Shown: positions 1 to 64,000 of the stretch, one piece after another
Position numbering within the stretch: the stretch's first letter is position 1
Layout: every line of letters begins with the position of its first letter
Position numbers and translations under genes: made by a program
Assembly: GCA_016748015.1 (NCBI GenBank)
Contig: JAAOMT010000096.1
Coordinates: 68,803 to 132,802 of the forward strand
Origin: Geosiphon pyriformis uo1
Taxonomy: Eukaryota; Fungi; Glomeromycota
DNA: 64,000 nucleotides
Reading direction: 5' to 3'
Notes under the pieces: model-generated
The model's input: the letters and a program-made list of their open reading frames with translations, nothing else
Told to the model about the DNA's origin: nothing
Databases searched by the model: none

Positions 1-3000
1 CATATCCAGCATCAATCTCGTATGCTTTTTCTGGTCTGATTCCTTGGCTATAGTTGTCAAAATATTTAAGTTGTAGAGGTGATTGATTTTCAAGAAGATA
101 GATGAGAGTGATTGGTAGTTCTTTTATCAGTTTAGATACTCTAAATTCGATTTCATTTTCATCATTCTCATCTGGCAAGAGAATGCTAAAAGCATAGCAT
201 TCTAAACACCATTGATCATCACAAAACATAACACATTCTTTACATAATTGAATGTTCATTTGCTTTAATCATTGAATTTGAGCTTCTTTGGTTGGGTATA
301 TATGACTTGCAATTTGGTGGTAGGTTTCTACTTTATTTTCATAATCAAATTCAGCTAATTCTATAGTATATTTAATGTATTCAGTTTCTTTCATTTGGTG
401 GACATCTTTTTGGGTGGCTCTATTGATTAATGCTATTGCTAAGTCAAAAATTATTTCAGTATCATGAGAGTAGTAGTAGAGTTTATTGAGAGCACTGTTG
501 TATGCTGCATCAAATAGTGTTCTTTTTCTGACTTTTTCCGAGATTGATAAAGCATATTAACAGGTTTGATCATATATTCCTCTTCTTATTGCAACATCAA
601 TCCAGTTGTATTTTTCTGGTAGTATATTTCCATATGTGAGACAAGAAGTGTTGTTTCATTTTTTACTTCTTTTTGGAAATTCAAATCATTCTCTATGACA
701 TACTTTGCAAAAGTAGCAGGTGTGAGTTTCATATTCCTCTTCTGAGGAAATACAGACTTTCATAAATAAAAGCTTCTTTTTGCAATCTTTGCATTTTAGT
801 GAAATGTATGGTGGTTCTTTTCATGGTTCTAGTATAGAATACCAAACTTTTTTCCATCCTCTGGTTTTTTCAAAAATTTCTTGTTTTGTTTTTTCAGCCC
901 AATTGGATATTAATCCAAGAGCCATGTAAGTCTCAGTAAGTGATATTTCTTTCTTCTCCTTAAATTTGAATACTGGGGCTTTTTCTGATCATTTGTTAAA
1001 AGTATTACAAGTAGCAGATACTATGGTGTATTGTTCTTGGTATAAGATTTTTAGTTCCTGAGTTTCCCAGTCTAAGTTTGCATTGGTCTTAAGAAGCCAA
1101 TCATTTTTAACAAGAGCTTGATATTGGGTGTATCCATGACTAGAACTTTGACTGGAATAGTAATTCTATCAATAGTGAATGGGAAGTTGTCAATTTCTCC
1201 TACTGGTGTCTTTTTTATACCATTTGCTATAACAATTACTGTTTGGGCTGGTCTGTTGACATTTTAATTGAGTTGTTGTATTAATTGGTAGGTGATAATA
1301 CTTTCAGTGAATCTACTGTCTAGAATTAATTGAATGGGTTTTCCTTCTACTGTAGCTTCAGTGTACATGACAGTGATAGCTTTTTGCTCATTGATTGCTG
1401 CATTGCTAAGCAAGAATAATGATTCATTTGCTTCAAATTCGAATAAGAATATATCTAAAAGATTGGCATTTTAGGCAATTTGGGCTGGTAGAATAATATT
1501 GTTGGAAGAATTTGATCTTGGTGCTGCAACTTCACTTTCAGAAAGTGCAGTTTGTTGAAAATCCGATTTTTCTTGTATTGTTAAATAACTGGGTTAAGTG
1601 TGAAACTGAGTAGGTCTTTGTTGAACAGAATTTCAGAGAACTAGTTGATTATTGGGGTTAAATCTGTTGTGGTTTGTTAAAAAACGGTTTTGTGGTGTGA
1701 ATTGGTTTTGTTGAACCAATCTTCTGGCTGGTACTTGATATTGTTGAATAGATGGTGTTTGATATTGCTGAATTGGTAAAAGTTGCTAATATTGTTGCTG
1801 TATTGGTTGTGGAGCTGGTTGATAGTAATTGTTTTGATTTTGTGGTCTTGGTAGATAATAAGTTGGTAATGGAGATTGGTAATAAGATTGTTGTGGTAAA
1901 GAGTAACATTGATTACTTCTGTTTTGTTGGTCTCTTTGCAATTTTCTGCAATCTCGTTTCCAGTGTCTTGAGATTCCACAATAATGACAATTTTGAGATT
2001 GGTTGTTGGATGGCGATCCAAAATTGTTTTGGTTGTATTGTTGTGGTGGTTAATATTTTTGTAGTTGCTGTTGTTGTTGTTGTTGATTTCTAAAGTAGTT
2101 TTCAACCTTTTTTGTAAGTTGATCTATTTTTTTCAGCTGCTGAGCTGGTTTCTCTAATAGCTAGGTTGACAAGTTTGATGTGATTTGCTTCTTCTATTGT
2201 TATTTTATAATTCTTTGTATGTCTAATGGCAGTAATTAAGTCTTTTGGAGCATGTGGACAAACTTTTTTAATGAGTTTGTTTTTTAATTCTGTTATGAAC
2301 TGATCCAAAATCTAGGCATCAGAATAGTATTTATTGGTTTCCAATTGTCAAATTTGTCAAAGAAGTTTGTTGAATCTCTCAAGATAAGTCATAACAGTTT
2401 CAGATGTTTCTTGCTTGATATTACAAAAGTGATTGCAGAGAGTAATAAAGATGTTGTTGTCAGTGAATTGTTGTAAGAAAGCATCTTTGAATGCTTGCTA
2501 GTTTTCAAATAGTTCTTCTAAGTTTTCAAACCATTTTTCTGCAGTTTTTTGGAGAAAATATAGGATTGTTTTGAGCATTCTTGCTGCATTTCAACCATTT
2601 GCATCTCCTGTTTTCTGAACTTTGTCAAGTCATTCTTGAGGGCTGGTATCATTGTCTTTACTAGTGAATTCTGGAATCTTTGCAATATAAGCAGTTGTTA
2701 TTTCTTTTTTATTTTCTGTGGTTCCTTCTTGTTTTGATTTAGTTTTTTTACTTTTCAAGTTTTCTGAATAATTATTTTTATTTTTCTGTAAGTAATCAAT
2801 AATATTGGTGCTTGTTGATATGAGTTCCTGCTGTTAAGTAAGATTTCTAGGTGACTGATAATCTTTTGGTCTGGAAAAATAGTTAAGTGGTGAATTTGGT
2901 GTTTGTAATTGAACAAGTGAAATTGGAAATAGTGTAATAGAAAGTGGTAATTTGATATTGGTTTCTTGTTTAGGCATTTGTAAGTGTTTGGTAGTTGTTC

Positions 3001-4390
3001 TTAGTGTTTTTGAAGTATTTGGAGTGGTACTTAAGTATTGTTTCAGTTTCTGTTTGCCTTTGTTGCTTGTTTCTGTCTCTGATTTAAAGTCAATAGAGTA
3101 TTTAGACTGTACTAGATATGTTTCTTTACAATACTTGATAATGTTAAAATTAAGTTCTTGAAAGTAGGTGGCAAGTGTTCACTGTTAAGATCTTCAGTTT
3201 CCAACTGTAAATAGTGCACTAAATTATTGTAAAAATTGCTTCTAATTTCTAAAATGTTGTAATCTCCAAGAAGATAATTGTTAATGCAGTTTTCAATATA
3301 CTGGTAAAGTGTTTTCTTAACAATTTCAATTCCGTCTGGAATGTTGAATTTCTGCTTGCAATGGGTGTAAATTGACTGATAATACTCTAGAGTTGTTGTG
3401 TCTGATGTGGTCACCACTTTGAATTTGTTGTTGTTATATTATTTCTGTGGAAGAGCACCAAATATTACTGGAAGTTTTTGGTCTCTTTTCTTGAATGTTG
3501 TTACTGTTTGTCTGTTGTTAATTTTATGTTTTCTGAAAACAATTGAATCTCTAATAACTGAATTTATCTTCAAATTATCTCTTATAATTTGAACTGCTGG
3601 GCTTATGAGTAAAATGGCCAATTTTTTGCCAGTTACTTTATGTAGTTATGTTGTAGTAAACATCAACTCTTTCCCAGAAATTGCTCATCTAAAAGCTCAC
3701 TAAAAATGTGTAGTTACTTTGCTGTGAAAGTCAACTCTTCTACAGAAATTTCGTCTATAGGCTTTTCTAATGATTATGATAAAAAAAGTAAAAGAAAATA
3801 AAAAAAATATAAAAGAAATAGAATTTTATCAAAGGAAACGTTTTCTATCCAGGCCTGAAATCACTAACAGTTTACTGAAATTGGTAGTTAATCAATTTCA
3901 AAATGTTAGTTGTGTTGGAAGAATTTCAAATGTAATAATTTTAAGGATTTGGTTTTCAAATATTTACTTTTTATTTTAATGTGTAAAAAATGATTTGTTC
4001 CAATTAAGATATCTAAAGTAAAGTACTGTGATAAGATACTATGAAAAGATACATTTTTTTGAAGAGAAAAGCTCTTCTTTTATACAACTTGCTGTAGTAC
4101 TAGTCTTTGAACTTGCACTTTTCTCTTTGCTACAATTTGGGTGAACTAAAGATACATTTCGGTGAACTACAAGTTATTTCACTGAACTATTGATTATTTC
4201 GGCCAATTTCTATTAATTTCGGCGAATTTTAATTTCTAGAGTACAAATCGGATTATTGATTGAGTAATAATATTTGATAATTTGATTAAATAATAAGTGA
4301 TAATCGAAATAATAATAATATATGCTAATTAATAATAGGAATTATAAAGGTAATTTTGTGCTAATTAGTAGCTAAATTTTGCTGATAACA
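1..4390 (-). mobile_element. Family A Ty3/Gypsy copy, 5' half (5' LTR 3463-4390, PBS ~3450-3460, gag-PR-Cys-rich domain-start of dUTPase), continuing beyond the left edge; pseudogenised
   Basis: The reverse complement is colinear with 21439-25880. LTR starts TGTTATCAG at 4390, PBS TGGTGCTCTTCC, gag peptide VTTSDTTTLEYYQSIYTHCKQ (3112-3417), CCHC knuckle near 1950-1990, and dUTPase motif 1 EKAYEIDAGY at 1-33. Confidence 0.93.
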
Positions 4391-5940
4391 ACACCATTTG
4401 GATATTAAGATAGGAGTTCTAAATTTCATTTCAAACTGGATAGTAAAAGAGATGTTGTCTTCTTCAGTATTTGCTAGTACCCATCTAATGATTCTTTGCT
4501 GAGCATTGGCATTGGTTTTTTGTGAGAACCAAGTAGCAGGAGAGCCTTGAAAATAGCCATCAACAATTTAGAACTTGTATTCATTATTATATTGGTTGGC
4601 TATGGCCATTTTCTCAAAGTTATCTAATTATTTAATTGGATCTAGTGCATTATCTCTAAATAATGGTAGTGGGATATTGTTTCTTCATTCTAAAGCAGTT
4701 TGTATGTCTTGGAGGGCAATTAGGATGTTTTGTTGTATAGAATCATTAGCTATTGGTTTAGGGGTAACTGTTTGTGTAGATGAATTTGATTTACTTAATA
4801 AAAGGTCAAAAACAGGAGCAGTTTGGTAGCTTTTTTTTTTGTTTCAAAGGAAGTTTCAGTTGCTTAATAGACAGCAATCCAAATGTAAATTTGATGATTC
4901 AGATATTTAAAATCAGAGAGCTGTTGTTCAAAAATTGTGGAGTATAAAAGCTAATTGATACTATTGTTTTTTTCTTCAAAGTTGTCTTCAAAATAAGCTT
5001 GGTCAAAGTAATAAGTTATATAAGCTGTATAGATTTCAGCTAAAGGCTTGTTTAGAAACCAGTTCCAAAAGTTTTGGAATTGTCTACTGGATTGTTTTTC
5101 AATGGAAAAGCAAATCAAGCAGAAGGACAAAAGATTGAGTTTAATAAAGTCTAGATTATTTTTGTTGTGTGCTTCAAAGTATTCTTTTAATTGTTGTGAC
5201 AAATATAAATAATCACTCATACAATAGAAAACAAGATGGATTTTGACAACCTCACAAGGAGTACCACTTTTATGTTATGAATTGGAATAACAAGCTAATG
5301 GATAGCGAATGAGAACAGAATTGTAGAGTAATGGAAATAATCAAAAAGATTTCAACTTCAATGAGTAAATTGAATAAATATGGATTCAATGTACAAGATC
5401 AGTTTTATAAAATATCTCAGTCACTATACTTTTCAAAAGATAACTGAAGAATCTGAAGGTAGAGGAGTAGTCCATACTGTCAACAAATGATCATGTCTGA
5501 TATAATTCTATGCCTTATATTGGTGCTCTTAAAATTCAATATCAGGTATCAGATATATTTTTCAGTCACATTTTATTTAATAATCTTCAAATGCTGCAAT
5601 TACACGTTTCAGGAAAAAGGTAAAGAATAACCAACAAGTAATTTTTTATCCCAAGATGTTCAAATACTTGAAAGTAGGAAAAGAGAAATTTGTAATAAAA
5701 AAATGATTAAGATAAAAGTTGTTATTTTATTTATTTTTCTTTCTTTAATTCTTACATATTTTTCTATAGCTAAGAGATTCATTGCTTATATAGTTATCAA
5801 AAGTAATCAATAATCAGGTTAATGGTTAGGTCATTAATTAGGTTAATGATCACTTTCTAAAAATAGAATGACTAATTTATATAATATTAGTGGCTAATAC
5901 ATGTAATAATTAATAAGAAGTATAAGTTTTAACCATAACA
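4391..5940 (-). mobile_element. Family B LTR retrotransposon, 5' part (LTR 5273-5940, PBS 5250-5266, gag from ATG 5220), interrupted at 4390 by the family A copy
   Basis: TGTTATG...CATAACA termini; PBS TGGTACTCCTTGTGAGG; ORF MSDYLYLSQQLKEYF continues into a capsid-like PLPLFRDNALDPIKxLDNFEK. The LTR is homologous to 18348-19051, 35755-36432, 49118-49784 and 55857-56587. Confidence 0.85.
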
Positions 5941-7562
5941 ATATAATTACTTTGCAGTAAAAGTCAACTCTTTTTCAGAAATTGTTTATTTAAAAGCTTA
6001 TAAAAAATGTCTAGTTATTTTGCTATAAAAGTCAACTTTTTTACAGAAATCTTATCTGTAAACTATCTTAATATATATAATAAAAAATGTAAAAAAAACA
6101 TAAAAAAAAAAAATTTTATTAAAAAAATCATTTTTAGTTTAAATCTAAAATTACTAACAAATTATTAAAATTGGTAGCTAATTAATTTCAAAATATTAAT
6201 TAAGAATTGATGAATTTTAAGTGTAATAATTTAAAAAATTTGTTTTTTAAAGTATTTGTTTTATTAATTTATATATATAAAAATGATTTTAAATAAAATA
6301 ATTCTAAATAAAATTATTATTTCAAGATAAGATATATTTTTTCAAAGAGAAAAACTCTTCTTTTATACAATTTATTATAGTATTAGTTTTTGAATTTGCG
6401 CTTTTTTTTTGGCTATAATTTTAATAAATTTAAAAATATATTTTAAACTACAAATTGTTCCTATAAATTATAAATTATTTTGGGTAAATTATTAAATTAT
6501 TTTACAAAATTCTATAAAATTTAGCAAATTCTTGAATGTTATAAAGTTTAGAATATTGCATAATTTAATTATCACAATTTGTGTATTATATAAATCAAGT
6601 TATTAATTAGGTAGTAATATTTAATAATTTAATTAAATAATAAGTAATAATTGAAACAATAATAATATATGTTAATTGATAATAAAAATTATAAAAATAA
6701 TTTTATGTTAATTAATAATTAAAATTCTATTAATAACATAATTTTTTTTTAAGATTGAGTTTTATTAAAGTCCAAGTACTATCCATAATATTAAGATAAT
6801 AATCCAAAATTATTGATGTAATTTAATTTGAAAATTATTGAAATTTCACTTCTGTAAGCTTGTCAATATATTGTATTTTTATTAGTTGAAATATTGAATT
6901 TTATAGGATATTTTTACAAGTATTGAATAAATTATGAAGTCTAAAAGCTATTTTAAGTCTGTAGTGAGCATTTATTTATCTAATTATTGTATTAAATTCA
7001 TTGTGAATTTGTTTTTATATAGCTTCAAAAATAAAATTAGTTGTTTTAAGTTTCAGTTTTCATTGATACAATGTTTTTTTAATTTGAAAATATCAATAAA
7101 TAGAGGTATATTTACTGTTTTTATTAAGATATATTTAAAATTTTTGTTGTATTATAATATTTAGGAAAATGTTAATAAGAATAAACAATAAGTTTTTTTT
7201 AAAATTTGTTTTAAAAGTTCTAATAAGTAACTTTTAGAATAACTTCTTGTGTTTTTTCTATAAGAATAATAATTTTGCAAATTATTTACTATTAAAACTA
7301 TAGTTTTTTTCTAAATATTATTAATTTGACTTCTATTAATTATTATAAATAAGTTAAAAAATGTTTTTAAGACTAATATTAATTTTTTAAATATTTGCTA
7401 AATATTTCAAAAAATAAGTATTATAAAATAAAAATAATAATAATATTTTAGAAAAATAAAAAAAAATTATTTTTGGGTATTAAAATTTTTATATATTTTT
7501 TGGTTTAATTGTTTTTTTTATAGTTATTTTACTATTTTTGTTTAATATTTTTGTGTTATTTT

Positions 7563-8462
7563 TTTTTTTTATGTTTATTGAGTGAAGTCCAAATGTAACT
7601 TAGAACTATACATCATATAAATGATTTAAACTAGGTGTAAATCATGCTTTTTCTATACATGACTAGCCATTCAGGCCAATCAGAACAATACTATTCACCT
7701 ATATACACAAAGACCATGTCACTAATACCTAAGAGAAACTGACAAGACTTACATAACCCAAAACTAATACCATGTGCATTGGTAATATCCAGTAACCTAA
7801 CCATACCAGCCAAAAGCATCAAAGGAAGACCAAAGACCAAGATGAGAATGAAGCCATCACATGGAATTAGCCTATTCTTTTCCATAAAAGCTTGATGTTT
7901 GGTCCGAACCAGCCAAAAGCCTTTCTGGAAAGCGATACACAATTCACATACAAAATTCACTATATTTAAACTCGCAACTTTGGGATCCTTAAAGACAGAA
8001 ACTGACTCATCAAACCACCCACTGAATACAAAGCTCTTACACAGAGCAGCACAAATATCCACATTAGCAGCACAATCAAATAGTAACTGAGACACATATG
8101 AAAAAGAATAAGATAACCCAGAGCACACCTCCCAAATAGAAGCATGAGTATTCATCAACCGAACATGATCAGCAGCATCAAACAGACAAGAAAAAACATG
8201 ATCTGAGACTTTGACATCTTCACAGAACAAATACACCACACTGGGATAAAGTCTACTATAAAGACACTTACACACAGCAACCAGAAGCCAATGATGTAAA
8301 GTCTTCATGAAATAAAAACAAAGACCAGCAGTTCACACACTAGTAAAGCCAGCAGCCAAGTAGGAATCTGGATGCCAAACCAACAATGATCTGGGCCAAT
8401 CAATATCAGCATGCAGACTGGCCACCATAACATGAGAACCAGAACCAATCTCCCAATGCACA
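7563..8462 (-). mobile_element. 5'-truncated LINE (ORF2 C-terminus, 3' UTR, poly(A))
   Basis: ORF 7691-8308 is homologous to the C-termini at 10730-11197 and 44250-44654. Poly(T) at ~7560-7570; TSD TGTGTTATTTT at 7552-7562 and 8463-8473. Confidence 0.9.
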
Positions 8463-10729
8463 TGTGTTATTTTAAAAAAATTATTAATATAAATAATTTA
8501 AATATTCAAATTTGATTTTTGTTTTATTACAATTATTGATTTTAAATTTTGGAAAATATTTTTAAAGTTAATTAAAAGAAAATATATACCAATTTGTAAA
8601 ATTAATAATTTAAAATTGGTTCTAAAAAATAATATTTCAGTCAATTTTTATATACAACTTTTGCTAAAATTTTGTTATCAAATTTTAAATTATATAATTA
8701 TTGTTTAGAACTTCATAAATATAAAATGATTTATTCTATTTATGTTTAAACTTTCTATTCTATTATTTTTCTACCTTAATTCTATATAAAAAAACTTTAT
8801 TTTCAATTTTAAATTTATTGATAACAGATAGTAGTTTGTTGTCATGTTATTTTTTTTTGTTAAACTTATAATATTCAATATAAGTGACTAATATTTATTG
8901 TTTTTTTTCTAATATATTAAAAAAAATATAAGTTCTTTGTTATAATATTTCTTAAAAGTTTTTTTTAGTAATTGGTTATATTAGATATATTTATATGGTA
9001 AAATTGATTAGTAATATGGCTGTTTTTTTATAATTTAAATCAAATAGTATGTGTTTTATTGTATTTTGTTTTAGTGTTTTATAAGTTAGTAACACTAATA
9101 AAATAAAGATATTTTATTTTTGTTTAAAATTGGTTAAAACTTTGGTTAATAATTTACATAGTATTTAATTGAATTATTCTATTAATTTATTTGTTTATAG
9201 ATAATAGAATAATAATAGTAGTCTTTTAATATTAAATTGTTCACAAATTTTTTGTATTAGGTTGTTTACAAAATGTGTTTTTTGATTAGATAAAAGTTTA
9301 ATTGGGTATTTATGTCTATAAATAATATCTTTATAGAAAAAATTTGCTATTGATTTTATGTTTGCTCTTTAAATAACTTTGGCTTTAAGTCATTTGGTAA
9401 GATAATTTACTATGACTGTAATATAATAATTTTTTTGTGTAATAATAGATATTCAATCAACTAAATTAATTCTTATTTTGTCAAAGAATTATTCAACTTT
9501 AATTGGATTTAAAGATTCAATAGGACAAATTCTTTTTTTTTTGACAATTATTACATAATTTTATATATTTTCAAATATTTTTTTATATGTAAAACCAAAA
9601 TAATGTTCTAATATTTTTTGGATTGTATTATTTTTTTCTAAGTATACTAAAAATAAGTCTGTATATATGTTGTAAAGAATAGTTTTTTTCTTGTTTTCTT
9701 AGATTAATTTGAATAAGTTGGTTAAATTTCTATAATTTTAATAATAAATTTTGTTGTAATAAAGAAAATATTGTTTTGATTAGTATTGTAGTTAATGCTT
9801 TTTAATTAAAGATTAATTTTCTAACATAGTAAAAGTCTCCAAGTAGTTTTTGGGTTTTATTATTTGTTTGTTGTTTATTTGTTAAACTGATAGATTATGG
9901 TATTAATAGATTATTAATATTAATTTTAATTTTGTTTTATTCTAAAAAGATTATTAACATTAATATGTAATTTTCTTAATTTGTAATAGATAATATATTT
10001 GTAGTCAGCTAAAAAATCAGTTTATCAAAACCTTTTTTGTTAAGCTATTTGAAATTAATATTGTCAATAATAATGTTAAATTTTTTTTTTTTTCATAAAT
10101 ACTATTAAAAGTATTTGAAGATCCATATAATAACTGCTGCTTTTAGTTTGATTAAATTATATTTTGTTTTAATAAATTTGAGTATTCTATTAACATAAAC
10201 AATAACTCATTTATTGTTATTGTTATCTAATTGTGATAGAATTATATCAAATACTGTATATAAAGCATTAATAGCTAATTGAAACCATTTGTTGAAATCT
10301 GAATAAGCAAAAATTAAGATAGTAGTTAATTTTTCTTTCAGAGTTTTAAAGATTTTTTGTTAAACTAAAGTCTATTAATATTTCACATTTTTGTTGATTA
10401 AATAGTTAAGAGATTTGGCTATTTCAAAAAAATTTTTAATGAATTTTCGATAATAAAAGACTAATTTTATAAATTCTTTTAATTTTATAGTGTTTTAAGG
10501 AACTTGGAAATTTTTAACAGCATTGATTATTTTGAGATTAGATTGAATTTCATCTTTGTTAACAATGTGTTCAAAAAAGATTAGACTTGTTTTTTTTTTT
10601 TTTTTATTATTGCTTAACAAGTAAGGCCCAAACACTATCTAGTGTTATACATTAAAGAATTGATCTAAACTAGGCATGAATCATGCATTTTTTACATGTG
10701 ACCAGCCACTCGGGCCAATCAGAACAACA

Positions 10730-13700
10730 CTACGCATTTATATAAACTGATACCGAATCACCTACACCTGAAAAGAACAAACAGGACTTGCGAAAACCAA
10801 AATGAACACCCAAAGCATCAGTGATACCAAGTAATTTAACCACTCCTGCAAAAAACCTTGAAGCCAAACCATGAACTGAGATAACAGCCGAACCATCCGG
10901 TGGGATCAATCCATTTTTTTCTATATAAGCACAATGCTTAACACAAACTAACCAGACATCCTTCCTGAAAGCAAGACCAAGAAAATGCACAAACTTGACA
11001 ATCTCTAAAACTGCAATTTTGGGGTCGCAAAAGACGCAAACAGTTTCATGAAACCAATCATTGAAAACAAAGCCCTTAAAAAGAGCCATGGACACGGAGG
11101 AATCAGATACACAGGATGACAACAAATGTAAAATATCCAAGGAGGAAAGAAAGGAACCAGAAAGCGCCTTCCAGACTCCTACATGAGAATTCAGCAACTG
11201 ACATCAAGTGGATTTGTCAATCTTGCAGGAGAACACATGATCTGACACCTCTATCTCACCACAATATAAGCATAACACACTAGAATAGTGTCTATTATAA
11301 AGGCGTTTTCATACAGCAACTGGCAGCTAATAATGCAGAGCCTTCATAAAGTAAGTGTGTATACTGGCCGAAGGCCTGCTGGTAAAACCCGTAGCCATGT
11401 GCAAGTCAGAATGCCAAACCAATGACGAGCGGAGCCAATCAACCTCGGAAAACAGACGTCCCACTAAAACCTTAGAACCAGAACCAACCTCCTAGTGTGC
11501 ATGACAAACAGAACAATAAATATCATGGATAAAATGTCTTGCATTTTCAGAAACAACACCACCATCAACTGCTAAGAAACGTTTACTCAAGCAGGGGGGA
11601 AGATACCACTTGGAGAAAAAAGCGGCACCAGCAATCTCATCAGCACACTCGTTTCTCGGAACGCCAAAATGACTTTTTACCTTGTGAAAACTGACTCCCA
11701 ACTCCTTACTACGAATCAAGTTGACAATATAACAATGTTTGATCCAACACTGATTATAAAAATTGGGACACATCAGACTCAACTCCGACCTACAAGCATC
11801 CAAAGCTGATTGATTATCTGAAAACAAATAAATAGAGCTTGATGAAAGGACACACTCTAAAGCCAAGACAATAGCCTACAACTCTGCCAAAGTAGACGAC
11901 ATCAAACCTGACACATTAACACCCAAACTCACACCAATGTCCTCAAAAAAAACAGCAGTGCCAGCTCTACAGCCAACCATGCCAAGATTACTAAGGAACC
12001 CATCTGTATAAACTGACAAACTGTTAGCACCAGTCACCAGGAAACAATCATAAACAAGCACATATTCACTGGATTTAAGAATGTTCAAAGGACCACTGTT
12101 ATTCAAAACCAAAGACTGAGTGTGAGAAGATCCCACACTATTGAGAAACAAAACAGAATGCTTGAACCACTCAGGAACAGAGCCATGGAGGTCCAATCTC
12201 TTCTACTGCTTGAAGATATACTAATCATAGACAGCACCATGATAATCACAAAGTTGATTCACAAAAACAATACCATACCACCGAAGGGATGGGAGAAACC
12301 TGAAAAATCTTGACTCACTCAGGACCATAAACATTGGTACCCCACCACAAAACCAAAAAGAATTGACCAAAGAGCCACCCAGAGACACATTGCAATCAAG
12401 AAGAACACGAACCATGTCTGCCAGAAAGTTATTAGATGCACTAACCCGAATATGGACAGGAGAACTCAACAGATGAATAAGACGCCAATACAGAACTTGC
12501 AAGTCATAAGACCTGTGGAAAAACAAACAACCCAAGATACCACTAGAGTTCGCAAAACTGACAAGAAAAGCAATCTTGCTCTCAGACTGAATTTGAAAAA
12601 ATAACTTTAAACCATAAAATGAAGGGTGATGAATCACATCATTAAAGAAATCAAGTGGCAGACCAGATTTGAGCTTTAAACCTTTACAAATCAGAGCATC
12701 CCACTTGTTGCACACGCCAACAGGAACAAAACTGAATTGAGTTCTATAGCTGACTATTGGATGTAGAACTGCTGACACCAAATATAAAAACTGTTTATTC
12801 AAGACCACCTTCTTCAACACCAGATTGGTGAAAAAACGAACGTTCGAATGCATCTTAACCAAACTAGGCTTCAAAAAACCCTCAGTCAAAAGAAAAATGC
12901 CCAGATATTGGTGTGATTCCCCCTTTTTGGCAATAGAAATGGGTGAACCACTGATAAAAAGAGAGGGATTGCTAACTCTGCTATTGATAGAAATGGCTAC
13001 CATTTTGTCATTAACATGAAAAAATTCACTAGCAATATTGAGAATATGTTGAGTAGCCGTCTAACTGCTGCCAACCCAAATCGTATCATCAACAAAAGCA
13101 CCAGTGGCAAAAAAAGAAGAAAACCCAGCCTGAGATTCAGAATGACCATTTTTGGAAACAAAGTGAGAATTCAATCTATACCCACATACACTCTCCTGTC
13201 TTTTGACTTCGCACAAAAGAGGATCATAAAATATGCACCAGAGAAGAGGGGAGAAGACTTCTCCCTGGTCCAAACCATTGTGCACACAATAACCACTTGT
13301 TAACCCAAAATCTGTCATAACTTGGTTGGTATGATCCCTATGAATACTGCCAAAAAACCGAATAAATTTGCTACACATCTTAATCCTGACCAAACTTTTC
13401 TTGAGATGCTCTCAGCCAACTGAGTCATATGCTTTTTGCATGTCTTGAAAAACCAGCCAGAGCTCTCTGTTTTTCTCCAAAGCATCTTCGATTACTGATC
13501 CAATTGCAAAAATAAGAGACTGGGTTGTTGTACCCTTTAAAACCAAAAAATTGTCCCTTCGAAAAACATCAAAAGTGCTACACGCCAAAGAAATTCTGTC
13601 AGAGAGAATCTTGGAAAGAATCTTGTGAGCTGTTTTAATCAAGGCAATAAGATGTGTATTCGTCAGAACACCTTCTTACTCATAGGGTTTGGGAATCATC

Positions 13701-15400
13701 GAGACCCATGCTTCCTTCCAAGGGCTAGGCACCAATTCTCTGGACAAACAAAAGTTCAAAAGCACCAGCAACATATCCAGAACTGACCTATTACAGTGTT
13801 TCCAAAGCTCATTTGAAATACCTGACAAACCAGCTGTTTTGTCATCTGGAAGATTAAAAACCACCCCAAAAAACTCATCATACTCAATTGAGCACATAAC
13901 TCCAGAAAAAGCTTTATCAAAAACATATTCTAATGGTTAATACTGGTGACACCAATCAACTGAGATATTACTGACCACCCAGCACTTTCTAGTCCAACCC
14001 TCCATGATCACATCTACCTTAGACTTAACCAGATCAGGTTCCAAAATCAATTCATCATCAACCACCAAATGATTCAGCACAACCTTATGAAACGGGCATT
14101 CCAATATACTCCTTATCATATGACTCTTATTCATTTCAAAGCTTTCCATCCTTCTGCTTATGACAGACCTGATGTTTGCCTCTTTAGTATTCTGAGACTT
14201 AATAAGCTTGGACGCCTAATAAGATTTCCTAACACCCAAAAGAACAGAAAAAACACGACCAGATTCCACACCAGAGTTCACCAAATTCTGAATGGTTGAA
14301 GCTTTAACACTGTCCAAAGAAGCCCAATGCTCCATGAGAGAAGCAAAATCCAAAGCACACCCTACACGAGACGCCTTAATAATCTTCGAAACCAGAAGCT
14401 CCAATTTGTGAAACTTCGAAGAGTCTTTGATAAAGACATCGTTGAATTCCTTGAACCATTTTTTCTTGAAAACCTTACCAGCTGAGAAAACTATTATTCT
14501 GCAAATAACACTCCACATTACATCTAAATCCGAAAGCCTCGCAGAGGCATCAAACTCATCTGAGAACAAAGTAGCATTGGCTGACGTAGCACCTTTAAAA
14601 CTGTTCTACTTAATCTCATCAGCACCCTTGAAATCAAATTTCCAATGGTCCCTATTCACTTGTCTGTGAAGAGAGTTTAACTGCATATTCAAAAGTCCAC
14701 CCAAACCTACAGCCATTGAAACAGCTTGGTAATCCATATCAAAATGCTTACTAACATCCAAAACTTCACAATTCACTATCACATCGATCAGATTTGGAGA
14801 AACAAACACATAATCAATCATCTTCATGACACCCCTAGAATTTGCCCAAGTGGGCAATTTTGAAGCTAGGCTTCCAGCCAAAAAATTCACCAGACCCAAA
14901 TCTAGACACTTTTTAAAACTTGCATATTTATGAGAACCGTCTTCATTGAAATCACCACCAAGAACAACGAAGGAAGATTCATTAACAGCTTTTGTAATGA
15001 GACAGTTGACTTCACCAGCCTAAGAGAACTGAACTGCTGAGGAAGCACCAGCATATAGTCCCAGAATAGACACCGAAAGTTTATTTCTGAAAAGTAACTT
15101 AATGGACAAGAGCTGACCAGACATTTCTGAAATCTTACACATATGTTTTGCCAAAGAAAAATTTATGATGACTACAACACCAGCACTCAGATAGCCAGAT
15201 TCTAAACCAGAGATAAACATTTATACACCATCAAATTTGTTGACAATCCAGAAATGAATCTTTCCTCTTAACTTTGATTCTGTAAAAATAGAAACTAAAT
15301 TGTCTTTATCCTTATGCCAATGAATGACATCGTCCTATTTCACAGGATTGTTCATTCCTCTGACGTTGCAAGTAGCAATATTCCAAATCAGATTGGTCAT
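10730..15400 (-). pseudogene. LINE ORF2: AP endonuclease, reverse transcriptase, RNase H and C-terminal Cys/His motif; many premature stops
   Basis: APE motifs IATCNVRG, LGGDFNE and IDYVFVS; RT motifs QKAYDSVG, GLDQGEVFSPLLW and AFVDDTIW; RNase H motifs VYTDG, TLAEL, LFSDNQ and HKVKSH...NECAD. Confidence 0.92.
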
Positions 15401-18067
15401 TGAGAAGAAGAAGAATTTGAACCTACACCAAAACTGTCTACTTTGGCCGAAAGGCCCAGAACTGTTTTTATCAGACACTTCATGCTGTCTTCCAACTTGG
15501 ACACCACAGATACATCAAAAAACACCACTCCCACAACAACCTTACCACTGGTGGCTGCACCTGAACCCTTACTCATCACTATATCTGCCCCTTAATTCTG
15601 TGATGAAGGAGTCACCAACGGCTGACATCTAGGGCTTGGCTGGGAAACCATTGGCCCAAGTGCATCCAACCTCTTAGCCAGCTTATCCACCTGCTCCGCG
15701 AGGCTGGCAATGTTATGGTTTAAGAATTTAACAAAAGAATCATAAAAATAATACAAACTATTCAATCATAATATAGCGCAGTAATAATTTTAGAAAAATA
15801 ATGATTAACATAGTAGCAAACACCATTTTGTGATAGTGGCAAGCACCAGTTCACAATAGCAGCCAACATCAACTGGTGATAGCAGCAAACACCAGGTTAA
15901 AATATCAAAAAGAAAGTATTACAATGTGTTTTCTCATAGAACTACAAACATGTATATATACAGTAGCTTTAATATTGGGAAAAAAGAAGCAAGTAATAAA
16001 AATCATAACTTATCAAGCAATAGATCCAATTTTATCCAACAAACTCCATTTTAAATCATACTTTCAAATTAAATATCCCAAAAAACCTTTAAATCAAAAA
16101 GAAATGAAAAAGAATATTTAAAACTGAATTATCACAACCCAAAGTATTAAGAAACTTACTTGTATTATTTATTAAATGAAACTATCATTCATCAACTGAA
16201 TCTCTTGGAAGAATAATCCTTGATCAAGATTATTCACGTTATTACTAATTGATAAAAGCTTTATTGTAAGAATTAGAAAAAGCACTAAAAGCCATTAACA
16301 TTCTGTGTTTCTAGATTAGAGAAACACATCAGACAATTGTAAAGATAGTCTCAAAAAAGACCCCAGACAGTGGGTAGATTTCAGTTCAGCCTCTAAGAAG
16401 GAGTACATAAACACACACAACAATCAGGAATTGAAGAATAACTTACATCACAACATTAAAAAGAAAGCCTTCAGTATAACAGTAACATTATTACACAAAT
16501 AGAATTAAGAAACTCACGAAAGACTGATTGCAATTAAAATGGGATATCAGCAATTAAATATAACAAAAAAACCATCTTGTAACAGTGAGACTGCACTCAA
16601 GAGTGGCAAACCTATCATCAATTTCCATTGAAACTGGCAGGGACAGCTCTATTTTCAAAGAAGAACCAGATTTCACAGAAACCTTTCATCCAGAGAGAGG
16701 GGGAAAAGAAGACCCACTAGCAACCTTTGCCCAAAAAAGACCACCAAAAGAGACTGGATAAGCAACTGGAGCTGATTGTTTGGCATAGATGGCTGCCAAT
16801 CTGCTTTTATTTGTGTCTGACAGAGCTCTACGCAAAGACAAACTTGATGAAACTTTTCCACCAACCTCACAGCCTAATGATGTATGGCCTAATTTCCCAT
16901 ACTTGGCACACTTAGCTGAGACAAGATGAGACCAGCAGAAATTGGTGCCCCTCAATACTGGTGTGGTTCCCACGATGACATCCAGTGATTCAGCAGAATC
17001 AAAACAGATGACAGCACACTTAGCCCTAATATATGTAACTGGATGACAATCAATAACACATGTCCTTCCACCCACTGAAACAATAAAATCTCAGATGTCA
17101 TGAGCAGTCATTCCCATTGGTAAAGTATAGAACAGTGCCCTATGCTGGTCTCTTGCATCTCATGATTCTTTGTCTAAATCCAATCTAGCTACTTGTACAG
17201 CATCCTTCCCAATTAAGATTGACCATTTCGCCGTGACCAAATTGGCATGACCTGATTGCTCAAACTCTACTACAGCTTTCTGCCACAGTCTTACCAATTG
17301 CATCTTGATCAACTTAATTATCCCAAACTTGGAGAGCGCAGTGCGCACAGCCTCAGCTGATGTTCCAACCGGAATTTCCTTCAACACCACAGCCCAATCT
17401 AAGCAACCAGCAGATTTTTTAAGATCAGTGTTTATTATGATATTCGCATCAGTAGCCATTTTGGTAGTCTTCACCAAACTCGATTTGGAAGTGAATGTTG
17501 TCCGGATGATCTCAGCAAATTTTGAGAGGGTAGAAACCCCCCCCCAAAACCATTGATTCTTGAAAACAATTTTCTGACCACCACCAATTTCTCCTGAGAT
17601 GATTTTCCAGTAATCTTGTCTAAGCCAATATCTAAAGTAAAAGATTTATGGATGAAAATGGCAACCAACTTTTTGACAGGTGTGAGAAGTGCCAGTGGAG
17701 TATCAAGAAGAACATCATTATCATTTTTGTCAAGCAAAAAATCAATCTTTCCCAATGGTTTGCCCAGTGCCTTTTTTGTTTTGACTCTTATACCCGTAGG
17801 TGTCTGATCATGATCCCCTTCAGCAAGAGCACTGCCTTTGCTGTAGTCGAAACTGGTTTCCTCTACAAGGCATTTCTCTTCCATGTCAACACTTTCAGAT
17901 TCAGTAGTGTTACTAGTCTCAAAACTCCATGAACTACTTTTCCGAACTTTAGGACCGATATTACTACTACCAGAACTACCTTCCAAAACCCTGCCTCTTC
18001 TCTTTTTACTTGGAAGAATAGGTCTGAAACCACCACCAGAAACAGAAGCTTTAGCAGCTTTCTTCAT
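15397..18067 (-). pseudogene. LINE ORF1 (RRM-like region and Zn knuckle), interrupted by a solo LTR at 15711-16584
   Basis: VVLKEIPVG...ALSKFG.I..IKMQL...WQKAVVEF; knuckle CAKYGKLGHTSLGC; homologous to 38142-39967. Confidence 0.85.
15711..16584. mobile_element. Solo LTR, family C (874 bp)
   Basis: TGTTA...TAACA termini. Flanks GCAA/GTGA are consistent with a GCGA TSD decayed at CpG. Removing the insert restores LINE ORF1 ...ATLECSLASLAEQVDKL.... Confidence 0.85.
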
Positions 18068-18347
18068 AACAGCAATACTACAGCCAACAGTAGCCTTATA
18101 GTCAAGAATAAAGAGTTTAGATTTATCATACTGAATTGTAAAAAACTTTCTTTAAAAAATTTTATGACTCTTTTTTAGGAATTTGAGACGAAGAAAAGAA
18201 AGAAGTCTATACAATCCAATTTTTTTTTTGTTTTTTTAAAGTGGTATTTCTTGATGTTTAGCTTTAATTTTGCTGTTTGTAATTATTAAAAAACTTTTTG
18301 CAGATTGATTAAATAAGCTTTGAAAGTTGGAAAGTATATATTAGTAT

Positions 18348-19051
18348 TGTTATGGTTAAAACTTATAGTTTTTATTAGTTATTATATAATTAACCACTTT
18401 ATTTTTAGATAGTAATTATTAATCTAATTAATAATCTAATTATTAACCTAATTATTGATCTGATTAATAACTTGACCATTAACTTAATTATTGATCTGAT
18501 TATTAATTACTTTAAATAGTTATATAAGCAGCTAAGTTTCTTAGCTATAGAAAAATATGGAAAAATATATGTAAGAAATCAAAAAAATAAAACAATATTT
18601 ATTAATTTATTCATTTTCTTATTATTTGTTTCTCTTTCTATATTTTTTATTTTTAAGTATTTAAATATTTTGAAATAAAAAATAACTTGTTGGTATTTAT
18701 TTACTCTTTTTTAATTTATATAATTGTAATATTTAAAGATTATTAAATAAAATATAATTAAAGAATATATTTAATACCTAATATTGAATTTTAAGAATAC
18801 CAACATAAAACATAGAATTATATCAGAATGTTATTATTTATTGACAATATAGACTATTTTTCTATTTTCAGATTCTCTAATTATTCTTTGAAAAAATTAG
18901 CAATTAAAATATTTTATAAGACTGATTTTACATATTGAATCTATATTTATTTAATTCACTTCTTAAAGTTAAATTTTTTTTGATTAATTTTATTACTCTA
19001 CAATCTTGTTTTTTCTTGTTATTTATTAATTTGTTATTTTAATTTATAATA
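18348..19051 (+). mobile_element. Solo LTR, family B (eroded)
   Basis: Starts TGTTATGGTT and is homologous to 35755-36432. Flanks GTAT/ATAT; the host RT resumes on both sides. Confidence 0.8.
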
Positions 19052-21438
19052 ATATTATTAAAATAGACAACTACTAATTACCATAAAAGTTTTTTATATA
19101 CAATATTTATAAGTCACTAGAATATTGCTGGTGTATTGCAAAGTCTAAAAAACATTATATTAAATTCATAGTTTTTTTTTTGTATAGTAAATTCTGTTTT
19201 GAAATAATTCTTAAAATCTATTTTAACTTGTCAGTATTTATTTTCTAAGTCTAAAGTTAAGAAAAACTTGGCTTTTCTTAAGGCATCTAATATGTTGTTA
19301 ATTTTAGATAAAAAGTATATATCTTCAATTATAATACTATTTAATTAACAATAGTTAACACAAAATCAAGTTTAAAATTATTAATTACTAGCAAAAAAAT
19401 TGGTTCAATTCAACCAATTTATATTATAAAACTGGTTTCAGTTAAATAACAATAAATTTGGTTTTAATAATTAATTAGTACTTCATAATAACAACTAATA
19501 GCCACCCAAACATTTTTACATTCAACCTAGTTATTTTACAATACCAGAAAATTAGAATTTTTATTATATTGTACTTTTAAAAAGTAAAACTACAGTATAA
19601 TAGTAAAATTTTTTTCTTAATTATATTATAATTTTATTAGCAAAGATTGTCAAAAATGCTAATATTTTAAACATATTTTCATTTAAATTTGAAGTTAATA
19701 AATTTTTTTTTTACTTAGCAATATAGCAGTCTTTGAACAAAAAACAATTATTACTATATATATAAAAGCTAAAATTAAAAAAAATTTATTTAATTAATCT
19801 TAAATAGTAAATCTATTGAAAGTATTATTACTTATTAATTGATAAAACAACTCAAAAAAAATATAGATTGACTTATTTAAACAGTAATTATTATAGCTAA
19901 TAATATAAAAAAAATATCAGTAGAAAAAATTAACAACTTTTTTTTATTGTTAATAAAATTATCATTCTAATCAAAGTTTTTATTATAAATATATTTTAAT
20001 ATTAAGTTCTTATTGGAAATAATTGGCTTCTTAAAGCTAATATAAATTTAGATTAGAAAATATAAAAACTAAAGATTTTTATTAAGAACAATACATTTAT
20101 TTATGATACTTTTAATAAACAATCAAAAAAAGCATTAGTTTTTGAATTTAAAAAAGAATATAAAAAACTAATTATTAAAATCTATATGGTTTTAACTTTT
20201 GGTCTGATTTAGTTAAAAAAGCAAAACAACAGCTATTTGATTAATTTAAACTATAATTAACATTATAATTAAAAAATTCTAATTAACAAATATTATTAAC
20301 AACAATAATTAAACAAATTAACAATTAATATGTTCTTTATTTTAAGCCACAATCTAAGAAACAATCTGTTTATATCTTATTTAAATACAAAAATTGTAAT
20401 AAAAAGCTTTTATTTATGGAAACTTGTATATTATTAAAAAAAAATACAAAACTTATATTTATTACTACTGTAAAGTTTATTATTAAAAACAATTTAGAAG
20501 TTCAAAATAAAGTAGAAAATAAAATAACATATTTTGTCTTATATATAAAGAATTGTTATTAGAAAAATACAATTAGATTGATGTTATAATAAGAAAAAAT
20601 GTCTGTAATTAAATTTGTTAATATGCTCTCTTTATTTTGAAAAAAGTAAAATAATGAATATTTTTTATTGCAGCATATAATAACACTCTTAATATACTAT
20701 ATTATTTATATGATGCCAAAATAATCTATAAACTGACAATAATTCTAATTAATAGAAGATTTCAAGAAAATATTTATTAAATAAAAAAGACAGAATATAT
20801 TAAATATACTATAAAATTAATCAGATCTGACTATAAAAATAAAGTAAAACTTTACTAACATCTAATTATGTATATTTTTTTAAAGAAACTCAAATATAAT
20901 AGTTAAAACAAATAAATATTCAACTTTACAAAGAATATATTATGCTTTGTAATAATATATAGTATCTCAAATACTATACTATTATTTATTGAAGATGATT
21001 AAAAAAAAACTAAATTCAGAAAAATTGAAAAAAAAGCTTTAACAATTCTAATTTACTTTAATAAAAACCAATTTGTTTTATTTTTCAAATACTTTAACAA
21101 CAATAAGCAAAGAATTAACTTAAAAAAAGTCTACAAAATTAATACAAAATATGACTTATAATATTTAAAAAATAATATATTTATCTTGAACTAAAATTAT
21201 TTACAAATATTTACCTAAAAATTGTTTTTAAAATTCTATTAAGAACAATAATACAAATTGCTTTTCAATTATTACTAACAAGCAAAAAAATTAATATTAG
21301 AAGAAAAATTATAAATATTAAATATATTAAAGACATTATAGTAATATTCCAAAATGAAACTGAAAAGCCATTTATAATTAAACATGTTAAAAAGATTGCT
21401 TAAGCTATTTATTTATTTTTAATCAACATTTTGGGCTT

Positions 21439-22413
21439 TGTTACCAGACAAAATTAGAGATATTATTTAGCATAAAATTATCTTATAATTCCTATCATTA
21501 ATTAGCATTGTTTCAAATTATTACTTATTACATTAGCAAAAATGTCCGAAATTATCATTTAATTAATAACCCAAATTGTACACAACACAAATATAACCTA
21601 ATTGCGATGATCAATCATGCAATACCCCGAACTATGTAACATTCAAAAGTTTGCCGAAATTTATAGAAATTTGCTGAAATAATTAATAGTTTACTGAAAT
21701 ATCTAATAGTTTGCAGAAATAACTTGTAGTTCACCAAAATGTATCTTTAGTTCAGCAAAATTGTAGAAAATAGCAAAGTTCAAGTTCATAGAATAGTGTT
21801 ATGACAAGTTGTATAAAAGAAAAGCTTCTCTTTTCGAGAAAATGTATCTTACTTTTGATTTAACAATTAGAATCATTCTTTATACACAAAAAACAAAATA
21901 AATATCAAATAATTCGAAAAATCAAATCCTGAATTATTTCACTTTTGAAATTAACTAATTCCTACTAAACAGTTTGAAATTGATTAGCTACCAATTTCAG
22001 TAAACTGTTAGTGACTCCAGGCCTGGATAGAAAACACTTCTCTTGACAGAAATTTTATTTTTTTTACATTTTTTTTATTTTTCTTTTATTTTCTTATTAC
22101 AATCATTAGGGTAGCCTACAGACGAGATTCCTGTAGAAGAGTTGACTTTCACAGCAAAGTAACTACACATTTCTAGTGAGCTTCCAGACGAGCAATTCCT
22201 GGAAAAGAGTTGACATTTACTATAACATAACTACATAAAAGCAACTGGCAAGGAATTGGCCATTCTACTCATAAGCCCAGCAGCTCAAATTATAGGAGAT
22301 AATTTGAGAATAAATTCAGTTATCGAAGGTTCAAACACTTCTCATAATTGTAAATTAACAGCATTACAACAAACATACAAGAGCTAAGAAGAGACCAAAA
22401 ACCTCCAGTAATA
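21439..22413 (+). repeat. 5' LTR of the family A element (975 bp)
   Basis: Direct repeat of 30322-31622 once the gap duplication is removed; followed by the PBS. Confidence 0.95.
21812..21818 (+). promoter_or_regulatory. Putative LTR TATA box (TATAAAA)
   Basis: A close match to GTATAAAAGAAGAGCTTCTCT is conserved in family A LTRs, including the diverged solo LTR (~51106). Confidence 0.6.
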
Positions 22414-22415
22414 TT

Positions 22416-22426
22416 TGGTGCTCTCC
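22416..22426 (+). promoter_or_regulatory. Primer binding site TGGTGCTCTCC (tRNA identity not determined)
   Basis: TGG starts 2 nt after the LTR end; the same motif occurs in the copy at ~3450-3460. Confidence 0.8.
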
Positions 22427-22458
22427 TACAGAAACAACACAGCAAAAACAACTTCAAA

Positions 22459-25400
22459 GTGGCGACCACACCAGACACAACAACTTTAGAGTATTACCAA
22501 TCAATTTACACCCACTGCAAGCAAAGATTCAACATTCCAGACGGAATTGAAATTGTCAAGAAATCAGTATACCAATACATTGAAAACCGCATCAACAATT
22601 ATCTTTTTGGAAATTACAATATCTTAGAAGTTAGAAGCAATCTTTACAATAATTTAGCACACTATTCACAGTTGGGAACTGAAGACCTTAACAGTGAAAC
22701 ACTTGCCACTTACTTTCACAAACTTAATTTTAACATTATCAAATACTGTGAAAAAACATATCTAGTGCAGTCTCAATACACTATTGATTTTGAATCAGAA
22801 ACAGAAACAAGCAACAAAGGCAAAAACAAATTGAAGCAATACTCAAAAACCACCCCAAATACTCCAATACTACCAAAAACAACTGCCAACCATTTACAAA
22901 CACCTGAACAAGGAACCAGTTCAAAACTTCCACTTACTATCACATCTTTTCCAGCTTCATTTGCACAAGCACAAACACCTAATTCACCCTTGAATCGATT
23001 TGCAAGACCAGAAGATTTTACATCACTCAGAAGTTCCACCAAACAACAAGAACTCCTTTAAACTAGTTCCAATCTCCTTGATTTTCTAGCTGAAAATCAA
23101 AGTAAACACTCTGAGACAGCAGCAAACAAAGAAAACAACTCTGAAATAACTGAAGAAGAATTAATAAACAGTGAAAACGAAGAAGACAAAATGACAACAT
23201 ACATCGCAAAAATCCCTGAATTCAATGGAGAAGATATTGAGACCAGTCCCCAAAAATGGCTTGACCAAGTTACTAAAACTGGAGATGCAAATGAATGGAA
23301 TGCTGCCAGAATGTTAAGAACAATTCCCTACTTTCTCAAAGGAACAACAGGAGAATGGTTTGAAAACCTGGCTGCCCCATTTAATGATTGAAATGCTTTC
23401 AAAGCAGCCTTCTTTGAACAGTTCACTGACAATAATACCTCCATTACCCTTCACAATTGTTTTCGAAATATCAAACAAAAACCCTCCAAATCTGTTATGA
23501 CTTATATTGGGAAATTCAACAAACTTCTCAAACAAATTCGCCAACTTGAAACAAATGATTATTATTCCGATGCTCAAATCTTGGATCAATTTATCACTGG
23601 TCTAAAAGATAAACTAATTAAAAAGGTTTGCCCACATGCGCCAAAAGATTTAAACTCTGCCATACAGCATGCGAAAAGATATGAAATGGCCATGAAAGAG
23701 ACCAATTGCACAAAACTTGTAAATTTGACAATTGAAGAAACCAGCTCAGCAGCCGAGAAAAAAATTGACCAACTCACAAAGAAGATTGAAAACTATTTCA
23801 CCAATCAACAACAACAGCAACCCCAAAAATATCAACCATCCCAAAGACGAAATCAAAATAACTTTGCACCACTTTCTAATAACCAGCCTCAAAATTGCCA
23901 TTACTGTGGAATCTCTGGCCACTGGAAAAGAGATTGCAGAAAGCTACAATGGGACCAACAAAATAGGAGTAATCAACATTACCCTCCATCACAGCAATCT
24001 TATTATCAACCACCACCACCAGCTTACTATCTACCAAGACCCCAATACCAAAATAACTATTATCAGCCAGCCCCACAGCCAATCCAACAGCAATACCAAC
24101 AACCACCCACACAACATTATCAAGTACCTGTTCAAAAACTGATTACATAAAATCAATTCATACCACAAAACTAATACCAAGTAAACAACAATAGAATCAG
24201 TTCGAACAACCAATTGGTTTTCCGAAATTCCACTTAATCAAGACCCAACCACTACCACACTCAACCCAGTTATTTAACAATGCCAGAAGAACAGGAGTTT
24301 CACCATACTGCACCCTCAGAAGATAGAGCTGCAGCACAACAACAAAACTCTTCTCATAATCACACCACTATTCCACCAGCCCGAATTGCTGAAAACGCCA
24401 ATCTCACTGATATTTTTTCTTTCGAGTTTGAAGCCAATGAATTACCATTTCTACTTAGCAATGCAGCTGCCAATGAACAAAAAGCAATCACGGCTATGTA
24501 CACTGAAGCAGAAGTCAAAGGAAAGACAATTCGCTTGATCCTAGACAGTGGATTCGCCAGAAGCATTATCATCTACCAGTTAATGCAACAGTTGAAGAAA
24601 AATGTCAACTGACCAGTTCAAACAGTAATCGTCACTGCCAATGGCATGAAAAAGACCCCAGTAGGAGAAATTGACAATTTTCCATTTACTCTTGATGGAA
24701 TCACCATTCCAGTCAAGATTCTTGTAATAGACGCATCCCAGTACCAAGCTCTCATCGAAAATGATTGGCTTCAAAAAGCCAATGCTAATCTGAATTGGGA
24801 AATACAAGAGTTAACAATTTCCTACCAAGGACGACATGTCCGAGTACTTGCCACTTGTAGTACATTTAACAAACGCTCTGAAAAAGCCCCAGCTTTTGAA
24901 TTCAAACCAAAAGAGAAAAAACCCCTTATTGAAACATTCATGGCACTTGGATTAACATCCAACTGGGCCAATAAAACAAAACAAGAACATTTTACCCCGC
25001 ACTCTGAACCCAAAACCTCTGGATGGAATATACCTTACTCAAAACCCGAACCAAGAAAACAATGCCTCTATATTCCTCTTAAATGTAAGGACTGCCACAA
25101 GAAACTATCGTCAATGGAAGCCTATATTTCACTTGAAGAAAAATATGAAAATCATACTTGTTATTACTACAAGGCTTGCCACAGAGAACAATAGGACCAT
25201 CTAATAAAAAGAAGTGGAAAATGGGACAACACCCCTTGTTTGACTTGTAAAGATATGCTACTGGAAGAATGCAATTGGATTGATGTAGCCATAAGAGGAG
25301 GAGTCTGCGATCAGACCTGCCAATATGCTTTATCAATTTCAGAAAAAGTAAAAAGAGGAACACCCTTTAATGCGGCATACAACAGTGCTTTCAACAAACT

Positions 25401-28077
25401 TTATCACTACCCCCATGATGCTGAGATGATTTTCGACCTAGCAATGGCATTAATTGCTGGAGCTAACAAAGAAGATGTTCGCCAAATGAAAGAAGCAGAA
25501 TACATTGAATACACCATGGAATTAGCTGGATTCGGTTATGAAGACGAAGTAGAAGTCTATCACCAAATTGCAAGTCACACCTACTCAATCCAAGAAGCTC
25601 AAATTCAACAATTAGAGCAAATGAACATTAGGCTATGTGAAGAATGCATTATGCTTTGTGATGAACAGTGATGTCCTAAATGCTATGCTCTTAGCATTTC
25701 CTTGCCCAGTGAAAATGATGAATACGAAATTGAATTTGGAGAACTTGAAGCGACAGAAGAAATTGAGACAACACTCACCTATCTCATCGAAAATCAGCCT
25801 GCTTTACAACTCAAATATTTCAACAACAATGGACAAGGAATAAAACCAGAAAAAGTTCACAAGATTAATGCTAGATATGATCTAAAATATCCAGGAAAAG
25901 ATACTCTTACTTTCAAACCCAAATCTCTCACAAAAATCAACCTCAAAATTGCCTTTGAAATTCCACTAGGAGCAATGGTTCAAATTGCTTCTCAATCATC
26001 CTTGGCAAGCAAAAGAATCAATGTTAGAGGAAAAATCATTGATGCTGGATACACAGGAGACATCACAGTCATGTTACAAAATGAAACTGATAAACCTTTC
26101 AAAATTGGATATGCTGAAAAAATTGCTCAAGCTATCTATTTACTCTTAATTAACATTTTGGGTTTACAAGTAGTTAATCAAAGAGAACAGTTGGGAAAAA
26201 GTGAAAGAGAAACACAAGATTTTGGTTCAACTGAATGTTTCACAGTTCCAGTAAACATAGCTCTCAATGAACAGAAAGAATCTTACCAGATTTTACAACT
26301 TCCACAACCAATTACCATTTCACCCTTTGGAAAACACCCTGAAATTTACATTTGTGAAAAGCCAACAACCACACAACAAATTTTTGAATCAAATGAACAA
26401 ATCTGCTTGAAACATAATATCTTGATCCCAAACATTTATATTCCAGAAGGAACAAAGAAAGTCCGAGTTACTTTTTACAATCCCAACAATTATCCCATAC
26501 TTTTATTAAATAACTTAGAAATTGGAATCATTCACAGTAACATCTTTCAACAAGAATTACCCCAAACAGTCCCCAATTTTTCTGAAATTATTGGACATTC
26601 ACTACCAAAAATCAACTCAAACTCCAGCTCCGAAAACTACCATATTGTTATGGAAAAACTATCTTGAATTAACATGGGACAACTTGAACCACAACAACAA
26701 AACCAGCTCAAGAAACTAATTGCAGATTTTGCCGATATCTTTGCCAAAAACAACAATGACCTAGGAAAAACCGATTTGGTGCAACACCAAATCTATACAG
26801 GAGATGCCAAACCAAGGCGACAACAAGCCTACCGAGTTGCTCCAGAAAGCCACCAATTTATCTGAGAAGAAGTACAACGGATGCTTAACAATGGGCTTAT
26901 TCAACTATCAATGAGTCCATGGGCCTCACCAGTGGTCCTAGTTAAAAAAAAGAATGGAAAGATACAATTTTGTGTTGATTATCGACAACTTAACAGTGTC
27001 ACTATTAGGGATGCTTACCCTCTTCTGCAAATCGATGACATGTTAGATGCCCTTGGAAAATCTAAATACTTTTCAACATTAGACCTAGAAAGTGGATACT
27101 GGTAAGTTGCCATGAATCCTAAGGACTGCCCCAAAACAGCATTCACAACACAAGGAGGAAAATATGAATTCAATGTAATGCCCTTTGGATTATGCAATGC
27201 GCCAGCAACATTCCAAAGACTCATGGATGTTGTATATGCTGGACTTCTTTGGAAATCAGTAGTTGTCTATCTTAATAACACTGATAGTTATTTCCCATTT
27301 TTCGAACTTCATTTAATTCACCTGTGAGAAGTTTTTCAACGATTATGTAGGGCAGGATTAAAACTAAACATTGAGAAATGTCATTTTGGAAAAACAAGTT
27401 TGGCCTTTCTTGGTCACATAGTTAGTGAAGAAGGAGTCAAACCAGATCCAGGAAAAATCAGTGCTGTTAAAAAGTTCAAAGTTTCACAAAATACTACAGA
27501 ACTAAAAAGATTCATAGGATTAGCATTCTACTATCGGAAGTTTATCAAAAGATTCTCGGAAATTGCAAAACCCCTTAACCAGCTCACCACCAAAAATGTT
27601 GAATACAAATAGACTACTGAACACCAAAAAGCTTTTGAAATTCTCAAGGAAAAACTGACAACAGCTCCAATCCTCGCCTACCCGGATTTCAGCAACCGAT
27701 TTTGACTAGCTACAGATGCTTCATATACTGCTTTTGGTGCCATCTTATCACAACTAGATGACAATAGAAATGAGCGAGTAATTGCTTATGCTAACAGAAC
27801 ATTAAAACCAGCTAAGAAAAACTACCCTGCCACAGAACTAGAAACAGCAGCCATAATTTGGGCCCTACACTACTTCAACCTTTATCTCAGGCCTAAAAAA
27901 TTCGATATTATCACTGATAATATTGGACTCAAATGGCTTCAGAACAAAAATACTCAGCTGAATGCAAAACAAACCCAATGGACAGGATTTCTAGCAAACT
28001 ATTAATACATAGTACATCACAAACCAGGAAAACTCCACACCAATGTTGACTGTCTCTCCAGAATGAGACAAAATTAG
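22459..28077 (+). pseudogene. ORF1 polyprotein: N-terminal extension, Gag (CA, CCHC), aspartic protease, Cys-rich domain, dUTPase, RT, RNase H; one frame, point-mutation stops only
   Basis: All ORF fragments from 22459 to 27612 share one frame. CHYCGISGHWKRDC; LILDSG; dUTPase motifs at ~25840-26235; SPWASPVVLV, FCVDYRQLN, MPFGLCNAPATFQ, degenerate YLNN for YLDD; RNase H LATDAS...TELETAAI...ITD. Confidence 0.93.
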
Positions 28078-28126
28078 AAAACAAAAACCAACACTTAACT
28101 TAATCAACCAAAAGAGCCAACAAACA

Positions 28127-29491
28127 ATGAATTCAGAAAACTACAACAATCTCAAACAATATTTGGAAACATTAACAATTCCAACAGATTGGTCTCCAGA
28201 TGAAAAACATTGACTACAACAACAAGCCAAACAATATTTTCTACACAACAATATTATTTATTATCAAAATTTCAAAAACCCAGACAAACCACTCAGATTA
28301 ATACAAGAACAGAAAAAAGAGACCATATTATACAACATGCACTCAGATTCTTCATCAGCACACTTCAGAAAAGATAGCACCACCCAAAGAACACTAGAAT
28401 ACTACTTTTGGCCTCGAATGAGGAAAGACATTCACGAATATGTCAAATCTTATAATAGTTGTCAAAAAAAAGGAGGAACACGCCCTACTGAACCATTAAA
28501 TCCAATCAAAGTTGGACAACCCTTTGACCGAGTTGGTATCAATTTAGTCAGACCATTATCTATCACCACTTAAGGAAACCGTTATATTGCAGTAGCTGTA
28601 GACTATTTTACTAAATGGCCTGAAGCCAGAGCCATTCAACGAGCAGATGCGAAATCAGTAGCAAATTTTATCTACAAAGACATCATTTGTAGACATGAAT
28701 GCCCAATAGAACTTTTATCTGATCAAGGAACACATTTTATGAACAATTTAATCCAGGAAATTTGTGGACAATTTAATGTCAAGAGACCATTATCTTCACC
28801 CTATCATCCACAAACAAATAGACTGGTAGAATAGTTCAACAGAATATTGTGTGAATCATTAGCCAAAGTTTCAACCGATTTTGAGCAAGAATGGGATCTC
28901 TTTATTCCATCAATGTTACTAGCATATAGGACACTAAAACAAGATACCACAAAACACATACCATTTGATTTAACTTACAGAAAGATGGCAACATTACCAA
29001 TTAGTTTCACAGTAGAAACATACTCAGCACAACCAATCGATAAAAACAATTTTCAAGAAACGCTTTAACAAAGAGCCTACACTCTGCTTAGCACATTGGA
29101 AGGAAAATGATGAATAGCAGCCACCCATATTGAACACTCTCAAGCTCAACAAAAAGAATGGCATGATGACAAATTGCTTCCAATCACCAATGAATTTAAA
29201 ATTGGAAACAAAGTTCTCTTATACAGAACTAAAGCTGAAAAACAATGGAGTGGAAAATTTGAAAATAAATGGGATGAACTATTCTTTATCCATGAAGTTT
29301 TAGGCAACAGATCATACAAGCTAAGACTTGATGACAAAATTCTAGCAAAAGTTGCACATAGAGATTGTTTGAAACACTATAATTCCAGAAACAATCCTGA
29401 ACCATTAATTCCACAAATTGGTACACATTCCCTTTTAATCAATCCCGAAGACATTCCCCAAAATTTAGAACCAATAGTTGTCATTGAATAG
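28127..29491 (+). pseudogene. ORF2: stand-alone integrase (HHCC, DDE core, GPY/F-like tail), with premature stops
   Basis: Starts ATG-NSENYNNLKQYLETL in a different frame from ORF1. MHSD...AHF...YFWP...SCQ; PFDRVGINLV; LSDQGTHF; PYHPQTN; FKIGNKVLL...KW. Confidence 0.88.
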
Positions 29492-29633
29492 CCTCACAAC
29501 TTGAACACTTAATTTAAATTTATTATTATAGTTATCTTCTTATAATTTAGAAACAATCTCACAAAAACAAAACAAAAATAACATAAAAACCCATGCACCA
29601 AAAATAATTTTCTTTTATTTCAAATCGCTTATA

Positions 29634-30353
29634 ATGACTATTCCTCAAAACATTCAACAATTATTCCAAAAACTAATGTTAGTTTTAAAAACAATACCCG
29701 AATTATCCATTACTGTTATTGGAAACCACATTAATTATACCCAAACAGAAGTAGTTACAAATTTAGCCCCAAATTTACAAAAATATCACCCGTATAAGAA
29801 GAACACAAGAAGTTATACTGGAATTCACCTGCCAAAACTTTTAAAACTTGCTTTAAGAGAAAATCTAATGCTCATTCCGATTAGTATTCTACCAAATGCT
29901 ACAATTCAACAAAGACTTCAACTGTGTTTCAATGAGAAAAACACTGAATATCCTCCAATTTATAGATATTTTCACATTGGAAAAACACTCTACAAACAGA
30001 AACTGGAACTTACAACAGCAAACTTCGCAAAAAAAGCTATTCAGAAACAACTTCACAACGAATTCAAGACAACAGCTGGATCAATAAACAGTCGCTACAG
30101 GCTCAGAGCTGCTCTTAGACTTTATGACCTATTCCACACCTGTGAAAACGTACTACAAAACCCAATTTTTCAACCTTTGAAAATTCAATATATTGAAAAG
30201 CTCACAGAACTGAAATTTCAACAATTTTCAGACCAATTTTCTTCAATAATTTTGGATTATTATCTGGAAATGACAAACAGTACTTGGACTTTGATGGAGC
30301 TCAGTCTTGAGAAGGAGGTTATGTTATCAGATGAAATTAGAGATATTATTTAG
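29634..30353 (+). CDS. ORF3: 239-aa protein of unknown function, overlapping the PPT and the start of the 3' LTR
   Basis: Open from ATG to TAG. Eroded homologues lie at the same position in two other copies (~45653-46370 plus strand; ~6740-7430 minus strand). Confidence 0.75.
   Translation: MTIPQNIQQLFQKLMLVLKTIPELSITVIGNHINYTQTEVVTNLAPNLQKYHPYKKNTRSYTGIHLPKLLKLALRENLMLIPISILPNATIQQRLQLCFNEKNTEYPPIYRYFHIGKTLYKQKLELTTANFAKKAIQKQLHNEFKTTAGSINSRYRLRAALRLYDLFHTCENVLQNPIFQPLKIQYIEKLTELKFQQFSDQFSSIILDYYLEMTNSTWTLMELSLEKEVMLSDEIRDII
30309..30318 (+). promoter_or_regulatory. Polypurine tract GAGAAGGAGG
   Basis: Purine run 3 nt upstream of the 3' LTR TG at 30322. Confidence 0.8.
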
Positions 30354-31622
30354 CATAAAATTATCTTATAATTCCTATTATTAATTAGCATTGTTTCAAA
30401 TTATTACTTATTACATTAGCAAAAATGTCCGAAATTATCATTTAATTAATAACCCAAATTGTACACAACACAAATGTAACTTAATTGTGATGATCAATCA
30501 TGCAATACCCCAAACTATGTAATATTCAAAAGTTTGCCGAAATTTATAGAAATTTGCTGAAATAATTGATAGTTCACCAAAATATCTAATAGTTCGCAGA
30601 AATAACTTGTAGTTCGCCAAAATGTATCTTTAGTTCAGCAAAATTGTAGAAAATAGCAAAGTTCAAGTTCATAGAATAGTGTTACGACAAGTTGTATAAA
30701 AGAAGAGCTTCNNNNNNNNNNNNNNNNNNNNACTTATTACATTAGCAAAAATGTCCGAAATTATCATTTAATTAATAACCCAAATTGTACACAACACAAA
30801 TGTAACTTAATTGTGATGATCAATCATGCAATACCCCAAACTATGTAATATTCAAAAGTTTGCCGAAATTTATAGAAATTTGCTGAAATAATTGATAGTT
30901 CACCAAAATATCTAATAGTTCGCAGAAATAACTTGTAGTTCGCCAAAATGTATCTTTAGTTCAGCAAAATTGTAGAAAATAGCAAAGTTCAAGTTCATAG
31001 AATAGTGTTACGACAAGTTGTATAAAAGAAGAGCTTCTCTTTTCGAGAAAATGTATCTTACTTTTGATTTAACAATTAGAATCATTCTTTACACACAAAA
31101 AACGAAATAAATATCAAATAATTCGAAAAATCAAATCCTGAATTATTTCACTTTTGAAATTAACTAATTCCTACTAAACAGTTTGAAATTGATTAGCTAC
31201 CAATTTCAGTAAACTGTTAGTGACTCCAGGCCTGGATAGAAAACGTTTCCCTTGACAGAAATTTTATTTCTTTTACATTTCTTTTATTTTTCTTTTATTT
31301 TCTTATTACAATCATTAGGGTAGCCTACAGACAAGATTCCTGTAGAAGAGTTGACTTTCACAGCAAAATAACTACACATTTCTAGTGAGCTTCCAGACGA
31401 GCAATTCCTGGGAAAGAGTTAACGTTTACTATAATGTAACTACATAAAAGCAACTGGCAAGGAATTGGCCATTCTACTCATAAGCCCAGCAGCTCAAATT
31501 ATAGGAGATAATTTGAGGATAAATTCAGTTATCAGAGGTTCAAACACTTCCCATAATTGTAAATTAACAGCATTACAACAAACATACAAGAGCTAAAAAG
31601 AGACCAAAAACCTCTGGTAACA
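30322..31622 (+). repeat. 3' LTR of the family A element; contains a 20-N assembly gap (30712-30731) with a 306-bp overlap duplication
   Basis: 30406-30711 is repeated at 30732-31037. 1301-20-306 = 975 bp, equal to the 5' LTR. Confidence 0.93.
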
Positions 31623-34600
31623 GCTTGTAATTATTTAAAAATCAAAAAAAACTTGGCAAAAGTAAAAGAAAAACTCAAAACTTTAAATTAATTAAATAGT
31701 TTAAAGTTTTAGTAAATATAGCTTTCAATATACAAAATAAATCTTACCAGATTTTCAGATTACCAAAAACAAATATTATTCTATTTTTTAGAAAAATTTA
31801 TAAAATATACATTTGTTTAATACCTATTATTATTTAATAAATCTTCAAATCAAATAAACAAATATGTAAAAAATATGAAATTTTGATTTCAAATATTTAT
31901 TTCCCAAAAAAAATCAAAAAAATCAAGATTACTTTTTACAATTTAAACAATTATTTTATTATATTAAATAACTACTTGGAAATTAAAATTATTTATATTA
32001 ATATCTTTTAATAAAAACTATTACAAAAAGTTTTAAATTTTACAAAAATAATTGGACATTTTCTTTTAAAATTTAACTTAATTCTTACTATTAAAAATTA
32101 TTATGTTGTTATTAAAAAATTATCTTAAATTAACATAAAACAATTAAAGTTACAACAATAAAAAAAATTCAAAAAATTAATTGCAAAATATATAGATATA
32201 TTTGTTAAAAATAACAATAACTTGAAAATTAATTTGATTTAACATTAAATCTATATAAGCAATACCAAATCAAAATACCAGTAAACATATTAAGTCTTAA
32301 AAAGCTATTAATTTATTTAAAAAGAAGTACAATAAATGTTTAACAATAGACTTATTTAATTATTAATGTGTTTATAAATTTTACCAGTAGTTTTTTTAAA
32401 ATAAAAAATAAAAAAATCTATTTTTCTGTCAACTATTGCCAACTTAATAATAATATTATTAAAATATTTATTTTTTATTATAAATTAATAATATGTTAGA
32501 TGTTTTTAAAAAATCTAAATACTTTTTAACATTAAATCTAGAAAGTGAATATTAATAAGTTATTATAAACTTTAAAAATTGTCCAAAAACTATTTTTATT
32601 ACTTAAAAAAAATTATAAGTTTAATATAATGTCTTTTAATTTATATAATATACTAATAACATTCCAAAAATTTATGAATATTGTCTATATTAAACTTTTT
32701 TAGAAGTTAGTAATTGTCTATTTAAATAATATTAATGTCTATTTACTCTTATTCAAAGCTTACTTAATTCATTTGTAAGAAGTTTTTCAATAATTATAAA
32801 AAATCAAATTGAAATTAAATATTAAAAATATTATTTTAAAAAAACCAACTTGGCTTTTTTAAATCATATTATTAATAAAAAAAAGTCAAATCTAATCCAA
32901 AAAAATCAGTGTTGTCAAAAACTTTAAAGTTTTATAAAATACTATGAAATTAAAAAAATTTACTAAATTAGTATTTTATTATTAAAAATCTATTAGAAAT
33001 TGTCAAATCATTCAACTATCTAATTAACAAAAACATCGAATATAAATAAATAGCCAAATAATAATAAGTCTTTAATATTCTCAAAAAAAGCTTATAATAG
33101 TCTTAATTATTATTTATTTGAGTTTTAACAAAAGATTTTAACTAGTTATAGATGTCTTTTATATTGTTTTTGGTATTATTTTATCTTAATTAGATAATAA
33201 TAACAATAAACAAATAATTGTTTATACTAACAGAACACTAAAACCAGTAAAAAAAATACTTTGCCATTAAACTAAAAACAGCATTAATAATTTGGGCTTT
33301 TTATTATTTCAATCTGTATCTTAAATCCAAAAAATTCAATATTATTATTAATAATATTGAACTTAAATAACTATAAAACAAAAACTTTAAACTAAACACA
33401 AAACAAATCCAACAGACAAAATTTTTTGCAAACTACTAAAATATTGTATATTATAAACCAAAAAAGCTTTTCATAAATGTTGATTGGTTTTTCAAAATAA
33501 AACAAAATTAAAAATCTTAAATACCATCCAATTTAATTAACAATAACAAACAATAAACAATAAACTCTAAAAATTATAACAATCTTAAACAATATTTAAA
33601 AATATTTATAATACTAAAAATTAATTTTTAAGTAAAAAACATTGATTATAATACCAAATAAAACAATATTTTCTATATAACAATATTATTTATTATTTAA
33701 ACTATAAAAATTTAAACAATTTATTCAGAGTAATTTAAAAACATAAAAAAAAATTTTATATAACATATATTTAGATCTTTTATCAGTATATTTTGAGAAA
33801 AATAGCACAATTTAAAAAATATTAAAATGCTATTTTTGGCTTTAAATAATAAAAAATATTTACTAATATATTATGTCTTATAATAGTTGTCAAAAAAAAG
33901 GAGAAATATGCTCCATAAAACTACTAAATTCAATCAAAATTGAACAATTTTTTAATTAAATTGGTATTAATTTAGTTAGATCACTACTTATTACAACTTA
34001 AGAAAATTAATAAATTGTAATTGTAGTAAATTATCTTACTAAATAGTCTAAAACAAAAGCTATTCAATAAGTAGATGCAAAATTAATCGCAAATTTCATT
34101 CATAAAAACATTATTTGTAAACATAAATGTTTAATTAAACTTTTATTCAATTAAGAAACATATTTTATAAACAACCTAGTACAAGAAATTTATGAAACAA
34201 TTTAATATTAAAAAACTTTTATTTTTGCCCTATTATTTATAAAAAAATAAATTTGTAGAATATTTCAACAAAACACTTTGTAAATATTAGTCAAAGTTTT
34301 AACAAATTTTAAGCAAAAATAAAATTTTTTTATTTTATTAGTATTACTAGTATATAAAATACTAAAACAAGATATAATAAAACATATACTATTTAATTTG
34401 ACATATAAAAAAACAGCAATATTATTAATTAATTTTATAGTAAAATCTTATTTAATTTAACTAATTATTAAATACAATTTTTAAGTAATACTACATAAAA
34501 AAGTATACTTATTTTTTAGTATATTGAAAAAAAAAACAAATTGTAACTATCTATATAAAACACTTTTAAGCTTAACAAAAAGAATAACATAACAATAAAC

Positions 34601-34691
34601 TATTATTAATTATTATTATAAATAAACTTAGTAGAGTATTATATTAATGTTTAATGCTCTGAATTTGAGTAAAAAAGTCATTGTTACCCAA

Positions 34692-35665
34692 TATTACCAG
34701 AGGTTTTTGGTCTCTTTTCTTGAATATTGTTAATGTTGATTTGCTGTGTATTCATGTTTTCAGAAAGTAATTGGACCTCCAGTAACTGAATTTTTCTTCA
34801 AATTATTTCCTATAATTTGAACTGCTGGACTTATAAGTAGAATGGCCAATTCTATGCCAGTTACTTTGTGTAGTTACGTTGTAGTAAACATCAACTTTTT
34901 CTTAGGAATTGCTTGTCTGGAAGCTTACTAAAAAATGTGTAATTACTTTGCTGTGAAAGTCAACTCTTCTACAGGAATCTTGTCTGTAGACTACCCCAAT
35001 AATTGTAATAAGAAAAGAAGAAAAAAAATAAAAGAAATGTAAAAGAAATAGAATTCTGTTAAGAGAAACGTTTTTTATTCAGGCTTAGAGTCACTAACAG
35101 TTTATTGAAATTAGTAGTTAATCAATTTCAAAACATTAGTTGTGTTAAGGGAATTTCAAGTACAATAATCAAAAAATTTGGGTTTCAAATATTTACTTTT
35201 TATTTGAAATGTGTAAAAAGTAATTTGTTTCAATTAAGATATCTAAAGTAAAATACTATGATAAAATACAATGAAAAGATACATTTTTTTGAAGCAAGAA
35301 GCTCTTTTTTTATACAACTTGTTGTAATATTAGTCTTTGAACTTGCACTTTTCTCTTTGCTACTATTTGGGTGAACTAAAAATACATTTTGGCAAACTAC
35401 AAGTTATTTTACTGAACTATTGATTATTTCGGTCAATTTTCATTAATTTCAGCAAATTTTGACTATGTTAAATGGTTCAGAGTATTGTGTAATTTGATTA
35501 TCTTAATTTTTATTGTACAAATCAGATTATTGATTAAGTAATAATATTTGATAATTTAACTAAATAATAAGTGATAATCAAAATAATAATAATATATGCT
35601 AATTAATAATAAGAATTATGAGGGTAATTTTATGTTAATTAATAGCTAAAGTTTTATTGATAATA
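34692..35665 (-). mobile_element. Solo LTR, family A (974 bp)
   Basis: Homologous to 3463-4390; flanks CCAA/TCAA; no PBS or PPT adjacent. Confidence 0.88.
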
Positions 35666-35754
35666 TCAAGTAGAAAAACCGATCCAAAATTATGAAGAAA
35701 CATGACCAAAATGTGACATAATACAGAATAGTATGCAATAATGTTGGATAATGT

Positions 35755-36432
35755 TATTATGGTTGAAACTCATAGTTTTTATTAGTTATCACATGTATTA
35801 GCCACTGATGTCATATAATTAGCCACCCTATTTTTAAATAGTGATCATTGACCTGATTATTGACCTGATTATTGATCTGATCATTGATCTGGTCATTGAC
35901 CACTTTCAATAGATATATAAGTGATAAGTCTCTTAGCTGTAGAAAAAAAGAATCAATGAAAAGAATCAAGACAATCAAAGAAATAAAATAACAAACTTCT
36001 ATTTCAAACATTCTCTTATCGCTAATTTCCCTTTCTCTACCTTTAAGTATTTAAACATTTTTTGGATAAAAGATTACTTGTTGACACTTTTCTGAAACAT
36101 GTAATTGCAGTATTTGAAGATTATTTGAATAAATGTGACTGAAGAGCACAAGTTGATATCTGATATTGAATTCTAAGAGTGCTGACATGAGACATAGAAT
36201 TATACTAGTGGTTATCAATTGTTGACAGTACGGACTATTCCTCTACCTTCAGATTCTCTTGTTATTTTTTGAAAAGAATAGCAACTGAAACATTTTATGA
36301 GACTGATCTCACACATTGAATCCATACTCATTCAATTTGCTCATTGAAGTTGAATTCCTTTTGATTATTTTCATTACTCTACAATTCTGTTCTCTCTTGC
36401 TATTTATTAGCTTGTTACTCTAACCTGTAACA
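35755..36432 (+). mobile_element. Solo LTR, family B (678 bp)
   Basis: TSD ATGT at 35751-35754 and 36433-36436; ends GTAACA; reverse complement of 5273-5940. Confidence 0.88.
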
Positions 36433-37949
36433 ATGTGTTATAACTTAGAATAATACAGAATAACATGTTATAACATAGGATAACACAGAATAATATGTAA
36501 TAACACCAAATAATATATTATAACATAAGATAACTAGTAATAATATAGAAAATTGGAGCAATTACAGAAATAGCAAAGCAATAGTTAGCAATAACAGAAC
36601 AATCAAAAACAATCCTATAGAACAAAAAAAATGTATAAAATAAGTAGCTGTAGAAGTTAAAAAGATATCCAAAAAGAAAATTAGACTTTTAGAAGTCAAT
36701 TAGACTTTCAGAATCAATTAGATTCTCAAAATCAATTAGACTCACAGGTCATAATTATTAAATACTCCTCCTTTCAAGGATAGTTGCTATTAATTGAAAT
36801 GAAATTATATTAATAAAATATCTTTTTAATTCTTCAAATTCATGTTATTATCTACTACTTAATCTGCTGGCACAATAGCCTTTGATTATGGCTATTGACA
36901 GAATACTTATTTTTTATTTTATTTTCTTTATTTCCTTGTTTTTTTTTATTTTTTATTTTTTTATTGTGGAGCAGCAACATAGTAAAATTGCCTGTTTGGG
37001 AATAGACTTTGTGATAGCCTGGTAAAAGAGGAAAGCTCTCTCTAGGTTTTTGAATATTAACATTATCTTGATAGCTTATCAGAAAGATGAAAAAACAATG
37101 CCAGACCCTAATGACTACACTTGTTAACTTGGAGAAAAAAGCTCACTTTTATAAGAAGTTGCAATCAGCAAGAACCAAAACTCTGTGTCTTATAATCAAA
37201 GAACTCAATAAGTAAATTTACAACCAGTAAATAAGACTTTTAAAGACTGATAATTAAGACTAAGCCAGCAGAATTATGTGAAAAATACATTACCAATACT
37301 TAAGAACACTAAATGTTATCATTTTCCTATTCCACCAAGTTTATCAATAATACCATGAAGTTTTTTTTTAATTATATAAGAGACATATTAGGATTTATCA
37401 ATCTTTAAAAATTTTCATTATATATTACTTTACTTATTAAGTTTTTTAATTATAAGACACAAAGATGCATTTTGGTAAGTTGTAATTGTAGATATAAGCT
37501 ATTTTTTCTAAGCTAATCAAGTACAATTGTTAGGATCTGATATTGTCTTTTTGCCTTTTTAGTAAGCTAACAAAATAAAATTAATATCCAAATCTAAAAA
37601 AACCTTTTTTTTTATTAAACTATTATAAGATCTATTTTTAAACAGTCAATTTTTAATATTGTTACTTTACAGAAAAAAAAAATCAAGAAAAAACAAAAAT
37701 AAAAAAAATAAAAAAAAATAAAAAAATAAAATAAAATAAAAAATTTATATTATTAATTACTGTAATTAAAAACAATTGATTCAAGTCATTAGAATTTCAA
37801 AGCTGTTTATATTAATAGCATTTAGTCTGGAATAAAAGTAAAAAAAATAATTAATTTAATTTTGACAACACAAAATCTGAGATTATATATAAGTAGATTA
37901 AATAATATTTTTATTTAATAATAAATAAAAAAAATATAGAAAAAATAAG

Positions 37950-40900
37950 AAATTGTTGTTAAAAATACAAAAAAACAAAACTTCTTTCTCTCCTATGTCC
38001 CAAATTTCTGAAATAGCACACTTTTTGAAAGAAGTTTTTTGGTTTTTTATCTGTTCTTATCTTTTATTTTGCTTGGTTTTCACAATTTCTCAACTTACCA
38101 ATCCTTTCGTTGTCCCTTTAGTGTCTGATGCTGTTAATGCTATGTCCACAAAAAAATTGGCCAAAAGTGCTGCTACAAACTCTGTGAGTGGAAGTCTGAG
38201 GCAAAAACCTAAGGTTTCACTTGGCAAAATCAAACACTCGGGTGATAAAACTGATTTAACTTACAAACTGCCTGCAAGTGTTTCCAGTTAATACAAGAAT
38301 ATGGATACTTCTTATGATGGAAAGTTGGAGTGTGAGATAAGCAAGAACATGGGCTATGGTGCTAGTAGTAAGAGTAATAGGCAGTTGAACTTTTGTATTA
38401 ACACCCCAAAGATGAAACATTTCAACTCTAGTATGGTGAATGTTCTATCTCTGGGCCTCTGTGATTTTGGCTCGGCCATTAACAACTTTGATATGGGCTT
38501 ATCTCCCTCTGTTTTTTTGAGACCCTTTCATCATTTTGTTGCTTCTGTCAAAAAAAAACTCTGTTTTGAACCTACTAAATCCTTCACACTTAATATTGGT
38601 CTGTTGGCTGTTCCCGAAAGTACTCTATGTGACAAACTCAAGGGTGTCAGGTCACTATTCTACAAAATTGATGGTTTTGGGGGTGCATCAACTCCTTTAA
38701 AATTTCCAAGCATTATTTGGGCATCTTTTACATCTGATTCCAGTCTTACTATGGCTAAACAATTGGCTGTGTCTAAGAATCTTGTCATCAATGCTGATTT
38801 CAAAAAAATCAGCATACATTCAAATCAGGAAATTGTTATCAAAGAGATTCCGGTCGATCTGCCCAAATCAGTAATTAAATCTGCTTTGGTTAAGTATGGG
38901 AAAATTTTTTCAATCAAAATACAGCTTATTGGCCTCTGGCAGAAAGCGCTAGTGAAGTTTGAGAGTTCTTAGGTCACTAACCTGATTGTGTCCAAATAGT
39001 CAATCTTGCTAGATAAGAATTCAGTGCATGTTGCCAAAGCCAATACTGACAAACAAATGTGGGATTTAAGGAACAGCTATCATGCTTTCCTATACATTTT
39101 GCCAATAGACATAACTGCTCACAATCTCTCAGACTTGGTCCAATCATATGATGGGAAAACTTGCTATATTTCTAGAAATTCAGTATCTTATGCATGAGCT
39201 TACTGTGCTGTCATATGTTTTGATTCTGACAATGCCAGAGAAGCTGCTGTTTGCTCTACATTAGTGTTTAGGGTGTTAACCTCGTTTGGATTGGTTTGTT
39301 TTCTCCTAAGTATGCTGCATGTGAGAATTTTGGTTACATTTTGTCTGGCTGTGAAAGTGGTGAGAAAGACAGTGGGCAGGGTTCTAAGAAAAAAAGATTT
39401 CTCTGTTCTGATTCAGATAAGAGGCATCTTGTGCTCATTTATGCCAAAAAGCAGGCACTCATATCTTATCTAGTATTCTTTGGTAGTGCGACTTGGGCTT
39501 CTGTGGTAAGTGGCTTCCCTAAAAATTCATATTTTACACTAATCATTGGGAACAATTCAAGCATAGGTTCAGTCAACAGTTTGATGCTTGTGGTTAAAAT
39601 TCTGGCTTTGTGTGTTAGTGTCTTTGAGCATTCACTTGAGAATGTGTTAGATCAGATGGCAGACATTTCACATAAACTAAACAGGTTGCTGGCTGTTTTG
39701 TCAGCAAATTTTGCTGTTCCACCCTCTTCTGAACATAATCCTGTGCTGGACATGACTGTTGATGCTCTGTTGTTTGTTTCCCCTGTGCTTAGTGTGATTA
39801 CTGCTATCTCTCAGGAAATTTCTCCAAGTGGTGCTCGTGTTTTAACTGCAAAAGTGGGTGGTCTGAAGGCTAACTTGGCAGTTCTGGAGAATTTGGTTAA
39901 GGCAATATTGAATAAATTGGACTCTTTTGGTTTTGGTAGTAGTATGGTAACCCTTTTCCTTTCTTAATGAGTAGTTTAGCTTGGAAAATTGCTACTTATA
40001 ATGTTAGAGATATGAATGTTCCTGCCAAACAGTATGACATTATTAGATGGCACATGGTTTTGAATAATGACATTTCAATAATTACTAAGACTAAGCTTTA
40101 CTCCAGCATCAAGCCTTGGATTGCAAATAAGTTTCCTGGTGTGAGGGTGTTTACTTCAAGTCTAGATGCTGGGTTTTTGGGTGCAGGCATGGCTTTAATC
40201 ATGAATGAGAAATTAGCCAAACATGTTTCAAAAATCTCTGAGATTCTGAGCAGACTTTTGATGGTCCATTTGTTATTCAAAAACAAAAAATCTGTTTTTG
40301 TGTTGGGTTTATATGTAGAGACTTCTTTGGATAAGCATATGATTCAAACTGGTCTTGTCAATTCCTTTATAGCCAGAGTTTGTAATAAAAGTACTTTTGT
40401 TATTTTGGGTGGTGATTTCAATGAAGATAGGAACAAACATAGCTCTAGCTTTAGTAAGTGTACAGATTTTGGTCTAGTCAATATATTGGTTAACAGTTCT
40501 CACATTAAGGCTTCTACTTGAAGGAATTTCAGGAATTTTGAGAAGACTATTGACTACATTTTTGTTTCCCAAAGTTTGAGTAATGTTTTAATAAAGGGGT
40601 GTGTTGTTGATGTGGATGAATTCTTTAACACTGATCATAGTTCTGTTCAAATTACAATTGGTCTTGGTGGAATTTTGGATCTTGTTTTAAGGACTATTTG
40701 TGTTCAAGCCAATAAAAACAAGTGGAGGTTTAATGTTAAAAATGCTGATGAGATTAAATGAGAGCAGTATAAGATTGCATCTCATGATAATTTTGCCATG
40801 TTTTCTGATGAGTTTACAGACTTTCACAGTGCATCTGATCTGGATGACATGTGGAGTGTTATTCGCAAAGCTGTTTGTTTTTTAGCGAATAAAGTTTTCT

Positions 40901-43900
40901 CAAAAACCTGGTCTAAAGATTTTGATGGTGGTTTTATCAAGAGCTTTTCCCACTATCATAGATTGGAACTTTTGGTTTCTAAGTTGGTAAAGGCTTCACA
41001 TTCTGTGTCGTCAATTGAATTTGTCTTCTTGTTGAATGTTTGGGCATTTTTGAACTCTGTTAATGTTTCTATTATCAAATCTTTTTTTTTTCAGAATCTC
41101 ATTTTGATGCTATTAGATCAGCTTTGGTAAAAGTTAGAAAGTTTTATTGTTCTCTCAAAATGATGGAATCAAAATGTGCTAGGGACTCTTAAATCAGGCT
41201 AGTAATTGACAAAAGAATGAAGAACTTTGAGTTAAATAAAGGCCAAACTATTAGAAATGTACTTGAGCGGCCATTTCATAAAGTCACATTGAATCACTTG
41301 GTTGTAGATGAAAATCTTATTTTGGAGTCTGGTTTGGTCAAGAGTTATGTCAATAGAATTATGGAGGACTGGACTAGAAAGTGTGTAGTGGCTGATGACA
41401 TTTTAGATGAATGGCGTCACCAATTTTAACCCTTGGAATATGTCTTTAATAATGCCTTTTCGAATGTCATACACCCGATTATGGTAGAAGATTTTCTTGG
41501 TGTGGTTTTAGATTTGCCTGATAATAAAGCTGCTGGCCTTTCTGGTATTACAAATAAACTATGGAAACATTGTGACAGGTCTGTTCTGGATTTGTTTTTG
41601 GTGCTTTTGAACTCTTGTTTAATTTGTGGATCTGTTCTGGGTCCTTGAAAGAAGACCTGGATGTTTATAATTCCTAAACCCTATGACTGAGAAAAGGTTC
41701 TTACAAACACCCGACCCATAGCACTGATTGAAACTGCTTATAAGATTCTTTCTAAGATTCTCTCTGATAGGATCTCCATGGCATGTAGTAAGTATGACAT
41801 TCTTCGTGGTAACAACTTCTCAGTTCTTAAAGGTATAACAACGTAGTTCCCTATTTTTGTTATTGGTTTGGTGGTTGAAGATGCTTTGAAAAAAAATTGT
41901 GAACTTTAGTTAGTTTTGTAAGACATGAGAAAAGTGTATAACTCAATTGGTTGGGAACATTTGAGAAGAAGTTTGGTCAGAATCAAAATGTGCAATAGAT
42001 TCATAAAATTTTTTGGGAGTATTCACAATGGCCGCATGAACAAAGTGATGACTGATTTTGGGCTAACTGATGGATATAGTGTTTATAACAGCTTAGATCA
42101 AGGGAAAGTGTTCTCGTCTCTTCTTTGGCATATTTTTTACAACACTTTGCTGTGCGAGGTAAAAAAACAAGAGGCAGTGTGTGGTTATAGGCTAAATTCA
42201 CACTATGTTGCCAAGTTTAGTCGCATTGATCCTTAAGATAGTTTGATCTCTTTTCTTGTTGTAGGTGCATTCGTCAATAATACTATATGAGTTGGTTCTA
42301 GTCAGGTAGCTACACAACACATTTTCAATGTTGCCAGTGAATTTTTCAGAATGAATAATATTTTGATCAACAACAACAAAACTGTAGCAATCCTGATTAA
42401 TTGCAAAGTGGTGGCTCCTTTTTTATCTGTCTGTGGTGCCCCTATTTCTATTGCCAAAAAAAGAACATCTTACCGATATCTGGGAATTTTTTTTTTCTCT
42501 GATGGGTAATTTAAGCCTAGCCTGGCTAAAGCACATTCAAATGTACGGTTTTTCACCAATTTTGTTCTAAGAAAAGCTATTTTGGATAAACAGTTCTCTT
42601 ATTTGGTTTCGGCTGTTTTTTATCCTATCATTGGTTATAGGATCCAGTTTAGCTTTATTTCTGCTAGTGTGTGCTGAAAGTGGAATGTTTTAATTTGGAA
42701 GGGCCTGAAATTAAAATTGGGTCTGTCTCTGAACTTTCCTAATGATGTTTTGCACCATTCCTTATTTTATGGCTTAAAGACTTTTGAACAGATCTAAGCT
42801 GAAGGCAAGGTTGCTGCTGTGATGTGTTTTGCCAACTCTGTTGGAGTTTTGGGCCAATTGTTCAAGCATAAGTCACATGACTTGCAGGTCGTGAGTTGGT
42901 GTCCAGTGCATTCCTTGTGTTTTTCTGTTTGTATTAGTGTTAATCTTTTAAACAACTTCTTGGCAGGTGTGATTCGGGTCTTTCTCAGTTCTGGTTTATT
43001 TTTGGGCAATCTTAAATGTAATGCTTTTCACTTCCAGTATGGTACTCTTTTATCTGGTGTCTTTGGTGAATCTATGTATTTCAGGTGCCTTTTCTCTCTT
43101 TATCATTATGGAATTGCTTTTGTTGAACAGCTTTGGTGCCATGATGGGGCTGTTTTCAACTGAAAAACTTTCAAGCAATGGAAGAAACTTGACCCACATG
43201 GTCCTGTTCCTGTTTGGTTTGGTGCTGCCATTCAGCATCTCCATAATTTTGGTACTCTTGATGTTTGCTCTTCCCTTCCAGACAGTGCTGTTGCAAAGAA
43301 CATTCTTAAATCTCATAAGTTTAGAACAGTGCGTGATCAATTGTCTAGCATTGATGCCTCTGGCTTTTCAGTATACACGGATGGATCTTTTTGTGGTCTA
43401 GGGAGTGTTAATATGAAAGCTGGCACTGCTGTGTTCTTTGAGAACATTAACTTAGATCTTAGAATAGAAGTAACTGGTATGGTGTCTTCTACATTGGCAG
43501 AGCTTCAAGCCATAGCATTGGCCCTTGAGTGTGTGCCTAGTTTGAGTTCAGTCTGTTTATTTTTTGACAGCCAAGCTGTCTTGAATGCGTGTAGAACTGA
43601 ATTATTGTTGTTGGTTCTGGATTTCTAAAACAAATGTTGGGTCAAATGTTAACACATTGCTGGCATTATACATAAAAGAAATTTGAATATTGGCTGATAT
43701 AAGGTTAAAGAACATTCAGGTGTTATGAGTAATGTGCAGGCTGATTTGTTTGTTGGTGTTTTTTCTCATTCAGACTGGCTCTTTCCCTCCTGGCTTAAGA
43801 AGTGTTTTATTTTGACAAATGGCAGTATTGTTTCTGGTAACTCTTAACACTTTGTTCATAATGTTTTTTAGTCTATCCATTGCACATGCTAGGAATTAGG

Positions 43901-44807
43901 CTCTGGTGTCAAAATTGTGGACAGTCATCTGCTTCCAAATGTTGATTGGTCTAGATCGTCCTTTGTTTGGCATTCTGACTCTCATATGGCTGCTGGCTTT
44001 ACGAGTCGCCACTCTGCTGGCTTCTGTTCTTATTTTATAAAAGCTTTACATTATAGACTGCCTGTTGCTGTTTGCAAATGTCTCTATGATAAATATTACC
44101 CCAGTGTGGTGTGTTTGTATTGTGATGATGTTGAAGTGTCAGACCATGTGTTTTTTTGTGCATTTAATGCAGCTGTTTGGCTCCAATTGTTTGTTGATTT
44201 TGTTTCTGCTTGAAGAGTTGTTTCTGGTCTATTCCATGTTTCATCTTTTGTGTTACAAATGTTATCTAATTGTTTGACTGATTTGGATCTGGTTGCTTCT
44301 CTGTGCAAAAGTTTTGTGCTCGTGGATTGGTACCAGGAGGCCACTTCTTGCTTTGATGACTCTAAAACTGCATCTGATAAGGTGGTTGAGTTTGTTCGCA
44401 GTTTGTGCTTGTCTTTTAGGAATGATATTTGGCTGGTCTGTTCTAAACATCTAGCTTTTATAAAGAAACACAGTTTGATCCCTTATGATGATTTGATTCC
44501 TGTCTCAGTATCTGGTAGCATGTCAATGCTTTTGGCCCATGTAATTAGACTGCTTGGTATTGATGATGTGTTTGGTGTTAGTTTTGGGTTGCATAGTTCT
44601 TGTTGGTTTTTTTTAGGTATAGGTGATTTGGTTTTTGTGTCCATGTGTGTATAATGTAGTCCTGGTTGGCTTGAGTAGCTAGTTATATATAGTAAAAGCA
44701 TGATTCACATTTAGTATAGATCATTATTTTAATGTATTGTTACTAGGCAGTGTTTGGACTTCACTCATTAAACTTAATAAAAAATAAAATAAAAAAATAA
44801 AATAAAA
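37950..44807 (+). mobile_element. Near full-length LINE, a related but distinct family from 10597-18227 (ORF1 ~38142-39967, ORF2 39967-44654, A-rich tail); pseudogenised
   Basis: APE motifs IATYNVR and LGGDFNE; RT motifs RKVYNSIGW and LDQGKVFSSLLW; RNase H VYTDGS...LAELQAIALALE; C-terminal CLYCDD...HVFFC. The 5' boundary is approximate. Confidence 0.92.
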
Positions 44808-47800
44808 AGTTTTATCAAGTTTTAAAGCTAAAATATGTTTTAAAAAAATAAGTTTTTGTTTTCTGTCTGTTTTTTTTTATCTGTTACAACTACTTATTTT
44901 TATATATATTTTTTAATTTTACAAAATTTCTTTTAATTGTTTATTATTACTAGTTATTATTTACTATTTTTATTATTGTTTTGTTTTTTTATATTATAAT
45001 TAATTATTTTATGTTATAACTAATTATTTTGTGCTATTTTATATTATTATGTATTATTTTGTATTATCTTAAGTTATTATATATTATTTTGTACTATTTT
45101 GTATTATTATATTTTTTTATATTATTATGTATTAATTATGTTTTTTTAATAGCTTTAGATTGGTTTTTCTATTTAAGTAATATAATCAATAAATTTAAAG
45201 TTGAAAATAAAGTTTTCTTATATAAAACTAAAACTAAAAAACAATAGAGTAAAAAATTCAATTATAAATAAAATGAATTATTTTATATATACAAAATTTT
45301 AAGAAATAAATTATATAAGTTAAGACTTAATAAAAAAATTTTAAAAAAAGTTGTATATAATGATAAACTAAAACATTATTATTTTAGAACCAATTTTAAA
45401 TTTCTAATATTACAAATTAGTACACAATTTTTTTTGATTAATCTTAAAAATATTTTCTAAAACTTAGAATCAATAGTTATTATTAAACAATTTTTAAACT
45501 TAATTATTTAAAGTTTTAATTTTTTTTATAGTTATTTTTTATATTTTAGAAACAATTATACAAAAACAAAATAAACTGCACAGAAAAACAAAACAAAAAT
45601 AATATAAAAATCTTACATACCAAAAATAATTTTATTTAATTATATTTTTATTATGATTATTTTCTAAAACATTTAACAATTATTCTAAAAATTAATATTT
45701 TTCTTAAAAATATTACTTAAATTATTTATAACTATTACTAAAAAACATATTAATTACACTTAAACAAAATCTGTTATAATTTTATTTACAATTTTATGAA
45801 ATTACTATTTTTATAAAAAAAACACAAAATGTTATTTTAGAATTTACTTACCAAAACTTTTAAAGCAAGCTTTAAGAAAAAATTTAATGTTTATACTTAT
45901 TAATATTTACCAAATATTATAATTTAACAAAAACTTTAATAGTGTTTTAATAAACAAAACAACAAATACATTCTAATTTATAGATATTTTTATATTAAAA
46001 AAACACTTTCTAAAAAAAACTAGAGCTTAAAACAGCAAATTTTATAACTAAAGCTATTTAAAAACAACTTTATAATAAATTTAAAACAACAACCAAACCA
46101 AAAAAAATCTAATACAAACCTAGAGCAGCTTTTAAACTTTATAATTTATTTTATATTTGTGAAAATATTCTATAAAATCCAATTTTACAATTTTTAAAAA
46201 TTTAATATATTAGAAAACTTATAAAACTAAAATTTTAATAATTTTTAGATGAAATTTCTTCAATAATTTTAGATTATTATCTGAAAATTACAAACAATAT
46301 TTGGATTTTAACAGAGTTTAGTCTTAAAGAAAAAATTATATTACTAGCCAAAATTTAAGATATTATTTAGCATAAAATTATTTCTATAATTCTTATTATT
46401 AGTTAATATATATTATTATTTTAATTTATTACTTATTATCATATCAAATTATCTGAATTATTATTTAATTAATAATTTAATTTATACAAAACACAAATAT
46501 AACTAATTTATAATAATTAGATTATATAAATACTTTAATCTATGTAATATTTAAAATTTACCAAAATATTTAACAGTTTATTAAAATAATTTATAGTTTA
46601 CAGAAATAACTTGTAGTTTAATGAAATATATTTTTAGTTTACCAAAATATTAAAAAAAAAAATACTAAATTATAAAATAGTATTATAATAAGTTATATAA
46701 AAGAAAGACTTCTTTTTTCAAAAAAATATATCTTAATTAAAATCAACTTTTTATTAGATATTTTCTTTACAAATTGATTTTAATTAAACTTATTTTTAAA
46801 CCTAAATTTAAAACAACTTTCTTAAACATATTTTTCATTTTTTTTTAGTTTATTTTCTTTTTTTCTTTTATTTTTTTTATATTATTGAGTAGTTTACAGT
46901 CGAAATTTTCTATAAAAGAGTTAATTTTTACAACAAAATAACTATACATATTTTTAAAAAACTTACAGACAAAATTTTTCTGTAAAAGAGTTAACTTTTA
47001 CTGCAAAATAACTATATAAGTAATTAGTATAGAATTGGCCATTCTATTATAAACTCAACAACATATATAATCTAAAGTATAAATTAGATTATTAAAGATT
47101 TATTGACTTTTATTAATAGCAAAATTAATAACAAAATAACATTAATAATAACAAAAAAAGTTAGAAAAATCTCTTTAATAATAACAGAAAAGATTAAAAA
47201 AACCTCTAGTAATACCAGCTATTTGGGCTTTGTAAATTAAAAAAATATTATTATTATTATTAACAAATTCTATTTGGTAAAAATGTTTTTGGTTTTAGAT
47301 ATCTTTTTTTTTAAAATTAGAAATTTGTAAAGATCTTTTCTAAACTGAAAATAAATTATTAATTGGTCAAAAATAATGTGTATTAGAGTTTTTATAAGAT
47401 TTTTAATAATAAAATAAAGTCCAAATTTTTATATAATTTTGGAAATTCTAGCTTAATAAATTTTCAAAAGCAAAAGTATTCAAAAAATTTTCTGTTATTA
47501 GTAGTAAAAATTAAAGCTTTATTTAAATTTAAAACAAATTCAATTTTGGCTTTTTTTTTTTGTAAAAACAGAAAAATTGATAACTAATTTATTTATATTA
47601 TAGTTATTATTAATTAAGTTAAAGGAATAAAAAAAGTTTTTTATTGATTAGCTTGTATTCTTATTTTTTAAAAATGTGTTTATTAACTTAAAAACTAATA
47701 AATAGTGGTTTTAAATAAAAAGTCTTTTTCAAGAAAATTCAGATTAACAAGATTAAGTTTTTAATTAATTATTATTGTTGTTAACTTTGTTGTTATTAAT

Positions 47801-48499
47801 TTTGTTGTTCTGATTATTATTATTTTTAAGAGCTAAAGAAAGCAAAAAAAAATTATTGTAATCTTTTGAGAAATATTTAGTTAATTTACAATAATAGCAT
47901 ATAGATAGGTTATAATTTTGTTGTTTTTAATTATAAGATAACTATTAAAATTAATTAAAATAAAGTTCAAATCTGGGTTTTTAAAACTGTTAATTTTTTT
48001 TACTATTTGTGTTAATAATTCTAATAGTTAGACAAAATTAATTTTAAATTTGTTTATAAATTGTTTAGCTGAATTTTAAGTTTAAGCAATAAAAAAAATA
48101 GCAGCTATTTAAGAATCTAAAGCCAAAACAAAGATTAAAAATATAAATTCCAAATGTATTCTTTGGTATTTTCGATTTTTTAAGCAAATTTAACAGTTAT
48201 ATTTATTGTAATATTGTTTTTTAAAGCCATAAAGAACCAAAAAACATATAATAAGACAGTTTTTAATTTTTTTATAAAGAAGTAAATCTTCTGTTTTTTA
48301 ATCTAATTTCTTTTAATGTTTATTTAATTAATTAATTTTCTTATAATTTTAACATATTCAGTTATAACTTTATCAAAGTTTTGGATTTTTTATGTACTAT
48401 TTAGAAATCAGAATTAAAGTTTTGAATTGAGTTTAAATCGATTATAAAAAAAGTATTTTCTTTTTCAACTTGTATTAATATCTATCTTATAATTTTTTA

Positions 48500-49784
48500 T
48501 TATTAGTTTTTTATAAAAACCATATAATAAAATTTTTTTGAAAGTAATTATCTATGATTTAAAACTTGTATTCAATATTATATTAGTTGTAATTCTTTCA
48601 AAGTTATCTAATTATTTAATTAAATTTTGTGTATTATTTATAAATAAAAATAATAAAATATTGTTTTTTCACTTTAAAGCAGTTTGTATGTTTTGAAAAA
48701 TAGTCAAAATATTTGTTTATATTGGGTTATTAATCATTAATTCTAAAATAGCTGTTTTTGTAAAAAAATTAAATTTATTTAAAATTAGATAATAGTTATT
48801 TAAAGATAACAGATTATAAAAGCTAATTAATATTGTTGTTTTTTTTTCAAAAAATCTTCAAGATAAGATTGGTTAAAAAAATATATAATGTGGACAATTT
48901 AGATTTCAGCTAAATATTTATTTATAAATTAGTTCTAAAAGTTTTGAAATTGTTTACTAAATTAATTTTAAATAGAAAGTTAAATTTAATAAAATTTATA
49001 TTATTTTTGTTGTGTATTTTAAAATGTTTTTTGATTATTGTAATAAATATGAATAATTATTTATATAATAAAAAACAAAATAAATTTTTAATAACTTCAT
49101 AGAAAGCACTATTTTTATATTATAAATTAGAATAACAAATTAATAAATAGTAAAAAAACAAAATTGTATAGTAATAAAATAATCAAAAAAAAAATTCAAT
49201 TTCAAAAAATAAATTAAATTAGTATAAATTTAATATATAAAATCAGTTTTATAAATATCTTAATTACTATTTTTTTAAAGAATAACAAAAAAAATTTGAA
49301 AAAAAAAAAAATCTATATTATTAACCAAAAATAATACATTAATATAATTTTATGTTTCATATTGATATTTTTAAAATTCAATATTAGGTATTAATTATAC
49401 TTTTTAATAATGTTTATTTAATAATTTTTAAGACTTAATAGTTTTAAATAAATACTAACAAGTAAGTTTTTATTCACAAATGTTTAAATACTTAAAAAAA
49501 TTGAAAAAAAATAATTAAATTGAAAAAAATTGAATATTTAAAAGTAATTTTTATTATTTTAATTTATATATATTTTATATATTAGAATATGTTTTTTTAA
49601 AGCTAAAAAATATATTATTTATATAGCTATTTAAAATAATTAATTATTAAGTTAATAACTAAGTTAATAATCAGATTATTGATTAAGTTATTAATTATTT
49701 TATAAAAATAAAGTGGCTAATTATATGATATTAGTAATTAATATATGTAATAATTAATAAAAACTATGATTTTTAATTATAATA
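48500..49784 (-). mobile_element. Eroded family B fragment: LTR 49118-49784, PBS remnant and gag start
   Basis: Colinear with 4540-5940. Confidence 0.75.
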
Positions 49785-50758
49785 ATAATATATTTGTGAT
49801 TTTAAAAAACAATTTTAAAAAATATTCTAATTTAAAGTTATTTAACTTTTTTGTTGTAATTTAATAATAAAAATTCTAACATAATATAATTTTAGACTCA
49901 AAATTAACAGCTTAATTTTTTATTATTTTTAACAAATATATTATTTTTTTTGAAAAAAAATTCAAAAGCTTTTGAATAAAAACTGGTTTTAACTTAATAT
50001 TAAGCAAAAAACCACTTTTTTTCAATTTTGTTTGAAGTTTTAAATTGGGTAACCAAACCTTATTTCTGTAATTAATAATTAGATTACATATAAAATTAAT
50101 TAAATAAGAAGTGACCAACTTAATCTTTTTAAAAACAAATATAATTTTAGCCAGCCAAGATTCAAACATAAAGCTTTTGCTCAAAACCAGATATAAATTA
50201 ACATTAATGACACTAAAATATAATAATTAAAGCACAAAAGATAATAACAAATTTGTATTGGTTAAAAATTTTTAAAGCTTAAAATAATCAATTAACAAAT
50301 TTCTATTATTTTATATAAAATTGTTAATAAAAATTATTAAAAATATAAGTTTAAAAATATTAATATTATTAAATAAAATCATTTCAAAGATTTCTTTTTC
50401 TTAATAGCTGTGGCTGTAACTAAATTTTTTAACAAGTTACAACAAATAATAATCTTGATAATATGTGAATTTTCTTATAAATATTTTGTGTTTATTAATT
50501 GATAAAATTTTTAAAAAATTGTGAACCAGAAATTTTAATAATAATAAAAATAAAAATAAACAGTCATTTAAGTTTTATAAGCTAGAAATTTTGGTATTTA
50601 AATTGTCAAAAAATTGAAAAAAAGATTAAATGCCAAGCTTAAACAATTTTTAAATACTTGGTTGTTTGTTGATAGAGCTAAGACTTCTATAATTTAGAAT
50701 ATATTGAATGTTGACTCATGTATTAAAAAGGGTTATAAGATTTTTAAATATTATGAGT

Positions 50759-51681
50759 TGTTACCAGCTGAAAAATGAATGAAAATTAGCATGAAATTAT
50801 CCTTATAATCCCTATTATTCACTATTATATATTAGTTAAATCACATTTTATTATTAATTATTTTATTATCATTTTACGAAATTATTGATCATCCATATCT
50901 CAATTAATTACAAGTACACAAATGTAACTAAATTTGATGATCAAATATGCAATACCCCGAATTCTGTGACAGAAATCCACGAATTTTGCAATAATTCACT
51001 GAAATATGAAGAGTTTGCTGAAAAGTCATAATTAGTTCTAGGAAATTCATAGAAATAAGTGCAAAGAAAAGAGTGCTAGAACTTGAGTAAGTACTACTCA
51101 AAGATGTATAAAAGAAGAGCTTCTCTCTTCAAGAAAATGTATCTTAACATCTAATAGTCTTAGAATTAGATAACAAGTTACAAATCAAACAAAAATAAAA
51201 ATATTCTTTTGAAAAACCCAAAATTCTTAAATATTCTTTTGAAATTTTATAACATTCGAAACTAATACTTTGAAATTGACTAGCTACTAATTTCAATAGT
51301 TCATTTAGTTTCCCACTCAGGCCTAAGCAGAATTCATGCAACAAAATTATCTCTAATTATTATAAAACCGCATTTTCGATTTTTCTATTTTTCTTGTAAT
51401 TTATCACGAATTATTGAGAACCTACAGTTAGAAAGATACTGTAGAAGTGTTGAATTTCACAGCGAAGTAACTGCATAACCTATTGAAGAAGCCTGTAGTC
51501 GAGGGATTCCTACAGAAGAGTTGACTTTTAATAACAAAGTAACTACAGAGAATAATTGGCATGGAATTGGCCATTCCATCATAAGCCCAACAACATAAAC
51601 GGTTTCCAAAGTATAAGGAATACTTTGAAGAAAATTTAGCATTAACAACAACAAAGAAAGTGAGAAAAACTATCGGTAACA
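50759..51681 (+). mobile_element. Solo LTR of a diverged family A relative (923 bp)
   Basis: TGTTACC...GGTAACA termini; flanks GAGT/AAGT; shares the TATA block, AGGCCT palindrome and hairpin array with family A. Confidence 0.88.
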
Positions 51682-51982
51682 AAGTCATATATAACTGAAA
51701 CTTCTAATATTAGAGCAATTATTAAAAAATATATAAACAATTTTGTTAATAATAAAGATTGTATAATTAAGAATATTTTAGAGTATTCTTTTTGTAAAGT
51801 TGTTTTAAATTATTTATTTACTAATAATAAGCTCATTCTTAAATCCAATAAAATTGAATCTAAGATTAATAAGATTATAAAAAATTAAACCAAAAAGAGG
51901 ATAGTATTAGATAATATTCCAAATTTTTGGTAGTATTAATATGTTTTTTTAGAATATGTAAATAATAGTGTTTTTAGTAGTA

Positions 51983-54294
51983 AAGTCAAACCTAAGATAA
52001 CTTATACCCTTGGTGAATACAAATTGCTATGAATTATTACAGGTTATGAGTTTTCTCAAGTTTAAATATATATAGTATACATATAATAAAAATAGATATA
52101 ATATTAATAAAAAATAAATTTATTTGCATATTCTTATAAAAATCTTTAAATAGCTTATGGAATATTAAAAAAACTTGTAAAAATTGTTTGTTTTTGTTTA
52201 TCTTGTATTCTCTTATGAAGTATATATTTAACATAAGCAAGCTTATTAACTGTATCATAAAATTCCTTCCTATTTTCAAGCTTTATAAACTGTTCAAGAT
52301 TTGTAATAATAGTTAGTGCATTCTTAATATTTATTACTTTCTGTATCTTTTGTTTTTTATTAGAGCTATCATACTTTGTTTTACAATTTATTATAATATA
52401 ATTTGCAATCTTATAATTATTCAGATGTTTCAAAGTAATTATATCATTTTTCTTAGATAAATTTACCAACTCTTTAATTAATAAGTATGTACAATTTAAC
52501 TGTATGTAATTGAATTTTTTGTAACAATTTTTAATCTTTTTTAATACTATTTCTTAATTATAATTAGCTATTATTTCCAAGTTTGCAGTTTTATTCTGAA
52601 AGTTGTTATTTGTATTGATTAAAAAAATATCAACTTTGTGTCAATAATAAGTGATTTTTTTATTTAAAACATTTTTTTATGTCCTATAAATTAGATGTAT
52701 TGTTTAAAATTGGTTAATTACATAAATGTTATTAGCACTATTATCAAAAAAATTTAATATATAATAAAAAAATAACAATAATAACGTGTTTTAAAACAAT
52801 AAATAATTTTAGTATTTATAAACTAAATATGTACTATCAAGTTAAGTTTATAATAAATTTTATATTATAGTTAAAACCAATAAATTGTTTACTAATAACA
52901 ATATATTTTAGTTTTTTTTATACAACTAATAGTTCTAATTAACAAACTACTCTCAAAAAATATTATTAGTCATTTAAGCATAAGTATTTGAATAATACTG
53001 AAAATCAAATTGTTTTTTGTTTTTTATTAAAAACAACATGAATATTTAACATAACTAATAATAAATAATAACAAATGCTCAGTTCTATTAGCATTAATTG
53101 TAAAAACAAGTATCAATTGTATTTTTGATTATTTAGTGCCATGATTTAATATTATAACAAGAAGTATTATTATATATATTTATTTATTTTTAATATATTT
53201 AATATTAGTTAATAATATATTATTATAAAAGTAAAATAAATGCAATTTAATATAGTTTTTAAAGTTCTTAAGCCAGTTATTAAATAGTTTTTGGTGCTTA
53301 TTTTTTAAAATATTTAATTAATTATAGAACTTTATACCAATAGTTTGAATTATATCTTTAATAAGTATTATTTTATATAATTTTTTTTTGTACAAAAATA
53401 ACAAATGCTTTATTAAAATTAGAATTATATGTTGTATATATTTATTTGTTAATCAAATTATGTATTATATTTACTTGTGCATAAAAATTTAATTCATCTT
53501 TAATTTAAGCTAAAACTAAAGACTATTTTATATATAAAAAACTGTTTTTTTTAAAGTGTTTTGTAGTTTTTAATTGGGTTTTATTATTTTTATAATACTA
53601 ATTAGATATTATAAACTTATAATAAAGTATAGTATTTTTACAACTTTGTAAAATACAAACTGAAAAAATATCATGCTTTTTGTTAATAAATATAATAGAA
53701 TTAAAAAAGAAAAGAAAAGTATAATTAGAACTTTAATCAAATAAAACTAATCCAAAATTTTGATTTAATTATTCACATAATTGATAATAATTTAAAACTT
53801 GAAACAATTCAAAACTATAATTTGATTATTTATACAATTAATAATAATTTAAAACTTAAAACAATTTGAAATTTTGATTTAATTACTTATAAAATTAGTA
53901 ATAATTTAAAACTTAAGATAATTCAAAACTTTAACTTGATTATTCACACAATTGATAATAATTTAAAACTTAAAATAATTTGAAACTCTGATTTAATTAT
54001 TTACACGATTAATGATTATTTTATTAAATAAGTAATGTTATATTATTATATAGTATTTTTAGTTATAAAAATATTGGTTTGCTTTACTGTAATTTTATCA
54101 AAATTAGCAGAATTTAAATTAAATTTAGCATCTAAGATAACTTATACTGACAGTAAAAAGTTATAAGTTATTAAGTATTACAAGTATAAATTATAAATAT
54201 AAAATTTTTTAACTATTAAATTAGTAAATTTAAAATACTATAATTTATTACAAATTATAAGTTATCTTAGTATAAATTATCTCAAATTTGACTG
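51983..54294 (-). mobile_element. Eroded pogo/Tigger-like DNA transposon (~2.3 kb)
   Basis: TA-flanked imperfect TIRs (a)AGTCAAACCTAAGATAACTTATAC and GTATAAATTATCTCAAATTTGACTG. A minus-strand ORF remnant ends KQKQTIFTSFF, a PIP-box-like C-terminus typical of pogo transposases. Confidence 0.7.
53748..54015. repeat. 57-bp tandem repeat, about 4.5 copies, inside the pogo-like element
   Basis: TTTAAAACTT recurs at 53791, 53848, 53905 and 53962. Confidence 0.9.
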
Positions 54295-54299
54295 TATTA

Positions 54300-57200
54300 T
54301 AATTTAGATTAAATAAAATAAATTATTGTTAATTATAAAAAATTTTTTTAATAACAAAATAGTAAATTTGTTTAATATTTTTAATAAATTTAAAAACACT
54401 ATAATAATATTATTATTGGTTTATTATTAAATTTATTAAATATATATTTATTAAATAAGTTATTATTTATTATTTAAAAAAAAATTTGGGTTTTGATGAT
54501 TTTTATACTTTCTAAATAAGATAATATTTTTATTAATATTTAATTTATTATCTTAATAAAAACTGATAAAAATTTTTTTTAAAGATTTTATTTAACTAAA
54601 GTTTTTTAATATATAATAAATTTAATGTTTTTTATAGTAATAACTTTTTTGTTTTAAAAAAAACTTTTATCTAATTTTCTATATTTGTTGTAAACTTAAT
54701 GATTAAAGTTATTTTTTTTAAAAAAATCTGGTTGGTCTTACAAAATATATACAAAACATATAATTTTATAAACTAATCTTATTTAAAAGTAATTTAACTT
54801 ATATTTAAAGTTTATTAAATTTTTTAGTAATATTCACAATAATAAAACCAATAAAATTATAATAAATTTTGGCTTAACAAATAATTACAAAATTATAATA
54901 ATTTTAATTAAAATAAAATCTTTTTACTTTTGTTTTAAAGAATTTTTTTATATAAAATTAAAAAACAAAACCATTTATACAATTATAAAATTTATTATAA
55001 AAACTAATAAACAAAATTTAAAACTGGTTTAACTTTTTAGCTGTTAAAACTTTTGTCAATAATATAATTTAAATTAGTTGTTTTTAAGCTATTTTACAAT
55101 ATATTTTGAATATTATTAATAATTTTTTTAATTTAATAATATTTTAATAAATAATAAAAAACAATAATTATTTTTATTAATTATTAAGTTAAAAAGCTTA
55201 TTTAAAACATAAGTAAAGCACTTATTTTTATTGTTAAAAAAAAATATATAAATATTTCGAAATTTTTTGTTAATTAATAATTTGTTTAAATTTAATTTAA
55301 AAAAAAAAACATAGTTTAATATTAAGTTATTTACAAATATGATTTTTAAAAACACTATTTTAAATAAATAATTTTGTTTTAAGTTTTAACAGTTTTGTAG
55401 TTAATTAATTATAAAATTTAATTTAATTTATATTTAAGAATATTTACATAAAATAGAATTTAATTATTAAGAAAAGATTAAAATTTAAAACCAATCTACT
55501 TAAAAATTTTTAATAAGACAATTTATTATTTTTTATTATATAATTTCAAATTATATAAACATATTCAATTAAAAAAAAATTGGCCAGTATAATTATTTAT
55601 ATTAATATAAATCATATTCTTAAAAAAATTTTTAATTATAAAATAATAGATTTATAAATTATAAATTAAATATTATAATATCTATTATAGTTTTCTATTA
55701 AGTTGTTTATTAATTTTGTAAACAATTTTTTGGCTAATATAATTGGTATTTTTTAAAATACAATTTGTTTTTAACAAATAATTTGTTTTATGCTTTATGT
55801 TTTAAAAATAAAATTTTAATTTTAGATATATTAAATTATTTAAATTATTATAATATTGTTATAAATTGGAGTAATAAATTAATAGCAAAGTAAAACAAAA
55901 TTGTATAGTAATAAAAATAATTAAAAAAGAATTTAACTTTAAAGAATAAATTAAATTGATATAAATTCAATATATAAGATTAGTTTTATAAATATTTTAG
56001 TTGCTATAATAAAAAAATTTAAAAATAGAGAAATAGTTTATACTGTTAACAAAAAATAATGCATTAATATAATTTTATGTCTTATATTAGCATTTTTAAA
56101 ATTTAATATTAAATATTAATTGTATTTTTTAGTATTATTTATTCAATAATCTTTAAAATTAACAATTATAAGTGAATATTAACAAGTAATTTTTTATTAT
56201 AAAAATATTTAAATACTTAAAGAAAATCGAAAAAGAAAAATAAGCAAATTAAAAAGGATTGAATATTTTAAGAAATAATTTTTATTACTTTGATTTATAT
56301 ATATTTTGTATATATAAACATATTTTTCTAAAGCTAAAAAATATATTATTTATATAATTATTAAAAGTAATCAATAACCAAATTAATAACCAAATTAATA
56401 ATCAAGTTATTAATTAGGCTAATAATTAAATTATTGATTAAGTTAATAATTAAGTTAATAATTAAGTTAATAACTAAGTTATTGATCAAGTTAGCAATTA
56501 TTTTCTAAAAATAGAGTGGCTAACTATATAATATTAATGACTAATACATATAATAATTAATAAAAACTATGGCTTTTAATTATAATAATATAATTAGATT
56601 TTTAAAAAATTTAATTTTACTTTTATTAATTAGTTTTTAAATTGTTATAAGTTATGTTTTATTTATTTTATTGTTAAAAAAGATTAAATTTTAAAAATTT
56701 AATATGTTTAATTTAATTTTATTGTTGTATTTATTAATAAAAAATTTTTTATTAATTAACATATTTTAATGTTTTTTGCTAATTTATATTTTTGTTTATT
56801 TAAGCTTAATAATTATAAAATGACCAAGAAATACTTAATAAATATTAGTTTAAATATTATTATTATTATGTATACTAATAGTTTAATTAAAAATTTAAGC
56901 TTTTATAATAATATTATTAATGTTTTTGCTTGGTTTTGAAATAAATATAAGTATTTATAATTATTTTTTGTTTATATTAATTAAATTGCAAATAATTGTT
57001 TTAATTTTAAACTATGTTTTAATATAAAATATAGTTTTAATTAATTTAAATAGTTAAACTTTTTTGAATATATATAATTTAAACTTAAATATTATTAGTT
57101 TTAATTTTTACAATAATTATTAAATTTAATATAGTTATATTAATAATACTATTATAAATAAAATTAAAAATTACTTTAATATTATTATTTATAATTATGC

Positions 57201-58155
57201 AAACATATTTATAAATATCTTTGCAAATTTATTTTTATTTTGTATTTTAATATTCATAAATAATACTTGGTTAATAAAAATTAATCTGTTTCTAAAAATA
57301 CTTATTAATTTATAAAAAACTTGTTTAATTCTAATAGTTTTGCTGATTAAAAATCTAAATATGTTGAAAAATTTGTGAATAAATTTTTGATTTTGTAATT
57401 TTAATCTTATATATATTATAATAATATAACATTTAAATAAACATACATATACTGATTTGATTGGCTTAATCTTTACTGTTTTTTTTTCTTATTTTATAAA
57501 AGTTTTACATAAATAATTATCAGTTGTTTTTAAAAAAAAGCTGTACAATTCTTTATATTTGTATATTGCTTACTTGTATTATAGATTCTAATCACATCTT
57601 TTTATGTAAACTTGATTTTGTCATGAATTTTTTGGTTATTCAATTATTACATAATATTAAAGCTAATAACTATTTATATATGACTGTTGCAAAAGATTTT
57701 GTTTTAAAAAATTGGGTTTTAAAGACTATTGAGATGTTTATTAATAATTCGGAAGCTGTTATAAGTATTATCAACTTTGTGTATAATATGACTGTTTGTT
57801 ATAAGTCAGATATTTTACTGCTAAATGCTAAATTAAAAGTTTTTTATGAAACCCAAGGTTTAATAGTTGATAATAGATCGGTATTGTTAGATGTTAGCAG
57901 TTTGTCATTTTGCAGCTCTGATGTAGTGTTCACGAGTTTGGCTTTGGTTGTGGTATCCTAGTTAAATTTGGTCTTGATGTTCTTTTATCTCTGGTGTCTC
58001 TTGAGTTTTGTGGTGGCGTTTGTGCCTCTCGCGATATAAGCTTGTAGTGCTGCCTTGATCGGCTCGAGTGGCTGGTCACGTGTAGAAAAGGTAAGAGTCA
58101 CACTTATTTTAGAATCTTAGTGGTTGGGCTGCACTCGTAAAATAATAATAATAAA
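54300..58155 (+). mobile_element. Old LINE ORF2 remnant with 3' UTR, interrupted by a family B solo LTR
   Basis: RT-region similarity at 54700-55700; ORF 57524-57961 resembles the ORF2 C-terminus; conserved 3' UTR motif at 58057-58137 followed by an AAT tail. Confidence 0.75.
55857..56587 (-). mobile_element. Solo LTR, family B (eroded)
   Basis: Colinear with 5273-5940; ATAT TSD on both sides. Confidence 0.8.
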
Positions 58156-58320
58156 TTTCCCAGAAATGATTAAGCAACTGTGATTTTAAGACTAATTATG
58201 TCCATTGAATCCTTACCAATTTATTCGCTCCTTTGATTGAATTTCCCTTTTGATTATTTCCATCACCCTCAATAGCTATTTCTCTTGCTATTCGTTAGCT
58301 TGTTACTCAAACACGTAAAA
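58156..58320 (+). repeat. 3' fragment of a family B-like LTR
   Basis: Matches 36270-36432 (TCTCTTGCTATT..TTAGCTTGTTACTC). Confidence 0.65.
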
Positions 58321-58408
58321 ATATTAATACTTAAATATATACAAAAATTAAATCAAGTATTTTTAATCGGTAATTATTTTGATGCTTTAAGTTAAAATTG
58401 ATATTATA

Positions 58409-59743
58409 CAGGGGGGTATAAAAAGTATTGGACACTTAATATAATATATAAAAAAGGCTATATATTGTAATACCATTAATTTAAGCCATATTTTTTTATA
58501 ATTACTTATAGTTATAATCTACAAATCAACATAAATCGCGTCCTTGTAAAACACAACAGTGGATCATACGCGTATATATAAAATATTGTCGTGAAAAAAT
58601 TTACCGCATCAAATGTGTCTTGGAAAAGAACTTTCTGAATACCAAAAAGGAGGGATTATTTTAGCAAAAAAGTTAGGACATACAAACAGTGAGATTTCCA
58701 CGACTATTGGATGTTCACGTTCTTCTGTAATACGTGTATGGAAGTCATACGAGCTAAAAAAACTTCCTAAAAAACGAACGGGCCGACCACAAATTCTTGA
58801 CAAACGCGCACGTGAACAACTCAAATATTCAAAAATGGAGAATAAAGAAACCCGCCGCCCAACTCTTTCTCCATTGTAAACGTTTTTCTTTATTTGATTT
58901 GGAAATTAATGGCTTGAGACGAGGAATGCACGAGCGAAGTCCTTGAGCTAATCCATTTCGAATAGTTTGTATAGAAATAGATTTGTTGGTATCTTTAATA
59001 AAATTCAATCGTATTTGGCTCGTACTTATGAAAATTGGACAGTAGAAGATTTTAAACGAGTTGTTTGGTCAGATGAATCTACATATACACAATTTAGAAC
59101 TACAGGATTTGGACGTGTATGGCGTAAACCTTCCGAAGTGTTTCATAAGGATTGTATTGCAGCCATAGTTAGAAAAAGCTTTGGTCGCATGTTTTGGGGA
59201 TGTTTTTCATGGGTTGGTTTGGGTCCTTTAGTTCCTTTGGTTGGTCATATTACTGGAGTTATACACCGCGAAACCTAGGCTAATTATGCAATTCCTACGG
59301 TAAAACTTCATGCAAAAAAAACTAAAAAAAAGTTTTTTTTCAGGAAGACAATGCACCAATCCACACATCAAAAGTCGCGCGTTCTTTTCTTACCTCTTCA
59401 AATGTTGAATTACTTCCTTGGCCAGCACAAAGTCCTGATATTACTCCAATAGAAAACCTTTGGTCATATATTGAAGTTGAAATTCGTCAACGTAATTCAC
59501 AACCCTCAAATATTGTACAATTGGAACAGTGGGTTAAGGAAGAATGGGATGCGATACCTGTAAATTACTATCGTAATTTGATCAAGTCTATGGCACGTCG
59601 AGTTCAAGCTATTCTTGAAGCAAATGGGGGTCAAACAAAATACTATCATGTATTTTAATATAATAATAAAAAATTAAAGATTCATAAGTTAGTTCTTTTA
59701 TATAACATATTATAAAAGTGTCCAATATTTTTTATACCCCCTG
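58409..59743 (+). mobile_element. Tc1-family (DD34E) DNA transposon
   Basis: TA TSD; TIRs CAGGGGGGTATAAAAAGTATTGGACACTT and AAGTGTCCAATATTTTTTATACCCCCTG. Confidence 0.95.
58613..59658 (+). pseudogene. Tc1 transposase, inactivated by an internal inversion (58871-59017), a stop (59276) and a frameshift (~59340)
   Basis: N-terminal HTH and RTGRP; VVWSDES; QEDNAPIH, then 34 residues to WPAQSPDITPIENLW; ends ANGGQTKY. Confidence 0.92.
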
Positions 59744-59984
59744 TATATTAATTATAAACCATAGGAAAACTGTAATTATAAATTGGCTATTTAAGAAAAA
59801 ACCAACTTTTATAAAATAATAGAAATAAAAAAATAATTTTCTAAGGATATTTAAAGTCCTAGCTCCTGAGGTTCTGAGGTTCGGTGAACCTCTATTGCTC
59901 AGGTGAACAATTACTTAAGGGTAGTCAATGCGATTATCTTTCAGATTTCAATTTAAAAATTTGTTCTATCCCTCAGTGTAAATT

Positions 59985-62900
59985 ATGTCAGGCCAGCGAG
60001 CTACGCCGTTTGGACCTTGGGAAAGCTTGGACACACAGGAATCTTACGAAACTCGGACGCCATTGGAACCTTCACCAGCAAGAAATTTAATTTCTACAGG
60101 GGAAACAGACTCAACAAGGGACCCTAACCATTCCCAAAATTACCTATTGGATTCTATAAGATCTATAGAACCTTCCCCTCTTTCCAAAGATATATCGCAC
60201 TTTGATGAAATAATGCCTTTTGAAGATCCTTCCAGCAAGCGACCAACAGATTTTATGGATATAGAACCTTTTCCTTTTCAGGAAAACGCAAATGTTACCC
60301 AGAATACCCTTTCAGAATTTTTACCAAGGCTGGATCCTCATCTTTCACATCAAGACGCACAAGTTCTTTTCGCCCCGCCTTTAGAAACCCTAAAAGTAGT
60401 CGTGCCCTCAGAAGAAGGCGAAGTAGGAGGAGAAGGATACCCTCCTGCCATTCCTCCTCTCGAACCTTGGCACTTAAAGCTTCCTTCACCAAAACATTCA
60501 TTAGATATTGACGAAGGGCTTAAAAGTCTCAATATCGATCAAGATTTTGAGAAGCTAAAAAGCCCAAAATTTAAAGGAAAAAGCATATGTGATCCTATAC
60601 CGACTGTTGAGGTACTTGACAGCCATATCACTTTGATTCCCTCCCAAAAATTGTGAATTAAATCAACCAGCTACTTAAAAATTAGGATAAATGGGAACTT
60701 TTACCCGCATTTCTCAAAGTCAAGGGTCTAGTCAAGCAGCATATCGATTCCTTTAATTACTTTGTAGATATAGATTTAAAAAAAATAGTTCAAGCGAATG
60801 ACATTGTAAGATCTGATGTCGATCCCAGATTTTGGCTAAAGTGAGCCTTTGGATTTTTTTAATTTTGGTTGTTTCTAATAATAGAAAGTATACAATAAAT
60901 CTCTCAATTCCAGATATCGAAATATTTGGGTTGCTAAACCAGAGGCAGATAATGAGATGGACAAACAGAGGATATTCACACCACATGAGGCTCGACTGCG
61001 TGATTTAACATATTCTGCTCCCATTTATGTTGATGTTGAGTATGTTCGTGGCTCAAACCGTGTCCGTACAAACAAAAAATGCATCGGGAAAATGCCAATT
61101 ATGCTTAGAAGCTCTCACTGTCTCCTACACAATAGGAGTGAATCGGAGCTCGCGAGGATGCACGAGTGCCCTTTAGATCCCGGTATGACCTTTCAATGAG
61201 CCTCTCACTCGTTCTTGATTTCATTTTAAATTTATCAATATTGATTAATCATATAGCTTTATATTCCTCTCGTAGGCGGCTATTTTATAGTCAAGGGTGT
61301 CGAAAAGGTTATTTTGATTCAAGAACAACTTTCCAAAAATCGCATCATTGTGGAAAGTGAAAGGAGAGGTTCTGTTCAGGCATATGTAACTAGGTTAGTT
61401 GCTTATTTATATTTCCTCAAAAACCTCGAAAGTATCAAAATGTTCTTGAGCTCACAATTCCACTTTTAGTTCCACTCATGAACGAAAAAGTAAGACTTAC
61501 ATAGTGGCGAAGAACGATGCTAAGCATGACAAAATTTATTTAAAACACAATTCAATAACTCAGGATGTCCCAATTGTCGTGGCATTAAAAGTTTGTTCGA
61601 ATCAAATGATTCTCGTTAAAGAAGAACACATTTAACCAGACCAAAGTCTATTGTTTCTTGAAGTTCCTCAAAATTGATTATGTCTATCTATGAATTTGTC
61701 GTAGGCAATGGGTCTTCAGAGTGACAAAGAAATAGGTGAATTAGTGTCGGGCGGAAATGACCTTTTTCTAGCCATGTTCGCACCTAATATCGAAGAATGT
61801 TCAACAATGAAAATATTCACACAAAGACAAGCTCTTGAATTTATTGGGAAATCGGTTAAACTTAATAGAATGACGCGTCAATTCAATCCACACAAAAAAT
61901 CCGCCGCAGATGAAGCTCTAGAGATCCTTGCAACGCATGTGCTCTCACACGTTCCAGTAATCAATTTAAATTTTCGATCAAAATCCATATACCTTGCCAT
62001 TATGATTAGACGAGTTTTGATGACTCTCGCTAATCCGAAATTAGTTGATGATAGAGATTACGTTGGCAACAAAAGATTAGAATTGTAAGTTCTCTATTTA
62101 ATACTAGTGCGTTAAGAAGTATTGACCAACTTACAACTTTTTCGTTACCTCACAGGGCCGGCTCTTTGTTATCGTTGCTATTTGAAGATGTATTCAAGAA
62201 ATTCAATACCGATTTAAAAATGAATATTGACAAAATATTAAGACAGAAGAACCGCGCAACTGAATTCGATGCCGCCAATCAGCTTACTCAGAATGGGGAT
62301 GGGATTACCCAGGGCTTCATTCGTGCTATTTCGACTGGTAACTGGTTTCTTAGACGATTTAGGATGGAAAAAGCTGGGGTAACTCACGTTGTAAGTCGTT
62401 TGAGCTATATTGCTACCCTTGGTATGATGACTCGAATACAGTCACAATTCGAGAAAACGAGAAAAATAAGCGGTCCCCGTGCTTTGCAGGTATACTAATT
62501 CTGTTAATGTAATTTTCTCAATCAAACCTCCTAACGTTATAATCATCAATTAAAGCCATCACAATGGGGTATGCTATGTCCGGCGGATACACCGGAAGGT
62601 GAAGCGTGCGGTTTGATGAAGAATCTTGCTTTAATGACGCATATCACAACGGATGATGAAGAAGCCCCATTGAAGCGATTGGTTTTCCTTCTTGGCCTTG
62701 AAGGTTTGTTTAATGAAAATGGCTTTCCCTAGAAGCGTTTTCTGACTTCATTGATTTATTATTTCTCAGATGTCGATTCACTTACTGGGCCCGAGATATA
62801 TGACATAAATTCATATGTTCTATTCTTGAATGGTCTTATGCTTGGGATTACGCGTCAGCCTAGGACTTTTGTTAATAATTTCCGCAATATGCGGAGGCAT

Positions 62901-64000
62901 GGTTGGGTCTCTGAATTTGTTAGTATATACATGAATGCACATCAAAAAGCCGTCCATATTGCTTCTGATGGAGGTCGTGTATGCCGTCCTTTAATTATTG
63001 TGGAAGATAGACAGCCCAAAGTTACCCAGGAACATATTCAGGTTTCTTTTAGTTGGGGTTTTCTGTGATTCGCAACTATTATTGTTTTTAAGTCTAGTGC
63101 GCTAAATCAGCTTCGAATATTCCAGTTGCTAAAGCAAGGGAAAATGGAATTTAATGATTTCTTGAGGAAAGGATTGGTTGAATACTTGGATGTAAATGAA
63201 GAGAATGATTCTAATATTGCAATATACGAGCGAGAAATTATCCCAGAGACCACTCATCTCGAGATTGAGCCTTTTACTATTTTGGGTGGGGTGGCTGGAT
63301 TGATCCCATATCCTCATCACAATCAGAGTCCAAGGAACACGTTTGTGACTTTGCTATCTTTTCTCCCACTCAATGATCCTTCAAGTTTTAGATGCGGAAG
63401 ACTCATAGTAATTGAATTTTTCAAACCAACAGCTACCAGTGTGCCATGGGCAAGCAAGCTATCGGTGCTATAGCCTATAATCAATTTCAAAGAGTCGATA
63501 CACTTCTTTATTTGATGGTATACCCGCAACAGCCTCTTGTCAAGACAAAAACCATCGAGTTGGTAGGGTATGATAAAGTAAGTTACTTTGTACATATTAA
63601 TATAATTTTGTTTCTCATCCCAAGTTTTTGAGTACTAGATATTTTTAAACATAGCTCCCTGCTGGTCAAAATGCTGTGATAGCTGTGATGAGTTATTCGG
63701 GATATGATATTGAAGACGCTCTAGTTTTAAATAAGGTAGACATTTTTTTATCAAAATTTATACATGCCTTTACTTGTTGATATACATTTTAAACTATTTA
63801 AGGCCTCAGTTGATCGGGGGTTCGGAAGATGTCAGATGATGAGAAAATCTGTTGCTCTCCTTAAAAATTATGCAAACGGAAGGTGATTTATTTGAACTTT
63901 CAATTTTTATTTTATACAATTCTCAAAAAAAATCTTTAATTTCCAGTTATGATCGTTTAGCTGATCCCCCCTCTGGAGACACTAGCGAAAAATATTCTTT
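59985..64000 (+). CDS. RPC2: RNA polymerase III second-largest subunit, 5' part. Predicted exons 59985-60611, 60686-60840, 60914-61182, 61276-61393, 61470-61590, 61705-62084, 62156-62489, 62556-62703, 62770-63041, 63126-63340, 63433-63577, 63655-63735, 63803-63882, 63947->64000
   Basis: Pol III-type motifs [109 protein letters not shown] and LPAGQNA. All introns are GT-AG with consistent phase. Confidence 0.96.

Follow-up and report, generated by a model that had tools for sequence, protein, structure and literature searches.

The split-integrase elements are a large, diverse lineage of LTR retrotransposons, derived from Ty3/Gypsy, in Mucoromycota fungi. Each encodes its integrase (IN) in an ORF of its own, downstream of a Pol that ends after RNase H (RH). 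In LTR retrotransposons and retroviruses it is nearly a rule that IN is part of Pol, an arrangement that sets the amount of IN and brings IN to the particle. The element analyzed here lies in a 64,000-nucleotide stretch of Geosiphon pyriformis DNA (the window). We estimate at roughly 60% the probability that the lineage expresses its separate IN and a further protein, ORF3, from one polycistronic RNA through weak start codons and ribosome re-entry. The literature searched, which takes in neither supplements nor subscription articles such as the one on the G. pyriformis genome, describes no Gypsy lineage whose IN has an ORF to itself. Relative to that literature, with Repbase, GyDB and Dfam outside the comparison, the architecture appears to be new.

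The element (positions 21439-31622; Table 1) has direct LTRs with TG...CA ends (TGTTACCAGA / TCTGGTAACA) and a short target-site duplication, and it contains Gypsy-type Gag, RT, RH and IN domains recognized by Pfam. With canonical Ty3/Gypsy elements (Metaviridae) it shares these ends, the duplication and the order PR-RT-RH-IN, and it has a putative primer-binding site and a candidate polypurine tract. The closest solved structure is Ty3 Gag-Pol 7q5b (RT-RH, E 2.6e-88; IN, E 4.5e-47). In Ty3, however, RT-RH (590-1008) and IN (1065-1449) form one chain, whereas in the element Pol stops after RH, a spacer follows, and IN begins at an AUG of its own, with ORF3 behind it. The element is itself inserted into an earlier member of its family (19374-21438 and 31640-34585). 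It is a dead, mutation-killed copy, with 14 internal stops in the 1,628 codons of Gag-Pol, 6 in the 454 codons of IN, and an RT motif that reads YLNN. Over 891 aligned columns, its LTRs differ by 35 substitutions, every one a transition, and by one indel. A 306-nt segment is repeated in the 3' LTR next to a run of 20 Ns; the duplicate, 100% identical, is an assembly artefact.

Table 1. Features of the split-integrase element, in window coordinates.
Feature	Position	Strand	Remarks
Left target-site duplication GCTT	21435..21438	.	sequence; right copy 31623-31626 (4 bp)
5' LTR, 975 nt	21439..22413	+	96% alike 3' LTR
Six imperfect-palindrome units (TTCGCCGAA type)	21647..21760	+	12-13 nt each, 20-21-nt period
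TATA-like box	21812..21819	+	sequence; start site predicted ~30 nt downstream
AUG-free leader, 1,346 nt	21845..23190	+	ATG absent from every frame; last upstream AUG 21842
Putative primer-binding site, begins TGG	22416..22433	+	sequence; 2 nt past 5' LTR
In-frame Gag N-terminal extension, 244 codons	22459..23190	+	putative GUG 22459 start, context AAAGUGG
Gag-Pol in one frame, without integrase	23191..28077	+	CA, zinc knuckle, PR, Cys-rich block, dUTPase, RT, RNase H, TAG 28075-77
Cys-rich block between PR and dUTPase	25050..25750	+	62% identical in copy at 1-4390
dUTPase domain	25864..26232	+	PF00692, E 2.5e-14
Spacer, Pol stop to IN start, 49 nt	28078..28126	+	A/C-rich, unstructured, AUG-free
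Integrase as own ORF, 454 codons	28127..29491	+	H2C2, rve, weak SH3-type C-terminus
ORF3, 239 aa	29634..30353	+	intact; terminal 32 nt within 3' LTR, across polypurine tract
Polypurine tract, inside ORF3	30309..30318	+	sequence; 3 nt ahead of 3' LTR
3' LTR	30322..31622	+	20-N gap 30712-30731 and artefactual 306-nt duplicate

The sequence-only reading that preceded this work described a covarying hairpin array in the LTR. What is present is a direct-repeat array: four copies fold no better than shuffled sequences (z -0.04 to -0.79), the predicted structures differ among copies, and the hairpins were rejected. The units are likely to be factor-binding repeats of U3.

The stop after RNase H, with IN as a separate ORF, had been noted from this DNA alone. 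The IN ORF starts in the +1 frame. The stop occurs at the same codon in all three window copies, and the spacer sequences of these copies differ. Among 1,139 genome-wide contigs, the variants listed (40 of 44 rows) include none at 28075-77 or 28127-29, whereas 59% and 42% of the contig depth depart from the element at its decay stops 28003 and 28211, respectively. Contigs of other subfamilies diverge directly 3' of the Pol stop and directly 5' of the IN AUG. When IN homologues are aligned (121 rows, query included), 98 start at one column and 118 have Met first. The chromodomain that marks chromoviruses at the IN C-terminus is lacking in this element: the last segment of IN has no match to such a family at E 0.1, and none occurs among the precomputed domains of 120 IN homologues. 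IN is not the C-terminal part of Pol in any of the three window copies or the 46 relatives described next, and because it lies outside Pol, the element is filed as a derived variant lineage and not as a canonical Ty3/Gypsy member.

Eighty metagenomic loci were retrieved with patterns from stand-alone INs, and the sample is therefore biased towards split elements. Both RNase H and the IN start are spanned by 46 loci, and in all of them the Pol stop lies before or across the IN AUG; Pol and IN are fused in none. The gap from stop to AUG ranges from -20 to +727 nt (at most 30 nt in 19 loci, 31-100 nt in 18 and longer in 9) and uses all three frames (13/21/12). These INs form 43 clusters at 90% identity and 29 at 70%. 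Stop/start overlaps of -8, -11, -14 and -1 recur among the junctions, and UAAUG overlaps occur at two of them (L016 and L021). Intact relatives, with unbroken Pol frames of 1,100-1,600 codons, retain the Pol stop. The IN AUG has a Kozak-like context (purine at -3 in 40/46, G at +4 in 35/46). Such a context is equally compatible with a subgenomic mRNA. In the last 60 nt before IN, AUG is depleted (21 of 56 spacers, against 32.7 after shuffling), and over whole spacers it is hardly so (40 seen, 45-51 expected). Some long spacers are rich in AUGs, with 7 in 365 nt (L008), 8 in 521 nt (L029) and 12 in 727 nt (L059). AATAAA is scarce upstream of the IN AUG. No relatives were found in a viral-contig collection.

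A search for RT without a length constraint gave 55 single-stretch matches, 40 of them fused to IN. In a midpoint-rooted FastTree phylogeny of RT, a branch whose SH-like support is 100 sets all 30 split rows, 5 of the 6 RNase H-ending proteins and one fused protein apart from the rest; the support is for this separation and not for a single clade. The other 39 of the 40 fused Pol proteins lie apart. The exceptions are the fused P0538, inside the split group, and the RNase H-ending P0522, outside it. Distances between RH domains track those between INs (Mantel p 0.001, rho 0.58; 37 rows), and the nearest relative of the element is the same locus, L001, by RH and by IN. The sequence-only reading had taken the split IN, ORF3 and a Met-free extension ahead of Gag to be family traits and not decay, and had proposed ORF structure in relatives and an RT phylogeny as checks. 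The reading is supported, and the split reaches far beyond the element's own family.

The Met-free in-frame stretch (22414-23190) that precedes the Gag AUG at 23191 was confirmed, and it is also present in the copy at 1-4390 (76% and 62% identity). The leader contains no AUG where 5.2 + 8.2 are expected, and codon shuffling of 22414-23190 gives a probability of 0.002 for such an absence; the copy at 1-4390 has three ATGs in the matching interval. The conserved GUG at 22459 is likely to start a longer Gag, to judge from its sequence: G is found at 22459 in about 98% of the contig depth, and predicted paralogues have Val (60) or Met (15) at this position. The extension has no Pfam match, and hhalign (probability 0.5%) detects no kinship between it and the N-terminal His/Cys domain in Gag of relatives. 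Transversions by codon position number 22/12/25 in the extension against 45/40/125 in Gag-Pol, a pattern of weak selection on the extension. Of 19 relatives, 9 have a layout suited to leaky scanning, in which the first AUG is weak or missing, a stretch of 470-1,150 nt is free of AUG, and a further AUG precedes capsid; the other 10 lack it.

The Cys-rich block and dUTPase between PR and RT were verified in three window copies. The position of the dUTPase had been offered as part of an undescribed architecture, and it is already in print for fungal Gypsy elements (PMC2864245). Those that bear a dUTPase include PosPlaTy3-5, in which it likewise lies in Pol between PR and RT, and elements of Tuber melanosporum and Phanerochaete chrysosporium; the excerpts of these sources mention no split IN (PMC2864245, PMC6431247). 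In contrast to them, the dUTPase of our element follows the Cys-rich block and is confined to its own family among the loci compared, being missing from all 80 metagenomic relatives. The Cys-rich block has no match in Pfam or in these relatives.

The sequence-only reading had called ORF3 an orphan that enters the 3' LTR. It does enter the LTR, but it is no orphan, because distant relatives occupy the same position in other elements. ORF3 represents a lineage-wide family of helical proteins without a known fold match. A match to it is missing in 15 of 39 loci with at least 600 nt beyond IN. Predicted models are compact soluble helical folds. Searches yielded only a weak DUF1016_N match in 1 of 27 rows with Pfam (E 0.037), no PHROG family, no PDB sequence match, and no Foldseek match of the models to PDB or BFVD. 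No env match to ORF3 was found in Pfam, PDB or BFVD. The best VIA Z of a model is 4.7, and helix-turn-helix matches are weak and scattered. The intactness of ORF3 in a decayed copy is not significant (P ~0.10), so there is no case for domestication by the host, which was rejected.

A covarying RNA motif is found just upstream of the IN AUG in 18 of the 80 loci, all in one IN subclade. Its stem, a pattern defined on sequence only, is paired 6/6 in all 18 loci, both sides have changed in 6 of 8 pairs, and the motif ends -1 to 8 nt ahead of the AUG in 16 of 17 loci measured. Rfam (E up to 1; 8 loci, 5 with the motif) has no match to it, and the pattern has no exact match in the viral-contig and genome-contig collections. 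Energy folding of one example failed to recover the stem (z -0.62). The motif is not present in the element or the rest of the window, and an Rfam search of the whole element gave nothing credible.

The claim that the split IN, ORF3 and Met-free extension need non-canonical expression is supported, and the likeliest scheme behind it is as follows. Ribosomes would scan the AUG-free leader; quite probably a few start at the GUG and give an N-extended Gag-Pol, and most reach the AUG at 23191. The odds appear even that IN is made by reinitiation or internal entry: ribosomes that finish Pol, or that are loaded shortly before IN, would start at its AUG and yield a little IN. The variant might differ by subclade: a stop/start overlap, a short unstructured spacer (as in this element) or a structured RNA abutting the AUG. 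Loci with long spacers, which contain many AUGs, cannot rely on ribosomes that scan onward past the end of Pol. TURBS-type reinitiation reaches about 30 nt and is indifferent to Kozak context (PMC10275272); the 49-nt gap of the element exceeds this reach and counts against that type. Free IN could then join cDNA ends after reverse transcription without packaging through Gag-Pol, for which the chances seem slightly short of even. The evidence does not call for the separate route for packaging IN that the sequence-only reading demanded: in vivo, Ty1 IN that is expressed ectopically reaches the nucleus and integrates DNA that does not come from particles (PMC2939329). Tentatively, ORF3 may regulate the element as a soluble protein, with nucleic-acid binding as its most likely activity.

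Perhaps subgenomic RNAs, made by splicing or from internal promoters, serve instead as the templates for IN and ORF3. Three-ORF LTR elements express env and other ORF3s in this way, and foamy viruses express pol from a subgenomic RNA. The long spacers with many AUGs, the Kozak-like IN start and the confinement of AUG depletion to the last 60 nt all suit this possibility, as does the fact that ORF3s of LTR elements typically come from spliced messages (PMC5408684). However, neither a branch point with YAG nor TATA is enriched in the 60, 100 or 150 nt before the IN AUG (54-56 loci), and a separate mRNA has no need of the 19 junctions with stop and start within 30 nt or of their recurrent overlaps. 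Subgenomic RNAs are possible but doubtful. A more elaborate proposal is improbable: that a pararetrovirus-like programme on one RNA replaced polyprotein processing of IN lineage-wide, with two Gags made by leaky scanning, RT set by readthrough or frameshift, a new class of RNA element that positions ribosomes at the IN AUG, and ORF3 as a TAV-like reinitiation factor or IN-to-particle adaptor.

Recoding at the junction (readthrough, frameshift or hop) would produce a Pol-IN fusion and package IN as usual. Relatives do have in-frame stops upstream of or in RT-RH, 8 of 9 examined lying in UGA-CUA or UAG-CAA-UUA contexts, which are readthrough-type motifs (PMC3542737), and one fused protein falls within the split RT group. 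Nevertheless, none of the 46 Pol-terminal stops has such a context, all three frames and gaps of up to 727 nt occur, and the IN Met is kept at one column in a Kozak context, making recoding very unlikely. It is still harder to view IN and ORF3 as a Ginger-like DNA transposon or host cassette inserted into an integrase-less retroelement. Ginger transposons are known stand-alone Gypsy-type integrases, but their IN lies alone between terminal inverted repeats, with no RT; here IN has no flanking terminal repeats and always lies 3' of RNase H inside the LTRs, the polypurine tract is in ORF3, and RH and IN agree in their distances and nearest relative. Membership in Ginger was rejected. The least credible alternative is that an ordinary Gag-Pol-IN element gave rise to the split, extension and ORF3 through C>T/G>A decay. 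The 20 internal stops and transition-only LTR differences fit such decay, but G>A would make ATG from GTG and not the reverse, ORF3 is common to other elements, and the stop persists in the unbroken frames of intact relatives. For the split, decay is refuted by the absence of fusions among the 46 loci, the invariant stop and AUG among the contig variants listed, and the RT tree.

Precedents exist for the separate steps of translation from one polycistronic RNA. Caulimoviridae (RTBV with leaky scanning, CaMV with TAV-driven reinitiation) also have a polycistronic RT-encoding RNA, a non-AUG first start, about 900 AUG-free nt and reinitiation at downstream ORFs (PMC3542737, PMC10275272). The element matches them as a sequence signature (a long AUG-free region and a weak or non-AUG first start), which makes this a comparison of how the systems may work. 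Caulimoviridae differ in being without integrase and LTR integration, and no match of ORF3 to TAV or a Pfam family was found. No evidence of env or of spliced mRNA backs the label "complex-retrovirus-like", applied earlier to the element, for which translation in plant pararetroviruses offers a closer parallel. CHV1, HvV190S and SART1 are precedents for reinitiation in fungi or a retrotransposon, in which an enzyme ORF begins where a long upstream ORF stops, or close by (PMC10275272). These are RNA viruses or non-LTR elements, however, with a junction from capsid or ORF1 to polymerase instead of RNase H to integrase, and it is in the split lineage that gaps vary as widely as described above. 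MLV glyco-Gag is a non-AUG-started in-frame N-terminal extension of Gag (PMC3542737), but it uses CUG in place of the putative GUG, and the element is not a retrovirus. Three-ORF LTR elements of bdelloid rotifers have an extra ORF past IN and, in some lineages, a dUTPase; their ORF3s, in contrast, are esterases, exonucleases or env-like, and their IN is within Pol (PMC5408684).

LTR elements as a whole make up 41% of the G. pyriformis genome (PMC11952901). The split-integrase lineage breaks the rule on IN and is nonetheless large, diverse and apparently successful. It also supplies an RNA motif, as yet unclassified, at a start codon and, in ORF3, a candidate new protein fold. Stand-alone "integrase" and "hypothetical" genes of mycorrhizal genomes are pieces of such elements, and annotation pipelines that require IN in Pol will label the elements broken. 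With this lineage, two questions become testable in natural systems: is co-packaging of IN obligatory, and by what means do fungi translate internal ORFs that follow long ones?

The element (21439-31622, forward strand) is an LTR retrotransposon of the Ty3/Gypsy type in which Pol ends at RNase H (RH) and integrase (IN) occupies its own downstream ORF. Ty3 is the nearest solved relative of both its reverse transcriptase (RT)-RH region and its IN, but carries the two in one chain. We put the probability that the architecture is as read at about 95%. The LTRs are 96% identical, the ends are TGTTACCAGA and TCTGGTAACA, and the target duplication is 4 bp (GCTT); the element lies within an older member of its own family (19374-21438 and 31640-34585), in the dUTPase region of that copy. 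This copy is dead, because Gag-Pol and IN contain 14 and 6 internal stops, and the 35 substitutions between the LTRs are all transitions. What looks like an additional repeat within the 3' LTR is a 306-nt duplicate, 100% identical, around a 20-N gap. Elsewhere in the window, putative decayed non-LTR-like elements with endonuclease- and RNase H-like motifs were recognized by eye (11000-18150, reverse strand; 38290-44650, forward strand), as were fragments of such elements (7691-8332, 10730-11203, 57500-57961). A tandem repeat with a 57-nt period lies in AT-rich DNA (53739-54052), and candidate exons at 62055-63473 may resemble the second-largest subunit of RNA polymerase.

Features of the element, the window and related metagenomic loci (L numbers)
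Feature	Location	Strand	Details
Gag-Pol, single frame	AUG 23191 to TAG 28075-77	+	capsid, zinc knuckle, protease (PR), Cys-rich block, dUTPase, RT, RNase H
Spacer, Pol stop to IN AUG	49 nt	+	
Integrase	AUG 28127	+	+1 frame relative to Gag-Pol
ORF3	start 29634	+	239 aa, stop-free, includes polypurine tract, last 32 nt inside LTR
Further same-family pieces	window 1-4390, 5941-10594, 34686-35666, 45187-47060, 50759-51592		
37-nt motif, carriers	L007, L013, L017, L022, L023, L026, L035, L037, L038, L042, L044, L045, L046, L050, L053, L061, L071, L080		
37-nt motif, example	L038:5708-5751		
His/Cys N-terminal Gag domain	L023:328-780, L059:505-1000, L024:227-700, L021:520-1000, L042:6804-7250, L049:6344-6800, L050:4651-5100		
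In-frame stops, Gag-PR/RT	L008:870, L009:2882, L024:3290, L027:902, L059:3358, L069:1585, L063:929		UGA-CUA or UAG-CAA-UUA context
In-frame stop, Gag/PR	L039:3552		UGA-CUA or UAG-CAA-UUA context

The sequence-only reading took the separate IN for a family trait rather than decay, and this holds: in all three window copies Pol stops at an identical codon and the spacer sequences diverge, and none of 46 relatives has RH fused to IN. These relatives come from a metagenome scan that gave 80 loci on soil contigs; 46 hold both RH and the IN start, and 34 are without one side. Several represent whole elements or circular permutations of them, and their long frames are uninterrupted. Among the 46, no readthrough context occurs at the Pol-terminal stop, and the gaps from Pol stop to IN AUG, which fall in all three frames, span -20 to +727 nt (with corrected rows for L038, internal stop, and L074, overlap). 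In seven loci (L022, L023, L038, L042, L049, L050, L059), Pol runs 235-586 residues beyond RH, through an acidic run and a Cys/His cluster, to the stop preceding IN. Of the best 120 of 746 IN homologues, whose named members include Rhizophagus irregularis and R. clarus, 97 share the start column of the query, in a search confined to 249-795 aa and so to unfused forms. Contigs of run X1, possibly the window's own sample and so a view of other copies rather than independent support, have no variant at the Pol stop or IN AUG among the 40 of 44 variant rows listed (1,139 contigs on the junction); at two nearby decay stops, by contrast, 59% and 42% of contig depth departs from the element. We conclude that the split is ancestral and that decay is not its cause.

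A control search with RT-RH, unrestricted by protein length, covered 1.84 billion representatives. From the best 150 matches, 95 matching in several stretches were left out; of the 55 kept, 40 read on into IN, 6 stop no more than 40 residues past RH, and 9 are unclear. A FastTree phylogeny of RT, such as had been proposed from the sequence, was built from 29 split loci, the element and RT-RH matches. One side of a branch with SH-like support of 100 holds all 30 split rows, five of the six RH-ending proteins and a fused protein, P0538, and the opposite side holds the other 49 rows, a separation read from a midpoint-rooted tree. P0538, which has a very short RH-IN linker, may represent the ancestral state or a re-fusion. 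Late insertion of IN is opposed by the correlation of RH and IN distances (rho 0.58, Mantel p 0.001). The nearest relative of the element in RH, IN and ORF3 is the same locus, L001.

Perhaps ribosomes re-enter the full-length RNA and start at the IN AUG; the mechanism as proposed has about even odds, and for re-entry itself the chances are likewise balanced. Re-entry is favored by short gaps (at most 100 nt in 37 of 46 loci, within 30 nt in 19 of 46), recurring overlaps, the scarcity of AUG and AATAAA just 5' of the IN AUG, and splice and TATA signals that are not enriched upstream of IN. The 63-nt LINE-1 spacer is a precedent for longer reinitiation gaps. Against re-entry stand nine long spacers, three holding 7-12 AUGs, and the element's own gap, which exceeds the TURBS range given in PMC10275272. 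Expression of IN from a subgenomic RNA is a doubtful alternative, and the route may differ between subclades. Because free Ty1 IN is active in vivo (PMC2939329), packaging of IN may by analogy be unnecessary. An in-frame AUG lies four codons ahead of the Pol stop (28062-28077), with no variant listed among run X1 contigs; together they could form a short upstream ORF 49 nt 5' of the IN AUG.

A 37-nt motif is found directly 5' of the IN AUG in 18 of the 80 loci, within one IN subclade. It comprises a covarying 6-bp stem, a CANNGYGA loop and a conserved 12-nt bulge, in a model for which 13 of the 18 loci were training rows and the central pairs were initially chosen for pairing; a pattern without structure recovers the identical 18 loci, with 6/6 pairs in all. 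A search of Rfam with eight loci, five of them carriers, gave no match to the motif at E up to 1; its two GUGA(A) segments may recall T-loop motifs. It is absent from the element, whose IN spacer is A/C-rich and unstructured.

The Met-free in-frame stretch described ahead of Gag is borne out: between 21845, shortly past a TATA-like box, and 23190, all frames are free of ATG, versus about 13 expected. In seven control stretches of the element the counts agree with expectation, and the corresponding interval of the copy at 1-4390 contains three ATGs. The conserved part of this Gag extension starts at GTG 22459 (context AAAGTGG; G in about 98% of contig depth), and selection on the extension is weak. 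In 9 of 19 relatives, the first AUG is weak (seven) or absent (two), followed by 470-1,150 AUG-free nt and then, ahead of capsid, by another AUG whose context is mostly strong. We read this layout, by analogy, as leaky scanning that would yield a long and a short Gag; MLV glyco-Gag and RTBV are precedents (PMC3542737). The extension domain of the element is unrelated to the domain at the same place in relatives, which has a conserved His, CxxC and FxxFWxW, is without a Pfam family, and, to judge by these residues, possibly binds zinc. The in-frame stops upstream of RT or PR in eight loci are likely sites of programmed readthrough; L021 and L004 have a frame change between Gag and Pol instead.

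ORF3 does enter the 3' LTR, and it is not the orphan it had seemed. Its close homologues (best 120 of 196) are all G. pyriformis copies, and for both ORF3 and the Gag extension every homologue with a species name is a protein of Geosiphon pyriformis, one of them 100% identical. A profile built from relatives without Geosiphon or L001 and tested on 1,258 ORFs matches ORF3 of L001 (E 0.0012) and of the element (E 0.01); its other new matches, down to E 0.01, all lie at the ORF3 position. Of the 39 loci with at least 600 nt downstream of IN, 24 have a homologue there, most of the 24 being training rows of the profile, and the homologues usually terminate at the purine tract. The core is confidently predicted as a compact helical domain (pLDDT 95 in L023, 76 in the element), with no clear fold match in structure comparisons, including Foldseek versus PDB and BFVD. 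Our guess is a soluble, basic regulator. L011 has a NUDIX-domain ORF after IN instead of ORF3 (1945-2886, E 1.4e-10); L021 has an extra coiled-coil-like ORF between IN and the ORF3 homologue (7458-8258), making four ORFs; and in L039, a circularly permuted contig, the homologue precedes Gag (3-602). Small ORF3-like proteins, we presume, may explain many unannotated genes of mycorrhizal fungi.

The Cys-rich block and dUTPase between PR and RT are present as read, and the dUTPase position is already known from fungal Gypsy elements (PMC2864245 and PMC6431247). Neither has a match in the 80 loci, many of them contigs without that region. The LTR array, read as covarying hairpins, is instead six short imperfect palindromes that recur every 20-21 nt and whose folding does not surpass that of shuffled sequence. 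Short units in tandem are likewise present in L038, L050, L051, L059 and L074, in their non-coding or 3' parts.

An IN encoded by its own ORF is described nowhere in the passages searched, which came from the main text of open papers rather than from supplements, subscription papers, Dfam, GyDB or Repbase; among these papers are surveys of fungal LTR elements (PMC3248453), Gypsy diversity (PMC2774666) and mycorrhizal transposable elements (PMC11952901, bioRxiv 2021.03.30.436303). The element belongs to a variant lineage of Ty3/Gypsy elements that is real and apparently undescribed, and because one RH-ending protein is from Calcarisporiella thermophila, this lineage may reach beyond Glomeromycotina.
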